A DNA stretch of 58,331 nucleotides from Oscillospiraceae bacterium (lineage in GTDB: Bacteria > Bacillota > Clostridia > Oscillospirales > CAG-272). This document shows positions 1 through 58,331 of this stretch, piece after piece. Within the stretch, counting starts at the first letter, position 1, and each line of letters begins with the position of its first letter. A model generated the notes under the pieces. The model saw only the letters and a program-made list of their open reading frames with translations, searched no databases and was not told where the DNA came from. Location of the stretch: contig SVSA01000002.1 of assembly GCA_015064545.1 (NCBI GenBank), forward strand, positions 1-58,331, given 5' to 3'. The translations under genes and the position numbers were made by a program.

Positions 1-1
1 G

Positions 2-1264
2 ATCAACGACGAGATCTCGCCCCGTATGGATCTTAACAAGGAGCCGGATGCCATTTCCTCCATCATGTTCTCCAACCAGCAGGTGGTCAGCATGGATCCC
101 AGCCGCGAGGCCGAGATGCTCATGCCTAAGGAAGAATGCGCTCGTGTCAAGGAGATCAAGGGTAAGGTGCGTACCGCTACCGATAAGAACGGTAAGCCCG
201 TCTCCAAGATGAAGATGTACAACGTCTGTGACGGTCTCTTCGAGCCGATCATTGATAAGTTCTATGACGATCCTACCCTCATCGCTTACGGTGAGGATAA
301 CCGTGACTGGGGCGGCGCCTTTGGTGTTTACAAGAAGATGACCGAGGCGGTTCCTTATCACCGTTTCTTCAACTCTCCCATTTCGGAAGCGGCTATCGTC
401 AGCTCGGCTGTCGGTTACGCCATGTGCGGCGGCCGTGCCATCGTGGAGCTGATGTACGCTGACTTTATCGGCTGCGCCGGTGACGAAATCTTCAACCAGA
501 TGGCCAAGTGGCAGTCGATGTCGGCCGGTATCCTCAAGATGCCGATCATCCTCCGCGTTTCGGTCGGTTCGAAGTACGGCGCACAGCATTCGCAGGATTG
601 GACGGCTCTGACTGCTCATATCCCCGGCCTGAAGGTCGTATTCCCGGTAACGCCTACCGATGCCAAGGGTCTGATGACCTCGGCTCTCGACGGCACTGAC
701 CCTGTTATCTTCTTTGAATCGCAGAGAGTTTACGGCTTTGGCGAGCAGTTTGTTGAGGGCGGCGTGCCGGAAGGCAAGTTTGCGATTCCGCTTGGCGAGC
801 CCGATGTTAAGAAGGTGGGTAAGGATGTTACGATCCTGACCATCGGTGCTACGCTGTACCGTGCACTCGATGCTGCTAAGGTTCTGGAAGAAAAGTACGG
901 TGTTTCGGCTGAAATCATCGATGCCCGTTCGATCGTTCCCTTCAACTATGAGAAGGTTATCGAATCGGTCAAGAAGACCGGCCGCATTCTCATCGTCGGT
1001 GACGCTTGCGAGCGTGGCTCGGTCATGAAGGATATGGCTGCCAATATCACCGAGTTCTGCTTCGATTACCTCGATGCACCGCCTGTGGCACTCGGTTCCC
1101 GCAACTGGATCACGCCGGCTCACGAGCTGGAGCAGTTCTTCTTCCCGTATCCCGATGCCATCATCGATTGCATCCACGAGAAGCTCATTCCTCTGAACGG
1201 TCACGTTCCTACCCACGACTATTCTGATCTTGAAAAGGTCGAAAGAGCCAAGAAGGGTCTGTAA
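2..1264 (+). CDS. TPP-dependent 2-oxoacid dehydrogenase E1 component, beta/transketolase-like part (5' end off-window, possibly fused alpha-beta)
   Basis: The frame is open from the window edge (INDEISPR precedes the listed Met at 26). FNSPISEAAIVSSAVGYAMCGGRAIVELMYADF and the C-terminal transketolase-C-like region are typical of E1 beta. A hairpin terminator follows. Confidence 0.8.
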   Translation: MNDEISPRMDLNKEPDAISSIMFSNQQVVSMDPSREAEMLMPKEECARVKEIKGKVRTATDKNGKPVSKMKMYNVCDGLFEPIIDKFYDDPTLIAYGEDNRDWGGAFGVYKKMTEAVPYHRFFNSPISEAAIVSSAVGYAMCGGRAIVELMYADFIGCAGDEIFNQMAKWQSMSAGILKMPIILRVSVGSKYGAQHSQDWTALTAHIPGLKVVFPVTPTDAKGLMTSALDGTDPVIFFESQRVYGFGEQFVEGGVPEGKFAIPLGEPDVKKVGKDVTILTIGATLYRALDAAKVLEEKYGVSAEIIDARSIVPFNYEKVIESVKKTGRILIVGDACERGSVMKDMAANITEFCFDYLDAPPVALGSRNWITPAHELEQFFFPYPDAIIDCIHEKLIPLNGHVPTHDYSDLEKVERAKKGL

Positions 1265-1278
1265 TGTTATAACGAAAT

Positions 1279-1308
1279 CCCCCGTGATTTGTCACGGGGG
1301 ATTTTTGT
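1279..1308 (+). terminator. Rho-independent terminator after the E1 gene
   Basis: cccccgtga/tcacggggg stem followed by atttttg. Confidence 0.75.
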
Positions 1309-1356
1309 TCAGAATAATGTGCATATGGATTCGCAATGACAGGATAGTGAAATGGA

Positions 1357-1537
1357 TTGGTGATATTGAAAAAACTATTGACAGAGATAACGATATATGC
1401 TATACTGATGATACAGAGAATCCCAAAAGGAGGCGAGTCCCATGTCCTGCGAGCATTTTTCCCGCGCGGCCCTGTATCTCGCCGTTTTTTCCTGACCGAA
1501 CCTTTGTGAACGGATGAGTGCAGCGGCCGCGCGGCGG
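1357..1537 (+). repeat. IR1 copy A: 181-bp promoter+leader segment, inverted partner at 55958-56136
   Basis: Manual alignment to the reverse complement of 55958-56136 gives about 7 differences (5 substitutions, 2 single-base indels). Confidence 0.9.
1378..1406 (+). promoter_or_regulatory. sigma-A-type promoter of the lectin/peptidase-lipoprotein operon
   Basis: TTGACA (1378-1383), 17-nt spacer, TATACT (1401-1406). Confidence 0.6.
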
Positions 1538-1584
1538 TACGTTGCACTTTTGTTTTTGAAACCGATTCACTTTGGGAGGTTATT
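1412..1584 (+). promoter_or_regulatory. ~170-nt structured 5' leader with two terminator-like hairpins and a possible anti-terminator pairing
   Basis: ggcgag(1432-37)/ctcgcc(1478-83) followed by T6. cccgcgcggcc(1461-71) is complementary to ggccgcgcgg(1525-34). Hairpin 1518-1547 is followed by ttttgttttt. Real SD gggagg lies before the ATG at 1585. Confidence 0.4.
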
Positions 1585-3207
1585 ATGAAATTCAAACAAT
1601 GCCTTCTCTTCGTTCTCACCCTGTGTCTGCTTCTCAGCTCTACCGGCTTCTCGCTTCCGGTTTCCCCGGCGCTTCCACCCGAAGAACCCCTTATCCCGCT
1701 TGCGCCCCCTGCGGCTTCTTTGGTCAGCTTAAACAAATCGTCCCTCTCGTTAAGCATCGGCGAAGGTGCCTTGCTTGTCGCTACCAGCGATTACAATATC
1801 AGTTGGACATCCAGTAACACAGCGGTTGCCACGGTCAATAACGGCTATGTGGTCGGACATTCCGCCGGCACCGCCACCATCACGGTCGTGATCAGCGACT
1901 TTGTCACCGAGGAAGGACTTACCAGCGATACCTGCACCGTTACGGTAGGATCTACACCGATTTTTGAAAACGGCACCTACTTCATTGAAAATATGGCAAC
2001 CGGGAAATATATTGACATTGAAGGCCCTTCGATTGCCAACGGCGCCATCATTCAGCAATGGTCGTTGAGCGGAGGAAATTCGAGAAAATGGAATCTGGTT
2101 TTGCAAAACGATGGGTATTACGCAATAAAATCGTATATGTCCCTCAAATACATGGCAATTGCTACCGACAGTACCACAGCAATCAAGCAATATTCCTCGA
2201 TCACGAACAACGCAAAATGGAGCTTCATGAAAACCGCACGCGGAAGCTATGTGCTTATCGCCAAAAGTTCTGAAAGCACCCTTAAAGCCTTAGCCACCCC
2301 CTCAACAACATCGGGAGACGGTGTCAACCTGACACAATTCGTATATTCAAATAATACATCGCTGAACGACGAGTGGGCTTTGACGCGAATGTTACCGTTA
2401 AGTGGGTATGAATTGGAGTATGGGACGGATGATTGGGAATCGTATAAAAACTATAACAACTGTTACTCATATGCAATTAACTGTAGACTTTGTGGAGATA
2501 GCTGTTTTTCCCAATTGGTGTATTACCCGCAACAACCGGGAGACTATTCGGGAAACATTTATGAAGAAACCACAGAAACCTGTTTAACCGCATCAGTTTC
2601 CGAGGATTTTGAGACTTATTTTGGTGTTGCGGGGAAGTTTTTTGAAATTGGACGGTACACGCCCTGTCCCGTCGGCGCCTATAAAGTTGCACTTGTCATT
2701 GACGCAAATCGCCCAGACTACCACTGGTATCGCCAAAATAGTAACGGACTGTGGTCCCACAAACCTGGACGCAATAGTGTCACGAATCTCGATTGTTCCG
2801 AAAGGCTCATTATTGACCCTCTGCTTGCCGACAGGAACAGCACGGATTCTGTTCCACCCGGAACCACAGATTACAGTACTTTTATTGCATACTTTGCCGT
2901 TTTCCCATGGAACTATGTCTGCGACAACATCACAAATCCTAGTTCGATACAATCTACCTCTTTATTAGCTGCGACAGAAAGCATCCAAAGTAATACAATC
3001 TCTGCTTTCTCTTTGAATAATATCTCTATTGGAATGACAAAAGAGCAGGTTTGTAAAATCCTTGACTCAGAAGGATTTTCTGCTGGTAGCGGTATATACG
3101 CATATGATTATAAATTGGCAGATGGAACAGTTGTGTTAATACAGTATCGTTACAATTCCAGTAGAAAATGTCTCGAGCTTAGCGATATTTACATTAAGGA
3201 GAATTAA
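1585..3207 (+). CDS. secreted multidomain protein: signal peptide, Big_2 Ig-like domain, ricin-B-type lectin, Cys/His peptidase-like domain, C-terminal lipoprotein-type module
   Basis: N-terminal hydrophobic signal. Big_2-like LSLSIGEGALLVATSDYNISWTSSNTAVATVNNGYVVGHSAGTATITV. QxW-like triplets (QQW, KQY, TQF) in a beta-trefoil-sized stretch. NCYSYA ... DYHWYRQNSNGLWSHKPG (Cys then His order). Terminal GMTKEQVCKILDSEGFSAGSGIYAYDYKLADGTVVLIQY. Confidence 0.75.
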   Translation: MKFKQCLLFVLTLCLLLSSTGFSLPVSPALPPEEPLIPLAPPAASLVSLNKSSLSLSIGEGALLVATSDYNISWTSSNTAVATVNNGYVVGHSAGTATITVVISDFVTEEGLTSDTCTVTVGSTPIFENGTYFIENMATGKYIDIEGPSIANGAIIQQWSLSGGNSRKWNLVLQNDGYYAIKSYMSLKYMAIATDSTTAIKQYSSITNNAKWSFMKTARGSYVLIAKSSESTLKALATPSTTSGDGVNLTQFVYSNNTSLNDEWALTRMLPLSGYELEYGTDDWESYKNYNNCYSYAINCRLCGDSCFSQLVYYPQQPGDYSGNIYEETTETCLTASVSEDFETYFGVAGKFFEIGRYTPCPVGAYKVALVIDANRPDYHWYRQNSNGLWSHKPGRNSVTNLDCSERLIIDPLLADRNSTDSVPPGTTDYSTFIAYFAVFPWNYVCDNITNPSSIQSTSLLAATESIQSNTISAFSLNNISIGMTKEQVCKILDSEGFSAGSGIYAYDYKLADGTVVLIQYRYNSSRKCLELSDIYIKEN

Positions 3208-3208
3208 G

Positions 3209-3898
3209 ATGAAGTGGATTACTTTTGTTCTTTTATTGCTATTTATATTTAACGCCTGCACCATCCCCCATGCGAGCACCCCTGCCGGATCCGATGATAC
3301 TATGGATGAAACATCGTCGGCCGAAACCACCGACACCGAAGCAGACACAACCGATCGTGTTCCTGTCACAGATGAATACGTTGTCTTACTGAAGGACTAC
3401 GAAATTTCGCTATCGGATTTGGAAAAAATTTCTGAAGGGATGCCCATTGATCGCGTCAGTGAAATTCTCGGCTCAGAAGGCTACTGTTTTACCAGCGGTA
3501 TTTACGGGTATTACTATCGGTTAAGTGACTACACAAGAATTGTCTTTAGTTATCGCCTCAACACTGAGGGGCATTATCTTGAACTCAGAGACTATGAAAT
3601 TGTACCGTTCATGGAACTGCGCTCCATTCAAAAAGGAATGACTTGGGAAGAGGCTTTGGAGATACTTAACAACCTTAGCGGCCAAGCCTATACGGTTGAA
3701 AATTCACCGGGGACATCACTACTGTTTCGGTCGAATCGTATGGACACGGACAATTGGGCGGCTTCCGTCTCGCTTCATTCGGGAAGCAATACCATCGAAA
3801 GCATTGAGCTATCTTGGAAGAACGGAGACGAAAGCGTAACTTGGCCCTTATCCGTAAGCGCGGATGGGTACTTCTCGTTTATGAGAGCAGATCAATAA
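3209..3898 (+). CDS. lipoprotein with two copies of the GMT..EV..LG module
   Basis: Lipobox-like LLFIFNAC. Modules GMPIDRVSEILGSEGYCFTSGIYGYYYRLSDYTRIVFSY and GMTWEEALEILNNL. Starts 2 nt after the upstream stop. Confidence 0.7.
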   Translation: MKWITFVLLLLFIFNACTIPHASTPAGSDDTMDETSSAETTDTEADTTDRVPVTDEYVVLLKDYEISLSDLEKISEGMPIDRVSEILGSEGYCFTSGIYGYYYRLSDYTRIVFSYRLNTEGHYLELRDYEIVPFMELRSIQKGMTWEEALEILNNLSGQAYTVENSPGTSLLFRSNRMDTDNWAASVSLHSGSNTIESIELSWKNGDESVTWPLSVSADGYFSFMRADQ

Positions 3899-4027
3899 AA
3901 ACTGCCCTCCACCGTTTTATCGTGATTCCTCCCCATAAATCTCCCTCTTGCGCCACCCTCCTTTGAAAAATCGTAATAACCGAAACAGCGAATTGATAGT
4001 TTCTCAAGTTTTGAAAGGAGCCCTATC

Positions 4028-4471
4028 ATGAAACACTATGTTCGATTTCTCATCCTTCTGCTGCTATTATCTGCCCTGTTAACCGGTTGTCACTCTTCTC
4101 TCGGAGTAGAATCTCCCGCTACGACTACCGCCAATGATATCCCCGACACCTCTTCCGAAACAGACAAAAACATTTTTGACAAAATTAAAATGCTCAACGC
4201 CTCCATGCGTGGAAGCGATGTGATCGAGCTTCTCGGGGAAGATTATGAGCTTCTATGCGATGGAAAAACGGAAAGCGTCTTGACCTACGCTCTTTTTGAC
4301 GAGTCGTATCTGTTCGTTGTCTTGCGCGGCCACCCCCAATATACTACTCCCTATTGGCAGCAAATCCCCCCTCTTGTTTCACTTGAAGAGCAGTGTATTC
4401 GTGCACTATATCTTAACGGAAAAGCGCTCCAAACCGACGAAGCCGGCAACTTCCTTCTTCCTGACGCATAA
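4028..4471 (+). CDS. small lipoprotein (module family); the 3' end lies in repeat IR2
   Basis: Lipobox LLTGC. Degenerate module SMRGSDVIELLGEDYELL. C-terminus ALQTDEAGNFLLPDA is identical to the C-terminus of the 55133-55906 product. Confidence 0.65.
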   Translation: MKHYVRFLILLLLLSALLTGCHSSLGVESPATTTANDIPDTSSETDKNIFDKIKMLNASMRGSDVIELLGEDYELLCDGKTESVLTYALFDESYLFVVLRGHPQYTTPYWQQIPPLVSLEEQCIRALYLNGKALQTDEAGNFLLPDA

Positions 4472-4574
4472 AATCCCGCGCGAAAGGAGCCCTCATGAAA
4501 CACCATATTCTCTGTCTCCTCTCCCTGCTTCTCCTGCTTTCGCTTGCGGCCTGCACAAACCCGCCCGGATCCGG
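4424..4574 (+). repeat. IR2 copy A: 151-bp segment spanning a gene 3' end, the intergenic RBS and the next gene's signal peptide; inverted partner at 55030-55180
   Basis: By manual alignment there is a single mismatch (gcgcgaaagg vs gctcgaaagg). The flanking coding sequence diverges sharply. Confidence 0.9.
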
Positions 4575-4944
4575 CACAACCGAAACAACCGATGAAGCGG
4601 TTGAGAAAATGACAGAAGACTCCGACTTTCCCTATCCCATTACCGATGCCGAACTACTCAAGCAAGTCAAGGTGGGGATGACCTACGGCGATGCCATGGC
4701 TCTCGGCCTTGATATGGGTCTTTGCTATTCGTCAGGCTCCGGTTCACCCGTCCACTATTACGGCTCTGACGGAAACAAATATTCCTTTATTCTCGAAAAC
4801 GCCGTTGTTGATATGGAATCGCTGGAATCGACATCGATTGACGATCTGCTGCACAGCGAGGCTCCCGACCTGTCGGATCCCTATAAGCGTCCTTATTCCT
4901 GGTGCACCATTATTGACATTCAGGTTACCTCCTACAAAAAATAA
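4495..4944 (+). CDS. small lipoprotein (module family); the 5' end lies in repeat IR2
   Basis: MKHHILCLLSLLLLLSLAACTNPPGSG is identical to the N-terminus of the 54462-55109 product. Module VKVGMTYGDAMALGLDMGLCYSSGSGSPVHYYGSDGNKYSF. Confidence 0.7.
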   Translation: MKHHILCLLSLLLLLSLAACTNPPGSGTTETTDEAVEKMTEDSDFPYPITDAELLKQVKVGMTYGDAMALGLDMGLCYSSGSGSPVHYYGSDGNKYSFILENAVVDMESLESTSIDDLLHSEAPDLSDPYKRPYSWCTIIDIQVTSYKK

Positions 4945-4992
4945 TGTGAGTAGCGGGCGATCTATGATCGCCCCTACCGAAGTGTTTTCTTA

Positions 4993-5022
4993 AGCGCCGC
5001 TTATTGAAGCGGCGCTTTTTTC
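4993..5022 (+). terminator. Rho-independent terminator
   Basis: gcgccgctt/aagcggcgc stem followed by T6. Confidence 0.8.
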
Positions 5023-5070
5023 TTAAATCTTATAAATACGGGATTATTCGGCCTGCTTTGGTATAAACAC

Positions 5071-5099
5071 TTGCAATTTATCCGTGGATATGGTATAAT
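5071..5099 (+). promoter_or_regulatory. sigma-A-type promoter
   Basis: TTGCAA, 17 nt, TATAAT. Confidence 0.55.
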
Positions 5100-5137
5100 A
5101 AAACGATTATTGAAGATTCCGACAGGAGATTGATCTG

Positions 5138-7045
5138 ATGGCCGGGTTACACAACAAACGCCGCGCACTCTTGCTTTTGGTGGATATCCTTTGCTTTTTT
5201 GTTTGCTTTACGGTGGCAGAGTTTATTGCTTATATCTTTAAAATTCCGTTTTCGCTGTCGCACTATCTGATTTGTGCTGCGGTCTTTTTCGTGCTGATTT
5301 TTGGCCTGCGCTTTGTGACACGCGTTTATGATCATGTGTGGCGCTATGCCAATTCCCGTACCTACTTAACGATGGTCGCCGCCGATGCGGTTGCCGGACT
5401 GACGGCTGTTGGCATTTTACAGCTTTTTGGCGTGAATCCCAGCTTTTGGTTCAGCCTTTGCCAGGCCTTTGGCGTGGCAGCCTCCTGTGACATTCTGACT
5501 TTGGTGGCGCGGTTTGTTTATCAGACCTTTTTTGGCGAAAAGCATCCGCTGAATACCGAAAATAACAAGATTGGCGTTGCGATTGTCGGCGCCGGACAGA
5601 CCGGCGTGTTTTTGGCACAGGAGCTTCTGTCGGGAGCGCACAGTCATTACCGTCCCATTTGCTTTGTCGATGTGGATAACGATAAAATCGGAAACCGTAT
5701 TCTCGGCTTGCGGGTATACAGCGAGGAAGAAATTCGCCAAAAGCTGAAGGTGTTACCGGTGCAGGAGATTTTCATTGCACTTTCGCACGTCAGTGCGGCG
5801 GAAGCGAGACGGCTTCACGATTTCTATTCGGCATCGGGCTGCAAAATCAAGCTTTACGATTTTCCGATGAATGATATGAACGAATCGGTAAAAAACGCGA
5901 AAAAGGTTATCCGTGAAATCCGCATTGAGGATCTTCTTTTCCGCGAAAGCGTGGCGGTGGCCGATGATAAGACGAGGGCCTTTTATGCCGGTCGCACCGT
6001 TATGGTGACGGGATGCGGTTCCATTGGTAGCGAGCTTTGCCGACAGATCGCGGCTTGCGATCCCATGCAGCTGATTTTGGTTGATATTTATGAGAATAAT
6101 GCGTATGACATTCAGCAAGAGCTGATCCGATTGTATGGAACGTCGCTGAATCTTGCCGTTGAAATTGCATCGGTGCGCGATCGCGTACGTATGGAGGCAA
6201 TTTTTGCCGCTTACCGTCCCGAGATTGTGTTCCATGCCGCTGCGCATAAGCATGTTCCTCTTATGGAGCATAGCTGTTGTGAGGCGATCAAGAATAATGT
6301 CTACGGTACGCTGAATACCGTAGAGCTGGCAGAAAAATATCATGTTCATAAGTTTATTCTGATTTCTACCGACAAGGCTGTCAACCCGACCAATGTGATG
6401 GGCGCTACCAAGCGTCTTTGCGAAATGATTGTCCAGAGTCGCTATGACAGTAAAACAACCTTTGCTGCCGTGCGGTTTGGTAATGTTCTGGGATCGAACG
6501 GCTCGGTGATTCCGCTGTTCCGCTCGCAAATTGCGGCGGGCGGCCCCGTTACGATAACCGATAAGCGGATTATCCGTTATTTCATGACGATTCCCGAGGC
6601 TTCGCAGTTGGTTATGCAGACCGGTGCGATGGCGCAGAGCGGCGAGCTCTTTGTGCTGAATATGGGAAATCCGGTCAAGATTCTTGACTTGGCCGAGAAC
6701 CTGATCCTTCTCTCGGGCTATAAGCCGTATGAGGAGATCGATATCAAGGAGGTTGGCCTGCGTCCGGGTGAGAAGCTTTATGAGGAGCTTCTGATTCGTA
6801 ACGAGGAAATGACGAAAACCTCCAATGACCGTATTTTTATTGAGAAGGACAAGCCTCTCAGTCGGGACGAGGTGGCCAAAAAGCTGAAAATTTTGGCAGA
6901 GGCCATGGCCGAATCGGCGGATACGCTGTGTCAGGATGCGGTTGTTACCGCGCTCAAGCAGGTAGTCCCCACCTTTATCGATCCCGAAACGGTGAATACC
7001 TCGGAGGAGACGCGGCGCGAGCTTCAAAAACAACAGAATGAGTAA
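5138..7045 (+). CDS. membrane-anchored polysaccharide biosynthesis protein, CapD/PglF/WbpM-type NDP-sugar 4,6-dehydratase
   Basis: N-terminal TM helices, two Rossmann motifs (GAGQTG, VTGCGSIGSEL), VFHAAAHKHVPLME and STDKAVNPTNVMGATKRLCE. Confidence 0.9.
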   Translation: MAGLHNKRRALLLLVDILCFFVCFTVAEFIAYIFKIPFSLSHYLICAAVFFVLIFGLRFVTRVYDHVWRYANSRTYLTMVAADAVAGLTAVGILQLFGVNPSFWFSLCQAFGVAASCDILTLVARFVYQTFFGEKHPLNTENNKIGVAIVGAGQTGVFLAQELLSGAHSHYRPICFVDVDNDKIGNRILGLRVYSEEEIRQKLKVLPVQEIFIALSHVSAAEARRLHDFYSASGCKIKLYDFPMNDMNESVKNAKKVIREIRIEDLLFRESVAVADDKTRAFYAGRTVMVTGCGSIGSELCRQIAACDPMQLILVDIYENNAYDIQQELIRLYGTSLNLAVEIASVRDRVRMEAIFAAYRPEIVFHAAAHKHVPLMEHSCCEAIKNNVYGTLNTVELAEKYHVHKFILISTDKAVNPTNVMGATKRLCEMIVQSRYDSKTTFAAVRFGNVLGSNGSVIPLFRSQIAAGGPVTITDKRIIRYFMTIPEASQLVMQTGAMAQSGELFVLNMGNPVKILDLAENLILLSGYKPYEEIDIKEVGLRPGEKLYEELLIRNEEMTKTSNDRIFIEKDKPLSRDEVAKKLKILAEAMAESADTLCQDAVVTALKQVVPTFIDPETVNTSEETRRELQKQQNE

Positions 7046-7208
7046 ACAAACGGAGAACTGCTATTGTGAAAATGGCGGTTTTCTGGTTTTGGGGTATCAT
7101 CACAATATGACATGGATTTTGTCGGATGTTCCATAGGAGAGTCTCTTACTTTTATGGTACAATACCGGTGTGAGAGCGTATCACAAAACATTTATAGGAG
7201 AAATCGTA

Positions 7209-9308
7209 ATGAAACATTATGGGCTTCTGATCATAGCGATATGTCTTGCCCTCGTTTGCGGCGGATGCCATGACGATGCGATTGAAAATGAGACCACAGA
7301 GACACCGGCGGTGAGTGATACCGAGCCCGCGATACCGGATCTTCCGGTTTCCTCGTTGGAGTCGTACCGTGTGGTCGTGGCCGAGGGGGCTTCGGATGCT
7401 GTCATGGAGGCAGCTCAGGCTCTGCGAAGCGGCTTGGCTTCTCATTTAGGCGTTTCTTCGATTGCGTTTTCGACCGACTATGAGTTCAAGGCCGGTGCGA
7501 TCGATACCACGCGGATCGATACGGAGATTTTAATCGGTATGACCAACCGCGATGAATCGCAGGCATTAGCCTCGATGTCGCTGGCACGTTTGGATTATGT
7601 GATTGACTATTCCTCTACCCGTATTGCCATTCTGGGCGGTTCGGAGGAAGCGCTTCTCAACGCGGTGCACGATTTTCTATCGCGGTATTGCACAGAGAAT
7701 GATCAGGTCATTCCGGGAGGATGGCAGTACTGCCATCGTCATGATAATGATGCCATAACGGTGGAGAGTGTACCGTTGTCGCAGTTTGTTTTGTCTGTTG
7801 GACAGGGTGTCAGCGAGAAGGCCGAAACGACATTGGTGGATACGTTATTCCGCCAATACGGTCTGGATTTGGCAAAGGTATCGGAAATCGATGCCGCCGG
7901 AGCGCGTCTTTCGCTGAGGCTTCATGAGACATGGGTACAGCAGTATGGTATTACGATTACGGCGAATACCGTTTGCCTTGAGGCATCGAGCGCACAGGCG
8001 CTGGAGGCGGCAGTCGATGCCTTCCTTACGTTGCTGACACAAAAAACGGCGCTGACCGCCGAAGACTCCGTAACCGAAAGCATGTCTGCGGTGCCGCCCT
8101 CCTATACCGAGGCTACGGTAGTCGACCGTTTGTTTGTCGAGGGTCTGACGCATAAGGATGCGCTCAGCTATGCGGTTGGCGAGGAAATCCTGTTCCGTTT
8201 CCGTGTGACCGACAGCGGAAAAACAACAGCACAGTATGCGTGCCCTCTCTTTACCTATACGGCCAGAGCCGATGATGGCCAGACATGGTCGGGACGTCTT
8301 GGCGGCGAGGGCGGCGAGATAACGCTTCGCTTTACCTTGAAGAAGCCCGGGCATATTCAGGTGTTTGTTAAGGCATGTGATGCGAACGGTAACGAAATCC
8401 CTTCGATCATCGGACTGAACGGCGGTGCCTGTGCCGGCTTTGAGGAGATTACGACCGTCAAAGAGGAGCCGGATGACTTTTGGGAATTCTGGCAGAAGCA
8501 GCTGAAGGAGCTGGAGGATGTGGCGCCGACGCTAATTGCCAAAACCGAGGTAAAAGGAAAGAATCCCTCCTTCTACTGTTACGATATTCGGATTCAAACC
8601 AACGATACGCCGGCTTCAGCCTGGCTTACCATTCCGAAAAATGCCGAGCCCGGTATGCTGAAGCTCAAAATGATCTATCAGGGGTATGGACAAAACGACC
8701 CGATTCTGGAGTTCAATCCCGGCTACATTACGGTCAGCGTGAACTCGCACAGCGTCGAGAACGGACGCGATAATGCTTATTACAGTCAAGTAGTTCCCAA
8801 CAATTTTGGCTTTCATCTTTCCGAGTATACCGATCCTTCCCGCGCCTATTTCCGCAATATGCTCCTTCGTGATGTGCAAGCCTTCCGCTTTGCCAAGACA
8901 CTGCCCGAATGGGACGGAGAGACAGCGGTGATCAGCGGCATCAGCATGGGAGGATTTCAGTCGATCGCTGTGGCGGCGCTTGAGCCGGGATGCACGAATT
9001 TGAATACGCATATTACCTGGATGTGTGATGTTGGCGGCAGAACGGATGGACGGATTGCGGGCTGGCTACCGCCATACACCGATGCGCTTCTCTATTTTGA
9101 TACCGTATATTTTGCGTCGCGTGTTACGGCGAAAACGAATCTGACGGCGGGTCTTGCTGATCCTACCTCAATGCCCTGCGGCATCACCGCGTGCTATCTT
9201 GCGATTCGCGGCGAGAAGACGCTCACCTTCCTGCAGAAGGCCACACACAGTACCGCCCTTTCGGTTTTGACGCCGGAGTATACACGAAGTGCTCCGGCGG
9301 CAGAATGA
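7209..9308 (+). CDS. lipoprotein with a C-terminal CE7-like acetyl-xylan esterase/cephalosporin-C deacetylase-type alpha/beta hydrolase domain
   Basis: Start moved to the Met preceded by aggaga. Lipobox LVCGGC. PDDFWEFWQKQLKEL, GxSxG as GISMGG, then GLADP...ATH near the C-terminus. Confidence 0.75.
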   Translation: MKHYGLLIIAICLALVCGGCHDDAIENETTETPAVSDTEPAIPDLPVSSLESYRVVVAEGASDAVMEAAQALRSGLASHLGVSSIAFSTDYEFKAGAIDTTRIDTEILIGMTNRDESQALASMSLARLDYVIDYSSTRIAILGGSEEALLNAVHDFLSRYCTENDQVIPGGWQYCHRHDNDAITVESVPLSQFVLSVGQGVSEKAETTLVDTLFRQYGLDLAKVSEIDAAGARLSLRLHETWVQQYGITITANTVCLEASSAQALEAAVDAFLTLLTQKTALTAEDSVTESMSAVPPSYTEATVVDRLFVEGLTHKDALSYAVGEEILFRFRVTDSGKTTAQYACPLFTYTARADDGQTWSGRLGGEGGEITLRFTLKKPGHIQVFVKACDANGNEIPSIIGLNGGACAGFEEITTVKEEPDDFWEFWQKQLKELEDVAPTLIAKTEVKGKNPSFYCYDIRIQTNDTPASAWLTIPKNAEPGMLKLKMIYQGYGQNDPILEFNPGYITVSVNSHSVENGRDNAYYSQVVPNNFGFHLSEYTDPSRAYFRNMLLRDVQAFRFAKTLPEWDGETAVISGISMGGFQSIAVAALEPGCTNLNTHITWMCDVGGRTDGRIAGWLPPYTDALLYFDTVYFASRVTAKTNLTAGLADPTSMPCGITACYLAIRGEKTLTFLQKATHSTALSVLTPEYTRSAPAAE

Positions 9309-9345
9309 ATCGTCAGAGAGAAGGAATGCCAAGGAGGATCATGAC

Positions 9346-10620
9346 GTGTCAAACTTATTAAACGACTTGAAGAAGGCTTCAGCAAAACCCGCATGCCCGT
9401 TCTATACCGAGGCAAAGCCCCAGGGTCGGCTCTTTGTCGAGGGAACCCCGGATAAGGATGCCCTTAGTTATCAGGTAGGAGAGGAGATGCTCTTTACCTT
9501 CCGCCTGACCGACAGCAAGCAGCTGTCCTCGGTATATGCCTGCCCGACCTTTTCCTGGAGCGCGAAGGCCGATGACGGACAAACCTGGTCGGGTGTGGTC
9601 TCGGGTGAGGAAGGGGTGGCAGCCCTTCGCTTTACCCTTACAAAACCGGGATATCTCTATGTTTCGGTCAATGCACAGGACGACAAGGGAGCGAATATCG
9701 CTTCGGTGACCGGCTTTGTCGGCGGCGCCTGTGTCGGCTTTGAACAGATCCAAGCGGTCAAGGAAAAGCCGGATGACTTTTGTGCCTTCTGGCAGACTCA
9801 GCTGGCGGCCCTCAACGGTGTTGCTCCGATACTGATCTCCAAGGTGGAGGTCAAGAGCGATAACGCCGACTTCTATTGCTACGATATCCGTGTGAAGAGT
9901 CACGATGCGGCGGCACCGGTTTCGGCAGTTATGACCTATCCGAAGAATGCCGAGCGCGGATCGCTGAAGCTCAAAATGTTCTATCACGGCTATGGCAATT
10001 ATACACCGATTGTACAGTACAATGACGGATATATCACCGTCAGCGTCAATTCGCACAGCATTGAAAACGGGCGCGAGGATGCTTATTACCAGCAGCTGCA
10101 GCAAACTATCCTGAAGAACTTCGGCTTTGCGGATGGCGATTATGTGGATCCTGCCAAGGCTTACTTCCGTGACATGATCCTACGTGATGTCCAAGCCTTC
10201 CGCTTTGCCAAAACGCTTCCGGAATGGAACGGCGAGGATGTTCTGATCGCGGGAGGCAGTATGGGAGCCTTCCAGTCGATTGCGGTGGCGGCTCTTGAGC
10301 CGGGATGTACGCTGTTGAATCTTGCCATCGTTTGGATGTGCGATGTCGGCGGCCGTACCGAAGGACGTATTGCCGGATGGCTCCCGGCCTATTCGGACAA
10401 TCTTCTGTATTTTGACAGTACGAGCTTTGCTAAGTATATCACCTGCAAGACAGGCATTACGGCAGGGTTGGCCGATCCGATTGCCGTTCCCTGCGGTATT
10501 ACCGCGCTGTATCATAACCTTGCTTGTGAAAAAACGATTAGCTTTATTCAGAGTGCGACCCACAATCTGGAGGCGTATGTGGTAAAGACAGTGTATCATC
10601 GAAGCTTCGATAAGATATAA
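9346..10620 (+). CDS. CE7-like esterase, tandem paralogue of the C-terminal two-thirds of the upstream gene
   Basis: Collinear similarity from LFVEGTPDKDALSYQVGEEMLF to the end, with GGSMGA. Start placed at an in-frame GTG 7 nt after aaggagga; the ATG at 9289 is the alternative. Confidence 0.7.
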   Translation: MSNLLNDLKKASAKPACPFYTEAKPQGRLFVEGTPDKDALSYQVGEEMLFTFRLTDSKQLSSVYACPTFSWSAKADDGQTWSGVVSGEEGVAALRFTLTKPGYLYVSVNAQDDKGANIASVTGFVGGACVGFEQIQAVKEKPDDFCAFWQTQLAALNGVAPILISKVEVKSDNADFYCYDIRVKSHDAAAPVSAVMTYPKNAERGSLKLKMFYHGYGNYTPIVQYNDGYITVSVNSHSIENGREDAYYQQLQQTILKNFGFADGDYVDPAKAYFRDMILRDVQAFRFAKTLPEWNGEDVLIAGGSMGAFQSIAVAALEPGCTLLNLAIVWMCDVGGRTEGRIAGWLPAYSDNLLYFDSTSFAKYITCKTGITAGLADPIAVPCGITALYHNLACEKTISFIQSATHNLEAYVVKTVYHRSFDKI

Positions 10621-10673
10621 AAATAGGTAATATCCAAAAATAAATTAGTATACCACAAAATGTGAAAAAATTC

Positions 10674-10703
10674 TTGACAGTACCGAAGCGGTTGTGGTAT
10701 ACT
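10674..10703 (+). promoter_or_regulatory. extended -10 sigma-A promoter upstream of a ~285-nt leader
   Basis: TTGACA, 18 nt including TGg, TATACT. Confidence 0.55.
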
Positions 10704-10987
10704 GCGAGCAATGTTGCGATCGGGTTCTTGCGATAACTCACGCGGATCCCTGTGTTCCCTCGATATGGCTTTCGAAGATGCGAAAGCGGCACAGCCGGAC
10801 AACTGGACCGTTGAATCGTTATTTTCGCGTGGGCAAGGCAGTTTGATTGACTGTCGATGAATCCTGGCACATTTTTCCGGATATTGCCGGCTCCCCAAGC
10901 CTATGGGAGCGGAATTATTTTGATTAGCGGATATAAGCTTTCCAAAATATTGACAAATAGACAAATAATTCCCAAGGAGATTTACAT

Positions 10988-12205
10988 ATGGCACGTTTTA
11001 CTTTACCTCGCGATCTTTATCATGGCAAGGGTTCTCTTGAAGCGCTGAAGAATCTTAAGGGAACTCGCGCAATGGTTTGCGTTGGCGGCGGCTCTATGAA
11101 GCGCTTTGGTTTTCTGGACAAGGTTGTTTCCTACCTGAAGGAAGCAGGCATGGAGGTTGAGCTCTTTGAAGGCATCGAGCCCGATCCTTCGGTTACCACC
11201 GTTATGAAGGGCGCTGAGGCGATGCTCGCGTTCCAGCCCGACTGGATCGTTGCCATCGGCGGCGGTTCGCCTATCGACGCGGCAAAGGCCATGTGGATCA
11301 AGTACGAGCATCCCGAGATCACCTTCGAGCAGATGTGCGTCGTATTCGGTATTCCCGAGCTTCGTAAGAAGGCTCGCTTCTGCGCCATTCCCTCCACCTC
11401 CGGTACGGCTACTGAGGTGACTGCATTCTCTGTGATTACCGACTACGAAAAGGGTATTAAGTATCCTCTTGCCGACTTCGAGATCACTCCCGACGTTGCC
11501 ATCGTTGATCCTGAGCTTGCAGAAACCATGCCTAAGAAGCTCACCGCTCACACCGGTATGGATGCTATGACTCATGCCATTGAGGCTTATGTTTCCACCG
11601 CAAACTGCGAGTTCACCGATCCTCTCGCCATCTTCGCTATCAAGATGATTCAGAACGATCTCGTTGACTCGTACAACGGCGATATGACCAAGCGTGCCTC
11701 GATGCACAACGCGCAGTGCCTTGCCGGTATGGCATTCTCCAACGCCCTTCTCGGTATCGTTCACTCGATGGCACATAAGACCGGTGCCGTGTTTGAGGAT
11801 CTCGGCGCCCATATCATTCACGGTGCCGCTAACGCGATGTACCTTCCCAAGGTTATCGCCTTCAACGCAAAGGATGAGACCGCCAAGAAGCGTTACGGTG
11901 TCATTGCTGACTACATGGGTCTGGGCGGTGCCAACGATGACGAGAAGGTTGCAAAGCTCATTGCTTATCTCCGTGGCATGAATGACGCTCTTAACATTCC
12001 TCAGTGCATCAAGAACTACGGCGCTGATGCTCTCCCCTGCGAGCAGGGCTTTGTTCCCGAGAGCGTGTTCCTTGAGAGACTTCCTGAGATCGCCAAGAAC
12101 GCAGTTGGCGATGCTTGCACCGGCTCCAACCCCAGAAAGATTTCTGTCGAGGAAATGGAAAAGCTTCTCAAGTGCTGCTACTACGACACCGAGGTTGATT
12201 TCTGA
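10988..12205 (+). CDS. iron-containing (group III) alcohol dehydrogenase
   Basis: Fe-ADH layout: GGGS.D.AK nucleotide loop (AIGGGSPIDAAKAM), metal-binding His cluster (HTGMDAMTHAIEAY, HSMAHKTG), ~400 aa. Confidence 0.9.
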   Translation: MARFTLPRDLYHGKGSLEALKNLKGTRAMVCVGGGSMKRFGFLDKVVSYLKEAGMEVELFEGIEPDPSVTTVMKGAEAMLAFQPDWIVAIGGGSPIDAAKAMWIKYEHPEITFEQMCVVFGIPELRKKARFCAIPSTSGTATEVTAFSVITDYEKGIKYPLADFEITPDVAIVDPELAETMPKKLTAHTGMDAMTHAIEAYVSTANCEFTDPLAIFAIKMIQNDLVDSYNGDMTKRASMHNAQCLAGMAFSNALLGIVHSMAHKTGAVFEDLGAHIIHGAANAMYLPKVIAFNAKDETAKKRYGVIADYMGLGGANDDEKVAKLIAYLRGMNDALNIPQCIKNYGADALPCEQGFVPESVFLERLPEIAKNAVGDACTGSNPRKISVEEMEKLLKCCYYDTEVDF

Positions 12206-12421
12206 TTATAGATTATCCGGATGATTGACGATCGAGAATTGTCGAAATCATCAAAAATGGTATCTCTGACACAACATAATGTAGCCCCTTCCTGTCAGGA
12301 CAGATCTCATCATTTTCAGGACATAATTTGTCATTGACAGACATTTGGTTTTATGATAAATTATTTGCGGCCTTGTGCCGAAAATATCAATAAATGAAAA
12401 GCATAAAAACGGAGGATACCC

Positions 12422-13477
12422 ATGAAAGGCTTTGCCATGATTGCCCCCAACCAGGTCGGTTGGATCGAAAAAGAAAGACCCACCTGCGGACCGTTGGACG
12501 CGATTGTCCGTCCCCTTGCAGTTGCCCCCTGCACCTCAGATATTCACACCGTTTACGAAGGCGCACTCGGCGACCGCTTCAATATGATCCTCGGCCATGA
12601 GGGTGTTGGTGAAGTGGTTGAGGTTGGTAGCCTCGTCAAGGATTTCAAGCCCGGCGACCGTGTTCTCGTTCCCGCGATTACGCCCGACTGGGGTGCTGTC
12701 GAATCGCAGGCAGGCTACTCGGTTCACTCGGGCGGTATGCTGGCCGGTTGGAAGTTCTCCAACTTCAAGGACGGCGTATTCGGTGAATTTTTCCATGTAA
12801 ACGAAGCCGATGCTAACCTGGCTCTGCTTCCCGAGGGCATGGACCTGGCCTCGGCCGTTATGCTGGCCGACATGATTCCTACCGGCTTCCACGGTGTTGA
12901 GCTGGCTGACGTTCAGTTCGGTGATAAGGTTTGCGTCATCGGTATCGGCCCTGTCGGTCTGATGGCCGTAGCCGGCGCTGCCCTGCGCGGTGCTTCGGAT
13001 CTGTATGCCGTCGGTTCGCGTAAGATCTGTGCCGATGTGGCAAGAGAGTACGGTGCCACCGAGATCATTGACTATCACAACGGTGACATTGCCGAGCAGG
13101 TGCTTGCTTTGACCGGCGGTAAGGGTGTTGACAAGGTTGTCATCGCCGGCGGCACCTCGGAGGAAACCTTTGCGCAGGCCGTTAAGATGGTGAAGGCCGG
13201 TGGCCGCATCGGTAACGTCAACTACCTCGGTAGCGGCGACGTGATCATTCCCCGTGTGGAATGGGGCTGTGGCATGGGCCACAAGACCATTGCCGGCGGT
13301 CTGATGTACGGCGGCCGTCTCCGTATGGAGAAGCTCGCTTCGCTGATCACCTCGGGCCGTCTTGACCCCTCCAAGATGATCACCCATACCTTCCACGGCT
13401 TCGAGTACATCGAAGAGGCGCTGATGCTGATGAAGAATAAGCCCCGCGATTTGATCAAGCCGGTTGTTATTCTTTAA
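12422..13477 (+). CDS. zinc-dependent NADP-type secondary (isopropanol-type) alcohol dehydrogenase, TbADH/CbADH-like
   Basis: Near-collinear match from memory to Thermoanaerobacter brockii ADH: MKGFAM...VRPLAVAPCTSDIHTV, GHE.VGEVVEVGS.VKDFKPGDRV.VPAITPDW, GMLAGWKFSN.KDGVFGEFFHVN, KDLIKPVVIL. Confidence 0.9.
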   Translation: MKGFAMIAPNQVGWIEKERPTCGPLDAIVRPLAVAPCTSDIHTVYEGALGDRFNMILGHEGVGEVVEVGSLVKDFKPGDRVLVPAITPDWGAVESQAGYSVHSGGMLAGWKFSNFKDGVFGEFFHVNEADANLALLPEGMDLASAVMLADMIPTGFHGVELADVQFGDKVCVIGIGPVGLMAVAGAALRGASDLYAVGSRKICADVAREYGATEIIDYHNGDIAEQVLALTGGKGVDKVVIAGGTSEETFAQAVKMVKAGGRIGNVNYLGSGDVIIPRVEWGCGMGHKTIAGGLMYGGRLRMEKLASLITSGRLDPSKMITHTFHGFEYIEEALMLMKNKPRDLIKPVVIL

Positions 13478-13496
13478 GAATAATGTGTTGATATGC

Positions 13497-13534
13497 AAAA
13501 ACCGCCTGCCAAAACGGCAGGCGGTTTTTGTTTG
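13497..13534. terminator. bidirectional terminator between convergent genes
   Basis: aaaa-accgcctgcc/ggcaggcggt-ttttt. Confidence 0.8.
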
Positions 13535-13570
13535 TGGGTATAAAAGGTAGAGGGGGGATCATGCTAAGTA

Positions 13571-15190
13571 TTAATGAATATAAATACCGTCGACGACATA
13601 GCCTGATACATCGAAGTCCATTCTGTAAGCGATGATGACGGTACTGCCATCATTGCAGTAATACAGATAAGACGATGAAGTGCTGGCGGAAGGATTTGCG
13701 ATTGGCCCCGGCGCTTGTAAAATATCAAAGACCTCCGACATTGTCATGCCGGGCTTGATTTGATCGAACAGTTGAGGGTCAAAAAAACGCTCGGGATCGG
13801 TCAGTTCTCGTCCGGGAAGTGCAAAATATCCGTGGCTGTCTATCGCAAGATACTGCATCTTTGTCGTATTCGTTGTGGTCAGATAAATGTGGGTTATGAC
13901 AGGGTTCTCGGTTGGCTCGCGCGTAGGGCCGAAGACAATGTTAACCGTGGTTTTCCCAATAAGGCATTTTGAAGAACCAACGTAAGTGTCGACAGTGGAT
14001 TGAGTGGAGGCATCAAATGCAGGTAGCTTCTGAAGGGTGAAGGAATATTCATGCTTCAGATATGTCTTTGCCTCAGACCAAGACATGCCGTAACGAAGCT
14101 TTTCTAAATAGGTTAAGTCGTCCTTCGATTCCGTAATATCCGGGCTGGTTTCGGGCACAACGTAATAGCCTTTGGTGTCGATTTCCAACGGTTCATTGTT
14201 GAGCATCACATAGGCTACGAGGGAAAGGGATTCTTTATGGGAGGAGTCGGACGTTATGCCGGGAATATACAGGATTTGAATGGTCAGGATTCGACCGTCA
14301 GTCGTGGGGTAAACATAGATGTCAGGTTCGGTTATGACTCCCCGGGAGAAGCTCAGACCCTTTGAACCGAGAAGATCAATAACCTCACCCCAAAGCATGT
14401 CGATGGAAATCTGTTCAATAACCGAGGGATCGACAGCCGGTGCCGGCTTCTCGCGCGAAATGGTGCAAGGCTCGTTAATACCTGAATAACCATCGAGTAT
14501 GACGGTGCTTCCGTCATCACCCCAAAATATCGGCACATAACGACCGCTTAACAAAGAGTATCCGCCACCTCCGAGAATGGTGAGCATTTGTTTCATGGTC
14601 ATGTTTTCCTCGAGCATCTCGAACAAACGATGATCGACAAACTGAATGGCAAAAGGCTCACTGAGTTGAATGATCGGGGCATCCGGATCGAATGGGGCAG
14701 TCGTGACGATGCCATCTTCGTTGGGCGGTGTAACCACCGGGGGTTGTGTCTCTTTGGTGATCAAGTTCTTTTCGCAGACCGTTCCGGCATAGGTTGTGTT
14801 CTTGGGGCAGAATATGATGCAATAATGATTTCCGTTATTGCCGTGATACAGCCACCGATTACCATTGTCAAACTCATACCCTTGGCTTCCGATGACCTCG
14901 GCGACCTCTTCCTTGGTCATGCCTGTTTTTACTTTGTCAAAATCCTCATTCGTAATGAAGAAAAAGCCCGATTCTTCTGAGGGTGTTGTGGTTTCGGGTA
15001 CGCCGGTATCGCCCGGTAAGGGTTGCCTCGGCAACAGGGCGGGGGCCACGATCATGGCAAGTAAGAACGTTCCAATCGCAATGGCCATAGCGCCGCCCGA
15101 AAAGAGGGAATGAATTTTGTTTTTTCGTTCGCGATAGCGATTGCGACGGGCAAAAAGCTCCTCGCGGATCGCAGAAACCGATTGTTTCAT
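13571..15190 (-). CDS. single-pass membrane protein, putative anti-sigma factor; ectodomain of ~5 lipoprotein-type modules
   Basis: 4-nt ATGA overlap with the upstream ECF sigma gene. ~33-aa basic cytoplasmic N-terminus, one TM (AMAIAIGTFLLAMIVAPALL). Modules GMTKEEVAEVIGSQGYEF, NMTMKQMLTILGGGGYSLLSG, DMLWGEVIDLLGSKG, GMSWSEAKTYL, GMTMSEVFDILQAPG. Confidence 0.6.
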   Translation of the reverse strand: MKQSVSAIREELFARRNRYRERKNKIHSLFSGGAMAIAIGTFLLAMIVAPALLPRQPLPGDTGVPETTTPSEESGFFFITNEDFDKVKTGMTKEEVAEVIGSQGYEFDNGNRWLYHGNNGNHYCIIFCPKNTTYAGTVCEKNLITKETQPPVVTPPNEDGIVTTAPFDPDAPIIQLSEPFAIQFVDHRLFEMLEENMTMKQMLTILGGGGYSLLSGRYVPIFWGDDGSTVILDGYSGINEPCTISREKPAPAVDPSVIEQISIDMLWGEVIDLLGSKGLSFSRGVITEPDIYVYPTTDGRILTIQILYIPGITSDSSHKESLSLVAYVMLNNEPLEIDTKGYYVVPETSPDITESKDDLTYLEKLRYGMSWSEAKTYLKHEYSFTLQKLPAFDASTQSTVDTYVGSSKCLIGKTTVNIVFGPTREPTENPVITHIYLTTTNTTKMQYLAIDSHGYFALPGRELTDPERFFDPQLFDQIKPGMTMSEVFDILQAPGPIANPSASTSSSYLYYCNDGSTVIIAYRMDFDVSGYVVDGIYIH

Positions 15191-15729
15191 CGAAAATCCT
15201 CCTTCGATAGTTCACGTTTCAGAATGGTTTTGGCGCGGTATAACAGATTGTCGATTTGCTTGCGGCTCTTATGTAGGGCGTGTGCCGCCTCCTCATAGGA
15301 CATCTCTTCAAAATAGATCAGATGTACGGCGGCACGCATATCGCTCGGCAGATCGTTCAGCGCCCGATGCAGCTCACGGGTTTCCTCGCGGCGGAGAAGC
15401 TCCTCGTCCGGCGAGGAGGTTTGTGCTGCTCGCTCCGCCTCGCTCAGCTCATCGGGTGCCAAACGGCGGGAACGCTTGAGCGCGTTCAGCGCCTTGTTGC
15501 GCCCGATGGCGAAGAGATAGGTTTTGAGCTTGGTTTTGAAGTGATACCGCTTGGGATGAATCAAAAGCTCGAGCAACGTATCCATGGTCAGATCCTCGGC
15601 TGTTGATCGATCCTTCACATAGCGGCAAAGAAAAAAGGTCAATGAGTCGTAATAGGCGGCAATTACGCCGTCAAAGGCTGTTTCGTCACCGTCAAGATAA
15701 CGGCGATAGCTGTCTTCCCCCGGTCCCAT
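15187..15729 (-). CDS. ECF-type RNA polymerase sigma-70 family factor
   Basis: 180 aa with region 2 (DLTMDTLLELLIHPKRY, TYLFAIGRNKALNALKR) and region 4 HTH (MSYEEAAHALHKSRKQIDNLLYRAK). Confidence 0.9.
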   Translation of the reverse strand: MGPGEDSYRRYLDGDETAFDGVIAAYYDSLTFFLCRYVKDRSTAEDLTMDTLLELLIHPKRYHFKTKLKTYLFAIGRNKALNALKRSRRLAPDELSEAERAAQTSSPDEELLRREETRELHRALNDLPSDMRAAVHLIYFEEMSYEEAAHALHKSRKQIDNLLYRAKTILKRELSKEDFR

Positions 15730-15811
15730 ATCGGCTCCTTTCGCAGATGTCAGAAGAATTCTTCACCTATCATACAACTGAGAAGGCAAAAATCCTTACG
15801 GTTTCAAAAAA

Positions 15812-15840
15812 ATTATAGCAGATTTCCCGCGCGTTGGCAA
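15812..15840 (-). promoter_or_regulatory. sigma-A-type promoter of the ECF sigma operon
   Basis: On the minus strand: TTGCCA, 17 nt, TATAAT. Confidence 0.55.
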
Positions 15841-15910
15841 TGCCTTTGCCTTGACAGCAATGTTTTTTTGTGTTAAGATAGTGACATTATCAAAAAGGAA
15901 GCGCTGGGTT

Positions 15911-16627
15911 ATGATCGATACCGTTCTTTTTGATCTGGACGGCACGCTGTTGCCGCTCGATCAGGATGCTTTTGTGAAAACATATTTCTCTTGCTTGACC
16001 GAATTTATGGCACCGGTGTGCCACCCGCCGCTTTTTATGAAGGCCATGATGGCGGGTGTGGAGGCGATGTTGCGCAATAACGGCGAGGTGACCAACGAAA
16101 CGGTGTTCTGGCGCACCTTTACGGCGGTGTATGGACAGGACATCACGCCGTATATGCCGCTGTTTGACGCGTTTTACCGCGGTAAGTTTCTCGAAGCCAA
16201 GTCGGTTTGCGGCTTTAATCCTGCCGCCGCCGAAACGGTACGGGCGCTGAAGGCTAAGGGATATCGCGTGCATCTGGCTACCAATCCGGTCTTTCCTGCG
16301 GTTGCCACCGAGCAGCGGATTCAGTGGGCGGGTATGCATCCCGAGGAGTTCTTCCTCTATACCACCTACGAAAATTCGCATTTCAGCAAGCCCCATCCGG
16401 GCTACTATCTGGAAATTGCCGAGACGCTGGCGGTGTCGCCCGAGCGGTGCTTGATGGTCGGTAATGATGTGGATGACGATATGGTGGCCGAAACCGTCGG
16501 CATGAAGGTTTTTCTTCTGAGCGATTGCCTTCTTAACCGTCAGCATAAGCCGATCGATCGCTACCCGCAGGGAAGCTTTGACGAGCTGATGGCATACCTT
16601 GCGGCCGATCGGTGCCGAGGAGCATAA
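15911..16627 (+). CDS. HAD-superfamily hydrolase/phosphatase
   Basis: Start at MIDTVLFDLDGTLL (DxDGT motif I). Later GNDVDDD (motif IV-like). The upstream part of the listed ORF starts at TTG inside a promoter. Confidence 0.8.
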   Translation: MIDTVLFDLDGTLLPLDQDAFVKTYFSCLTEFMAPVCHPPLFMKAMMAGVEAMLRNNGEVTNETVFWRTFTAVYGQDITPYMPLFDAFYRGKFLEAKSVCGFNPAAAETVRALKAKGYRVHLATNPVFPAVATEQRIQWAGMHPEEFFLYTTYENSHFSKPHPGYYLEIAETLAVSPERCLMVGNDVDDDMVAETVGMKVFLLSDCLLNRQHKPIDRYPQGSFDELMAYLAADRCRGA

Positions 16628-16714
16628 AATGTTGTTACTTTTTTTCGGTCCTGCGGGAACTTTTTCCGCAGGACCTCGTCATATCGGTAAATCCCATTCC
16701 AAGGAGTACTTGCT

Positions 16715-17341
16715 ATGACCGGAAAAGAACGCTGTCGCATTTTAAAGGATATCCGTAAACAGATTGCGAAAGAAAACGAGATTGCCGATATCACGGCAGA
16801 ATGTACGCACAAGGGCGATTGTCTCGGTACCTGTCCCCGTTGTGAAAGCGAGGTGCGCTATTTGGAGCGTGAGCTGGAGAAGCGTCGCTTACTTGGTAAA
16901 ACCGTAACGGTAGCCGGTCTTGCGATTGCTGTGACCGCGGTATCGAGCGGCTGTGTCAAAAGCGGTATCACCGAAACGCAGGGCGATATGATTGGCCCCG
17001 GGAATTCGCCGTCTTTCACGGATACGACTGCGCCGCTTTCGAGTGAGGTCGCGGAGCTCGGCGAGATTTTGATGGGCGATATTGCCTATCTGCCGCCGCC
17101 TACGATCGAAGAGCTCAAAACCGTGCTTGCCGATCGGTTGAACGAGTCGCTTCTTCACTGTTATCGCGACGATATCCGCACGGCCTATCGGAACGAGGTG
17201 ATCGCATGGCATGAAGATTACGATGTCTATCGCTGGAACGATGAGGGGGACACTTTGGTGATTGCGTACGATGATGATGGCTTTTGTGTCTCGGCCGGGC
17301 TTGCCGTTGCAGAAGCGGACGATTCTGCGGTTACCTCGTGA
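16715..17341 (+). CDS. membrane protein with an N-terminal Cys-rich zinc-ribbon-like cytoplasmic domain
   Basis: ECTHKGDCLGTCPRCE (H-x3-C-x3-C-x2-C), one TM (VTVAGLAIAVTAVSSGC) and an extracytoplasmic C-terminal domain. No family assigned confidently. Confidence 0.6.
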   Translation: MTGKERCRILKDIRKQIAKENEIADITAECTHKGDCLGTCPRCESEVRYLERELEKRRLLGKTVTVAGLAIAVTAVSSGCVKSGITETQGDMIGPGNSPSFTDTTAPLSSEVAELGEILMGDIAYLPPPTIEELKTVLADRLNESLLHCYRDDIRTAYRNEVIAWHEDYDVYRWNDEGDTLVIAYDDDGFCVSAGLAVAEADDSAVTS

Positions 17342-17961
17342 AGACGCTGTCGGCTCCGTTTATCGGGATTATTCGTCATCGGATGGGTCTTGATGGAAAG
17401 GGCATTGTGACCTTGGCCGGCTTTTACGGCTGTCCTCTTCGCTGTCGCTATTGCCTGAATCCGCAGGCCTTTTCCGAAACAACCAAGCCGAGAGTATTAA
17501 CCGTTGAGGCCTTTCACGATATGGTCAAGGTCGACAGGCTGTACCATCTGGCGACGGGAGGCGGTGTGACCTTCGGCGGCGGAGAGCCGCTTTTATATGC
17601 CAAGTTCATACGCGCGTATCGGCAGCTGTGCGGACCGGAAATACGCCTTTGTCTTGAAACCTCGCTACACGCCTCGTGGGAGGCCGTAGCGATGGTTGCC
17701 GATACGGTGGATCATTTTTATATTGACATCAAGGACTGCGACCCCGCCGTCTATCTTGCCTATACCGGTCGGGATAATGCACCGGTGTTGAATAATCTGA
17801 GACGTCTTGCCGAAACCATAGCGACCGATCGCGTAACCGTGCGCTTACCCTTAATTCCCGGCTTTCATGACGAAGCCAAGCGATGCGCGAGTGAGCAGAT
17901 GCTTCGCGCGATGGGATATCAGCAGTTTGACCGCTTTGTCTATCGGGTACCCTCGGAGTAA
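17338..17961 (+). CDS. radical SAM protein, glycyl-radical-enzyme activase-like
   Basis: GCPLRCRYCLNPQ (CxxxCxxC) and GGGVTFGGGEPLL. Start placed at GTG overlapping the upstream stop (GTGA); ATG alternatives are at 17284 and 17383. Confidence 0.75.
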   Translation: MKTLSAPFIGIIRHRMGLDGKGIVTLAGFYGCPLRCRYCLNPQAFSETTKPRVLTVEAFHDMVKVDRLYHLATGGGVTFGGGEPLLYAKFIRAYRQLCGPEIRLCLETSLHASWEAVAMVADTVDHFYIDIKDCDPAVYLAYTGRDNAPVLNNLRRLAETIATDRVTVRLPLIPGFHDEAKRCASEQMLRAMGYQQFDRFVYRVPSE

Positions 17962-18046
17962 AAGACGAAGAAAACGAAAAGAGAGCCGACGAAGCATCGG
18001 CTCTCTTTGCTATCACGGAAGAAATTGGAAAAAAGGAAAAACGCGG

Positions 18047-18808
18047 TTACTGCTCGGGTTCGGGTGTTGGTTCCCGATAATCCAAGAGTGTAAGCGGATC
18101 AATCGGCTTACCGTTTAGCTCCAGTTCAAAATGCAGGTGCGGCTCCTCCGCAATTTCAACAATTGCGCTTTCACCGATCGAGCCGATGGCCTGTCCCGCA
18201 TAGACGGTAGCGCCTTCGCGAATGCCGTCGGCCGGTTCCTCGGCCAGGTTGTAATACCGTGAGACAAGGCCGTCGCCGTGGTCGATGGTGATCGAATATC
18301 CCATGAAGGGATCTTTTCCGATCAGCGTTACCGTCCCGTAAGCGCAAGCCAGAACATCATCCCCCATGTTTCCGGAGAGGTCGACTCCGTAATGGACACG
18401 GTAATCGTTCATCGTTACCGAGAAAACCGCGTTTACCAGATCATGACGCTTGGTAACAGTGCCGTTCAGCGGCATCATCACCTTTAAGGTTGTCCAGTCC
18501 TTGGCGGGCGGGGTGTCGGTAGGCTTGGCATCCTCGGTGTCGGAGGGATCCGAGGGGGTGACATCGACCGGCTTGTTGGTTTCGGCATCGGAGGGCTTGT
18601 TCTCGGTGTCGGAGGGCTTGGGGGACGGCTTGTCGGTGTTTTGCGGAAGCTTGGTGTCGGGGGTGTCGGTCAGGACAGGGGGTGTTGCGGCTTCGCGGGA
18701 GCCGCCAAAAAAGGTGTACATCGTCACGCACAGGATGGTAACTGCCATCAGTGTGAGAGCAATGTAAACAATCCGTCCGATCAGGGTTCGTTTCTGACTG
18801 TAATTCAT
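18047..18808 (-). CDS. membrane-anchored M23 (LytM-type) metallopeptidase
   Basis: N-terminal TM, Pro/Thr/Asp-rich linker, HYGVDLSG and HLHFELELNGKPIDP motifs. Confidence 0.85.
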   Translation of the reverse strand: MNYSQKRTLIGRIVYIALTLMAVTILCVTMYTFFGGSREAATPPVLTDTPDTKLPQNTDKPSPKPSDTENKPSDAETNKPVDVTPSDPSDTEDAKPTDTPPAKDWTTLKVMMPLNGTVTKRHDLVNAVFSVTMNDYRVHYGVDLSGNMGDDVLACAYGTVTLIGKDPFMGYSITIDHGDGLVSRYYNLAEEPADGIREGATVYAGQAIGSIGESAIVEIAEEPHLHFELELNGKPIDPLTLLDYREPTPEPEQ

Positions 18809-18917
18809 ACGGAGAATCTTCCTTTCAGCATGAAATGATTTGGCTTTCGAGAATATTCTTGCCGTGAATTCCTCTTTTATTCATGCAATGAAAAAAGAGC
18901 TGTCAGGGAATGAAAAA

Positions 18918-18966
18918 GAATGGAAAACAGAACACGCGACATCCTGTTTTTCCGATGTCGCGTGTT
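18918..18966 (-). terminator. terminator of the HIT gene
   Basis: 13-bp perfect stem aacacgcgacatc/gatgtcgcgtgtt, T-rich on the minus strand. Confidence 0.7.
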
Positions 18967-18972
18967 GCATAA

Positions 18973-19308
18973 TCAGTTCATGGTTTCCGAGAGCTGTTTG
19001 CCCCCGAGAAGGTGGAAATGGAGATGCGGAACCGATTGGCAGGCATCGGGACCGCAGTTGGAAACGAGGCGATAGCCGTTGACAAGTCCGGCCTCTTTGG
19101 CAATCGAAGGGATGCATTCAAAAAGGTGCGTGACAACGGCGCTGTTTTCGGGGGTAATACCGTCAAGAGAGGGAATGTGAATTTTCGGAATGACCAGCAC
19201 ATGAACGGGCGCTTGGGGATTGATATCACGGAAGGCCAAGATCGTCTCATCCTCATAAACCTTGTTTGAAGGAATCTCTCCTGCGGCGATTTTGCAAAAC
19301 AAACACAT
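18973..19308 (-). CDS. HIT-family (histidine triad) nucleotide hydrolase
   Basis: CLFCKI...HVLVIPK...VPHLHFHLLGG (HxHxHxx). Confidence 0.9.
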   Translation of the reverse strand: MCLFCKIAAGEIPSNKVYEDETILAFRDINPQAPVHVLVIPKIHIPSLDGITPENSAVVTHLFECIPSIAKEAGLVNGYRLVSNCGPDACQSVPHLHFHLLGGKQLSETMN

Positions 19309-19357
19309 AATTTTTGGTTCCTTTCACGTTTTTTTCATTTCGCTTGCCGTAAAAATA

Positions 19358-19386
19358 TTGACAAACGCTTGTAAGTGCGATATAAT
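19358..19386 (+). promoter_or_regulatory. sigma-A-type promoter
   Basis: TTGACA, 17 nt, TATAAT. Confidence 0.6.
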
Positions 19387-19429
19387 GGAAATACTAACTG
19401 TATTATAACAAAACGGAGGACTTCTGTCA

Positions 19430-19630
19430 ATGGTAGTAACGAAAGATACAATTATCGGTGACATTCTCGATCATGATGCCGGTACGGCTCAGTTCTTCTT
19501 CGAGATCGGAATGCACTGTCTTGGTTGCCCCGCTTCGAGAGGGGAAAGCATTGAAGCCGCCTGCATGGTTCACGGTACCGATGCCGACGCACTCGTGACC
19601 AAGATCAACGACTATCTGAGCACGAAATGA
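19430..19630 (+). CDS. DUF1858 / hybrid-cluster-protein-associated redox disulfide domain protein
   Basis: 66 aa with TIIGDIL...FFEIGMHCLGCPAS...IEAAC..HG. Confidence 0.75.
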   Translation: MVVTKDTIIGDILDHDAGTAQFFFEIGMHCLGCPASRGESIEAACMVHGTDADALVTKINDYLSTK

Positions 19631-19683
19631 ACGAAGGGCTGCGACCGTCGGGGATTGCCGTCGGCGCAGCTCTTGTTTTTTCT

Positions 19684-20403
19684 ATGAAACAGAAGAGGAT
19701 ATCACTCGGACGGCGCCTGGGTGCCATCGCCGCCGAGGTCAGAGAGGGCGTTGTTCTTTATGATGTCGGCACCGATCATGCTTATCTGCCGGTGTTCTTA
19801 CTTGGTATCGGGCGGATTTCTTGCGCGGTTGCCTCGGATGTTGTGCCGGGGCCGCTGGCACGTGCCGCCGAAACCGTCAAGCGTGCCGGTATGACGGAGC
19901 AGATCACCCTGCATTTGGCCGACGGCTTACAGGGTATCGCTCTTACCCGCCCCTGCGATATCACAATGGCCGGTATGGGCGGTGAGCTGATTGCCTCGAT
20001 TCTTGAGGCGGCGCCTCAGGTTCGGGCAGAAGGAGTACGCTTGATTCTTCAGCCGATGACAAAGCCCGAGAACCTTCGCCGCTATCTTGCCGCTCACGGC
20101 TTTGCCGTTGAACGGGAGAAGGTGGTTGAGGAGGGAAAACTCTATGAAATCATGGTTTGTCACTATGATGGCATCCCCTATCCCTTGAGCGAGGAGGAGG
20201 CACTTCTCGGCCGTTATTGCATGCGTTGCGAGGACGATGCTTTTGTCGCCTTGCTGTCGCGAAAGAGGGAAGTGCTGCGTCGCAAGGCAGATGGACAGCG
20301 GCAGGGGGGAGAAACCGATCCCGCCTTGCTTGCTCTGCTTGAGACACTTGACACGCTTGCCGCACGGCTCCTATCATCCGAAGCGAAAGGAAAAATTCTA
20401 TGA
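19684..20403 (+). CDS. trmK: tRNA (adenine22-N1)-methyltransferase
   Basis: Start at MKQKRISLGRRL (TrmK proteins begin ..LSKRL). DVGTDHAYLP, MAGMGGELI, LILQP. Followed by nif3 as in Bacillus yqfN-yqfO. Confidence 0.85.
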   Translation: MKQKRISLGRRLGAIAAEVREGVVLYDVGTDHAYLPVFLLGIGRISCAVASDVVPGPLARAAETVKRAGMTEQITLHLADGLQGIALTRPCDITMAGMGGELIASILEAAPQVRAEGVRLILQPMTKPENLRRYLAAHGFAVEREKVVEEGKLYEIMVCHYDGIPYPLSEEEALLGRYCMRCEDDAFVALLSRKREVLRRKADGQRQGGETDPALLALLETLDTLAARLLSSEAKGKIL

Positions 20404-21146
20404 GAGTAGCTGAACTGTATACCCGTTTATCGGCTGAGATTCCGGATCACTTATCCTGTGATTGGGATAATGACGGCTTGATGTGCTGTCCCGATTATGG
20501 AGCCGAGGTCAAGCGTGTTTTGCTGACGCTTGATGTAACCGATGACGCGGTTGACTATGCTGTTGCGGGCGGTTACGATACGATTGTGTCGCATCACCCG
20601 ATGATTTTTCGCAAGCTGAAAGGAATTACCGAGCCAAAACATATCAAGCTGATTCTGAACGGCATTGCTGTCATGTCCTTTCATACTCGTTTGGATCTTG
20701 TGGAGGGAGGCGTCAACGATGTGCTCGCGGCACGCTTTGCGCTGCGAGATACGGCGCGCTTTACCGCTGAGGGGATTGGTGTGATCGGAACGCTTCCCGG
20801 TCCGCTGGCACCATCCGTGTTTGCCGAGCAGATCAAAAAGACGCTGGGTGTCCCGATGATGGAGACCATTATGACCGATACGCCGTGTCACCGTGTGGCG
20901 GTGGTCGGCGGCGACGGTAAGGATTTTGTGCCGGAGGTGCTTGCCTCGGGCGCGGATACGTATCTTGTCGGTGCTTTGAACTATAATACCTTATCCGATC
21001 TTCTCGGACGAGGGGTGAATGTCTTTGTGGCAGGACATTATTACACCGAGCAACCGGTACTGGCCGCCTTGGCTGATCGTGTATGCCGCTTGGACAGTAC
21101 GATTGTCTGCACGGTTTTTGAATGTAATCGAATCCGAATACTTTAA
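20400..21146 (+). CDS. Nif3-like dinuclear metal centre protein (YqfO family)
   Basis: WDNDGL, VSHHPMIF and GHYYTE motifs. 4-nt overlap with trmK. Confidence 0.85.
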   Translation: MRVAELYTRLSAEIPDHLSCDWDNDGLMCCPDYGAEVKRVLLTLDVTDDAVDYAVAGGYDTIVSHHPMIFRKLKGITEPKHIKLILNGIAVMSFHTRLDLVEGGVNDVLAARFALRDTARFTAEGIGVIGTLPGPLAPSVFAEQIKKTLGVPMMETIMTDTPCHRVAVVGGDGKDFVPEVLASGADTYLVGALNYNTLSDLLGRGVNVFVAGHYYTEQPVLAALADRVCRLDSTIVCTVFECNRIRIL

Positions 21147-21158
21147 GGAGAAAAAACA

Positions 21159-22928
21159 ATGAGAAAAACAAAAATTATCTGTACCCTCGGTCCTGCCAGC
21201 AGTAGCGAGGAGATCATTCGCGAGCTGATTCTGACCGGTATGGATGTGGCACGCATCAATTTTTCGCACGGCGAATACCATGAGCATAAGGCTAAGGTCG
21301 ATATTGTTAAAAAGGTTCGCGCAGAGCTCGGCGTACATACGGCATTGCTTTTGGATACCAAGGGCCCTGAAATCCGACTGAAAAAGTTTGCAGAGGGTAA
21401 GGTGACGCTCAAAACCGGAAACAGCTTTACCTTATATATGGACGAGCGAACGGGGGATGAGAACGGTGTTTCGATCACCTACGCCGGCCTGTGGCGCGAC
21501 GTTTCGGTCGGCGGACGTATTTTGGTGGATGACGGTCTGATTGAGCTGGTGGTGGAATCGGTTTGCGAAAAGGCCATTACCTGCCGTGTCAAGAATGGGG
21601 GCGCTCTCTCCGACCGCAAGGGCATCAATGTGCCCGGTGTCCGTCTTTCCATTCCGTTTTTGAGTGAGCGTGATAAGCAGGATATTGCATTCGGCGTGGA
21701 GCAGGGCTTTGATTTTATTGCCGCTTCCTTCACGCAGAGTGCCGAGGATATCCGCTCGATTCGCGGCGAGCTGGATCGCCATGGGTGTCGCACCATTCGC
21801 ATTATTGCCAAGATTGAAAATGCGGCAGGTGTTGAGAATATCGACGAGATTCTGAATGAGGCAGACGGCATCATGATCGCTCGCGGCGATCTGGGCGCCG
21901 AGGTGCCGATGGAGAATATCCCGATTCTGCAAAAGCAGTTGATTTCGAAATGCTATAATGCCGGTAAGCAGGTTATTACGGCGACGCAAATGCTCGAAAG
22001 CATGACCAAGAATCCTCGTCCTACCCGTGCCGAAATTACCGACGTTGCGAATGCGATTTATGACGGTACCAGTGCCACGATGCTGTCAGGAGAAACGGCA
22101 ATGGGTAAATACCCGATCGAAGCGGTTCGCCGTATGGCAACGATTGCTTTGCGTACCGAAGGGGACATTGATTATAAGAAGCGTTTCTTTGAGAGTCGCT
22201 ACGGTGGCTTTACCAACGTGACCGATGCCATTTCGCATGCGACCTGTACGACTGCTCACGATTTGGGCGCTAAGGCGATTATTACGGTGACGACCTCAGG
22301 CTTTACGGCGCGTCTTCTCAGCCGCTTCCGTCCGCAAACCGATATTATCGGTTGCTCGCCCTCGCCGGAGGCTTGCCGCCACATGAATCTTTCCTGGGGT
22401 GTTATCCCGCTTTTGGTGGATAAGGTTGCCGAAAGCTCGGAGGAGCTTTTGGATATGGCGGTGGATGAGGTCTTTGAGGCAGGACATGTTGCTTATGGTG
22501 ATCTTGTTGTGATTACAGCCGGATTGCCGCTTGGGGTTTCGGGTACAACCAATATGCTGAAGGTTCAGATGGTGGGTGATGTGCTGTTGGCCGGTCACGG
22601 TGTCGGCGATCTTTCTGTCTGCGGTCAGCTGTGTGTTTGTGACTGTGACGAAGCCGCCCTGAAGTGTTTCCGCAGCGGCGATATTTTGGTGGTTCCCTCG
22701 GCCTCGGATAAGATTATCAGCGTGCTTCGCCATGCCTCGGCTATTATTTGTGAGCGCGGCGGCGACGATTCGTATGCGGCTATCGTAGGAAAAACACTCA
22801 ATATTCCCGTGATTGTCGGAGCCGAAAATGCAACCAAGATTCTCAAATCGGGAATCACGGTTACCGTGGATGGCAAGCGCGGTATGGTGTATTGTAACGA
22901 AAAGCATCCGGACGATTGCGGATGCTGA
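21159..22928 (+). CDS. pyk: pyruvate kinase with a C-terminal PEP-utilizer mobile domain
   Basis: MRKTKIICTLGPA, NFSHG, MIARGDLG.E and TQMLESM motifs. ~110-aa C-terminal extension as in Bacillus/Geobacillus PK. Confidence 0.95.
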   Translation: MRKTKIICTLGPASSSEEIIRELILTGMDVARINFSHGEYHEHKAKVDIVKKVRAELGVHTALLLDTKGPEIRLKKFAEGKVTLKTGNSFTLYMDERTGDENGVSITYAGLWRDVSVGGRILVDDGLIELVVESVCEKAITCRVKNGGALSDRKGINVPGVRLSIPFLSERDKQDIAFGVEQGFDFIAASFTQSAEDIRSIRGELDRHGCRTIRIIAKIENAAGVENIDEILNEADGIMIARGDLGAEVPMENIPILQKQLISKCYNAGKQVITATQMLESMTKNPRPTRAEITDVANAIYDGTSATMLSGETAMGKYPIEAVRRMATIALRTEGDIDYKKRFFESRYGGFTNVTDAISHATCTTAHDLGAKAIITVTTSGFTARLLSRFRPQTDIIGCSPSPEACRHMNLSWGVIPLLVDKVAESSEELLDMAVDEVFEAGHVAYGDLVVITAGLPLGVSGTTNMLKVQMVGDVLLAGHGVGDLSVCGQLCVCDCDEAALKCFRSGDILVVPSASDKIISVLRHASAIICERGGDDSYAAIVGKTLNIPVIVGAENATKILKSGITVTVDGKRGMVYCNEKHPDDCGC

Positions 22929-22979
22929 TAGACAAGGGGGCAGAATGCCCCTTTGTCATTCTCTTGAAAGGAGCCTCTC

Positions 22980-23381
22980 ATGGAGCCTTCGCACATTACC
23001 GGAACGGCCGGAGAAGCCGCAGCCTGTGACTATTTGATACAGAACGGATATACGGTGCTTTGCCGAAATTTCCGTGCGGCACACGATGAGATCGACATCA
23101 TTGCCGAAAGCGAGACATATATTGTATTCGTTGAGGTCAAAACCCGAACGGCCAAAACGAAAAGCGCCTACGGTCGTCCGGCATCTGCTGTGACAGCCAA
23201 GAAACGGGCGTGCTTGGCGCGTGCGGCACAGGCCTATATCCGAACGCGGCGCACCGACAAATTCTATCGCTTTGATGTCATCGAGGTGCTTCTCTGTCAT
23301 AAGCCGGTAACAGGAGAGGGCTATTATGAAATCAATCATATGAAGGGTGTGTTCGGCGCCGGCGGAAAAATCTGGATTTGA
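22980..23381 (+). CDS. YraN-family (UPF0102) endonuclease-like protein
   Basis: GEAAACDYLIQNGYTVLCRNFR..HDEIDIIAE...IVFVEVKTR. Confidence 0.85.
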   Translation: MEPSHITGTAGEAAACDYLIQNGYTVLCRNFRAAHDEIDIIAESETYIVFVEVKTRTAKTKSAYGRPASAVTAKKRACLARAAQAYIRTRRTDKFYRFDVIEVLLCHKPVTGEGYYEINHMKGVFGAGGKIWI

Positions 23382-23392
23382 GAGGCGTTTTT

Positions 23393-24265
23393 ATGAAGCT
23401 TTTTGATTTGCATTGCGATACCCTGACCGAGATCCGACGAAAAAAAGAACGGCTTTCCAACAACAGCGGCCAGGTAGCCTTGGACCGTGCGCTTGCGGCG
23501 TTTGAGACATATACGCAGGTGATGGCGATCTGGAGCGAGAACGAGCTTGACGGCGAGGAAAACTACCGTCGCTTCGACGAAACGCTCCGCTATGCGCTTC
23601 CGATGCTGACGGCAGAGCGCTTTCATCCGATTCTGGCAGTCGAGGGCGGAAAGCTGCTCGGCGAGGATCTGACGAGGCTCGATCATCTGGCGTCTTGTGG
23701 GGTGAAAGTGTTAACGCTTGTCTGGAAGGATACCTGTGCCATCGGGGGTGCTTACAATACCCGGGAGGGTTTGACCGCATTTGGCCGGCAAGTGGTGGAG
23801 CGTTGCTTTTCGCTTGGTATCGTGCCCGATCTTTCCCATGCCTCCGATCAGATGTTTTGGCAGACCGCAGCGATTGCGGAACGGTATGGAAAGCCCATTC
23901 TTGTCAGTCACTCCTGCGCGCGTTTCCTGCATTCACACCCGCGGAATCTGACCGATGAGATGGCTAAGCGCGTGGCTGAATTGGGCGGTGTGATCGGGGT
24001 GAACCTGGTGCCTGATCATCTCGGATCGTCTTCGCTTGAGGCTGTTTGTGCGCATCTTTCTCATCTTGCTTCGGTTGCTGGAGAGGGAGCGGTGTGCCTC
24101 GGTTGCGATCTCGATGGGACAACCGCACTGCCGGAGGGGATTCGCGGCATCGAAGATCTTCCGAAACTGTGGACGATCCTAAGTCATAATTCCTACCCCG
24201 ACGGCTTTGCCGAAAAGGTTTTTTATTCAAATGCACAAACTTTTGCAAAAGCACATCTTTTTTGA
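23393..24265 (+). CDS. M19-family dipeptidase-like metallohydrolase
   Basis: FDLHCDTL start motif and DLSHASD. Start chosen at the second Met; 23378 is possible. Confidence 0.75.
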   Translation: MKLFDLHCDTLTEIRRKKERLSNNSGQVALDRALAAFETYTQVMAIWSENELDGEENYRRFDETLRYALPMLTAERFHPILAVEGGKLLGEDLTRLDHLASCGVKVLTLVWKDTCAIGGAYNTREGLTAFGRQVVERCFSLGIVPDLSHASDQMFWQTAAIAERYGKPILVSHSCARFLHSHPRNLTDEMAKRVAELGGVIGVNLVPDHLGSSSLEAVCAHLSHLASVAGEGAVCLGCDLDGTTALPEGIRGIEDLPKLWTILSHNSYPDGFAEKVFYSNAQTFAKAHLF

Positions 24266-24333
24266 TGACAAGCGCAAAAAAATCGCTATAATAATAAGTA
24301 AGATACTATTCCAAGCAAAGGATTGTTCAAATT

Positions 24334-25824
24334 ATGAAGTATATCAGTACCAGAGGAGCCTCCGAGCCTTGCACCTCGGCAGAAGCGATCAAGAAGGGGC
24401 TTGCCGCGGATGGCGGTCTCTATTTTCCCGATGAAATGCCGCTTTTGTCCGCCGAGGAGCTGACGGCGCTTTGTGAGGCAGACTATGCCGTACGTGCCGC
24501 TACGATTATGCATAAGTTCTTAGCGGATGCCTATTCCTACGAGGAGCTTTTAGACGAGTGCCGTGAGGCCTATCGCGAGGAGAGCTTCCCCGGCGGACCC
24601 GCCCCCATTGCTTCGCTTGGCGATACGCTGCGTGTACTTGAGCTGTGGCACGGTCCGACGGCGGCCTTTAAGGATATGGCGTTGCAGATTATGCCCCGCT
24701 TGTTCGTTCGTGCGGTTAAAAAGACGGGCGATTCGCGCCGTGCGCTTATTTTGGTGGCTACCTCCGGTGATACCGGAAAAGCGGCGCTTGAGGGCTATCG
24801 CGATGTCGAGGGCGTTGGTATTTCGGTCTTCTATCCGGTCAACGGCGTCAGCCGTGTGCAGAAGCTGCAGATGGCAACCCAAGAGGGAAGGAATGTTGAG
24901 GTTCACTCGGTTATCGGCAACTTCGATGATGCCCAAAACGGTGTCAAGAAGATCTTCTCGGATCCCGAAACGGCCGAAAAGCTGAACGAGCGCGGAATCT
25001 TCCTCTCGTCGGCGAATTCGATCAACTGGGGTCGCTTGGTGCCGCAGGTGGTGTATTATGTGTCGGCCTACTGTGATCTTGTGAAGTGCGGCGACATTGC
25101 TATGGGTGAGGAGATCAATGTTACCGTCCCGACCGGAAACTTCGGTAACATTCTTGCGGCCTATATTGCCAAGAATATGGGCTTGCCGATTCATAGTTTT
25201 GTCTGTGCGTCCAATCGGAACAATGTCCTCACCGATTTCTTTGAAACGGGTGTGTATGATCGCAACCGTGCTTTCCATACCACAACCTCCCCGTCGATGG
25301 ATATTCTCATTTCCAGCAATTTGGAGCGTCTGTTGTTCTTGACGTGCGGTGAGACCGAGACGGCCTCGTATATGGAGGCCCTGAAAACAACCGGGCGCTA
25401 TACTGTCACCGATCGCGTGAAGCGAATCCTGGATCGCGAGTTTGTTGGCGGATCCTGCGACGAGGACGGAACGGCTGAGGAAATTCGCAAAATTCATCAA
25501 ACCTATGGCTATCTCTGCGATACCCATACCGCAGTCGGTCTTGCTTGTGCTGAGCGGTATATGGCAACTGTGGACGGAAAACGCAAAATGCTGGCGGTTT
25601 CGACGGCATCACCCTATAAGTTCTCTCCGGCGGTGCTGAAGGCGCTGACCGGTGAGGTTCCTGTCAATGAGCTGGATGCGATGGCGCGTCTGACCGAGCT
25701 GACCGGTGTGATGGTCCCCGCGCCGCTTGCCGGTATTGCCGCGAAGGCCATCCGCTTTGATCCCGATGACGCGATCAAAGCAGACGGCATGTCCGAGACG
25801 GTGTTGGCTTACGATCGTTTCTGA
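24334..25824 (+). CDS. thrC: threonine synthase
   Basis: MKYISTRG start and ELWHGPTAAFKDMALQ (PLP lysine), ~500-aa long form. Confidence 0.95.
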   Translation: MKYISTRGASEPCTSAEAIKKGLAADGGLYFPDEMPLLSAEELTALCEADYAVRAATIMHKFLADAYSYEELLDECREAYREESFPGGPAPIASLGDTLRVLELWHGPTAAFKDMALQIMPRLFVRAVKKTGDSRRALILVATSGDTGKAALEGYRDVEGVGISVFYPVNGVSRVQKLQMATQEGRNVEVHSVIGNFDDAQNGVKKIFSDPETAEKLNERGIFLSSANSINWGRLVPQVVYYVSAYCDLVKCGDIAMGEEINVTVPTGNFGNILAAYIAKNMGLPIHSFVCASNRNNVLTDFFETGVYDRNRAFHTTTSPSMDILISSNLERLLFLTCGETETASYMEALKTTGRYTVTDRVKRILDREFVGGSCDEDGTAEEIRKIHQTYGYLCDTHTAVGLACAERYMATVDGKRKMLAVSTASPYKFSPAVLKALTGEVPVNELDAMARLTELTGVMVPAPLAGIAAKAIRFDPDDAIKADGMSETVLAYDRF

Positions 25825-26037
25825 TCAAAGCCCCTGTCCGCGCGGCTTGAATGAAGCACAAACCGTGTCCGTGCACGAGGTGGCATAGCTGGGGCCGACC
25901 GCAATTTTGTCGGCGGTGCAGTAATTGTCACCGTCGTGATGCACGCAATTGCGAACATCGCACACGATGCCCTTGATGTGATGCGGCGGACGCGGACGGT
26001 TTTCTCTTACATCCTCGTAATTGTCAAAAAGTCCCAT
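25825..26037 (-). CDS. DUF1540 domain protein
   Basis: 70 aa, Cys-rich: CDVRNCVHHDGDNYCTADKIAVGP....CTDTVCASF. Confidence 0.7.
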   Translation of the reverse strand: MGLFDNYEDVRENRPRPPHHIKGIVCDVRNCVHHDGDNYCTADKIAVGPSYATSCTDTVCASFKPRGQGL

Positions 26038-26157
26038 GAATGTTTCCTTCCTTTTCCTAACGGTATGGCAATCGAGCGTAGAGCTCTCTGCTTGTGCCGA
26101 CAGTATGGACGAAAGAAGGTGCGATTATACGGTATTACCGACGAAAGGAGTTTTCCG

Positions 26158-26868
26158 ATGGCACTGTACACCATAGCAGATACCCATCTTTCAGGGGCGG
26201 TTCCCAAGCCCATGGATGTCTTCGGAAAACGTTGGATCGATTATGTCGATAAGTTGAAGCGCGGCTGGGAAGCGGTGGTGACACCGGAGGATACCGTGAT
26301 TTTGCCGGGGGATCTTTCGTGGGGGCTGAATTTGGCCGAAACCGAGGTCGATTTGCGCTTCATCGATGCTTTGCCGGGCAAAAAAATTATCGGCAAAGGC
26401 AATCACGATCTGTGGTGGCAATCCGAAAAAAAGCTTAGCGACTTTTTTGAGGCACAAGGGATTACCACGATTTCACTGCTTCACAACAATGCGCATTTGG
26501 TCGAGGATATGATTCTTTGCGGATCGCGCGGTTGGTTTTATGATCCGAAGCAATCGCCCGAGGGTGCCGATCCCGTCAAGATTGCGGCAAGAGAAGTGAT
26601 TCGCACCGAGCTTAGTCTTAAGGCGGGGCTTGCTCTCGATGAAGGGCAGGGCAGAGAGATTCTTCTCTTCTTCCATTTTCCGCCGGTTTATCGCGATTTT
26701 GTTTCTCGCGATCTGATCGATCTGATGAAGCGGTATGGCGTCAAGCGTTGCTTTTACGGACATTTGCATAATGCCTATGATATCCCGGCGCGCTTTTTCT
26801 TTGAGGATATTGAGATGACGATTGTTTCCGCCGATTATTTGCATTTTGTGCCTCTTCGGATTCGGTAA
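26158..26868 (+). CDS. calcineurin-like metallophosphoesterase
   Basis: Start at MALYTIADTHL (RBS gaaaggag). GDLSW, GNHD and GHLH motifs. Confidence 0.8.
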   Translation: MALYTIADTHLSGAVPKPMDVFGKRWIDYVDKLKRGWEAVVTPEDTVILPGDLSWGLNLAETEVDLRFIDALPGKKIIGKGNHDLWWQSEKKLSDFFEAQGITTISLLHNNAHLVEDMILCGSRGWFYDPKQSPEGADPVKIAAREVIRTELSLKAGLALDEGQGREILLFFHFPPVYRDFVSRDLIDLMKRYGVKRCFYGHLHNAYDIPARFFFEDIEMTIVSADYLHFVPLRIR

Positions 26869-26895
26869 AAAAATGATGAATTTTTCGTTTTTTAC

Positions 26896-26923
26896 TTGAC
26901 ATTATCGCAGAATTTGGTACAAT
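26896..26923 (+). promoter_or_regulatory. sigma-A-type promoter of tig
   Basis: TTGACA, 16 nt with TGg, TACAAT. Confidence 0.55.
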
Positions 26924-26969
26924 GATAAGGTATGCATATTATTTTACTTCAATATAGAGGAGAAAAGAC

Positions 26970-28277
26970 ATGAGTTTAAAGAATAAGACGAAGCCGACCG
27001 GCAATCAGGTCGAGCTTGAAATCGCCATTGATAAGGAAAGCTTTGACAAGGCAACCCAGGCGGCCTACCGCAAGAATGTTGCCAAGATGAATGTTCCCGG
27101 CTTCCGCAAGGGCAAGGCTCCCCGTGCGGTCGTTGAGAAAATGTACGGCAAAGCTGTTTTCTATGATGACGCAATCAATGCGCTTCTGCCCGACGCTTAC
27201 GAGGAAGCGCTGAAGGAATCGGGTGAAACGCCGGTAGGTCAGCCTACCTTCGACATTGTGTCGATCGATGAGGAAGGCGTTGTGCTGAAGGCAGTCTTCC
27301 CGGTTAAGCCCGAGGTAACGGTCAAGTCCTACAAGGGCTATGCGGTAGATCGCACGGTGGCTCCGACGACCGATGCCGAAGTGGATGCCGAAATTGCACA
27401 GGTTCGTGCCCGTAATTCGCGTACGCTGGATATTACCGACCGTCCCGCTGCAAACGGCGATATTTGCGTGATTGATTATGAGGGCTCGATTGACGGTGTT
27501 CCGTTTGAGGGCGGCAAGGGCGAAAAGCACAATCTGACGCTTGGCTCCGGTCAGTTTATCCCCGGATTCGAGGATCAGATTGTCGGTCATAATCCCGGCG
27601 ATGCCTTTGACGTTGTTGTTACTTTCCCTGCCGACTATCATGCTGCCGATCTGGCCGGTAAGGAAGCGGTATTCAAGACCGTTCTGCACGAGATTAAATT
27701 CAATGAGCTTCCCGAGCTGGACGATGATTTTGCGAAGGATGTTTCGGAATTCGATACCTTTGCTGAATATAAGGCCGATGTTACGGCAAAAATCTCCGAG
27801 AGACATGCCAAGGCCGCCGATGCCGAGGTTGATGAAAAACTCATCGATGCTTTGATCGAGAATCTCGAAGCCGATATTCCCGAAGCTATGTTTGAAACCG
27901 AAACCGAGAACCAGGTTCGTGACTACGATAACCGTTTGAGAATGCAGGGACTCGATCTTGCTACCTATCTGAAGTATACCGGAATGAATCTTGACGGTGT
28001 TCGCGCACAGCTTCGTCCGCGCGCTGAGCGTCAGGTTAAGACCCGTCTTGCTCTCGAAAAGATTGCCGAGCTGGAAGCCATTACCGTTTCTGCCGAGGAA
28101 ATCGAGGACGAGATGAAGAAGATCGCCGAAGCCTATCGCGTTGATCTGGAGCAGGTCAAGGCTTCGATCACCCCCGATATGATCGAGGGCGACATCAAGG
28201 TTGGCAAGGCTGTTGAGCTGGTTCGCGCCGCTGCCGTGATTACCGATAAGGCTCCTGAGGAGACCGACGCCGAATAA
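26970..28277 (+). CDS. tig: trigger factor
   Basis: GFRKGKAP ribosome-binding motif, FKBP-type PPIase core (FIPGFEDQIVG), located upstream of clpP-clpX. Confidence 0.95.
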   Translation: MSLKNKTKPTGNQVELEIAIDKESFDKATQAAYRKNVAKMNVPGFRKGKAPRAVVEKMYGKAVFYDDAINALLPDAYEEALKESGETPVGQPTFDIVSIDEEGVVLKAVFPVKPEVTVKSYKGYAVDRTVAPTTDAEVDAEIAQVRARNSRTLDITDRPAANGDICVIDYEGSIDGVPFEGGKGEKHNLTLGSGQFIPGFEDQIVGHNPGDAFDVVVTFPADYHAADLAGKEAVFKTVLHEIKFNELPELDDDFAKDVSEFDTFAEYKADVTAKISERHAKAADAEVDEKLIDALIENLEADIPEAMFETETENQVRDYDNRLRMQGLDLATYLKYTGMNLDGVRAQLRPRAERQVKTRLALEKIAELEAITVSAEEIEDEMKKIAEAYRVDLEQVKASITPDMIEGDIKVGKAVELVRAAAVITDKAPEETDAE

Positions 28278-28290
28278 TTCGGAGGACAGC

Positions 28291-28944
28291 ATGGAACTCA
28301 AGGGAAAAAAGATCAATTTTCTCGGCGACAGTATTACCGAGGGTGTCGGTACCTCTTGCCAAGAAAATATTTACCATCAGGTAATGAAGCGTGAATACGG
28401 TCTCGCTGAGGCTCGCAATTACGGAATCAGCGGCACTCGCTTTGCCAGACAGCCGGTTGTGACAGAGGATCGCTTTGACCGTGATTTTTGTATGCGCGTT
28501 CCCGAAATGGATCCCGATGCCGACGTGGTGGTGGTTTTTGGCGGCACGAACGATTTCGGTCATGGCGCTGCGCCGATCGGCGGGCCGGATGATCGCAATC
28601 CCGATACCTTTTACGGTGCCTGCCACTATCTTTTCCGTGCCTTGATGGAGCGCTATCCCGAAGCGGTTATTGTGATTTGCACGCCGCTTCACCGCTTGAG
28701 CGAAGACAGCACGCACGGGGATGTCAAAACCAATCATCCCGGTAACCTGAAGCGGTATGTGGATATCATCCGCGAGGTGGCTGAGCTTTATTCACTCCCT
28801 GTTGTCGATTTTTTTGCTCGGGCCGGTATTCAGCCCAAGATCGAGGAGCACCGTGTTCGCTATATGCCCGACGGTCTCCATCCGAACGATGCCGGACACC
28901 GCAAGCTTGCGGAGCGGATCGGCAATTTCCTACTCGCCTATTAA
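28291..28944 (+). CDS. SGNH/GDSL-family hydrolase
   Basis: FLGDSITEG block I, GGTNDF block III, DGLHPN block V. Confidence 0.8.
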
Positions 28945-29029
28945 ACCGTGCGCGGAAACGGTGCGGCTGACGTGCCGTAGCGTTTCCGCGTCTCTTTCTC
29001 TCATTCTATTTGCCAAAGGAGGGCTAACC

Positions 29030-29614
29030 ATGCCGCTTGTACCAACCGTAATTGAACAGACCGGTCGCGGAGAACGCGCTTACGACATTTATTCCCGTCT
29101 TCTGAATGACCGTATTGTCTTTTTGGCCGACGAAATTAACGATGTGACGGCGCAGCTTGTTGTTGCTCAGCTGTTGTTCTTGGAAGCACAGGATCCCGAT
29201 AAGGATATCTGCTTGTATATCAACAGTCCCGGCGGATCGGTGTCGGCCGGCCTCGCGATTTATGATACGATGAACTTCATTAAGTGCGATGTTTCGACCA
29301 TTTGTGTCGGTATGGCCGCCTCGATGGGCGCCTTTCTGCTGTCGGCAGGCGCGAAGGGAAAGCGTTTGGCCTTGCCGAACAGTGAGATTATGATTCACCA
29401 GCCGCTTGGCGGCGCACGCGGTCAGGCCTCGGATATTAAGATTCATGCCGAGCATATTCTGAAAATGCGCGATACACTCAATCGCATTTTGGCGGAAAAC
29501 ACCGGCAAGCCTCTGGAGACGATTGAGCGCGATACCGATCGTGATAACTTCCTTTCGGCACAAGAGGCACTGGAATACGGTCTGATCGACCGCGTCATTA
29601 CCAAGAGAGATTAA
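29030..29614 (+). CDS. clpP: ATP-dependent Clp protease proteolytic subunit
   Basis: Start at [25 protein letters not shown] after aaaggagg. GMAASMGA (active Ser) and IHQPLGG. Confidence 0.97.
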
Positions 29615-29635
29615 AACAGGTAGTAAAAGGATATT

Positions 29636-30904
29636 ATGGCAAATACGACCGATCATAACAACAGACATCTTTACTGTGATTTTTGCGGTCGCGAGGAGAA
29701 CAAGGTTTCCTATCTGATTCCTTCGCCGACCGGACTTTATATCTGCGATAAATGCCTTGAGGGATGCAACCGTCTTGTTGCCGAGCATTTCGGACGTAAG
29801 CCGGGAGCAAAAAATATCGGCGATCTGTCGCTTTCCACGCTTCCGAAGCCCTCGGAGCTGAAGGCTGTGCTTGACGAATATGTTGTCGGGCAGGAGGATG
29901 CCAAGAAAACACTGTCCGTGGCGGTTTACAATCACTATAAGCGCATTCTGCAAACGAAGGATGACGAGGATGGTGTCGAAATTCAGAAGAGCAACGTGCT
30001 TTTGATCGGCCCGACCGGTGTGGGTAAGACCTTTTTGGCACAAACGTTGGCAAAAACACTGCGCGTTCCCTTTGCCATCGCCGATGCAACGACGCTGACC
30101 GAGGCGGGTTATGTGGGCGAGGATGTGGAGAATATTCTTCTTCGCTTGATTCAGGCGGCTGACTTTGATGTCGAGCTGGCCGAGCATGGCATCATTTATA
30201 TTGATGAAATCGATAAGATTTCGCGCAAGAGCGAAAACCGTTCGATTACGCGCGATGTTTCGGGCGAAGGTGTTCAGCAGGCGTTACTGAAAATTCTTGA
30301 GGGTACGGTGTCGAATGTGCCTCCGCAGGGCGGCCGCAAGCACCCCAATCAGGAGTTCATTCAGATCAATACCGAGAACATTCTCTTTATCTGCGGCGGC
30401 GCCTTTGATAAGCTGGACGAAATTATCGGGAAGCGACTCAACAAGGATAAACAGGCGATCGGTTTTAATTCCTCCCTTCTGGATCGGAAAAAGAGCGATA
30501 CCGCGTTGTTCCGCGATGTGACACCGCACGACATTGTCAAATATGGCTTGATTCCGGAGCTGGTTGGCCGAATTCCCGTGATCGTCGGTTTACAGGACCT
30601 GGACCGCGAGGCACTGGTCAGCATTTTGAAAAAGCCGAAAAATGCCATTACCAAGCAGTATCAAAAGCTGTTCGGTATGGATGGCGTTACGCTTCGCTTT
30701 ACCGACGGCGCACTCGAAAAGATTGCCGATCGTGCGATTGAGCTCAAAACCGGTGCGCGCGGTCTTCGTTCGATTGTCGAGGCGATTCTGCTTGATGTTA
30801 TGTATCAGATTCCGACACGTGAGGATGTGGCGGAGGTTATCATTACCGCCAATACGGTAGAAAAGGGATCGGCACCGCGATTGGTGTTAAAACCGACGGA
30901 ATAA
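29636..30904 (+). CDS. clpX: ATP-dependent Clp protease ATP-binding subunit ClpX
   Basis: N-terminal zinc finger CDFCGR...CDKC, Walker [21 protein letters not shown]. Confidence 0.97.
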
Positions 30905-30909
30905 GTGAA

Positions 30910-30946
30910 AAACAGAGAAATCTTTGAGGTTTCTCTGTTTTTTCTT
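30910..30946 (+). terminator. Rho-independent terminator after clpX
   Basis: acagagaaa/tttctctgt stem followed by a T-run. Confidence 0.75.
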
Positions 30947-31047
30947 TTCTTTTTTTGAAAAAGTTATATACAAAATCGGTTTTCTGTGTTATAATTACCA
31001 TTGGATTCTTATCGAAAGTGGGCGGCAATAGCCCGAAAGAAGAAAAA

Positions 31048-31851
31048 ATGGAAAAACGATTGAATAGAAAACCCACCCACCGTCAGGACAAGCCCGAACG
31101 CACACCCGCCTCTGCTTCGTATGTCATTGGTCGGAATGCGGTTTCGGAATTGCTCAAAAGCGGACGCGACATTGATAAAATCTATATAAAAAAAGGGGAA
31201 CGCACCGGATCGATTACCGTGATCGCGGCAGAGGCCATCAAACGCTCGATTCCGCTGGTTGAGGTCGAGGGGCCGAAGCTGGACACCATGTCAGGCGGAC
31301 AGCCGCATCAAGGGGTGATCGCTTCGGCGGCAATCAAGGAATATGCCACGGTTGATGATATGCTGCGCTTGGCCGAGGCACGCGGAGAAAAGCCGCTTCT
31401 GATTGTGGCAGACGGCATTGAGGATCCCCAGAATCTCGGAGCCTTGCTTCGTGTTGCCGAATGTGCCGGTGCTCACGGGGTCATTATTCCCAAACGCCGT
31501 GCGGTCGGCTTGACCGAGGCGGTAGGACGTGCCTCGGCGGGAGCTGTTGAGTATGTGCCGGTTGCCAAGGTAACGAATTTGGCGCAGACGGTGGATGAGC
31601 TGAAGGATAAGGGACTGTGGATTTTTGCGGCGGAGGCCGGTGGGGAATCCTATTATGAAACCGATTTGACCTGTGCGGCGGCCATTATCCTCGGAAGCGA
31701 AGGCTTCGGCGTTTCGCGCTTGCTCAAGGATAAGAGCGATTATCGGATTTCTATTCCGATGTACGGCAGCATCAATTCTCTGAACGTTTCTACGGCAGGT
31801 GCCGTAATTCTCTGCGAGGCGGCGAAGCAGCGCCGCGCCCGACAAGAATAA
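31048..31851 (+). CDS. rlmB: SpoU/TrmH-family 23S rRNA (Gm2251) 2'-O-methyltransferase
   Basis: Start at MEKRLNRK. GRNAV.ELLKSG, DGIEDPQNLGALLRVAECAGAHGVI, LNVSTAG. Confidence 0.85.
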   Translation: MEKRLNRKPTHRQDKPERTPASASYVIGRNAVSELLKSGRDIDKIYIKKGERTGSITVIAAEAIKRSIPLVEVEGPKLDTMSGGQPHQGVIASAAIKEYATVDDMLRLAEARGEKPLLIVADGIEDPQNLGALLRVAECAGAHGVIIPKRRAVGLTEAVGRASAGAVEYVPVAKVTNLAQTVDELKDKGLWIFAAEAGGESYYETDLTCAAAIILGSEGFGVSRLLKDKSDYRISIPMYGSINSLNVSTAGAVILCEAAKQRRARQE

Positions 31852-31866
31852 GGAAGGCGGTTGAGC

Positions 31867-34698
31867 ATGGAAAACAAACGTGATGATATTTCGGCAAGCG
31901 AGCTGCTTGCCAAACTCAAGGCCAATATGGCAGTCGAAGAGGAGGCAAAGTCAGAGCAGCCTCCCACAATGAAAGGGAAAAAATACCATTTCCGTCGTTC
32001 GGGTAAAACCTCCTCGCCGATTACCGAAGAAGAGATTCAGCGTGAGATGCCCGAAACGGGCGACGATCGCTTGTTTGTCAGCCCCGTGCCGCGCTCGGAT
32101 ATTGCCGATCTGGATTTTGATGAGCTGATGCGAAAATATTTGCCGGAGGATTATGAAAAGCTTTCGGCAAAGAAGACCGTATCGGTGACTTCCGAGGAAG
32201 AGGACGAGGATGAGCTCGTGCGCACGCTGACCAATCTCGATGCGGTGACCGAGGAAATTCACGATAGCGAAACCGCTTCGCTTGAGGATGAAGGCGTCGA
32301 TAACAGTCATGCCTCTACGCAACCGGTGTTAACGGCACCGGATTCGGAGTTGTTTGATCGTTTGAGCGCCGGCGGTAAGGTTTGCGATGTGCCGGGTGAC
32401 GATACCGAAACCGATGAGATGTCGGATACCCGTCCCGCACCCCTGCGGCCCCTGTCGGAGGAGGCCCGTACGATCGCATTCGGCTTGCATGACGATGAGG
32501 AGGAAGGCTTCTTGTCGGTGCGTGAGATTCTGTCGGCGGAAAAGACCGAAGCCTCTACACGCCCGGCAGACGATGCGCCGACGACCGAGATTTTGCTTGC
32601 CGATACACAGGTTCTTCCTACCGTTGAGGAGGAAACAACCGAAACGATTCCGGAGGAGGTCGAGGAGAGTACCGTGACCTCTATGACGGATACGGTTGCC
32701 TTTACGCAGCTTTCCGAGGAGGATGCCGTTTCCGAGGACGAGGAGACCGAGCAAACAGAGGAATCGGACACGCAGGATGAGGAAGAATCCGAAACGGTGC
32801 CCGAGGACGATGAATTTGATGAGACCGATGCTAATCTGATGGTGGCCTTCGGTATGGATGAGGAGCTGGATGCCGCCTTGGGTAAGGAGTCGGCAGACAA
32901 GCTTCGGGATAATATTGATCATATGATCTCCGAGGAGGAGGAAAAAACACCGAAGAAAAAGCGTGAGATTCCGGAGGAGCCGATCAAGGAGTATATTTCG
33001 CCTTCGGAAGCCAAAGGAATCATGGACCGTTATCGTACGGCCTACGGAAAAAATGTCTTGCGTCTGTTTGGCGTGATTGCCATTGTAGTGCTTCTGTTTT
33101 TCTATGAAAACCTCGGTATCTTTGGCGGCGCTCCGATCGATGCCCTGAATCCGGCATACTATCCGGTGGTGCATATTATGGTCGGTCTTCAGATTCTTTT
33201 GATTGGATTTGCACTCGTGGCGAAGAGTTTTTTGGCCGGCTTACGCGGTCTTTGGAATCGAAAACCGATTCCCGAAAGCTTCTTGCCGCTGATTCTGCTG
33301 GTAACGGTCGGTTATTCAGCGGCTGCCTGCTATTTCACACCGGGCCGCGACTTTGTCACCTTCTTCTTCCCGGTTTCGCTTTCTCTTCTGTTTTCGGTGC
33401 TGAATGAGCGCTTGGATCTGCGTCGTGAAATCATGGCCTTTAACATTATTTCCTCGAAACGCACGAAATTCGCGCTTGAAAAATTGGATTTGGGGGATGC
33501 TGAGCTGGAGACTCAGGCATTTGATAAATTCTTGCCGAAACAGCCCTCCATCTTTCACATTAACAAAACCGGCTTTGTTGACGGCTATTTCCGCCGCACA
33601 AAGCAGTATCCCGGTATCAAGCTGGTTCTGAATGCTTTTTTGCCGGCCACGCTGGTGGCCTTGGTGGCAGGTCTCTTGGTAGGCTTCGTGCGTCTCGGAA
33701 GCTGGGAGGAGGCGGTTCAGCTGGCTTATACTGCCTTTATCTTTGCGGTTCCCGCCGCGGTATTCTTCACCTTTGGTCTTCCTGCCTTCCGTGCCGAAAA
33801 GCTGGCGCAGGCTGAAAAAAGTGCCTTTGTCGGAGAGGCGGCGCTGGATGAGTATACGACGGCCGCGTCGATCTCCTTTGACGATCGTGAGGTTTTTCCG
33901 ACGGCCGGTGTAAAGCTACGCTCGATCAAGGTGTTTGGCTCGGGACGGATTGATACGGTGGTGTATAACGTTGCCAGCGTCTATGCCTTGCTCGGCGGTC
34001 CGCTTGCCGACGTTCTGCGTGTTGCTACGGCAGATCTTGGCCATTCGCAGAATACCGACATTCTGGCAATCGAGAATGAGGGTGTCGAGGCGGTGGTTGA
34101 TGACCAGCACCTGTATATCGGTAAGGCCGATTATCTCCGCCGTCACGGCTATGTGCCGGTTGCCGATCCGGATGACGAGGAGATTGAGGGCGGTGGCGAA
34201 ACCAGCATTATGTTCTTGGTCTGTAACGACGAAGTGGTGGCAAAGCTTTACGTGCGGTATCGTATCGATCCCGAATTTGAAATTACGCTCAAAAATCTGT
34301 ATCGCTCGGGTATTTGCGTCGGTATCAAGACGGTTGACCCCAACATCAATGATGAAATGCTTTCGACGCGTATTCGTCTGTCGAAATATCCGGTGCGTGT
34401 TCTGAAATACAGCGATGTTGCGGATACGCGACGCCATAACGACCGCACCGATAGCGGTATTGTTTCGAAAAAGTCGGCCAAGGCCCTGCTACGTACCTTT
34501 ACGCTGTGTGACAAGGTGAAGCATGTGACAAAGACAAATCTTATGGTGAACAGCATTACCATGATTGCCGGTCTTGTGATTGCCTTGGCGGTGGCCTTTA
34601 TCGGAACGGTGAGCGGCGTCTATTCGGTTTATGTGGCGCTGTTCCAGCTCTTTTGGGCGCTGGTGATCTATCTGCTGTCTAAGTTTATGCTGATGTGA
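31867..34698 (+). CDS. large membrane protein: ~390-aa acidic low-complexity N-terminus plus a degenerate P-type (P1B-like) ATPase body
   Basis: ATG at 31867 after aaggaagg. E/D/T-rich to ~aa 390, then TM helices. At the position of GG.ALE..(n)..DKTGTLT it reads FVGEAALDEYTTAASISFDDREVFPT; at GDGINDAPAL it reads GIKTVDPNINDEML. C-terminal TM pair. Confidence 0.6.
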   Translation: MENKRDDISASELLAKLKANMAVEEEAKSEQPPTMKGKKYHFRRSGKTSSPITEEEIQREMPETGDDRLFVSPVPRSDIADLDFDELMRKYLPEDYEKLSAKKTVSVTSEEEDEDELVRTLTNLDAVTEEIHDSETASLEDEGVDNSHASTQPVLTAPDSELFDRLSAGGKVCDVPGDDTETDEMSDTRPAPLRPLSEEARTIAFGLHDDEEEGFLSVREILSAEKTEASTRPADDAPTTEILLADTQVLPTVEEETTETIPEEVEESTVTSMTDTVAFTQLSEEDAVSEDEETEQTEESDTQDEEESETVPEDDEFDETDANLMVAFGMDEELDAALGKESADKLRDNIDHMISEEEEKTPKKKREIPEEPIKEYISPSEAKGIMDRYRTAYGKNVLRLFGVIAIVVLLFFYENLGIFGGAPIDALNPAYYPVVHIMVGLQILLIGFALVAKSFLAGLRGLWNRKPIPESFLPLILLVTVGYSAAACYFTPGRDFVTFFFPVSLSLLFSVLNERLDLRREIMAFNIISSKRTKFALEKLDLGDAELETQAFDKFLPKQPSIFHINKTGFVDGYFRRTKQYPGIKLVLNAFLPATLVALVAGLLVGFVRLGSWEEAVQLAYTAFIFAVPAAVFFTFGLPAFRAEKLAQAEKSAFVGEAALDEYTTAASISFDDREVFPTAGVKLRSIKVFGSGRIDTVVYNVASVYALLGGPLADVLRVATADLGHSQNTDILAIENEGVEAVVDDQHLYIGKADYLRRHGYVPVADPDDEEIEGGGETSIMFLVCNDEVVAKLYVRYRIDPEFEITLKNLYRSGICVGIKTVDPNINDEMLSTRIRLSKYPVRVLKYSDVADTRRHNDRTDSGIVSKKSAKALLRTFTLCDKVKHVTKTNLMVNSITMIAGLVIALAVAFIGTVSGVYSVYVALFQLFWALVIYLLSKFMLM

Positions 34699-34704
34699 TA
34701 TCGC

Positions 34705-34735
34705 AAAAATGCAGTCGATAAGACTGCATTTTTGT
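34705..34735 (+). terminator. Rho-independent terminator
   Basis: aaaaatgcagtc/gactgcattttt hairpin. It overlaps the listed ORF start at 34709, which argues for the downstream start. Confidence 0.7.
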
Positions 34736-34765
34736 CGGTATCTGTTTGGAAAGGAAAATGACGTT

Positions 34766-36619
34766 ATGGATAAGTCAATGCGATCGATTCTGAAGCGGGT
34801 GCTGAAGCCGGGACGCTATACCGGCGGAGAATACGGTCAGATCCTCAAGAATAAAGCCGATATGGCGTGTCGTGTGGCCTTTTGCTTTCCCGATACCTAT
34901 GAAATCGGTATGTCAAATCTTGGTGTTCGCTTGCTGTACGGGGTTTTGAATCGCGAGCCGGATGTGTGGTGTGAGCGGGTATACGCGCCGTGGGATGATA
35001 TGGAGGCGCAGATGCGTGAGCACGGTATTCCCTTGTTTGCTCACGAAAGCCGTGATCCGATTGCTGATTTCGATATGGTAGCCTTTACGCTGCAATATGA
35101 GCTTTGCTATACCAATGTATTGAATATGCTGGAGCTGGCGGGACTGCCGCTGTTGGCCTCCGAGCGTAATGACAGCCATCCGATCGTGGTCGGAGGCGGC
35201 CCTTGCGCGTATAATGCCGAGCCGATTGCCGATTTTTTTGATGTTTTTTCGATCGGTGAGGGGGAAGAGGCCCTTCCCGAAATGACACGCCTGTATATTC
35301 GTATGAAGGCGGAGGGGCGCTATACTAAGGCAGATTTTCTTCATGAGCTGGCAAAGATTCCCGGATTTTATGTGCCCTCGCTCTATGAGGTGAGCTATCA
35401 TGAGGATGGTACGATTGCCTCGTATACGCCGAAATATGACGATATCCCGGTTAAGATCGTTAAGCGGATTATCAAGGATATGAATACCTCTTATTTCCCC
35501 GATAAGCTGATCATGCCGTATATCGAAACGGTGCATGACCGTATTATGCTGGAGGTCTATCGCGGCTGTATTCGCGGTTGCCGTTTCTGTCAGGCCGGTA
35601 TCATTTTCCGCCCGGTACGCGAGAAAACGCCGGAGGTGCTCGACGCCCAGGCGAAATGCCTCTATGAAAGCACCGGATACGATGAAATTTCCTTGTCGTC
35701 GCTCAGCATCAGCGACTATTCGGAGCTCCCGGAGCTGACAGACCGCCTGCTTTCATGGACGAATGACGCCAAGATCAATTTGTCTCTTCCCTCGCTTCGT
35801 ATCGATAGCTTTACCAAGGAACTGATGGATAAGATTTCAACGGTGCGCACCGGCGGTATTACCTTTGCGCCCGAGGCAGGAACGCAGCGTCTGCGTGATG
35901 CGATCAACAAGAATGTCTGTGAAGAGGATCTGATGCGTGCCTGCAGGACGGCGTTTGAGGCCGGTAAAACCTCGGTTAAGCTGTATTTCATGAACGGCCT
36001 TCCGACCGAGACGATGGCGGATATCGAAGGGATTGCCGATCTTGCGGGTAAGGTGAACGAGGAGTTTTACCGTAATCCGAACCGCATGAAGGGAAAAGCG
36101 CCGACCGTGACGATCAGCGTGGCCTGCTTTGTGCCCAAGCCCTTTACCGCATTTCAATGGTACGGACAGGATTCCTTAGAGGATCTGAAGCGGAAGCAGG
36201 ATCATCTTCTTGCCTGTGTGAAAGGGAAGAAACACATTCGCTATAACTGGCATGATGCCGAGGTCAGCCGCATTGAGGCCGTTTTTGCTCGCGGCGATCG
36301 CAAGCTTAGCCGTGCGCTGATCGAGGCACATCGGTTAGGACAGAAGTTCGACGGATGGGATGAGCACTTCTCATATACCACGTGGCTGCAGGCCTTTGCC
36401 AATGCGAATCTCGATCCTGCCTTTTACGCTAACCGTCACTTCGGTCTTGATGAGGTTTTACCGTGGGATATCATCGATTGCGGTGTGACCAAGGACTTTT
36501 TCCTTCGTGAGCGTGACAAGGCATATCATGCTCAAACGACACCCAATTGCCGCGAGCATTGCTCGGGGTGCGGAGCGAATAAACTGGGAGGTGAAAGATC
36601 ATGTTGTCCTCAGCGGTAA
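34766..36619 (+). CDS. B12-binding-domain radical SAM protein, TIGR03960-like
   Basis: Start at MDKSMRSILKRVLKPGRYTGGEYG. CIRGCRFCQAG cluster motif. Followed by its usual DUF2344/TIGR03936 partner. Confidence 0.85.
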   Translation: MDKSMRSILKRVLKPGRYTGGEYGQILKNKADMACRVAFCFPDTYEIGMSNLGVRLLYGVLNREPDVWCERVYAPWDDMEAQMREHGIPLFAHESRDPIADFDMVAFTLQYELCYTNVLNMLELAGLPLLASERNDSHPIVVGGGPCAYNAEPIADFFDVFSIGEGEEALPEMTRLYIRMKAEGRYTKADFLHELAKIPGFYVPSLYEVSYHEDGTIASYTPKYDDIPVKIVKRIIKDMNTSYFPDKLIMPYIETVHDRIMLEVYRGCIRGCRFCQAGIIFRPVREKTPEVLDAQAKCLYESTGYDEISLSSLSISDYSELPELTDRLLSWTNDAKINLSLPSLRIDSFTKELMDKISTVRTGGITFAPEAGTQRLRDAINKNVCEEDLMRACRTAFEAGKTSVKLYFMNGLPTETMADIEGIADLAGKVNEEFYRNPNRMKGKAPTVTISVACFVPKPFTAFQWYGQDSLEDLKRKQDHLLACVKGKKHIRYNWHDAEVSRIEAVFARGDRKLSRALIEAHRLGQKFDGWDEHFSYTTWLQAFANANLDPAFYANRHFGLDEVLPWDIIDCGVTKDFFLRERDKAYHAQTTPNCREHCSGCGANKLGGERSCCPQR

Positions 36620-37212
36620 GAGTCCGTTTTACCAAGGTGGGAAGCTTGCAGTTTATTTCGCATCTTGATTTGAACCGTACGATGAAGACTGTCATGATTC
36701 GCGCCGGTATTCCGATCAAGTATTCGGAGGGCTTCAATCCCCATCCGAAGATGGTGTTTGCCCTTCCGCTTTCGGTTGGTGCCGAGAGTGTAACCGAATT
36801 CCTGGATTTCAAGCTCGACCGTCCCATGGCGGAGGAAGAGTTGATCGAGCGCCTCAACCGCGCTCTGCCGCCCGAAATGCGGGTGCTGGAGGCGTATACG
36901 CCGACTGCGAAGTTTACCGAGATTCATTATGCGGAGTATCGTATCGAGGACGAGGAGGACTTCTCGATAGCCCCTCTGATGCAGGATTCCATCATGATGA
37001 TGAAGCGGAGCAAGAGCGGCGAAAAGGAATGCGATATCAAGCCCTTGATTTTCTCCTTCCAAAAAGAAGAAAATGCGCTGACCTGTGTGCTCAGCGCCTC
37101 CCCTTCTGCCTATTTGAATCCCGAATATGTGGCTAAGCTGCTCGGCATACCCGATGCCACCATTCTTCGCACGCGGGTGCTGTTGGCTGACGGTAAAACA
37201 TCGTTCAGATAA
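36601..37212 (+). CDS. radical-SAM-associated protein, TIGR03936/DUF2344-like
   Basis: VRVRFTKVGSLQFISHLDLNRTMKTVMIRAGIPIKYSEGFNPHPKM. Overlaps the upstream gene. Confidence 0.8.
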   Translation: MLSSAVRVRFTKVGSLQFISHLDLNRTMKTVMIRAGIPIKYSEGFNPHPKMVFALPLSVGAESVTEFLDFKLDRPMAEEELIERLNRALPPEMRVLEAYTPTAKFTEIHYAEYRIEDEEDFSIAPLMQDSIMMMKRSKSGEKECDIKPLIFSFQKEENALTCVLSASPSAYLNPEYVAKLLGIPDATILRTRVLLADGKTSFR

Positions 37213-37579
37213 TCGATGCTACCGTTAAGGCATCGGCACGTTGCAGCGAACGAAGAGCTTCGGTTAGCTGCCTGCGTGCCGCCAGATAGTCGGAAACACT
37301 ACCGTTCTCATAATATGAGATCACATTGTCAAATGCTGTTGTGACGGCGTTCAGATAACGGGTATGCACCGTGTTGGACAGTCGCCGTGAAGCTTTATAC
37401 CAATACTCCCCTGCCGAAACGAGCGCTTCGGCGGGGGCATTTTTTTCTTTCTCTTTGTCAGGGAAGAGGGCTTCCTTTTGTAACAGTGTTTCGGTTACCG
37501 TTTCAAGATAGCGGCAGTTCAGTGTGGCCAAGAGAAACAGAAGACCGAAAAGGGTAAGCGAAAGAAGAACGGCTTTCAT
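37205..37579 (-). CDS. DUF4363-like small membrane-anchored protein
   Basis: N-terminal TM, helical remainder, 4-nt overlap with the upstream DUF421 gene (a common pairing). Confidence 0.55.
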   Translation of the reverse strand: MKAVLLSLTLFGLLFLLATLNCRYLETVTETLLQKEALFPDKEKEKNAPAEALVSAGEYWYKASRRLSNTVHTRYLNAVTTAFDNVISYYENGSVSDYLAARRQLTEALRSLQRADALTVASII

Positions 37580-38199
37580 ACTTGTTTCCTTTCGTAATAT
37601 TTTACCGTGTTTCCGTCGCTCAAGGCGAGAAATAGCTCGGAAAGGCGGCGCTTGTCGGCGACCAGTCTGGCACGAAGCCAGGCCTCATCGCGCGAGAGAA
37701 GGGTGAGAAAATGTTGATAGATCCGGCCGTCAACCACGACGGGAAGGGTTAAGGCATCTTGTTTTTCAAAAGCCGAGATCTGCCCATTCTGCTCCAAAAA
37801 GCAATACTCCAGCTGGGAGAGATCGGCCACATCCTTTTGCCGTAAGGCAGAAAGAAGCTCATCGGCGGTGAGACGTTGCTTTTGCATGGCGTGCAGATTC
37901 AGCTTGCCCCGATCGATCAGAATCGTAGGCGATGGCTCCAGCAGACGCTTCAAAAACGGAAGCTTTGTGATCAGATAGGAGACCAGAATCTCAAGACAAA
38001 CAAGCGCCAGAATCGGAAGAATGGCGTGAATCAGCGGAATATCGGGATCCGAGAGCGGCGCGGCCGCCACCTCCGAGATCAGAAAGGCGGTGGTCAGCTC
38101 GGATAGCTGCAGCTCACCGACCTGCCGTTTTCCGGTCAGACGAATGGAAAGCACTAGCGTAAAATATAGAATTAAGGTGCGGAGCAAAATGGGAAACAT
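37576..38199 (-). CDS. DUF421 (YetF/YdfS-family) membrane protein
   Basis: Start at MFPILLRTLILYFTLVLSIRLTGKRQVGELQLSELT after aaggag. The upstream part of the listed ORF is AT-rich promoter sequence. Confidence 0.75.
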   Translation of the reverse strand: MFPILLRTLILYFTLVLSIRLTGKRQVGELQLSELTTAFLISEVAAAPLSDPDIPLIHAILPILALVCLEILVSYLITKLPFLKRLLEPSPTILIDRGKLNLHAMQKQRLTADELLSALRQKDVADLSQLEYCFLEQNGQISAFEKQDALTLPVVVDGRIYQHFLTLLSRDEAWLRARLVADKRRLSELFLALSDGNTVKYYERKQV

Positions 38200-38321
38200 G
38201 AGGACAGCTCCTTTTTTGTTTAGGCTTAGTATGGCGACGACGCTGGATTTTATGCAGAGCCAAGTGCGGAAGAGAATGATTGAATAAGACAAAAAATATA
38301 TCGAAAAACGATAAAAATATC

Positions 38322-38350
38322 TTGACAAACGAAAATATCTATGATAAGAT
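38322..38350 (+). promoter_or_regulatory. sigma-A-type promoter of the DUF2975 operon
   Basis: TTGACA, 17 nt, TAAGAT. Confidence 0.5.
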
Positions 38351-38400
38351 GATCCTAAGAGGGAATTGTTTCCCCATTTCTTCCGAAAGGAATCACCATT

Positions 38401-38892
38401 ATGTTAAAAATCAACAAACGTCACTCTGTTACGGTGTCGATCGTCATTACCGGGATGATTTTTGCGATCATGATTGCCGTAGCCGCCACGGTTTTCGATT
38501 ATCCTGCGCTTTGGTTTGCTTCGCCGGAGATTGAACCGGCATTGTCATTTGTTCTTTTTACCTATGCGGAGTTGCTCTTCGCCTTTCCGGCGGCCGGGTG
38601 CTTGTTGGCACTTTTGCTGCGCATTCGTCGGCATCGCGTTTTTGTCGCCGAAAACATTGCGTGTTTACGGAGTCTGTCCTGGTTGTGCTTTGCGGAAGGC
38701 CTACTGTTTTTGGGAGAGGGCGTGGTATTGTTTATGAATTTTGACCGTGTCATGTGGAATGAAGATTTGTTTACGGTGGTCTTTTTCCTGATTGCCTTTG
38801 CCTGTGTGTTTATGGGGACGATTTTGCGTGTCGTGAAGAATACCTTTGAAGAGGCGGCAACCATCAAAGACGAGAACGATTATACGATATAA
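38401..38892 (+). CDS. DUF2975-like four-TM membrane protein
   Basis: Four hydrophobic helices. Sits immediately upstream of a YozG-type HTH gene, the canonical DUF2975 context. Confidence 0.6.
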   Translation: MLKINKRHSVTVSIVITGMIFAIMIAVAATVFDYPALWFASPEIEPALSFVLFTYAELLFAFPAAGCLLALLLRIRRHRVFVAENIACLRSLSWLCFAEGLLFLGEGVVLFMNFDRVMWNEDLFTVVFFLIAFACVFMGTILRVVKNTFEEAATIKDENDYTI

Positions 38893-38930
38893 GCTGTAAA
38901 ACGATACTTCCAAAGACTTGAGAGGACATT

Positions 38931-39149
38931 ATGCCAATTCTTGTAAATCTTGATGTGATGATGGCCAAGCGAAAAATATCGCTTGGTGAGTTGGCCGATC
39001 GTGTCGGAATCACACCGGCCAACCTGTCGATTTTAAAAACCAATAAGGCCAAAGCCATTCGCTTTTCCACGTTGGAAGCCATCTGCCGTGAGCTGAAATG
39101 TCAGCCGCAGGATATTTTGGAATATGTCAGTACGGGAGGGGCCGAATGA
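38931..39149 (+). CDS. XRE/Cro-family HTH transcriptional regulator, YozG-like
   Basis: 72 aa: ILVNLDVMMAKRKISLGELADRVGITPANLSILKTNKAKAIRFSTLEAICRELKCQPQDILEY. Confidence 0.85.
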   Translation: MPILVNLDVMMAKRKISLGELADRVGITPANLSILKTNKAKAIRFSTLEAICRELKCQPQDILEYVSTGGAE

Positions 39150-39784
39150 AGCGCTGGACTTACCGCCTGCCGATCCTCCTTGGCGCGGCTTCGCTTGTGC
39201 TCGGTTTTGTGACACCGTGGGTGTGGTATTTGTTGCCCGACAATATCTACCATCCCGGATTTATCTTGTCAACGCTGTTTTGGCTGACCGTGATGCTGAC
39301 GTTGTATAATATTACCTTTGTGTTTACGCGTCCGGACGCAGGGGAACGCGATACGGCCCTTCGCATTGCCGAGGTTGTCGGCCTTTTGCTTGGTGGCTTT
39401 TGCTATCATACGGTGATGATGTTGCGTCATGATCTGACCGGGTTTGATTATGGTGCGGCCTTTGCTGATGGAAGGATAGCGCTGCCGTTTTCGTTAACGG
39501 CGGTGTGGTGCTTGCTGCTACTATCCTTAGTCGGTTATGTGGTACTTCGTTTTGTACCGTGCGAGGCGGTGACAGGGGGCGGTCACATCGCTGCGATTGC
39601 TGCCGCACTGCTTGGAATTTTTCTGTTGGTCCTGCTTTCGCTCCAATGGGGAAAGGAGTCGATCGTGACACATCTTTTCCACGGTAACAGTATTGTGATT
39701 CTCGGACGTGCGGTAACCGACCGTTTGTATGTTCTTTCCCGGCACAAGCGCCTTCTTCAATCGGCGGAAAGGAAGATAATATGA
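39146..39784 (+). CDS. polytopic membrane protein, paralogous to the N-terminal half of the next gene
   Basis: ATGA overlap with the HTH gene. Shared motif FVFTRPDAGERDTALRIAEVVGLLLGGF. Confidence 0.55.
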   Translation: MKRWTYRLPILLGAASLVLGFVTPWVWYLLPDNIYHPGFILSTLFWLTVMLTLYNITFVFTRPDAGERDTALRIAEVVGLLLGGFCYHTVMMLRHDLTGFDYGAAFADGRIALPFSLTAVWCLLLLSLVGYVVLRFVPCEAVTGGGHIAAIAAALLGIFLLVLLSLQWGKESIVTHLFHGNSIVILGRAVTDRLYVLSRHKRLLQSAERKII

Positions 39785-40992
39785 AACCCTTCTTAGAATT
39801 CTTCAAAAAGCACCCTTTTATCACGATCCTGTTGCTTTCGCTTGTTGGCGGTGTGATCGGAGGTATAACGTGTCTTCCTTTAAGCAACGACCACATTGAC
39901 GACTGTTTTCTTGGCACGTTTCTGTTCGGTTGTCTGGCGCTGACCGCCTTGCTGTCGCTTGCCAATTTCTTTTTTCTCTTCACTCGTCCCGAACGTAGCC
40001 GGCGTGATCGTGCGCTCCGCATTCTGGAGCCCTTCGGTTTGCTGTTCGGAGGCTTCTTTGCCGCGCTTTTGGGGGAAGGCTATTTCGGAAAGGAATGGTA
40101 TGAGGCGACAATACAGGGTGAGAATCATACCGCAATGGCAAGAGAACATCTGCCGACGGTGGCGGTATTGCTTGGCCTTGCCGTCGTCGGTTATCTTTTG
40201 CTTCGCTTTTCGTCGCTCGAACGGTTACCGCCGCTTGTGACCGTGGGCTCGATGGCGGCGCTGATGATCGGAATGGGCCTTGTGATCGTCTTTTTATGTC
40301 AGGTCATTCCGGCAAATGAGCCGACGTCGGAAATCGGATTGATATGGATTTATGCTTCGAATGTTCTGATTGTTGGCGTGCGTGCCCTTAGCGATACGGT
40401 CATCCGATACGGACGGGGTGAGGGAAGAAAAACGCGCTTTCCGTTCCTGAATCGTCTGCTTGAGCGGTGCCTGCTTCTGCCGATCGTGGCGGTCTTGGCG
40501 GCACTTCCGCTTCTGTTTCTTGTTGTGATCGTTATGATGCTGTTCGGACAACAGCCAGACAGCTTGATCCGTGTCTGGACCGAAACGGCTGACTGGAACT
40601 TCTCGCAGATGACACCGCCTCCTCCCATTCCGTATGAGGGACATTATCTCTGTACCGTGGCGGCAACCGGACATCGCCGCGTTGTCAAGCCTTTACGGAC
40701 GGGTGTGCGTCATGGGCACACCGTGGTGGTTAATCGACAGCTGCAGGTCGCGAATGCTTTTGAGGAGCTGCTGGCCGAACGACTGCCGCGCTTTCATCGT
40801 ATCGTGCGGCGCACCTATGATACGGTCGGCTTACCGTTTGCCAAAAAGGTCAAATCGCCGTATATCTGCGACATCATCTATGTCTTGATGAAGCCGTTGG
40901 AATGGCTGTTCCTTCTGGTGTTGTATGCTTGCGATCGTCAACCGGAAAACCGAATTGCCCTGCAATATCCGCATAAGCCGTTTAAGAAATAA
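39781..40992 (+). CDS. polytopic membrane protein with a conserved-looking soluble C-terminal domain
   Basis: ATGA overlap with the upstream gene. FLFTRPERSRRDRALRILEPFGLLFGGF. C-terminal YLCTVAATGHRRVVKPLRTGVRHGHTVVVNRQLQVANAFEELL. Confidence 0.6.
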   Translation: MKPFLEFFKKHPFITILLLSLVGGVIGGITCLPLSNDHIDDCFLGTFLFGCLALTALLSLANFFFLFTRPERSRRDRALRILEPFGLLFGGFFAALLGEGYFGKEWYEATIQGENHTAMAREHLPTVAVLLGLAVVGYLLLRFSSLERLPPLVTVGSMAALMIGMGLVIVFLCQVIPANEPTSEIGLIWIYASNVLIVGVRALSDTVIRYGRGEGRKTRFPFLNRLLERCLLLPIVAVLAALPLLFLVVIVMMLFGQQPDSLIRVWTETADWNFSQMTPPPPIPYEGHYLCTVAATGHRRVVKPLRTGVRHGHTVVVNRQLQVANAFEELLAERLPRFHRIVRRTYDTVGLPFAKKVKSPYICDIIYVLMKPLEWLFLLVLYACDRQPENRIALQYPHKPFKK

Positions 40993-40995
40993 AAA

Positions 40996-41030
40996 AGCCG
41001 ACAGACGGCCTTTGTCGTCTGTCGGTTGTT
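40996..41030 (+). terminator. Rho-independent terminator
   Basis: ccgacagacg/cgtctgtcgg stem followed by ttgtt. Confidence 0.65.
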
Positions 41031-41037
41031 GCAAACG

Positions 41038-41070
41038 AAAACCCCGCCATAGTGGCGGGGTTCAAAAAAG
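41038..41070 (-). terminator. hairpin with a U-tract on the minus strand (would end a minus-strand transcript from the 41.1-41.4 kb spacer)
   Basis: accccgcc/ggcggggt. The minus strand reads ggggttttcgttt. Confidence 0.45.
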
Positions 41071-41420
41071 GTTTACCGGTGAACGGAAATGATGTAAAGA
41101 AAAAATGCAGTTTAAGGGCAGTTCGCGCAAATGGCTCCCTCCGGGAGGGGGCTCCGCCGAAGGCGGTGGAGGAGCCATCGGGTGGGAAACGCTCGATAAA
41201 AGATATTTACGGAACCGCCTTAATGAGAAGGACAACGCTCTATAATTCCTTTCATCGCGTGCTCCTTCCGTCTTTTTGCTTCGCAAAAATCCACCTCCCT
41301 CCCGGAGGGAGGCGAAGAAACGTCCCTAACCCGTTTACGGGTAGCAAGTAACAAATGCGTGGCTGGCAGGCCAATCTAAAGCGCACTTGTGCGCAGCCAG
41401 TAGTATTAGGGCTACGCCCG

Positions 41421-41454
41421 AAAATGAAATATCCCCCGCTATGCGGGGGGATAT
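41421..41454 (-). terminator. terminator of the 41465-42328 gene
   Basis: atatcccccgc/gcggggggatat hairpin, ttcatttt on the minus strand. Confidence 0.7.
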
Positions 41455-41464
41455 TTATTACGTC

Positions 41465-42328
41465 TTATTCGTAAAGATCAAAATAGTTTCCGATGTAGGC
41501 GACGCTGGTCACATAGCCGTAGAAGGAGGGGTAAACATAGGAGACATTACCCATCTTGCGTGCCAGACTGGGGAGCTTTTGAATATCGACATAGAATTCG
41601 ACCATACAGCCGGTGGACGAGCCGTATTGATGCGTCTCGTTGGTGTGGCGGTCGCTCTTGAAGTCGGTGATGATAACGCGGAAGACACCGCTTTGGGTGG
41701 TAATTTCAAAGAGATCACCGAGACGGCGGGTGTAGAAGGAGCCCATGGCAACGCAGTAATAGTTTCCGACCTTGCGCAGGCCGTTCGGATCGGTATAGGC
41801 GTTCTCATGGCATTGGATCTGCTTCCACTGGGGGGTATTGGTGCCGAGCGCCGTATAGGCGGTATAGGATTTGAAATAGCCCTTGTTTTCGGGAGTGTCG
41901 AGCAGATCGTAGATCAGCGGCGGCTCATAGGGATCGTAGGGCTCCTCCTCAAAGGAGACCTCTACCGATTCCTGTAGCTGCCACCAATAGGTTTCGGAGA
42001 CCGTATCCTCGGTATCCTTGGTGGTGTCGGTAACCGGGGGCTTTGTGGTGGTGGGCGGCTCGGTGGTGACGGGGCCGATCGGCCGATCGGTGGTGTCGGG
42101 GATGGTGTCGGGCGGCTCGGTATCGGTGGTATCCGAGGGGCGCTCGTCGGTATTCGGGGTGACGGGCGGCTCGGCCGTAGGCTCGCTCGAGAGGAGACTG
42201 CTGCTTCTGTCGGTGGTATCGGATGCGCTGAGGCTGTCTTCATTGGCAAAGCCGAAGATAACCAGAAGAATCGCACCAAGACACAGACAAAGCAGTGTCA
42301 GCATGGCATTGCGGTTTTCGTGTTTCAC
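41465..42328 (-). CDS. membrane-anchored exported protein with a Thr/Pro-rich linker and an uncharacterised C-terminal domain (possibly 3D/DPBB-like wall-binding or lytic)
   Basis: N-terminal TM (AMLTLLCLCLGAILLVIF), PT-rich spacer, C-terminal YYCVAMGSFYTRRLGDLFEITTQSGVFRVIITDFKSDRHT. The fold assignment is only a resemblance. Confidence 0.5.
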   Translation of the reverse strand: MKHENRNAMLTLLCLCLGAILLVIFGFANEDSLSASDTTDRSSSLLSSEPTAEPPVTPNTDERPSDTTDTEPPDTIPDTTDRPIGPVTTEPPTTTKPPVTDTTKDTEDTVSETYWWQLQESVEVSFEEEPYDPYEPPLIYDLLDTPENKGYFKSYTAYTALGTNTPQWKQIQCHENAYTDPNGLRKVGNYYCVAMGSFYTRRLGDLFEITTQSGVFRVIITDFKSDRHTNETHQYGSSTGCMVEFYVDIQKLPSLARKMGNVSYVYPSFYGYVTSVAYIGNYFDLYE

Positions 42329-42390
42329 GAAGTGATTTCCTTCCCATGGTAACGGTATGATGGTAAAGCCTATGCCTCTAAGGGCACAGA

Positions 42391-43038
42391 TTATGCGTGA
42401 TCGGACGGCGGATCGTTGTCGTGATCGGCGGTATCCTTTGGACGATCGGCGGCGCCGGTGCCGCCTTCCACAACGCCGCGATGGGTAAACACGGCGGAAA
42501 AGGTGCCAAAGAAGCAGGCGAGGTCGGTTTTCAAACCGAGTGTCTTGACATATTCGCCGTCAAGACGCGCCTTTTCGGGAATGGGGAGCTCGTCACGCCC
42601 CGAAATCTGGGCAAGACCGGTCAGGCCCGGACGGACATCGTTTGCCCCGTATTTGTCGCGCTCGGCGATGAGATCGTCCTGATTCCAAAGCGCGGGACGC
42701 GGCCCGACAAGCGACATATGGCCAACGAAAATATTGAACAGCTGCGGCAGCTCGTCAAGCGAGGTTTTGCGCAGAATCCGTCCGACACGGGTAATATACG
42801 AGTCGGGATCGGGGAGCAGATGGGTGGGACAGTCGCGGGGGGTGGACATTTTCATCGTGCGGAATTTCAGAATGGGGAAGAGCTTCTTGCCCTTGCCGAC
42901 GCGCTTCTGCGTGAAGAAGACAGGCCCGGGATCGTCGATCACGATCCACAGCGACAGCAGAATCCAAAGAGGAATCAGAAGCAGAATGCCGCAGAGCGAG
43001 AGCAGAAGATCAAAAAAGCGTTTGAAACCGAGATACAT
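42391..43038 (-). CDS. small monotopic polyprenyl-phosphate sugar-phosphate transferase (PglC/WbaP-C-terminal family)
   Basis: KRFFDLLLSL, PVFFTQKRVGKGKKLFPILKFRTM, DELPQLFNIFVGHMSLVGPRP. Confidence 0.9.
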   Translation of the reverse strand: MYLGFKRFFDLLLSLCGILLLIPLWILLSLWIVIDDPGPVFFTQKRVGKGKKLFPILKFRTMKMSTPRDCPTHLLPDPDSYITRVGRILRKTSLDELPQLFNIFVGHMSLVGPRPALWNQDDLIAERDKYGANDVRPGLTGLAQISGRDELPIPEKARLDGEYVKTLGLKTDLACFFGTFSAVFTHRGVVEGGTGAADRPKDTADHDNDPPSDHA

Positions 43039-43207
43039 GAGACCTCCGTGGATTTTTGTGCATAGATATCATCATTATATCGGATTTCTGATCAAATGTC
43101 AAGAGCTTTTTCTTTGGGAGAAAGCAACCCATTGTCCGCAAAAAAGGGAGCGCTCGTTTGGAAGCGCTCCCTTCGTTCGTCTGAGAAGAGGTTTGAGATG
43201 CGGTAAT

Positions 43208-44302
43208 TCACGCACCGAGCACCGCGGCAAGCTTGTCGGTTCCGAGACGGTAGACAATCTGACCGCCCTCCAGAAGGAAGTAGCGGCGAGGCTCGGTCTT
43301 GTCGGCAACATCGGAATCGGTGTCAGCCGATGTATCGGCGGATGTCTCGGCCGATGTGTCGGCGGTTTCCTCCTCCGCAAGATCGCCGATCAGGAACCCG
43401 ACAACAACCTCCTGTTCCTTGGTGACCGAGGAGGTGCCATCGGCACCCGTGATGGTGACGGTTTTGGTATAACGGACGGTAACCGTGAGATACGGGATGT
43501 CGAGGCCGTAGCGGGACAGGCGGTCGCCGACGGCGTTGTAATCACACCAATCCTCCAGCTTAACGCCGAACAGCTCGTCGTAAATGTCCTCGACGGTGTC
43601 GGTCATGTCGCCGTCAACCACGGTGCCGTCGGCGAGCACCTTCTGCCAGGTGTCTTCCCCGCCATCCTCTGCGGCAGGGACAAAGACATAGGAGAAGGCG
43701 GTGCCGTCGCGGTAAGCCAATTCGATCTTGGTCAGATCGGCCAGCTTGTTTTCCGGGGCGGTGACCGTTTCGTCGAGCAGCAGCTCGTTCATCGAATAGG
43801 CAAAATAATCGGTAAAGGTGCCGTCAAGCAGATAGACGAAGCCGTCTCCCACCGAGCAGTAATAGGCATCGGCGTACTTATTGTAGTCACCGATGGTCAG
43901 CGCGAGGGAGGTATCGTCGGAATAGCGTGCGGTGACGGCGATCGTATCGGCATCCAGCCCGTACTCCGAAAGGTCGGAGGGAGCCTCAAAGCGCCGCTCG
44001 AAGGTGAGCTTGGCGACATTGGACACCATATAGGAGGCAAGGGTCTGATCCAGAGGAAAGGCGTGATCCTCGGCCAGATAATAGGTGTTTCCCGATACCT
44101 CAATGCCGAAGGCCTTGTCCTTATCCCGATAGGTCAGACTGACAACGGCGGTATCGTCCTTGTCGATATAGACGATGTCTTGCTCGCCCGTTTCGCTATC
44201 GTTACCGGCTTCGCGATCGGCAATCACGGTTGCCACAAGGAAGAAGCCAACGGCAAGAACCAGAACCACGAGCAGCAGGATCAGACTGTTACGCTTTTTC
44301 AT
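43208..44302 (-). CDS. DUF4340-like membrane-anchored protein (last gene of the ABC-2/GldG operon)
   Basis: N-terminal TM, beta-rich ectodomain, positioned after a GldG-like gene as is typical. Confidence 0.55.
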   Translation of the reverse strand: MKKRNSLILLLVVLVLAVGFFLVATVIADREAGNDSETGEQDIVYIDKDDTAVVSLTYRDKDKAFGIEVSGNTYYLAEDHAFPLDQTLASYMVSNVAKLTFERRFEAPSDLSEYGLDADTIAVTARYSDDTSLALTIGDYNKYADAYYCSVGDGFVYLLDGTFTDYFAYSMNELLLDETVTAPENKLADLTKIELAYRDGTAFSYVFVPAAEDGGEDTWQKVLADGTVVDGDMTDTVEDIYDELFGVKLEDWCDYNAVGDRLSRYGLDIPYLTVTVRYTKTVTITGADGTSSVTKEQEVVVGFLIGDLAEEETADTSAETSADTSADTDSDVADKTEPRRYFLLEGGQIVYRLGTDKLAAVLGA

Positions 44303-44311
44303 AAAAACTCC

Positions 44312-45877
44312 TTAACGGGTGCTGCGGCGGCGCCAGAGGAAGAAGCCGCAGAGAAGCATGGCGGCCGGAATGATACCGATCAGGATGACCGACCAGGTGT
44401 TGGCGGCACTATCGGAGATCGAAAGCGCGGCAACCTGCAGAGACGGCGAATTGACCGTAATCGAGGCTTCCTTGTCGCAGAGATCGGTGACAACGGCCAT
44501 CAGATAGCTGACGTTGGAATAGCTGCCGATCGTGCCGGCATCCAGCATCAGGGGCGAGGCAAACCACACGAAGGAGGAGGTTCCCTTGGAGCCGATCTTG
44601 TCGCTCTTGGCAGCAAGGATGAACTGACCTTCGATGTCGCCCTCCTGCTTTTCCACGGTGGTATTTTTGTCGATCAAGGTTTTGCCGTAAGCCTTGGTGG
44701 TGGTCGTCATCAGCTTGGTGACCGTAACGCCCGAAAGCGAATCCTGAACCGTGATACCGTGAGCATAGCCCATCAGCACATAGGTGTTGGAAGGAACGGC
44801 GGCCGCATAGGGATGGGAGGTCAGCGTCGCGTGGATATAGGTCGGGCCGTAGTAGCTGGAATAGTGGGCGGAATCGCCTTCGAGAACCAGCGCCTTCTGA
44901 TGCATCAGGCCGTATTCGGCGGCAAAGCGATAGAGATTGGCGAACTTCTCGGGAGTAACGGTGGCCTCCCCGTCGTCGGGGGCTTCGGTGTCGGCACCGG
45001 TTTCGGGGGCTTCGTCGGTGTCGGCGGTCGTGTCGTCGCTCTCCTGCGTGGTTTGAGGAACATCGTAGGAAATCAGGAGGATGTGGCCGCCCTTATCGGC
45101 ATAGGTGCGAAGGAGATTCAGCTCGGCCTCGGTGAAGTCCATGGTCGGCGCATAGATCAAAACGAGAGAGGCGTCGGTGGGAACCTCGGTGACGGTGGGG
45201 AGCTTCAGCTCATTCAGCACGATGTTATCCTCGTCAAAGAGCTTCTTGACCGAATCGTCTAAGGTAAATTCGCCGTGGCCGGCGGTGTAGTAGACGGTAG
45301 GCAGACGCTCCATCGAGACATAGTCGATGGCCGAGAGAAGCTCATTTTCGATGTTGAAATAGGTGGGGTTGTCGGGCATCTGGCCGTACATCATATAGTA
45401 GTAGTTCAGCTCTTCCTTCGAATACTGCTGATAATAGATCTCGTTGTTGAGGATCAGACGGGCGCGGCCGTTTTCCTCGTTGACAACCAGCAGATTGGTG
45501 GTTGCCGAATCGAAGGCTTCCTCCACATAACCGCTGACAAAATTGGGGAAGAGCACGGGGTCTACGGTCTTTACCGAGAGCTTGGCGCTGAGATCGGAAT
45601 AGCGGTCGACATATTCGTACACGATGTTATCGACAGCGCTGTCCGAGGCAACGACATAAACGGTAATCTTGTCGTCAAGCGCCTTCATATAGGTGCGGCT
45701 GGTATCTGAGATGGCATAGATGTCCTGACCGCTGACCGAGAGGGAGGTGTAGGAGGCGGGGAGCAGACCGGCCGCCAGATTCACAAGGATCAATACGGCC
45801 AATACCACCGCCGTGACAATCAGGCTGTAGCTGCCGTAGCGGAGGGCAATGCCGCCGATGGATTTTTGTTGTTTCAT
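44312..45877 (-). CDS. GldG-like ABC-transport auxiliary protein
   Basis: Start at MKQQKSIGG after aggagg. N- and C-terminal TM helices flank a large ectodomain. Follows an ABC-2 permease. Confidence 0.65.
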   Translation of the reverse strand: MKQQKSIGGIALRYGSYSLIVTAVVLAVLILVNLAAGLLPASYTSLSVSGQDIYAISDTSRTYMKALDDKITVYVVASDSAVDNIVYEYVDRYSDLSAKLSVKTVDPVLFPNFVSGYVEEAFDSATTNLLVVNEENGRARLILNNEIYYQQYSKEELNYYYMMYGQMPDNPTYFNIENELLSAIDYVSMERLPTVYYTAGHGEFTLDDSVKKLFDEDNIVLNELKLPTVTEVPTDASLVLIYAPTMDFTEAELNLLRTYADKGGHILLISYDVPQTTQESDDTTADTDEAPETGADTEAPDDGEATVTPEKFANLYRFAAEYGLMHQKALVLEGDSAHYSSYYGPTYIHATLTSHPYAAAVPSNTYVLMGYAHGITVQDSLSGVTVTKLMTTTTKAYGKTLIDKNTTVEKQEGDIEGQFILAAKSDKIGSKGTSSFVWFASPLMLDAGTIGSYSNVSYLMAVVTDLCDKEASITVNSPSLQVAALSISDSAANTWSVILIGIIPAAMLLCGFFLWRRRSTR

Positions 45878-45896
45878 GGTCGGATACCTCCTGCAA

Positions 45897-46763
45897 TCAG
45901 CTGAAGCGTCTCTTCTCAACGGTTTGAATCGTCAAGAAGGAGAAGAGGACGGAAACGGAAAGGAAATAGATCACGGTGGTCAGATCGAAGAGCTGTGAGC
46001 TGACCGAGGCATTGAAGATATCAAAAAGCGCAATCTTTCCGACGGCCTTTTGGAACAGGCCCATAAACAGCGAGCGGTTGATCATAAATACGATCAGAAG
46101 AATTGCTTCCAAAACAACCGCCGTGGAGAAGGCCACCCAATAATTCTTGGTGAAGGAATAAACGGCGAGCGCCACCAGACAGATCACAACCGTAAAGGCA
46201 ATGTAGGAGGCCAGTGACGAGGTCGGCAGGGCGGCCGAGAGGATTTGTGCGAAATAGCAGAGAATCAGGGTGCCCGAGCCGAGAACAGCGGCGATCACCT
46301 GCGATTCGGTCAGCGAGGACATGAACATACAGATTGCCGTCATGGCCGCGGCCAGCAGGTAGAAGAGCAGAATCGAGGCATAGGAGGCCAAGAGATTGAC
46401 CGTGCCGTACAGGGAAAGCAGCAGCGGATAGAAGAGCAGAACGGCAGTCGGTACGGCGAGCACGGTGAGCATGGCGAAATACTTGCCGAGGACGATCTGT
46501 GTGGTCGAGATCGGCAGGGTATAAAGAAGCAAATCGGTTTTCTGACGGCGTTCCTCCGCGAACGAGCGCATGGCGAGGATCGGGATGGCCAGCATCAGAA
46601 TAACGGTTGCGGTCGGCAGGGCGTATTCCATCGTGGGATACTTGGCGTCAAAGCAGTAGAGCTTGACAAAAACGCTTGTCATCAGAAGGATCATGGCCAT
46701 GGCGATATAGCCGGTCATGTTGGAAAAATAGGCTTTTAACTCTTTACGGTAGATGGCACCCAT
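45897..46763 (-). CDS. ABC-2-type transporter permease
   Basis: Six predicted TM helices; overlaps the ATPase gene stop. Confidence 0.75.
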   Translation of the reverse strand: MGAIYRKELKAYFSNMTGYIAMAMILLMTSVFVKLYCFDAKYPTMEYALPTATVILMLAIPILAMRSFAEERRQKTDLLLYTLPISTTQIVLGKYFAMLTVLAVPTAVLLFYPLLLSLYGTVNLLASYASILLFYLLAAAMTAICMFMSSLTESQVIAAVLGSGTLILCYFAQILSAALPTSSLASYIAFTVVICLVALAVYSFTKNYWVAFSTAVVLEAILLIVFMINRSLFMGLFQKAVGKIALFDIFNASVSSQLFDLTTVIYFLSVSVLFSFLTIQTVEKRRFS

Positions 46764-47872
46764 CAGTCATCCTCCTCCTCATCGTCGTTGTGACGGCTTC
46801 CGCCGAACAGCGGTACATAATCGTCGGTGTCGTCCTCGTCCTCTTCGTCGTCCTCATCCTCGTCATTGTTTGCGTCAGGAGCGGAGACGGTGATTTTTTC
46901 CTCGTCGTCCTCTTCTTCGTCTTCCTCGTCCTCGTAACCGCCTTCGGTCAGATTCAGGAAGATTTCCTCCAGCGAGAGGGTGCTCTTGGCAAGATGGCGC
47001 ACCGGATAGCGCTGATCGGCAAAGGCAAAGAACAGCTTTTCGCGGCAGTCGGTGCCGGGCGTGACCTCAATCTCGACATTATAGAGATTGGGCTCCTCGG
47101 GATTGACCTCGGTTTGGAAGGAAAGCACCTCGGGAATGGTGCGCAGAATCGTCTCGATGCCGGCGGGATTGGCACGGACGGTCATGCGGAGCAGATTGTC
47201 GGGCGAGTGCGTCCGACGGATGTTCTCCAGCGTATCCGAGGCCACCAGATTACCGCGGTTGATGATCATAACATGATCGCATACGGCGGCAACCTCCGCC
47301 AGGATGTGGCTGGAGAGAATGATGGTACGTGTTTTGCCGAGATGCAGGATCAGATCGCGGATTTCGGTGATCTGGCGGGGGTCAAGACCGACGGTCGGCT
47401 CGTCCAGAATGATGAGCTGAGGATCGCCGAGCATGGCCTGCGCGATACCGACACGCTGACGGTAGCCCTTGGACAGATTCTTGATCAGACGGTTCCGCAT
47501 ATCGGTAATGTTTGTTTCCTCCATGACGCGATAAACCTGATCAAAGATCTCGGCGGCACGGATGCCCTTGGCCTCGGCGACAAAGCGAAGGTATTCCTCG
47601 GGTGTCATGTCGGGGTATACGGGCGGAATTTCGGGCAAATAGCCGATTTTGCGCTTGGCGGCAACCGGATCCGAGAAAATGTTGTGGCCGTCGATGATGA
47701 TCTCGCCCTCGGTGGGGGCAAGACAGCCGGTAATCATGTTCATGGTTGTCGATTTACCGGCGCCGTTCGGGCCGAGGAAGCCGTAGATCTTCCCCTGCTC
47801 GATCGAGAAGGTCAGGTGATTGACGACCGTGTGGTCGCCGTAGATTTTGGTAAGGTTCTTGACCTCGATCAA
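46763..47872 (-). CDS. ABC transporter ATP-binding protein with a ~65-aa poly-acidic C-terminal tail
   Basis: TTG start after gggagg. Walker A GPNGAGKST, signature LSKGYRQR, Walker B LIILDEP. Tail YEDEEDEEEDDEE...DDEEEDD. Confidence 0.9.
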   Translation of the reverse strand: MIEVKNLTKIYGDHTVVNHLTFSIEQGKIYGFLGPNGAGKSTTMNMITGCLAPTEGEIIIDGHNIFSDPVAAKRKIGYLPEIPPVYPDMTPEEYLRFVAEAKGIRAAEIFDQVYRVMEETNITDMRNRLIKNLSKGYRQRVGIAQAMLGDPQLIILDEPTVGLDPRQITEIRDLILHLGKTRTIILSSHILAEVAAVCDHVMIINRGNLVASDTLENIRRTHSPDNLLRMTVRANPAGIETILRTIPEVLSFQTEVNPEEPNLYNVEIEVTPGTDCREKLFFAFADQRYPVRHLAKSTLSLEEIFLNLTEGGYEDEEDEEEDDEEKITVSAPDANNDEDEDDEEDEDDTDDYVPLFGGSRHNDDEEEDD

Positions 47873-47905
47873 AGGATATCCCTCCCATTCGGTGATATTG
47901 TTTTC

Positions 47906-47957
47906 GTGATAGGATCTGTATATACCCTATCACAGATTTGTGACTGTTTTGTGATAG
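47906..47957. promoter_or_regulatory. three GTGATAG/CTATCAC boxes upstream of the ABC operon (candidate operator)
   Basis: GTGATAG 47906-12, CTATCAC 47927-33, GTGATAG 47951-57. Confidence 0.3.
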
Positions 47958-47992
47958 CAGGAAATTTTCTTTTGTTTTTTTGAAAAAGATGC

Positions 47993-48787
47993 TTACGGCA
48001 GGAACGCCGTACGAAATTCGACGGTAAGCGCGAGAATCAGCGCCGCTGTGCGGAAAAACGGACGAAACACATAAGGCGGCGGCCGTTTGGCGATCGGTTG
48101 TGCCACAGCGCCGATCGGAAACCGTTCGCCCGCAAGCATAAAGAAGGCCTCCTCCTCGGTGGCGGAAAGCAGAACCTCCGGGGGCAAGGATTGCCCCGCT
48201 TGCCGCTCGATCATCGCGGCAAAGGCCTCCAAGGCCGCCGTAAGATCCAACACGATCGCGTCGTCGTTGCCATGCAACGTAAGAGACGCGTCGGGAAACA
48301 GCGTGTCAAGCGCCATCGCCGTGATCGTGGAAAGCTCACGGCAGGTGACGGTGTGACCGTCGGCGGTGGCAAAGGCCGCTAAGGAGGAAAGGATCGATGT
48401 GCCCTTCGTCCCGGTGTGCCCGAGATAACCGCCGATCAGATGGGCCAACAGTGCAGAGGACGCCGGATGCGCGAGCACATCCGGCGGAAACATCCGCTTT
48501 TGTAAGGAGCGTGGAAAAAAGAGATAGCACCGTTCGGCCGAGGCATAGCCAAGCGCGGCGGCGGTTCCGTCGCCCTGCGGGATCACTTGGCAGTAGGGAG
48601 CCGAGGCGGCACGGCGAAAGGGAATGGCCGAGGCTGTCAGCAGAGCACCGCCGCAGCCGAGCAGAGCCGGATTGTGAAAAACCAGTCTGCCGTCGGGTGT
48701 TACCAGCGTTGGAACGGCCAAGCGGCAGAGCGTACGGTGTTCTGCGGTCGGAAGCCAGGACGGCCGCGTCGTTGAGGATGAGGGCAT
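47993..48787 (-). CDS. hypothetical Ala/Leu/Pro-rich protein, apparently co-transcribed with metA
   Basis: ATG lies 18 nt after the metA stop with gaggaagga upstream. No recognisable motifs. The GC-rich region gives long ORFs in other frames too. Confidence 0.4.
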   Translation of the reverse strand: MPSSSTTRPSWLPTAEHRTLCRLAVPTLVTPDGRLVFHNPALLGCGGALLTASAIPFRRAASAPYCQVIPQGDGTAAALGYASAERCYLFFPRSLQKRMFPPDVLAHPASSALLAHLIGGYLGHTGTKGTSILSSLAAFATADGHTVTCRELSTITAMALDTLFPDASLTLHGNDDAIVLDLTAALEAFAAMIERQAGQSLPPEVLLSATEEEAFFMLAGERFPIGAVAQPIAKRPPPYVFRPFFRTAALILALTVEFRTAFLP

Positions 48788-48805
48788 CGGTCCTTCCTCG
48801 ATTTC

Positions 48806-49726
48806 TTAGGAATTCAGCCGCGAGAGATCGTACGGGGTTGTCTGGTAGACAAAATAATTCAGCCAGTTCGAGTAGAGCAGATTGGCGTGAGAGCGCCAGG
48901 TGACCTGCGGCGGCTGCGAGGGATCGTCGTTCGGGAAATAATGCACCGGAATATGAGGATTCTTCCCCTGGCCGAGATCGCGGTAGTATTCGTCGGCGAG
49001 CGTGTTGGCATCGTATTCCGAGTGGCCGGTGATAAAGATCTGCTTGCCGTTTTTGGTGGCCATCGCGTAAACGCCGCATTCCTCGGAGGAGGCGAGGATT
49101 TTTAAACCCTCGATTTTCTCCACGTCGGCGCGGTCGACGGTGGTGTGTCGGCTCTGCGGCACCGGGAAAACATCATCAAAGCCGCGTAAGAGCATCGAGT
49201 TTTTGTAGTCTGCTACGTGCGGATAGACGCCCGAAAGCTTGGCGGGTAGGGTGTGCTTCTGAATGCCGAAATGATAATACAAGCCGGCCTGTGCGCCCCA
49301 GCAGATGTGGAAGGTGCTGTGAACATGGGTTTTCGACCATTCCATAATTTCGCACAGCTCGTCCCAGTATTCGACCTCTTCAAACGGCATATGTTCAACC
49401 GGCGCACCGGTGATGATCAGCCCATCGAAGTTGCGGTGCTTGACATCGGCAAAGGTTTTGTAGAAGGTCAGCATATGCTCCTTGGTGACATTTTTGGATT
49501 CATAGGTTTGGGTATGAATCAGCTCAAGCTCGACCTGAAGCGGTGTGTTGCCGAGGAGTCGCGAAAGCTGGGTTTCGGTTTCGATCTTTTTCGGCATCAG
49601 GTTGAGGAGCAAAATCTGAAGCGGACGGATATCCTGCGTCGCGGCACGGGTTTCGTCCATGATAAAGATATTCTCGCGATGGAGAACCTCGGCGGCCGGG
49701 AGATTGTTGGGGATTTTGATCGGCAT
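48806..49726 (-). CDS. metA: homoserine O-acyltransferase (MetA family)
   Basis: [37 protein letters not shown]. Confidence 0.92.
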
Positions 49727-50020
49727 GATGATGTCCTTTTTGTTTTTTTTATTTTATCGTGATATTGTTTCGATTGAATGGCAAGCGACACTCGTATTGC
49801 CACATCTCGGCAGAAGAAGTCAGCGCTTTCTTTACGAAAACCGTTTTGCCGACCGAGCGTCAAGCGGTACTCGCTGTACTGCACCTCGGCGCAAGAAGTC
49901 TTACCGTTTTGCCAAAACCGGCGAGCCGGCTTAGCGCTACGCGGTGAAGGTCTACCGATGCCTCAGCAGAAGAGGCTACACCGCCTTTGCCAAAACCGGC
50001 GAGCCGGAGGCGAGACGTAG

Positions 50021-50078
50021 AGCTTCTTCTTTTTGATTCTAAAACTTTTTCTTCGAAGAAGAAGAAAAAGTTTTAGCG
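50021..50078. repeat. left arm of a perfect 58-bp inverted repeat
   Basis: Its reverse complement equals 50297-50354 exactly. The arm itself contains a 13-bp-stem hairpin, ctaaaactttttc/gaaaaagttttag. Confidence 0.9.
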
Positions 50079-50296
50079 CCCTTCTTTGGGTACCTTTCTT
50101 TGGCGCCAAAGAAAGGTACGAAAAAGAAAACTGAGCTAATTCATTATTTAAAGTAACCCTGAAGTCAGATTTATTTTAATCTTAGCTATCCCATAAAAAT
50201 GCTTGCTTCTTCTCTTCCAACACAAACAAGATAGAATACGTAGGTGTTTTTTTCTCTACTTTCTTTTCACGGGAAAAGAAAGTAGCAAAGAAACCA

Positions 50297-50354
50297 CGCT
50301 AAAACTTTTTCTTCTTCTTCGAAGAAAAAGTTTTAGAATCAAAAAGAAGAAGCT
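50297..50354. repeat. right arm of the perfect 58-bp inverted repeat (218-bp AT-rich spacer between the arms)
   Basis: See the left arm. Imperfect complementarity continues ~35 bp outward on both sides. Confidence 0.9.
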
Positions 50355-50427
50355 TTACGCCTCGCCTGCGGCTCGTCGGTTTTGGTAAGTAAGATATTAC
50401 TTGTTTTGCTAAGGTGTAGCACGGCGA

Positions 50428-50638
50428 GTACCGCTTACCGTTCGGTGAGTGCGTCGGCTTTGACAAAGAAAGAACGCGACGGGCTTCGAAGGGGCAGCGC
50501 CCCTTGGTCTTGGAGAGAACGTGATAACTTCCGCTGCTAAGGCCTCGGTACGCCTGTACCGCTTACCGTTCGGTCGGTGCGGCGGCTTTGACAAAGAAAG
50601 AACGCGACGGGCATCGAAGGGGCAGCGCCCCTTCGATG
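50428..50638. repeat. two ~80-bp direct repeats (50428-50506 and 50556-50638), each ending in an aaggggcagcgcccctt hairpin
   Basis: gtaccgcttaccgttcggt..g.gcggctttgacaaagaaagaacgcgacgggc.tcgaaggggcagcgcccctt occurs twice. The distal hairpin (50611-50639) lies just after the metY stop and may terminate it. Confidence 0.8.
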
Positions 50639-50649
50639 CGTCAAAAACC

Positions 50650-51933
50650 TTAATCCTGAAGCGCTTGTTCGATATCGGCGATGAGGTCCTCGGCATCCTC
50701 GATGCCGCAGGAGAAACGGACGAGGTCGGCAGGAACGCCGGCGGCGGCAAGCTCGGCATCCGACATCTGGCGATGGGTCGTGCTGGCGGGGTGGAGGCAG
50801 CAGGAACGGGCATCCGCAACGTGGGTTTCGATCGCGGCGATCTTCAGCTTGCCCATGAATTTCTGCGCGGCATCGCGTCCGCCCTTCACGCCGAAGGAGA
50901 CAACACCGCAGGCGCCGTTCGGCAGATACTTTTCCGCGAGTGCGTAATAGGGGCTGGAGGGGAGCTTGGGATAATTCACCCACGCGATTTTTTCGTGGCT
51001 CTCAAGGAAGGCGGCGACCTTTTCGGCGTTTTCGCAATGACGCTTCATGCGGACATGGAGCGATTCCAGACCGAGATTCAGCAGGAAGGCATCCTGCGGC
51101 GACTGCACCGAGCCGAAGTCACGCATGAGCTGGGCGGTTGCCTTTGTGATATACGCACCGGCAAGGCCGAAGCGCTCGGTATAGGTTACACCGTGGTAGC
51201 TGTCGTCGGGGGTGCAGAGACCGGGGAATTTATCGGGGTACTTGGTCCAATCGAACTTACCCGAATCGACGATACAGCCGCCGACGGCGGCGCCGTGGCC
51301 GTCCATATACTTGGTGGTGGAATGGGTGACAATATCGGCACCGAATTCGAAGGGACGGCAGTTGACGGGGGTAGCAAAGGTATTATCGACGATCAGCGGC
51401 ACGCCGTGGGCGTGGGCGGCATCGGCAAATTTTTCGATATCGAGCACCGTCAGAGCAGGGTTAGCGATGGTCTCGCCGAAGACGGCCTTGGTATTGGGAC
51501 GGAAGGCGGCGTCCAGCTCCTCGCGGGTGCAATCGGGGGAGACGAAGGTGAACTCGATGCCCATACGTTTCATCGTGACGGCGAACAGGTTATAGGTGCC
51601 GCCGTAGATGGAGGCCGAGGACACGACATGATCGCCGCAGGAAGCGATATTGAAGATGCTATAGAAGGAGGCGGCCTGTCCGGAGGAGGTCAGCATGGCG
51701 GCCGTACCGCCCTCGAGCTGGCAGATTTTGGCGGCGACGGTGTCGCAGGTCGGATTTTGCAGACGGGAATAGAAATAGCCCGAGGCTTCGAGGTCAAAGA
51801 GCTTGCCCATGGCCTCGCCGGTGGCATATTTAAAGGTTGTGCTCTGGATGATTGGGATTTGGCGCGGCTCGCCGTTACCGGGCGTATAGCCCCCCTGAAC
51901 ACAGACAGTTCCTGTTTTTCTTGTATCTTTCAT
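50650..51933 (-). CDS. metY: O-acetylhomoserine sulfhydrylase/aminocarboxypropyltransferase (PLP-dependent, Cys/Met metabolism family)
   Basis: 427 aa; SGQAA, STTKYMDGHG (PLP-Lys) and RFSCGIED C-terminal motif. Confidence 0.92.
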   Translation of the reverse strand: MKDTRKTGTVCVQGGYTPGNGEPRQIPIIQSTTFKYATGEAMGKLFDLEASGYFYSRLQNPTCDTVAAKICQLEGGTAAMLTSSGQAASFYSIFNIASCGDHVVSSASIYGGTYNLFAVTMKRMGIEFTFVSPDCTREELDAAFRPNTKAVFGETIANPALTVLDIEKFADAAHAHGVPLIVDNTFATPVNCRPFEFGADIVTHSTTKYMDGHGAAVGGCIVDSGKFDWTKYPDKFPGLCTPDDSYHGVTYTERFGLAGAYITKATAQLMRDFGSVQSPQDAFLLNLGLESLHVRMKRHCENAEKVAAFLESHEKIAWVNYPKLPSSPYYALAEKYLPNGACGVVSFGVKGGRDAAQKFMGKLKIAAIETHVADARSCCLHPASTTHRQMSDAELAAAGVPADLVRFSCGIEDAEDLIADIEQALQD

Positions 51934-51987
51934 GATCGGGATCCCTTCCGCACCGCAACGGTGCTTTCAAATTCGGTTCAACAATCC

Positions 51988-52017
51988 ATTATAGCATACT
52001 TTCATGACGGATGGCAA
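51988..52017 (-). promoter_or_regulatory. sigma-A-type promoter of metY
   Basis: On the minus strand: cTCTTGCCATCC (-35 TTGCCA), 18 nt, TATAAT, then a ~55-nt leader. Confidence 0.5.
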
Positions 52018-52049
52018 GAGAATTTGTTTCGAAATTGTAATATTTCAAG

Positions 52050-52079
52050 AAAAAAGCACCGCTTGTACAAGCGGTGCTT
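52050..52079 (-). terminator. terminator of the transglutaminase-like lipoprotein gene
   Basis: agcaccgcttg/caagcggtgct, T6 on the minus strand. Confidence 0.8.
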
Positions 52080-52163
52080 GGGTAGATAGGGCGGCGAGGC
52101 GCGTGAGGACGGCGCACGGGAAGCCCATGATCCTTTGTATGGCCGAAGCGCGCTGCGGTATTT

Positions 52164-54206
52164 TTACCAGAAGAAGGGGTAGGGGCGGTCGATAATCTTA
52201 TGGGTAAACGCCATCAGGTCGGGGGAAATGTCGAACCACTTAGCGCTCGCGTTTTCTGTGAGATATTCGCCGTTTTCGTAGCGATTGCCCGAATCCCAGG
52301 TGGGATCCATGATGACCCATCGGTTCTCCTCGGCGAGATACGCTTCAATATGAACGTGGTTGCTCTCGGTTGTTTGCGCGTTATTCTCATCAATCGTGCC
52401 GGAGCCGGTAGAATAGGTGCTGACGCGGATACAGGGAATTCCCTGCGCTTGAATCAGATTGCCAAGGAGTGTGGCATAGCCATCGCAAACCGAGCGTCGC
52501 GTTTCGTAAACCTCGAGGGCAGAGAGCGAGAGCGAATCGCTTCGGCCATAGAGATAGTCATAATCGTAGTAGATATTTTCCGCTACCCACTTATTCAACA
52601 GGTAGAGCTTTCGATAGGTATCGGTTTCATCGCCCACGATCTCGTTGGACAGGTTACGGATGGTATCCGAAATCGTAAGGGACAGGCATTCGGAGGGATC
52701 GACCCATTGACGCTGGAGCGACAGGTTATGAGACAACACCGGGGACAGCCGGAACACGTATCCGTCCTCGGAGGGCATGACCGAAATTTCATGCCAGATA
52801 TAACTCCAGAAGTTGGATTCGCCGTTAACCTGCGTGAAAATCGACACGTAGGTTTCTTCGGTTACCCGGGACAGAGAGAGCTCGGTGTAGAAGAACTCGC
52901 CGCTCGTTACCGACACGAATTCATCCTCGAGATTCGAGGGGATTTCGCATCGGAGCCAGAGCTTGGTCAGGCCGTCTCGCTGAATTCGGCCTTGAATGGT
53001 CAGCGTATCGTCCGTAATGCGGAATTCCACGCAGTTGTTCGGATTGTTGGAGGTGATGATGCGGGTGGGGGAGCCATACAGTGAGGGATCGAAGTTGAGG
53101 ACTCCGATATTCTTGTCGTAGGTTCCCTTACAAACATCACAGGTATAGGTCAGGATGCCTGCCACGGTGGGCGTGGGCGCCACCTTGACGGTGTAGGAGG
53201 AATAGTGATGTCCCGTCGCGGGAAGAATCTCTACCGTACGGCTGGAGCAACGGGAGCAAGCGGTTGTTTTGCTGCCGTTCGTTTCGCAGGTGGCCTTGAC
53301 GGTGGTGGTTTGATAATGGTGTCCCTTGGCGGGGATGGTTTCGGTTTTGGAGAAGCTGCAACGGGAGCAGGTGGTTACCGTTTTTCCTGCGGTGGTGCAG
53401 GTAGCCTCGGTGGTTGTGGTTTTGGTATCGTGTCCCTTGGCGGGGATGGTTTCGGTTTGGGAGAAGCTGCAACGGGAGCAGGTGGTTACTGTTTTTCCTG
53501 TCGCGGTACAGGTAGCCTCGGTGGTTGTGGTTTTGGTATCGTGTCCCTTGGCGGGGATGGTTTCGGTTTGGGAGAAGCTGCAACGGGAGCAGGTGGTTAC
53601 CGTTTTTCCTGTCGTGGTACAGGTAGCCTCGGTGGTTGTGGTTTTGGTATCGTGTCCCTTGGCGGGGATGGTTTCGGTTTGGGAGAAGCTGCAACGGGAG
53701 CAGGTGGTTACCGTTTTTCCTGTCGCGGTACAGGTAGCCTCGGTGGTTGTGGTTTTGGTATCGTGTCCCTTGGCAGGGATGATTTCGGTTTTGGAGAAGC
53801 TGCAACGGGAGCAGGTGGTTACCGTTTTTCCTGCGGTGGTGCAGGTGGCTTCGGTGGTTGTGGTTTTATATTCGTGGGGACACGAGGTGTCAGCCGGTTC
53901 GGTGGTTTCGGGAGGTGTGGTATCCTCGGTGGTGATATTCTCGGTGGTTTCGGGAGGAATGGTATCCTCGGTGGTGATATCCTCGGCGGTCTCGGGAGGT
54001 GTGGTGTCCTCGGTGGTGATATCCTCGGCGGTCCCGGAAGGAATGGTATCCTTCTCTGAGGTGTCCGCCACGGTGGTTCCGGAGGCGGTAATGTCCTTGG
54101 TGGTGATATCCGCAGTCGTTTCGGGGACGGTTTCGGGCTGTAACCCACAGGCTGCAAGCGAGAGCAGGAGAAGCAGGGAGAGGAGATAAAGAAGATAGCG
54201 TTTCAT
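52164..54206 (-). CDS. lipoprotein with acidic Thr-rich repeats, seven Cys-rich ~37-aa repeats and a C-terminal transglutaminase-core (Cys-His-Asp) domain
   Basis: Start at MKRYLLYLLSLLLLLSLAAC (lipobox). Repeats TKTTTTEATCT..GKTVTTCSRCSFS.TE.IPAKGHD. Core RRSVCDGYATLLGNLIQAQGIPCIRV ... HVHIEAY ... WVIMDPTWD. Confidence 0.8.
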   Translation of the reverse strand: MKRYLLYLLSLLLLLSLAACGLQPETVPETTADITTKDITASGTTVADTSEKDTIPSGTAEDITTEDTTPPETAEDITTEDTIPPETTENITTEDTTPPETTEPADTSCPHEYKTTTTEATCTTAGKTVTTCSRCSFSKTEIIPAKGHDTKTTTTEATCTATGKTVTTCSRCSFSQTETIPAKGHDTKTTTTEATCTTTGKTVTTCSRCSFSQTETIPAKGHDTKTTTTEATCTATGKTVTTCSRCSFSQTETIPAKGHDTKTTTTEATCTTAGKTVTTCSRCSFSKTETIPAKGHHYQTTTVKATCETNGSKTTACSRCSSRTVEILPATGHHYSSYTVKVAPTPTVAGILTYTCDVCKGTYDKNIGVLNFDPSLYGSPTRIITSNNPNNCVEFRITDDTLTIQGRIQRDGLTKLWLRCEIPSNLEDEFVSVTSGEFFYTELSLSRVTEETYVSIFTQVNGESNFWSYIWHEISVMPSEDGYVFRLSPVLSHNLSLQRQWVDPSECLSLTISDTIRNLSNEIVGDETDTYRKLYLLNKWVAENIYYDYDYLYGRSDSLSLSALEVYETRRSVCDGYATLLGNLIQAQGIPCIRVSTYSTGSGTIDENNAQTTESNHVHIEAYLAEENRWVIMDPTWDSGNRYENGEYLTENASAKWFDISPDLMAFTHKIIDRPYPFFW
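53319..53874 (-). repeat. five tandem near-identical 111-bp coding repeats
   Basis: Unit starts (gtgtcccttgg) at 53319, 53430, 53541, 53652 and 53763. Two degenerate units continue to ~53170. Confidence 0.9.
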
Positions 54207-54348
54207 GCAGATGTCTACCTTTCTGTTGGATGTGATCGCTCGCATCAGCGATGGTGCGGGGCGCACGCCAAGTGTACGGCCGCTTAGCGAATGCCGCTGG
54301 GATCCCTTCCGCATCCGAACGGGGCGTTCCCATCGGTTTGACAAGAAT

Positions 54349-54378
54349 AGTATAGCACACATTCCCGGTGGATGGCAA
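54349..54378 (-). promoter_or_regulatory. sigma-A-type promoter of the transglutaminase-like lipoprotein gene
   Basis: On the minus strand: cTCTTGCCATCC, 18 nt, TATACT, then a ~135-nt leader. Confidence 0.5.
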
Positions 54379-54405
54379 GAGCATTTGCAAAAAAACAAAA
54401 GATTT

Positions 54406-54437
54406 CAAAAAAAGCACCGCTTGTGCAAGCGGTGCTT
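54406..54437 (-). terminator. terminator after the 54462-55109 gene
   Basis: agcaccgcttg/caagcggtgct with T7 on the minus strand. Almost the same sequence as the terminator at 52050-52079. Confidence 0.8.
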
Positions 54438-54461
54438 GGGAGGATGAGGGAAACGCGCGGC

Positions 54462-55109
54462 TTATCGAACAATCTCTTCAACGAGCTCGTTCCGATAGCC
54501 GATAGCAACCGAACCGCCGTCCTTCAGCAGATAGGAAAAGCGAATATAACCGCTTCCTACGGGCAGACCGTCCGAATGAAGGAGGGCGATGACCTCCTCG
54601 CGGCTCATGCCGACGGTGATGGCATCAAAGTCCGAAAGCGCGAAGAAACGCTCCGGCTCACGCTCCTGCGCGTCCGGCAGAGCGTAATAGCCGTTTTTGT
54701 CACAGGGGAATTCAATACTGTCGTTGTTACTGTCGTCAGCAGGCTTCAGGCGCAGATCGCGGAGCACATAGGTGCGCCAAGCGGCGGCCGAATCGGTGCC
54801 TTTTTCCTTGTCGGTGTCGTAGAGGGCGGCAACGAGGCGTTGTCCGTTGACCTCATACGAAATCTCGGCAAAATCGGCAAAGGCGGTAAAGATCTCCTTC
54901 GGCTCACCGAGCAAGGCAACAACGTCATCGGCCGTCATGCCGTATTTCAGCTGTTCGATGTCGGCAAAGGCGGCGTAATCGGAGGGCGGGATGTCCTTTG
55001 TTTCAGCCTCGGTATCGGTTGTTACGACACCGGATCCGGGCGGGTTTGTGCAGGCCGCAAGCGAAAGCAGGAGAAGCAGGGAGAGGAGACAGAGAATATG
55101 GTGTTTCAT
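54462..55109 (-). CDS. lipoprotein with two GMT..EV..LG modules
   Basis: MKHHILCLLSLLLLLSLAAC. LKYGMTADDVVALLGEP and ITVGMSREEVIALLHSDGLPVGSGYIRFSYLLKDGGSVAIGY. Linker NGYYALPDAQEREPERFF resembles the anti-sigma DSHGYFALPGRELTDPERFF. Confidence 0.7.
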   Translation of the reverse strand: MKHHILCLLSLLLLLSLAACTNPPGSGVVTTDTEAETKDIPPSDYAAFADIEQLKYGMTADDVVALLGEPKEIFTAFADFAEISYEVNGQRLVAALYDTDKEKGTDSAAAWRTYVLRDLRLKPADDSNNDSIEFPCDKNGYYALPDAQEREPERFFALSDFDAITVGMSREEVIALLHSDGLPVGSGYIRFSYLLKDGGSVAIGYRNELVEEIVR

Positions 55110-55180
55110 GAGGGCTCCTTTCGAGCGGGATTTTATGCGTCAGGAAGAAGGAAGTTGCCGGCTTCGTCGGTTTGGAGCGC
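55030..55180 (-). repeat. IR2 copy B (inverted partner of 4424-4574)
   Basis: See IR2 copy A. Confidence 0.9.
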
Positions 55181-55906
55181 GACTCCGTCGAGCGTGACGC
55201 TATCGGCCCAATATGTCTGAACAACGATGGTCATTCCTGCTTCGGTAGGCTTCCGATAGGTTGTGAGCGAAAGGGCAATTTCCAAAAGAGAGTTGTCCGC
55301 AAGACGATAGGCAACTTGCGTAACTGCTTTTCCGCTGCTGGTAATGGAATCGAACTGCTCCCCAAAGATTTTTTTAATCGAAGCGAAATCAGAGCTCGTG
55401 GATAATTGAGCAATATCGGAGGATGTTGCCGAGGAATGCGGGATGACCGACGGCGTGGCGGTTACATTTTCCGGCTTAATGGTGTAAAAACCATTTTCGT
55501 CGGTTTCGAGGACGACGTCATCAAGAGAAATGGATTCAACCGAGAAGAGATTAACATAAGAATCAATCGGATCCTGATAACTTAGCTCGGGAATGGACGG
55601 ACGGCTAATTTTGACATACAGCTTTTGGAAATTCGACAAGGTGTAGCACAGAATGTCGCCGTAAAACTCGCCGCTTGGCACGTTGACTCCCGATTCACTA
55701 GAAACGAGGAAATAGTGATTGCCAAGCAGCGCGTTTGCCTCGTTCCAAGCCATGCCGGGCTTGATTTTGAAAACGGCATTGGCAATTACATCTTCGGCAA
55801 GGACAGTGTCCTCGAATTTGGCGAGATTGTCTGTGGTCGGCTTAACACACGCGCCGAGCACACTGAGCGTTAAAAGAAGCAGGAGAAAAAGGCAAAACCG
55901 TTTCAT
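55133..55906 (-). CDS. lipoprotein (module family)
   Basis: Start at MKRFCLFLLLLLTLSVLGAC. IKPGMAWNEANALLGNHYF. C-terminus ALQTDEAGNFLLPDA. Confidence 0.7.
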   Translation of the reverse strand: MKRFCLFLLLLLTLSVLGACVKPTTDNLAKFEDTVLAEDVIANAVFKIKPGMAWNEANALLGNHYFLVSSESGVNVPSGEFYGDILCYTLSNFQKLYVKISRPSIPELSYQDPIDSYVNLFSVESISLDDVVLETDENGFYTIKPENVTATPSVIPHSSATSSDIAQLSTSSDFASIKKIFGEQFDSITSSGKAVTQVAYRLADNSLLEIALSLTTYRKPTEAGMTIVVQTYWADSVTLDGVALQTDEAGNFLLPDA

Positions 55907-55957
55907 GTTAGTTCTCACTTTCCGATGGTATGGAATGGATGGCAAGGGAGGAGGTGT

Positions 55958-56136
55958 CCGCCGCGCGGCCGTTGCACTCATCCGTTCACAAAGGTTCGGT
56001 CAGGAAAAAACGGCGAGACACAGGCCGCGCGGGAAAATGCTCGCAGGACATGGGACTCGCCTCCTTTTTGGATTCTCTGTATCATCAGTATAGCATATAG
56101 CGTTATCTCTGTCAATCGTTTTTTCAATATCACCAA
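55958..56136 (-). repeat. IR1 copy B: promoter+leader segment (inverted partner of 1357-1537)
   Basis: See IR1 copy A. Confidence 0.9.
56087..56115 (-). promoter_or_regulatory. sigma-A-type promoter of the right-hand lipoprotein operon
   Basis: On the minus strand: TTGACA, 17 nt, TATACT (same as the promoter at 1378-1406). Confidence 0.6.
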
Positions 56137-56166
56137 CAAACTTCACGGTTTCACCGCCGCACACTC

Positions 56167-56676
56167 ATGCCGATGATACTTGGTGAAATCAAGCGCTATC
56201 TCCGCGACAATAACGCCATCCGCGTCAGCCGCTCGATGCGCGATCTGGCCTACCGCGCACTCCGCCTCCGCGAGCAGCTTGCCGCCGAACGAAACAGCGA
56301 GCCGACGGTGGAGGATATTGTGGCGGCGATGGCGGCGCAGGGGGAGCCGCACCGCAAAGAGGAGGTTGTGACGGCGCTGGAGGCCATTGCGCCGACCGTG
56401 TCGCTGTACGATCCGGTCTACGGTGACGGCGGCGGGGATTCGTTATATGTCATGGATCAGGTGCGCGATGAATCGGCGGGCGAGGATGCCTGGCTGGAAA
56501 GCATTGCGCTGAAGGAAGCGATGAAAACCCTTTCGCCCCGCGAAAAGACGATTCTCGGTATGCGCTTCTACCGCGGCAAAACACAGATGGAGATTGCCGC
56601 CGAAATCGGCATCTCGCAGGCGCAGGTGTCGCGGCTCGAAAAGGGGGCGCTGGCGCGTATCCGCAAGCTGATGTAA
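56167..56676 (+). pseudogene. sigG: 5'-truncated SigG/SigF-family sporulation sigma factor (end of region 2 through region 4 only)
   Basis: PMILGEIKRYLRDNNAIRVSRSMRDLAYRAL..., YVMDQVRDE, GKTQMEIAAEIGISQAQVSRLEK match the C-terminal ~165 aa of SigG. The upstream in-frame sequence has a stop at 56098 and no region 1.2-2.3 similarity. Confidence 0.75.
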
Positions 56677-56783
56677 GGCAGGGCCGTCGGCCCTTGCCGA
56701 CGGCTTTTGTCTTGACAAACCGAGGGGAGGATGGTATACTGAACAGGGGATTTCTCCCCAAAAACAGAAGCAATGAGGTAATT

Positions 56784-57707
56784 ATGGAGCTGTTACGATG
56801 GTTTGAACAGATTCGCACCCCCTTTTTCGACAGCGCGTTTTCTCTTGTCACACGTCTCGGTGAGGAGACGCTGATTGTGGTCGCGGGGCTTCTCTTTTTC
56901 TGGTGTATCAGCAAAAAGCAGGGCTATTACCTGCTCGCGGTCGGCTTTGTCGGCACGGTGCTCAATCAGTTTTTGAAGATTGCCTGTCGGATTCCCCGGC
57001 CGTGGGTCAAGGACAGCAGCTTTACGATCGTCGAAAGCGCCCGCGCCGAGGCAACAGGCTATTCCTTCCCTTCGGGACATACCCAGAACGCGGTCGGTAT
57101 CTTCGGCGGCATCGCCCGTGCCAATAAAAATACCGTGCTCCGCATCCTCTGTGTCATCGCGGCGGTCTTGGTGGCGGTGTCTCGGATGTATCTCGGTGTA
57201 CATACGCCCGCCGATGTCGGTGTGGCGCTTGTCATGGCCGCGGCGCTTGTCTTTGTCCTGTATCCGCTGGTCGGCCGGGCGCTCGAAAGCAAGAAGGGCA
57301 CGCGGCTCTTTTTCCTCGTCATGACGGCGCTGGCGCTGGTCTATGTGCTCTATGCCGCGCTCTGGCCCTTTCCTGCCGATGCCGATGCCGAAAATATTGC
57401 ACACGGTGTGGAAAACGGTTATAAGATTCTCGGCTGTCTTGTCGGGCTGTTCTTGGCGTACGAAATCGACGAGCGTTGGATTCACTTCGATACCAAGGCC
57501 GTCTGGTGGGCGCAGGTGCTCAAGCTCGTGCTTGGCCTGATTCCGTTGCTGGCCATCCAGGCCGGACTGAAGCAGCCCCTCCTTTCCCTGTTCGGCGGTA
57601 ACGCCGCCGCGCACGCCGTGCGGTATTTCCTGATGGTCCTCTATGCCGGCGGCGCCTGGCCCCTGACCTTCCGCTTCTTCGGCAAGCTCGGACGCAAGAA
57701 CGGATAA
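56784..57707 (+). CDS. PAP2-family lipid phosphatase (undecaprenyl-PP/phosphatidate phosphatase-like) with extra C-terminal TM helices
   Basis: Start at MELLRWFEQIRTPFFD. KIACRIPRP, PSGH, SRMYLGVHTPADV. Confidence 0.85.
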   Translation: MELLRWFEQIRTPFFDSAFSLVTRLGEETLIVVAGLLFFWCISKKQGYYLLAVGFVGTVLNQFLKIACRIPRPWVKDSSFTIVESARAEATGYSFPSGHTQNAVGIFGGIARANKNTVLRILCVIAAVLVAVSRMYLGVHTPADVGVALVMAAALVFVLYPLVGRALESKKGTRLFFLVMTALALVYVLYAALWPFPADADAENIAHGVENGYKILGCLVGLFLAYEIDERWIHFDTKAVWWAQVLKLVLGLIPLLAIQAGLKQPLLSLFGGNAAAHAVRYFLMVLYAGGAWPLTFRFFGKLGRKNG

Positions 57708-57721
57708 GGGACGCGTTTCCC

Positions 57722-58331
57722 CCAAGGGGCGCCGCCCCTTGGAACCCCGCTCCTTTCATTGAAAGAAAGGAGCAAAGAAGCGATATAGCCGAAAACTGCG
57801 TTTTCGGCAGGGATTTCTCAGGATCTCCCTGCAAAAAACGCAGTTTTTTGCTATTTCAAAAGTTTTTGGGGTGCAGGGGGATTTTTTCAAAAATCCCCCT
57901 CGCCGGGGTGGCAGGGGCGGCGCCCCTGCGTGTTGGGACGCATCTCCCCCCAAGGGGCGCTGCCCCTTGGAACCCCGCTCCTTTCTTTGAAAGAAAGGAG
58001 CAAAGAAGCAATATAGCCGAAAACTGCGTTTTCGGCAGGGATTTCTTAAGATTTCCCTGCAAAAAACGCAGTTTTTTGCTATTTCAAAAGTTTTTGGGGA
58101 TTCTTAAGGGACTTTTTTCAAAAAGTCCCTTAAGCGGGTGCAGGGCAGAGCCCTGCGTATTGAGGCCGCATCTCCCTCCAAGGGGCGCTGCCCCTTGGAA
58201 CCCCGCTCCTTTCTTTGAAAGAAAGGAGCAAAGAAGCGATATAGCCGAAAACTGCGTTTTCGGCAGGGATTTCTTAAGATTTCCCTGCAAAAAACGCAGT
58301 TTTTTGCTATTTCAAAAGTTTTTGAGGATTC
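57722..58331. repeat. tandem array of 228-bp composite palindromic units (2 full + 1 partial copy; runs off the window)
   Basis: Units start (ccaaggggcg) at 57722, 57950 and 58178. ~140 bp is conserved and ~88 bp variable per unit. Confidence 0.9.

Follow-up and report, generated by a model that had tools for sequence, protein, structure and literature searches.

A predicted polymorphic toxin-immunity operon combining a secreted lectin-bearing enzyme with BamE-like lipoproteins in an Oscillospiraceae bacterium

In a 58,331-nucleotide stretch of DNA from an Oscillospiraceae bacterium (GCA_015064545.1 SVSA01000002.1:1-58331; hereafter the window), a gene for a secreted protein with lectin and enzyme-like regions is followed by three genes for small exported proteins. 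What does such a block of genes do, and do the small proteins act on the large one? An earlier note, made from the sequence alone, suggested an exo-enzyme with a surface-tethered, immunity-like inhibitor. We put the probability at about two in three that the block is an acquired polymorphic toxin-immunity operon (sensu Zhang et al. 2012) of a gut bacterium, encoding a Sec-secreted, lectin-guided envelope toxin and BamE-like lipoprotein immunity. This reading is based on modular fusions, gene linkage, module identity, island status, recombination, and an intact active site.

Layout of an accessory operon

1357..1537, + strand: promoter and 5' leader (promoter scan 11/12 with TG)
1585..3207, + strand: A540, secreted multidomain toxin candidate, 540 aa (ORF, Pfam, homologues, domain boundaries)
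3209..3898, + strand: B229, predicted cognate immunity protein, 229 aa (ORF, module match)
4028..4471, + strand: C147, lipoprotein, 147 aa (ORF; LTGC lipobox)
4495..4944, + strand: D149, lipoprotein, 149 aa (ORF; LAAC lipobox)
4992..5017, + strand: intrinsic terminator ending the four-gene operon (11-bp stem with 7 GC pairs, then a T-run)

The four open reading frames recognized earlier are real and all on the + strand, with B229 starting 2 nt past the stop of A540. The promoter (1378-1406) consists of a -35 element TTGACA, a 17-nt spacer, and an extended -10 element TGCTATACT. The leader (1357-1537) folds with z = -2.05 and has no match among Rfam families. GC content of the block is 0.39-0.46 versus 0.52-0.55 in its flanks. 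The closest reference genome lacks the block and has the flanking genes 161 bp apart, and the operon is present at this locus in 0 of 80 related genomes. Because of its low GC, its own promoter and terminator, and its absence from the closest genome, the block (1357-5017) is an accessory island, probably acquired horizontally.

A conserved Cys/His domain on varied carriers

1789..1899, + strand: core of the Big_2 Ig-like domain (Pfam PF02368 match over residues 69-105, E 7.6e-6)
1966..2370, + strand: ricin-type beta-trefoil lectin, residues ~128-262 (Pfam PF14200 RicinB_lectin_2, E 3.9e-16, two stretches)
2374..2913, + strand: candidate Cys/His toxin domain spanning residues 264-443 (columns invariant across 106 sequences)
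2461-2463, + strand: putative nucleophile C293 (conservation in 106 homologues)
2722-2724, + strand: H380 (conservation in 106 homologues)
2758-2760, + strand: H392 (conservation in 106 homologues)
2914..2985, + strand: disordered linker from enzyme domain to cis module (AF2 pLDDT <50, model residues 193-213)
2986..3204, + strand: C-terminal BamE-like module, residues 468-540 (similarity to B229; hhalign 98% to the module family)

A540 consists, in order, of a signal peptide, a Big_2 domain, a ricin-type lectin, the Cys/His enzyme domain, a linker, and a BamE-like module. The N-terminal signal peptide is evident by inspection and Pfam confirms the Big_2 (26.2 bits; cut-off 22.8) and ricin domains, as the earlier note had read them. 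The Cys-then-His signature that it had singled out (NCYSYA, residues 292-297, then DYHWYRQN..WSHKPG, residues 378-395) is conserved across 106 homologues. In these, C293, H380, and H392, as well as D341, D378, and D403, are invariant or nearly so. A540 retains all invariant residues and its active site is thus intact by sequence.

In an AF2 model with pLDDT of ~90 over the enzyme domain, the Cys occupies the N-terminal end of a helix and the two His lie on neighboring strands (in model numbering, C32 opens helix 32-36, strand 117-124 holds H119, and strand 129-131 holds H131). This modeled arrangement fits the layout of papain/NlpC-P60 enzymes. Foldseek searches of the PDB, a check proposed with the original observation, yielded matches of which nearly all are papain-fold proteins, including MepS/Spr and other NlpC/P60 peptidases, but these are weak and non-significant (best E 0.12, probability <=0.25). 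PDB sequence and profile searches with the enzyme domain had no matches, and Pfam and NCBIfam had none to the NLPC_P60, CHAP, C39, or C10 peptidase families or Transglut_core. Hence, no significant similarity in sequence or structure to an established member of the papain-like fold was found in Pfam, NCBIfam, PDB, or Foldseek searches, and the absence of a significant PDB match counts against a toxin-immunity reading. The family, with 5,458 clusters, is unnamed and lacks a Pfam model; the one sequence similarity seen, a weak one, is to Pfam DUF7689, matched by 17 of 81 members (best E 6.7e-6). Three viral proteins in BFVD match the enzyme domain significantly. Giant-virus-like homologues occur without any immunity partner, implying that the Cys/His domain is not intrinsically a toxin, a further point against the toxin-immunity reading.

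The proteins that carry the domain have varied N-termini. Among the 150 best of the 5,458 representatives, the ~175-aa domain is nearly always C-terminal. It ends lectin proteins with Big_2, ricin, or CBM96 domains, including the closest relatives of A540, and is preceded by FG-GAP and RHS repeats in one protein (L035) and, according to source annotation, by YD repeats in another (P0080). In a protein from soil (P0051), a PAAR-like DUF4280 is fused to the domain and a secreted module protein is encoded next. A trypsin/V8-type serine protease region is upstream of the domain in one phage and in many Bacilli MAGs, while some proteins have a bare lipobox as their sole N-terminal feature. The pair of enzyme and module genes is also carried, as cargo, beside a phage lysis cassette. 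A shared C-terminal domain on varied N-terminal trafficking or adhesion regions is characteristic of polymorphic toxins. The interbacterial polymorphic-toxin frame, which the earlier note did not name, fits better than a generic exo-enzyme.

The weak matches to MepS/Spr and other NlpC/P60 peptidases are also consistent with A540 being a housekeeping, autolysin-like enzyme for wall or surface remodeling that is regulated or localized by the BamE-like lipoproteins, as MepS is by NlpI. H380 and H392 are 12 residues apart, the spacing of the catalytic histidines of MepS, and the genome encodes many BamE-like surface proteins, including one (X538) without a link to a toxin. A housekeeping role, however, predicts conservation and synteny. 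Island status, evident in the absence of the operon from the closest relative and from this locus in all 80 related genomes and in its low GC, argues against such a role, as do the polymorphic architectures and the carriage of the pair by phage, and we consider it very improbable.

BamE-like modules, gene linkage, and cassette recombination

3392-3604, + strand: B229 module 1 (hhalign probability 98%)
3605-3895, + strand: degenerate second unit of B229 (21-residue 'GMT' helix motif aligns; hhalign 88%)
about 4645-4803, + strand: divergent BamE-like module of D149 (hhalign 92.6%, score 33)

The C-terminal module reported in A540 is real. Residues 468-540 match residues 66-131 of B229, in its module 1, with 45% identity (E 4e-12), and 17 other enzyme ORFs also have such a C-terminal module. 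In A540 it is modeled as a helix (model residues 225-232) and three strands with pLDDT of 73-90, in keeping with the BamE-type fold of a helical hairpin and a 3-4-stranded sheet. Pfam BamE (PF04355) is matched by 19 of 52 neighbor lipoproteins (best E 7.8e-7) and some match DUF3862, DUF4309, or DUF3192, whereas A540 and B229 singly reach only E 0.05-0.2 against the BamE profile. Foldseek with the low-confidence AF2 model of B229 (pLDDT 50) identified 9vnj_B (E 7e-4), BamE (probability 0.9-0.97), and BLIP, aligned over ~175 columns; the matches include a BamE-like lipoprotein. No match to Pfam BLIP was found in the operon proteins or the 52 neighbor lipoproteins and the likeness to BLIP is structural only. 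At the family level, profiles and fold show that the module belongs to the BamE/SmpA_OmlA-like superfamily, in line with the initial guess of an SmpA/OmlA(BamE)- or BLIP-type domain. BamE is an outer-membrane assembly factor. BLIP comprises two tandem BamE-like alpha/beta units and acts as an inhibitor that occludes the active site of an enzyme, so the module is akin to a protein inhibitor rather than to an unrelated family without a binding role.

The three downstream proteins had been described as lipoproteins made of one or two copies of this same module, which is accurate in part. In hhalign comparisons to the module family gathered from other genomes (shuffled sequences score about 9-9.7 +-2, with a maximum of 17), module 1 of B229 is clear and D149 is divergent, but only the short 'GMT' motif aligns in the second half of B229 and C147 is unproven. 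Tandem two-module relatives and the BLIP-length alignments of the low-confidence model suggest that the second half of B229 is a degenerate module unit. C147 reaches a probability of 45.6% and a score of 21.7, compared to 18.5 for a negative control. A link of C147 to the module by jackhmmer was an artefact of the signal peptide that disappeared with the mature sequence, and mature-only searches had no module match. As for the membrane anchor expected of BamE-like immunity proteins, lipoboxes are canonical in C147 (LTGC) and D149 (LAAC), while the signal peptide of B229 comes with an atypical one (FNAC).

Linkage of enzyme and module extends across genomes, as the neighborhood survey called for at the outset shows. 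A module gene is directly downstream on the same strand of 40 of 87 enzyme ORFs (38 of 85 once the window and its identical copy are removed), and 39 of 51 module ORFs begin within +-120 bp of the end of an enzyme gene. Scored with the seed HMM, 41 of 2,697 ORFs in enzyme loci bear the module, whereas control loci from related taxa have none among 6,462 ORFs (p ~1e-22). The downstream module partners are mostly lipobox-bearing and one locus (L039) has an array of five. At loci without a module, the next gene mostly encodes a small lipoprotein of another type. A small immunity-type gene that is immediately downstream of, and co-varies with, the toxin gene is typical of polymorphic toxin systems. 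Counting against a toxin-immunity reading, a module neighbor is detectable at only about 45% of homologous loci, the similarity between a toxin's own module and that of its immunity protein is strong in A540/B229 but inconsistent at other loci, and this genome also has plenty of BamE-like modules that are not in toxin loci (X538, F282/E215).

The last two of these observations bear on whether the modules are inhibitors at all. They may instead be anchoring or ligand-binding units that hold an envelope lipid or glycan on which the toxin docks, with the lipoproteins being decoys or unrelated. Classical BamE is reported to bind phosphatidylglycerol, and X538 is a multi-copy module surface protein (Pfam BamE E 9.6e-11) without an enzyme partner. 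The inconsistent similarity of cognate pairs is also compatible with anchoring. Yet the position of module genes directly downstream of enzyme genes is strict, BLIP and BamE-like immunity proteins are protein binders, and lipoproteins of non-BamE type can take the place of the module proteins, which is easier to reconcile with immunity than with a common ligand. An anchoring function is therefore quite unlikely.

Lectin and Ig domains together with a Sec signal are common in glycan- or host-directed enzymes of gut Clostridia, which likewise counts against a toxin. A540 could be a lectin-guided cysteine hydrolase zymogen, a protease or amidase acting on host or dietary substrates, with its module as prodomain and B229 mopping up prematurely active enzyme at the producer surface. 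Carbohydrate-binding ricin, Big_2, and CBM96 domains in A540 and its closest relatives, export by Sec with no dedicated secretion system, and acetyl-xylan-esterase-like enzymes among the neighboring genes are consistent with this. So are precedents for an inhibitor homologous to the enzyme's own module, as B229 is to that of A540 (Spi is an analogue of the SpeB propeptide; PMC2873492), and for inhibitors that are predicted lipoproteins (Bfi; PMC2873492). But the same domain is found on Rhs/FG-GAP, PAAR-like, and YD scaffolds that deliver antibacterial toxins, the downstream partners vary in type and can form arrays, and the pair is cargo beside a phage lysis cassette while the operon is an accessory island. 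We view a host or dietary enzyme as unlikely.

The toxin-immunity reading also draws on recombination between the operon and another locus of the window:

54462..55981, - strand: second lipoprotein locus, F282 and E215 (module HMM, Pfam BamE, blastp, blastn)
55133-55981, - strand: F282 (module HMM E 1.2e-4)
54462-55109, - strand: E215 (module HMM E 6.5e-19; Pfam BamE E 8.8e-7)
55958-56136, - strand: duplicate of the promoter/leader, upstream of the F282/E215 operon (blastn 96% over 181 bp)

F282 and E215 are paralogues of C147 and D149. C147 corresponds to the C-terminal half of F282 (32% over 117 aa, E 3e-10, blastp), D149 is 61% identical to E215 over the first 70 aa (blastp), and the junctions C147/D149 and F282/E215 share 94% identity. 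The leader of D149 is common to E215 and to a further protein (P0121), which is a chimera of the D149 leader and the B229 body. F282 and E215 are possible orphan genes of the immunity type. The chimera, the junction identity, and the arrays point to recombination of cassettes and to orphan immunity genes, which are further features of polymorphic toxin systems.

Proposed mechanism and comparison with known systems

We propose that A540 is exported by the Sec pathway and that its Big_2 and ricin-type domains bind glycans on the surface of a target cell, probably a neighboring bacterium. The Cys/His domain, putatively a divergent papain-type fold in which C293 is the nucleophile and H380/H392 supply the base and the third residue, would attack a component of the wall or of the outward side of the cytoplasmic membrane. 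Its substrate would most likely be the peptidoglycan stem peptide, with a lipid or surface protein being possible. B229 would be anchored in the producer membrane and is predicted to use its BamE/BLIP-like module to bind and block the enzyme domain, thereby protecting the producer. D149, and perhaps C147, may be extra or orphan immunity-type lipoproteins shuffled by recombination with the second locus. The earlier proposal of an exo-enzyme with a surface-tethered inhibitor is thus supported as an arrangement, in its catalytic signature, module family, and gene linkage, with inhibition itself predicted; none of the outcomes that the note named as refuting was observed.

The C-terminal module of A540, on its disordered tether, is probably a built-in inhibitor, or prodomain, until cleaved or displaced. 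Tentatively, and with more doubt than confidence, we extend this to a toxin that bears its own immunity domain: the module would dock on the active site and keep exported A540 inert as it folds at the producer envelope, until cleavage or displacement, and the catalytic domain would found a large papain-type family (>5,000 clusters, shared by bacteria, a phage, and giant-virus-like proteins) with an extracytoplasmic target. If so, the module would be an immunity-derived, built-in prodomain of a secreted antibacterial toxin.

Components of the operon resemble those of several known systems. BLIP and BamE have the same small alpha/beta unit as the module, but the A540 enzyme is unrelated to beta-lactamases, the partners of BLIP. 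T6SS Tae/Tai pairs consist of small papain/NlpC-P60-type Cys-His envelope enzymes and adjacent extracytoplasmic, often lipoprotein, immunity proteins. A PAAR-like fusion of the Cys/His domain (P0051) strengthens the likeness, whereas Tae structures show no sequence or significant structural similarity to the domain (PDB profile, Foldseek) and delivery here is by Sec and lectins in a Gram-positive-type lineage, not T6SS. SpeB/Spi, staphopain/staphostatin, and Bacteroides Bfp/Bfi each pair a papain-type cysteine enzyme with a dedicated inhibitor that is transcribed together with it, as proposed here, and Spi is homologous to the prodomain of SpeB, which parallels the A540 module and B229. These enzymes, however, are of families C10 and C47, neither matched here by Pfam, and the inhibitor folds are propeptide-like or lipocalin-like rather than BamE/BLIP-like. 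Furthermore, Spi and staphostatins are cytoplasmic, and the enzymes of all these pairs have host proteins as targets and do not count among the polymorphic toxins.

ABP systems (AbpT/AbpP/AbpI) are Sec-secreted, diffusible polymorphic toxins of Bacillota with protease-involving maturation (PMC13460014), reminiscent of the subclass of the Cys/His family with a serine-protease region upstream of the toxin domain. There, the toxin has a BetaH domain, an S8 protease is encoded by its own adjacent gene, immunity is cytoplasmic, and the targets are intracellular and of the nuclease type (PMC13460014). The present operon differs in having lectin domains, in lacking an S8 protease gene, and in its predicted extracytoplasmic lipoprotein immunity, with signal peptides or lipoboxes in all three downstream proteins.

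The closest counterparts are in a computational report whose sections on BamE-like immunity describe membrane-anchored BamE-like immunity proteins beside polymorphic toxins that target the envelope (Burroughs, Nicastro and Aravind, eLife 2025; PMC12419801). For the immunity half, the view that the combination was undescribed is therefore outdated. As described there, those systems share with the operon fast-evolving BamE-like units, a lipobox or TM anchor, and an adjoining secreted or lipobox toxin, and both are known by computation alone. According to its predictions, the BamE-like units intercept the toxin in the extracytoplasmic space, and toxins are delivered by Sec/lipobox, PAAR, and other routes. 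The toxin partners given in those sections are Lipocone (Min-Wnt, CapCone), colicin-M-like, VanY-like, and papain-fold acyltransferase domains, whereas here the partner is an unnamed, unrelated Cys-then-His domain, with no Lipocone-type or ColM-type Pfam match in the operon. A cis BamE-like module on the toxin, a feature of A540, is not mentioned in the sections of that report on BamE-like immunity. What sets the operon apart is an uncharacterized toxin fold with an immunity-like module fused in cis, possibly as an autoinhibitory prodomain.

Organization of the operon and its surroundings

Four ORFs on the + strand, coding for A540, B229, C147 and D149 (numbers are lengths in amino acids), are treated as one operon because a promoter precedes and a terminator follows them.

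Features of the operon
1378-1406, + strand: promoter-like site, the region's best (score 11/12, extended -10)
1531-1545: terminator-like hairpin between a duplicated leader and the A540 start
1585-3207, + strand: A540 (ORF call)
3209-3898, + strand: B229 (ORF call), starting 2 nt past the A540 stop codon
4028-4471, + strand: C147 (ORF call)
4495-4944, + strand: D149 (ORF call)
4992-5017, + strand: strong intrinsic terminator (terminator scan)

By inspection, the N-terminus of A540 is a Sec-type signal peptide; it is followed by a Big_2 domain (Pfam, E 7.6e-6) and a ricin-type beta-trefoil (Pfam, E 3.9e-16). Residues ~264-443 (the Cys/His or enzyme domain) and the last ~70 residues (the module) have no significant match in Pfam or NCBIfam. 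GC content is 0.39-0.46 over ~1800-4400 versus 0.52-0.55 in the flanks. The transketolase-family gene upstream shares 93% identity with its counterpart in an Oscillospiraceae MAG (L081), where a CapD-like gene starts 161 bp past it and the four-gene block is therefore absent. In none of 80 related loci is an enzyme or module found near the transketolase-family flank. In the window, a CapD-type polysaccharide biosynthesis gene (5138-7045) is followed by two adjacent acetyl-xylan-esterase-like (AXE1) genes (7170-10620), the first with a lipoprotein-type leader; these are ordinary glycan-metabolism surroundings.

A large family of C-terminal Cys/His domains

A word-indexed search found 163 homologues of the Cys/His domain. 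By exhaustive profile search the family comprises 5,458 representatives (clusters at 50% identity) at E<=1e-3, of which 1,301 reach E<=1e-30. The homologous segment is ~175 aa long and nearly always C-terminal, and the source names of sampled homologues are all "hypothetical protein". Across 106 aligned sequences, N292-C293, Y296, G319, D341, K367, D378-x-H380, W390-S-H392-K-P-G395, D403, P412 and Y430 are invariant or nearly so, and A540 retains every one. In an AlphaFold2 model of residues 262-540 (mean pLDDT 83, pTM 0.72), a helix begins at C293 and adjacent strands carry H380 and H392, an arrangement that, as modeled, corresponds to that of papain-fold and NlpC/P60-type hydrolases.

The papain/transglutaminase-type Cys-then-His signature proposed in the earlier note thus fits the conserved residues and the modeled layout, but searches of Pfam, NCBIfam, PDB and Foldseek placed the domain in no named family. 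Neither sequence nor profile searching of PDB gave a match even at E<=10, and NCBIfam gave nothing relevant. The Foldseek comparison suggested earlier returned mostly weak papain-fold matches (USP36, Josephin-type DUBs, MepS/Spr, and a C39 domain), the best at E 0.12 and none significant against PDB; we therefore did not class the domain as NlpC/P60, USP, or C39. By sequence, the domain could be linked only to Pfam DUF7689, and weakly so: 17 of 81 members match, the best at E 6.7e-6. A literature search on DUF7689 found no papers. BFVD gave confident matches to three uncharacterised viral proteins (M1HB16, F2Y2U4, and A0A1V0SF80; E 5e-12 and TM 0.67 for M1HB16), one of them named a Hokovirus protein. 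A search of a plasmid collection gave a single weak Rhizobium match and was uninformative.

Judged by the company it keeps, the domain appears to behave as a polymorphic toxin tip. Its N-terminal partners include Big_2, ricin, and CBM96 lectins; FG-GAP and RHS repeats (L035); PAAR-like DUF4280 (P0051); YD repeats (P0080, from source annotation); a region with trypsin/V8-type motifs (LVTAGHC, GGQSGSP); and a signal peptide or lipobox alone. The trypsin/V8-type architecture forms a ~740-800-aa class common in Bacilli and Mollicutes-like MAGs, and if these hosts truly lack peptidoglycan, the target of the toxin is not the wall. Anaeroplasmataceae phage NatCom_34063 (L197, PV036447.1, 5288-8319) encodes, directly after its holin, a 732-aa secreted protein of this class with a C-terminal Cys/His domain (43% identity), followed by a 272-aa lipoprotein of non-BamE type. 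The domain also occurs on very large contigs (367-529 kb; P0017, P0021, and P0031). N-termini rich in Cys, basic tails or low-complexity repeats mark the proteins of the viral and large-contig set (including P0078, P0087, P0097, and P0117), which are adjoined by no immunity-like gene (L163). These Rhs, PAAR and phage contexts, together with polymorphic partners and island status, are less consistent with A540 as a host- or diet-directed enzyme that has a self-protective inhibitor, and likewise with A540 as a housekeeping wall enzyme accompanied by regulators, than with A540 as a toxin.

BamE-like modules in the window and in other genomes

The C-terminal module of A540 is 45% identical to residues 66-131 of B229 (E 4e-12). 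An HMM built from enzyme-attached modules and iterated over ORFs of 78 enzyme-encoding genome loci detected 72 module-bearing ORFs. An own C-terminal module is present in 19 of 87 enzyme ORFs (17 of 85 when the window and a JGI copy identical to it are removed), and a module gene lies immediately downstream on the same strand in 40 of 87 (38 of 85 after the same removal). Among module ORFs other than the enzymes, 39 of 51 start within ±120 bp of the enzyme gene end. With the un-iterated seed HMM, the module is found in 41 of 2,697 ORFs of enzyme loci versus 0 of 6,462 ORFs of control loci from related taxa (Fisher p ~1e-22), so that the linkage which the earlier note proposed to survey holds across independent loci. 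The PAAR-like fusion, which comes from a soil metagenome, has a secreted module protein 64 bp downstream. In enzyme loci lacking a detected module, the next gene usually codes for a small lipoprotein of a different sequence type. In an Oscillospiraceae chromosome (L039, CP091722.1, 5046-7871), a truncated-looking 162-aa enzyme ORF precedes five consecutive module-bearing lipoprotein or secreted ORFs, a series that looks like an orphan immunity array.

Profile and model matches place the module in the BamE/SmpA_OmlA-like superfamily, bearing out the resemblance to SmpA/OmlA (BamE) and BLIP noted earlier. Pfam BamE is matched by 19 of 52 downstream lipoproteins (best E 7.8e-7), and some of the 52 match DUF3862, DUF4309, or DUF3192. 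Homologue searches with B229 gave 1 and 7 database matches only, which we attribute to the module being short and fast-evolving. The AlphaFold2 model of B229 is poor (pLDDT 50) and was used only for secondary structure and coherent Foldseek matches, which are to a BamE-like lipoprotein (9vnj_B, E 7e-4), to BamE at probability 0.9-0.97, and to BLIP and BLIP-I over ~175 columns.

Each of the three downstream lipoproteins had been described as one or two copies of the module. With window sequences removed from the harvested module family, hhalign upholds one clear copy and one divergent copy, but leaves the second half of B229 as a degenerate unit and C147 unproven.

hhalign of window sequences to the module family (shuffled sequences scored 9±2, maximum 17)
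A540 C-terminus: 98%, score ~60, clear
B229 module 1: 98%, score ~60, clear
D149: 92.6%, score 33, divergent member
B229 second half: 88%, score 29, with 21 columns aligned only
C147: 45.6%, score 21.7, compared with 18.5 for an unrelated control

A link between C147 and the module obtained by jackhmmer with full-length C147 was rejected because the signal peptide was its driver; mature-only C147 queries found nothing.

A second locus in the window (55981-52164, - strand) codes for three lipoproteins in the order F282, E215, G744.

Other module-related features of the window
55133-55981, - strand: F282, BamE-like lipoprotein, likely true start near 55909
54462-55109, - strand: E215, BamE-like lipoprotein with two modules (Pfam BamE, 8.8e-7)
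52164-54398, - strand: G744, lipoprotein, likely start near 54206
13571-15190, - strand: X538, module protein of 539 aa with an N-terminal TM anchor and 4-5 BamE-like modules

C147 is 32% identical to the C-terminal half of F282 (E 3e-10), the first 70 residues of D149 are 61% identical to E215, and the junction between the C147 end and the D149 start is 94% identical to that between the F282 end and the E215 start. A 181-bp segment that includes the promoter (1357-1537) is 96% identical to 55958-56136 upstream of F282, and this duplicated promoter-plus-leader suggests co-regulation of both lipoprotein-containing operons. The leader has only sub-threshold chance matches in Rfam and an unremarkable fold z-score (-2.05). 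A sigma-factor-like ORF (56167-56676, + strand) adjoins its second copy. P0121, an ENA metagenome protein, is a chimera of a D149 leader and a B229 body: over its mature part it shares 98% identity with B229 (3209-3898), and its signal peptide and lipobox are those of D149 (4495-4570) and E215 (MKHHILCLLSLLLLLSLAACTNPPGS). From the sequences, P0121 is taken as a sign that these lipoprotein genes have recombined with one another in related strains.

G744 has at least five Cys-rich repeats of ~37 aa (TTTEATCT..GKTVTTCSRCSFS) and a C-terminal Transglut_core domain (E 1e-15). None of 34 transglutaminase homologues, from 33 other genomes, has a module neighbor. We therefore regard the pairing as local, reject a general association of transglutaminase-like enzymes with BamE lipoproteins as a rule, and reused these loci as a negative control. 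F282 and E215 look like orphan immunity-type genes. X538 (Pfam BamE, E 1e-10; module HMM, E 8e-35) stands alone, with no enzyme-domain gene adjoining. The 58-kb window thus holds six module proteins, or seven if C147 is counted, and the module has therefore expanded in this genome.

A proposed secreted toxin with surface immunity and its known relatives

The best explanation is that A540 is a toxin exported by Sec and guided by its lectin, with a Cys/His domain that would act on the wall or the membrane's outer face, and that B229 is its cognate inhibitor, tethered to the surface. D149 and C147 would be additional or orphan immunity-type genes. The Rhs, PAAR and phage contexts, polymorphic partners and island status fit less well with modules that serve as ligand anchors than with modules that confer immunity.

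Own modules mostly cluster with own modules of other enzymes, a pattern against repeated local duplication as the source of their similarity to immunity modules. In 8 of 13 loci the cognate immunity module ranks eighth or better of 60, and at the window locus it ranks first; this cognate signal appears real but inconsistent and was therefore not used as proof of co-evolution. The linker before the cis module is disordered (residues 193-213 of the AlphaFold2 model). A signal peptide or lipobox was detected in each of the 17 own-module enzyme ORFs whose N-terminus is intact, and no own module was found in Rhs and PAAR-like forms. Because the forms with an own module are exported and the Rhs and PAAR-like forms are without one, the cis module may be an inhibitor built into toxins whose folding takes place at the envelope of the cell that makes them.

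Little is known of the protein weapons that gut Gram-positive anaerobes use without contact, and this locus offers a compact, directly testable system that pairs a lectin-targeted, Sec-secreted toxin candidate with immunity proteins whose place on the cell surface implies a target in the envelope. The family defined by the toxin domain is large and has no name, structure, or known chemistry, and finding the domain's substrate would provide annotation for thousands of gut, soil, phage, and giant-virus proteins. The cis-fused module suggests a route by which monoderm bacteria could safely export envelope-active toxins, and the A540 module system would be a natural toxin/inhibitor pair for structural work on BamE/BLIP-type enzyme blocking.

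The cis module of A540 together with B229 resembles the SpeB prodomain and its paralogous inhibitor Spi (PMC2873492). Taking extracytoplasmic immunity to imply an extracytoplasmic target follows the logic applied to TelC/TipC and to the BamE-like proteins that give immunity to Lipocone and related toxins (PMC12419801). Only one lipoprotein immunity family was known to Zhang et al. 2012. A BamE-like fold in an immunity role was described in 2025 (PMC12419801), and the kind of system is already known, at least computationally. The statement that the combination is not a described system is accordingly narrowed: the new elements are a toxin family that has no name, a lectin-Sec architecture combined with BamE-like immunity, and an immunity-like module fused in cis.

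Follow-up and report, generated by a model that had tools for sequence, protein, structure and literature searches.

Pairs of ECF sigma and anti-sigma factors are among the main means by which bacteria perceive their surroundings and, to our knowledge, almost none of those present in gut Clostridia has a known signal. The window analysed here, a stretch of 58,331 nucleotides, carries a gene for an ECF sigma factor that is overlapped by a gene for a single-pass membrane protein with a large modular outer part. This locus raises the question of whether the second protein is the anti-sigma factor of the first, what its outer part might sense, and whether the sigma factor also controls the lipoprotein operons of the window, whose products are built with the same module.

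The operon and its promoters

The elements of the operon are the following:

15187..15729, minus strand: ECF sigma factor gene (180 aa)
13571..15190, minus strand: candidate anti-sigma factor gene (539 aa, single-pass, N-in/C-out)
15762..15799, minus strand: ECF-type promoter, presumably auto-regulated, GTAAGGATTTT-N16-TTGTATGATAGGTGAA (matrix score 34.6 bits)
15812..15840, minus strand: sigma-70-type promoter-like site, TTGCCA-17-TGnTATAAT, upstream of the ECF promoter
13501..13518, minus strand: terminator-like hairpin and T-run, 3' of the anti-sigma stop codon

The 180-aa and 539-aa ORFs are joined by an ATGA stop/start overlap, immediately 5' of which lies an AAGGAGG Shine-Dalgarno sequence. 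The operon is bicistronic, and the neighbouring gene (12422..13477, plus strand) is convergent. The 180-aa protein matches the Pfam families Sigma70_r2 (PF04542, E 3.4e-11) and Sigma70_r4_2 (PF08281, E 6.9e-12) and scores 91 bits against the ECF superfamily model TIGR02937 (cut-off 42.9). With regions 2 and 4 only, and no region 3, it is by its domain content an ECF (group 4) sigma factor. The coupled gene pair had been proposed in a reading made from the DNA letters and their ORFs (below, the sequence-only reading), and is borne out by the ORFs and by these profile matches. None of the NCBIfam equivalogs reaches its cut-off with the 180-aa protein, the best being TIGR02985 (102 bits vs 126); the SigV equivalog model gives 56.7 bits for a cut-off of 190. 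Rfam models gave no match anywhere in the window.

The family to which this sigma factor belongs (see below) has a self-promoter, TAAGGAWTTT-N16/17-TTGTATAAT, whose single occurrence in the window precedes the sigma gene. A position matrix trained on 53 other family loci gives this site 34.6 bits, against a maximum of 14.8 bits in the null of 100 shuffles and 7.9 bits for the next-best site of the window. Most of the 80 related loci considered below have the same ECF-type motif 40-80 nt before the sigma gene, and so does L081, the locus that harbours the syntenic orthologue of the 539-aa protein. This conserved bipartite motif is presumably an auto-regulatory ECF-type promoter. The promoter-like site further upstream has 11 of 12 consensus matches plus an extended -10, and is to be read as a consensus match only.

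A large family of sigma/partner pairs in gut Clostridia

At E ≤ 1e-10 the 180-aa sigma factor has 544 homologues, all in Clostridia gut metagenome-assembled genomes, and 508 candidate stretches of the genome collection encode a relative of it. We took 80 related loci from species-representative genomes. In all 80, and in L081 and L082 besides, the sigma gene is followed by the gene of a single-pass protein, mostly with a 4-bp overlap. The cytoplasmic tails of the 80 partners are 26-34 aa long and share the motif M-[RK]-x-x-[ED]-E-x-K-A-E-[IVL]-[FY]-R-[RK], which is followed by a basic run and then by the TM helix; a Pro comes after this helix in 60 of the 80. Their ectodomains form many unrelated clusters: Pfam detected a Serpin domain in 10 of them and LRR (BspA-LRR), cohesin or Big_14 in others, about 65 being without a match. 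Neither Pfam nor NCBIfam has a model for the family's partner protein. Searching a set of 5.8 billion proteins with the N-terminal profile gave at least 17 short proteins from 438 prefiltered candidates, and members of 58-95 aa, with little beyond the tail and the TM helix, occur downstream of a sigma gene. Since the tail motif is common to the family while the ectodomains are unrelated, the short N-terminal helix is likely to be the anti-sigma element and the ectodomain an exchangeable sensor.

Single metagenome-assembled genomes can hold two pairs with different ectodomains (L004/L063, L014/L027, L007/L047), a situation that calls for cognate specificity. Pairwise distances between tails correlate with those between sigma factors (r = 0.70; r = 0.51 for the adjacent TM segment), a correlation that shared ancestry alone can yield. 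Gut Clostridia thus commonly pair such a sigma factor with a membrane partner, and what sets this locus apart is only the outer part with its five modules. The explanation that we favour, and that we consider probable, is that the two genes form a bicistronic, self-activating ECF sigma/membrane anti-sigma pair of a large unnamed family of gut Clostridia. A literature search for serpin- or BLIP-type anti-sigma factors, or for Rsi24C, found nothing relevant.

Five modules in the ectodomain

The ectodomain of the 539-aa protein comprises five alpha-alpha-beta3 modules:

14741..14965, minus strand: module 1, BamE/BLIP-like, aa 76-150 (Pfam BamE, module profile, AF2)
14441..14650, minus strand: module 2, aa 181-250 (profile; AF2 helix-helix-strand pattern)
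14150..14443, minus strand: module 3, long subtype, aa 250-347, ending in DTKGYYVVP (profile, end motif, AF2)
13805..14128, minus strand: module 4, divergent long subtype, aa 355-462, ending in DSHGYFALP (the weakest of the five)
13574..13795, minus strand: module 5, aa 466-539, preceded by a PERFF linker (lipoprotein likeness, AF2, Foldseek)

Profile searches recover four of them robustly and one, module 4, weakly, in agreement with the five or so modules of the sequence-only reading. The profile was built from the modules of the window, with shuffled sequences as decoys, the highest of which reached 4.6-6.4 bits. In the 539-aa protein it finds aa ~76-150, 181-250, 250-347 and 466-539; modules 2 and 3 came up in the first round, while still outside the seed, at 18.9 bits (decoy maximum 6.4) and 18.5 bits, respectively. 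Module 4 is marginal with the general profile (5.6 bits) and aligns end to end with a profile of the long modules (8.8 bits; decoy maximum 5.7). Its AF2 model, with helices at 356-364 and 371-374 and four strands, has the helix-helix-strand pattern of the others. When run against 1.84 billion proteins, the module profile matched 5 stretches in a 97%-identical orthologue of the 539-aa protein.

The Pfam family BamE (SmpA_OmlA, PF04355) gives 41.8 bits (cut-off 23.2), its best stretch in the 539-aa protein being residues 78-105. This falls in module 1, for which AF2 predicts helices 81-85 and 93-100 and strands 112-117, 122-127 and 137-144. BLIP (PF07467) is a precomputed match on two homologues of the protein (P0121 and P0122). 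Module 5 modelled alone by AF2 reaches a pLDDT of 90.7, and the top 31 matches of this model in a Foldseek search of the PDB are all BamE, OsmE, BLIP or TpgA, with a probability of 1.0 and TM-scores on the query of 0.5-0.68; the small size of the domain keeps the best E-value at a mere 2.8e-3. For the full-length protein the AF2 model has low confidence (pLDDT 58), which explains why it has no PDB match at E ≤ 0.001; BLIP and BamE appear only as high-probability local matches. By sequence, the 539-aa protein matched nothing in the PDB. By profile and predicted structure, the module has the BamE/OsmE/BLIP fold, a ~70-aa unit of two helices and an antiparallel three-strand sheet; the likeness to BLIP seen in the models, at 18-21% identity, is one of fold level only. 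This fold is known for protein-protein binding. The sequence-only reading had described the module without recognising the known fold.

The modules sit on flexible Pro/Thr-rich linkers. The 539-aa protein has just 3 homologues among 5.8 billion proteins, and its orthologues, of 538, 716 and 733 aa, gain and lose modules quickly. Among the best 150 of 854 module proteins, the anti-sigma-type anchor is confined to the protein's own orthologues, and about half are plain lipoproteins. This last figure would suit an anti-sigma factor that does not sense a soluble ligand, whose BamE-like modules bind the membrane or the cell wall or act as spacers, and which releases sigma upon general envelope stress. 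The BamE and OsmE relatives are indeed envelope lipoproteins, not receptors, and those of the TpgA type contact envelope components. However, the diverse ectodomains of the family, often specific protein-binding folds (serpin, LRR, cohesin), fit ligand-specific sensors better, and the rapid turnover of modules among orthologues is what is expected of a surface-exposed recognition domain. We consider release by envelope stress without a ligand rather unlikely.

The cytoplasmic tail and the membrane helix

Two elements precede the modules:

15095..15190, minus strand: cytoplasmic N-terminal helix, aa 1-32, proposed sigma-binding element (AF2 helix 5-31)
15032..15094, minus strand: transmembrane helix, aa ~33-53 (AF2 helix 34-52)

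Residues 1-32 include 9 Lys/Arg and a single His; Cys is absent, and with it the H-x3-C-x2-C motif. No anti-sigma Pfam family matches the 539-aa protein at E ≤ 1. The sequence-only reading was right in describing a short basic tail devoid of the zf-HC2 motif; it is 32 aa long and Cys-free. The term "atypical" that this reading applied to the anti-sigma candidate does not mark out this locus: because a short tail is the family norm, it describes the whole large family.

AF2 predicts a helix over residues 5-31 at low confidence (block pLDDT 46-65), followed by the TM helix at 34-52. The hydrophobic moment of the predicted tail helix is low. We know of no structurally defined anti-sigma domain as short as a single helix of ~26 residues. 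At the outer end of the TM helix, the sequence V-A-P-A-L-L-P contains an AXA-like motif, and IVAPALLPRQ is invariant in 4 orthologues.

In the window, the best match to a profile of the family's N-terminus and TM helix is the 539-aa protein, which aligns in register and scores 16.6 bits; decoys reach at most 7.4. With a profile of the cytoplasmic 28 residues alone, the protein scores 2.9 bits and decoys up to 10.3; since the two are inseparable, only the tail together with the TM helix is diagnostic. What the tail has in common with the family is a 5-6-residue core (E11-L12-F13-A14-R15-R16, then the basic run) and a basic composition. A second match to the combined profile, at 25812-26006 (9.9 bits), was discarded: it has no sigma context, and only its TM-like part matches. 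The 539-aa protein and its relative P0123 are ~79% identical over aa 1-33 and 71% over aa 1-56, compared with 45% or 49% for the whole protein, depending on the alignment.

The lack of a recognised anti-sigma domain and the insignificance of the cytoplasmic segment against decoys lend something to a different explanation, according to which the 539-aa protein is a surface output co-transcribed with sigma and held by an uncleaved signal-anchor, the basic N-terminus being a positive-inside topology determinant. Family ectodomains look like surface proteins of the adhesin or inhibitor type (serpin, BspA-LRR, cohesin), which would agree with this. Control of sigma would in that case be transcriptional or fall to another factor. 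However, in 80 loci with unrelated ectodomains the E-[ILV]-[FY]-R-[RK] core keeps the same spacing from the N-terminus, which a bare topology signal would not do. Moreover, the invariable order of sigma, then partner, with a 4-bp overlap is a hallmark of sigma/anti-sigma pairs, and there are members of 58-95 aa downstream of a sigma gene that amount to hardly more than tail and TM helix. We regard the surface-output explanation as unlikely. The anti-sigma candidacy put forward in the sequence-only reading is supported by the N-terminal helix, the TM helix and the translational coupling, conserved in 80 of 80 loci and in the syntenic relative; these features make the 539-aa protein a good anti-sigma candidate despite the absence of a known anti-sigma domain.

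Lipoproteins with the same module

The profile also places the module in six neighbouring exported proteins:

1585..3207: module carrier, 1 module
3209..3898, plus strand: 229-aa lipoprotein, 2 modules
4028..4471: module carrier, 1 weak module (10.7 bits)
4495..4944: module carrier, 1 module
54462..55109, minus strand: 215-aa lipoprotein, 2 modules
55133..55981: module carrier, 1 module and 1 that is not significant

Counting the 539-aa protein, the window thus holds 11 robust and 2-3 weak copies, ~13-14 in all, spread over 7 proteins, which matches the ~14 modules in 7 proteins counted earlier from the sequence. The inter-module linker that the sequence-only reading had described as shared is confirmed by an alignment of residues 451-523 in the 539-aa protein with residues 137-206 in the 215-aa lipoprotein, which are 40% identical over 73 aa (E 7e-11). 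The second module and the linker of this lipoprotein are the closest relatives of anti-sigma module 5, and the same second module is also nearest to modules 1 and 3. The long modules end in a recurrent motif, D-x-x-G-[YFN]-[YF]-x-[LV]-P.

Both lipoprotein operons have a sigma-A-type promoter, TTGACA-17-TGnTATACT, within a duplicated region of 93-97% identity; the ECF-family motif was not found at these promoters, where the best scores are -2.4 and -11.1 bits. The leader shared by the lipoproteins folds only marginally better than shuffles (z = -2.05). A transglutaminase-core domain was verified by Pfam only in the 744-aa protein (52164..54398), in one of the lipoprotein operons, and the central region of the 540-aa protein, a putative Cys-peptidase fold, gave no match, including in the PDB sequence search. 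The 229-aa lipoprotein gene is preceded, at a distance of ~110 nt, by the best secondary match to the -35/-10 core in the window (11.3 bits, 3069-3098, plus strand). This match falls within codons for a conserved module motif; its -10 half scores -2.0, and the window has 4 sites of at least 10 bits.

The sequence-only reading had sigma controlling both lipoprotein operons, with lipoproteins and sensor competing for one ligand, such as the Cys-peptidase-fold neighbours, and it can point to the common module family, the 40% identity of module 5 and its linker to the 215-aa lipoprotein, the transglutaminase-core protein within one operon and the 11.3-bit core match, but this match is not significant, the two operons share a sigma-A-type promoter devoid of the ECF motif, and they lie 9 kb and 39 kb from the sigma operon, outside the synteny conserved in L081, so that we hold this circuit to be improbable. 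A regulon including both operons is not borne out, the window having a single ECF site; the matrix scan found no regulon member within the 58 kb beyond sigma's own promoter. As judged from their sequences, the lipoproteins are paralogous surface proteins with sigma-A-type promoters of their own, and not demonstrated sigma targets.

How the pair may work

In the explanation that we favour, a self-activating sigma/anti-sigma pair, the two genes are translationally coupled and lie behind a sigma-A-like promoter and a family-specific ECF-type promoter. The 32-residue basic N-terminal helix would, to judge from its conservation, bind sigma and sequester it at the membrane, as a minimal anti-sigma domain functionally resembling class II (CnrY) or the short RsiV tail. 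The ectodomain of five BamE/OsmE/BLIP-fold modules is the part that is exchanged within the family. By analogy with RsiV and RsiP, an extracellular ligand, probably a protein, could make the juxtamembrane VAPA/LLP sequence accessible to a site-1 protease, for which signal peptidase is a candidate; a second, site-2 cut within the membrane, followed by cytoplasmic degradation, would then free sigma. Freed sigma would boost its own operon and a regulon situated outside the window. Sigma binding, the ligand and proteolytic release are steps that we infer.

The inhibitor-like folds among the ectodomains (serpin, BLIP-like) suggest secreted enzymes as ligands. A bolder reading, speculative and with a modest chance of being right, is that this ~500-member family combines a new minimal anti-sigma helix (~26 residues, continuous with a signal-peptide-like TM helix) with inhibitor or decoy folds that act as extracellular baits and sense secreted enzymes of hosts, phages or competitors. 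About 1 in 8 members would carry a serpin as bait, others LRR or cohesin, and the protein described here its BLIP/BamE-like repeats. If this were true, capture of the target, or cleavage by the target (e.g. proteases), would destroy the anti-sigma factor, and the free lipoproteins with the same module would be matching soluble or surface inhibitors.

For the window itself the result is more modest: it holds one rare ectodomain variant of a large family, and the link to the lipoprotein operons is unsupported. The short anti-sigma anchor and the promoter motif can be used to find family members, sensors and regulons in metagenomes, a form of mining for which our profile and promoter searches are directly reusable. 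If confirmed, the anchor would be the shortest anti-sigma element described, useful for synthetic circuits.

Comparison with known systems

The SigV/RsiV pair (ECF30) of Bacillus and Clostridioides is encoded by an auto-regulated operon, and the RsiV ectodomain is the receptor for lysozyme (PMC4183432, PMC5014341, PMC6066255). RsiV is a receptor-type anti-sigma factor that signal peptidase cleaves once the ligand has bound (PMC4183432, PMC6066255), for which RsiP provides a further precedent (PMC8844934). Like SigV/RsiV, the pair described here is a Firmicutes ECF pair whose single-pass anti-sigma candidate has a short N-terminal cytoplasmic part and a signal-peptide-like TM helix. An AXA-like motif, VAPA/L, lies at the outer end of this helix, where we propose by analogy that cleavage may occur. 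Unlike SigV/RsiV, the pair lacks the RsiV ectodomain, its promoter motif differs, and its sigma factor stays below the cut-off of the SigV model. DUF4179 (PF13786) has no match in the 539-aa protein at E ≤ 1, nor in the 80 relatives at E ≤ 0.001.

Class I anti-sigma domains (ASDI) are helical and average ~100 aa, domains under 50 aa having been excluded from the class (PMC7406223). The tail of the 539-aa protein falls outside the class (ASDI/ZAS), with 32 aa, one helix, no Cys and no zf-HC2 or RskA Pfam match at E ≤ 1. Class II factors (CnrY/CnrH; NepR) resemble it in having a very short cytoplasmic element without a zinc motif, which in CnrY is likewise followed by a single TM helix. CnrY, however, has two helices, which contact sigma regions 4 and 2, whereas one continuous helix of ~26 residues is predicted here; there is no sequence similarity, and the modular ectodomain of 480 aa contrasts with the small periplasmic part of CnrY. 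In addition, class II systems belong to Proteobacteria and the window pair to Clostridia.

With respect to the module, BLIP also carries a tandem duplication of the unit, and it is with the concave sheet of its two units that it inhibits class A beta-lactamases. The 539-aa protein differs from BamE, OsmE and BLIP (PF04355, PF07467, DUF3862) by its five units per chain, its anti-sigma-type anchor and its Gram-positive host; we saw no beta-lactamase gene and no BAM context around the locus.

Cellulolytic clostridia contain several paralogous SigI/RsgI pairs per genome, with interchangeable extracellular sensing modules, according to the work as cited in PMC7826278. Unlike SigI/RsgI, the pair studied here has a canonical two-domain ECF sigma factor, no RsgI_N domain, and protein-binding folds in place of carbohydrate-binding modules. 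It shares with SigI/RsgI the architecture in which a conserved N-terminal cytoplasmic part and TM helix are joined to swappable extracellular modules.

Sigma gene and operon

The sigma gene and its partner lie on the minus strand, with these elements:

15187..15729, minus strand: ECF sigma gene, 180 aa (Sigma70_r2 and Sigma70_r4_2)
13571..15190, minus strand: candidate anti-sigma gene, 539 aa, with an ATGA overlap with the sigma gene
13518-13501, minus strand: terminator-like hairpin 3' of the 539-aa gene
15762-15799, minus strand: ECF-type self-promoter, matrix score 34.6 bits

The ATGA overlap noted in the sequence-only reading is indeed present, the 539-aa ORF is preceded by AAGGAGG, and the two genes are translationally coupled. 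The hairpin, together with a convergent next gene, indicates a bicistronic operon. The sigma factor passes a single model, that of the generic ECF superfamily (TIGR02937; 91 bits, cut-off 42.9), none of the equivalog models, SigV, W, X, M and Y included, reaching its cut-off.

Near the operon lies another gene:

16715..17341, plus strand: zinc-ribbon-like 208-aa protein with an N-terminal C-x3-C...C-P-x-C motif

This protein has a single TM helix and its ectodomain is small; its gene overlaps that of a radical-SAM activase, and the module profile described below finds no match in it. Two acetyl-xylan-esterase-like tandem paralogues (7170..9308 and 9289..10620, plus strand) contain DNA repeats that are 73-75% identical.

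A conserved anchor with variable ectodomains

The N-terminus of the 539-aa protein, MKQSVSAIREELFARRNRYRERKNKIHSLFSGG, contains 9 Lys/Arg and no Cys, and the hydrophobic segment that follows terminates in IVAPALLPRQ; AF2 predicts a helix at 5-31, then a TM helix at 34-52. The protein matches no anti-sigma family in Pfam or NCBIfam and falls outside class I/ZAS, in keeping with the earlier description of a short basic cytoplasmic tail devoid of a zinc motif.

Homologues of the sigma factor number 544 at E<=1e-10, and every one comes from a Clostridia gut metagenome (Oscillospiraceae, Acutalibacteraceae, Lachnospiraceae and 'Eubacteriales'). When one genome per species was scanned, 508 stretches were found to encode a relative, and 80 of these loci were fetched for comparison. 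A single-pass protein is encoded directly after sigma in all 80, its gene in most cases overlapping that of sigma by the same 4 bp. The first TM helix of this protein begins at residue 26-34 and has a conserved Cys and, at the outer face, a Pro; the tail reads M-[RK]-x-x-[ED]-E-x-K-A-E-[IVL]-[FY]-R-[RK], then 3-6 Lys/Arg. When this N-terminus and the TM are combined in one profile, the 539-aa protein is its top match in the window and aligns in register (16.6 bits, against at most 7.4 for decoys); the cytoplasmic part by itself gives no significant score, being so short and so skewed in composition. Over the 80 pairs, tail distances follow sigma distances with r=0.70, whereas TM distances do so with r=0.51, a closer tracking by the tail that is suggestive only. 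We infer that the tail is a minimal anti-sigma element, and an anti-sigma role for the 539-aa protein is quite plausible. The anchor formed by tail and TM seems undescribed at the family level, since it has no Pfam or NCBIfam model and no paper on it was found.

Past residue ~55, the 80 partner proteins are unrelated: they range in length from 160 to 1514 aa, and many form singleton clusters. About 65 carry no Pfam domain, no NCBIfam model names any of the 80, and the window's module is absent from all of them. Serpin occurs in 10, and BspA-type LRR, cohesin and Big_14 in single cases. Several metagenome-assembled genomes encode two sigma/partner pairs each, with different ectodomains.

The Serpin ectodomain is full-length in the ten proteins concerned (loci L002, L004, L005, L007, L013, L015, L016, L033, L034 and L048; best E 2e-86), which suggests a protease-bait sensor. 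We found no paper joining serpins with ECF anti-sigma factors in the sense of such an ectodomain.

Proteins of 58-95 aa (P0272-P0287), located after an ECF sigma gene, consist of the family N-terminal helix and TM only. One of them, P0273 (3001-3207 of the related locus L082), is followed by an ORF that begins at its stop codon, and may be an anti-sigma factor that is minimal by nature, or else one that has been split or frameshifted.

Modules of the ectodomain

Pfam assigns the repeat of the 539-aa ectodomain to BamE/SmpA_OmlA (41.8 bits, cut-off 23.2) and, more weakly, to OsmE and DUF3862; precomputed database annotation gives BLIP (PF07467) for the homologues P0121 and P0122. Module 5, modelled singly by AF2 from an alignment of 11 window modules (pLDDT 90.7), was compared with the PDB by Foldseek: the top 31 neighbours are all BamE, OsmE, BLIP or TpgA (probability 1.0, TM-score on query 0.5-0.68), the best E-value being only 2.8e-3 because the domain is small. 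The modules have the BamE/BLIP fold.

A profile was seeded with five window modules, taken through one iteration and set against shuffled decoys, whose maximum was 4.6-6.4 bits. With it, the 539-aa protein yields four modules, the 229-aa and 215-aa lipoproteins two apiece, and the 540-aa exported protein and the 149-aa and 282-aa lipoproteins one apiece. In the 539-aa protein, the sequence signal of the fourth module is weak (5.6 bits). A long-subtype profile aligns it end to end (8.8 bits, decoy maximum 5.7); it has the recurring C-terminal D-x-x-G-[YF]-[YF]-x-L-P motif and the AF2 helix-helix-strand pattern of the others. With the long-subtype profile, the 147-aa lipoprotein reaches 10.7 bits. 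The module similarity proposed from sequence alone is upheld by this scoring, and its estimate of ~14 modules in seven proteins agrees with the 11 robust and 2-3 weak modules counted in seven.

Identity among the five modules is only 15-24%, and three of them are nearest to module 2 of the 215-aa lipoprotein, so the ectodomain did not arise by recent internal duplication. The shared inter-module linker is likewise borne out: module 5 plus linker is 40% identical to module 2 of that lipoprotein over 73 aa (E 7e-11).

Among 1.84 billion representative proteins, 854 match the module profile at E<=1e-3, typically 150-600 aa long and built of at least two units, about half of them with a lipobox; in the best 150 of them, an N-terminus of the 539-aa type occurs only in its own orthologues. 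Only three homologues of the 539-aa protein exist among 5.8 billion proteins, one 97% identical, one 78% with two extra modules and one 49% with a different C-terminal half. The last sits in a syntenic locus, L081 (acetyl-xylan-esterase pair, ADH, anti-sigma, sigma, HAD, Zn-ribbon protein, radical-SAM), and is 71% identical over residues 1-56 and 45% overall. A sensor made of BLIP/BamE repeats is rare and specific to this member of the family. In L081 both acetyl-xylan-esterase-like genes are kept upstream of the sigma locus, and the 208-aa zinc-ribbon-like and radical-SAM gene pair likewise adjoins the sigma operon.

Promoters and regulon

About 40-80 nt ahead of the start codon, the sigma genes of the family have a bipartite motif in common, ATAAGGAWTTT-N16/17-TTGTATAATAAGTGAA, which in one sub-clade takes the variant form GAGTGTTTT...CGAATAAT. 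The matrix was trained on 53 loci, the window and L081 being left out; next to the self-promoter's score, the next window match reaches 7.9 bits, and 100 Markov shuffles of the window give at most 14.8. Across 742 kb of related loci, the motif occurs almost only in the position upstream of sigma.

The sole strong extra copy in these 742 kb (L032, 7683-7720, minus strand, 34.9 bits) drives two genes for exported proteins (6601..7650 and 6360..6659, minus strand) whose orientation is convergent to that of the sigma operon. This is an initial pointer to a regulon member of the family.

With the -35/-10 cores only, the window runner-up (3069-3098, 11.3 bits) is found 5' of the 229-aa lipoprotein gene; it is not significant and falls inside coding sequence. 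Both lipoprotein operons open with a duplicated, inverted region (1347-1537 versus 55958-56146, 93-97% identical) that holds a near-consensus sigma-A-type promoter, TTGACA-17-TGnTATACT, with a leader of ~180 nt. This promoter evidence suggests that the ECF sigma auto-regulates and that the lipoprotein operons, placed in its regulon by the sequence-only reading, are not direct targets; the promoters of its targets may be more degenerate than the self-promoter. The proposed circuit of lipoprotein competition and regulon control is not supported by the single available test.

The leader behind each promoter is conserved (promoter plus leader at 1378-1584, plus strand, and 56115-55982, minus strand), with a terminator-like hairpin at 1531-1545 directly before the ribosome-binding site. 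Rfam has no match for it and its fold z-score is only -2.05; it is possibly an attenuator.

Other features of the window

The lipoprotein operons are partial inverted duplicates ~54 kb apart. A gene junction (4416-4574 versus 55030-55188), comprising the end of one lipoprotein and the signal peptide of the next, is 97% identical in both, and the gene bodies differ; this likeness could stem from a recent duplication, from gene conversion or from an exchange of cassettes between surface lipoproteins. A further gene is:

52164..54398, minus strand: 744-aa lipoprotein-like protein with a C-terminal transglutaminase-core domain

It contains 5-6 tandem 111-nt units (53136-53987) encoding a 37-aa Cys-rich repeat, C-x-T-x-G-K-T-V-T-T-C-S-R-C-S, as well as 42-nt Thr/Pro-rich repeats. 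Three hairpin-rich 228-nt tandem repeats (57708-58331, 89-98% identical) run past the window end, and a related GC-rich hairpin lies at 50597-50636; neither has a tRNA or Rfam match, and they are possibly an intergenic element of REP or MITE type.

Mechanism and relation to known systems

The locus is best classed as an ECF sigma/RIP-type anti-sigma pair. The ectodomain would be a receptor, probably for a protein, and ligand binding would lead to regulated proteolysis of the 539-aa protein; the invariant VAPA|LLP with which the TM ends on the outside would suit site-1 cleavage. The window locus by itself is of less interest than the family as a whole, in which serpin or BLIP-like ectodomains would act as bait on a minimal anchor.

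In RsiV and RsiP, site 1 is cut by signal peptidase, and RasP then acts (PMC4183432, PMC6066255, PMC8844934). SigV/RsiV is the closest system in working mode, although the window pair has no DUF4179 and its sigma is no SigV orthologue. The tail resembles the class II anti-sigma domain in length, yet the prediction for it is a single helix. In concept, the pair recalls the SigI/RsgI arrays of cellulolytic clostridia, with their conserved anchor and swappable sensors.
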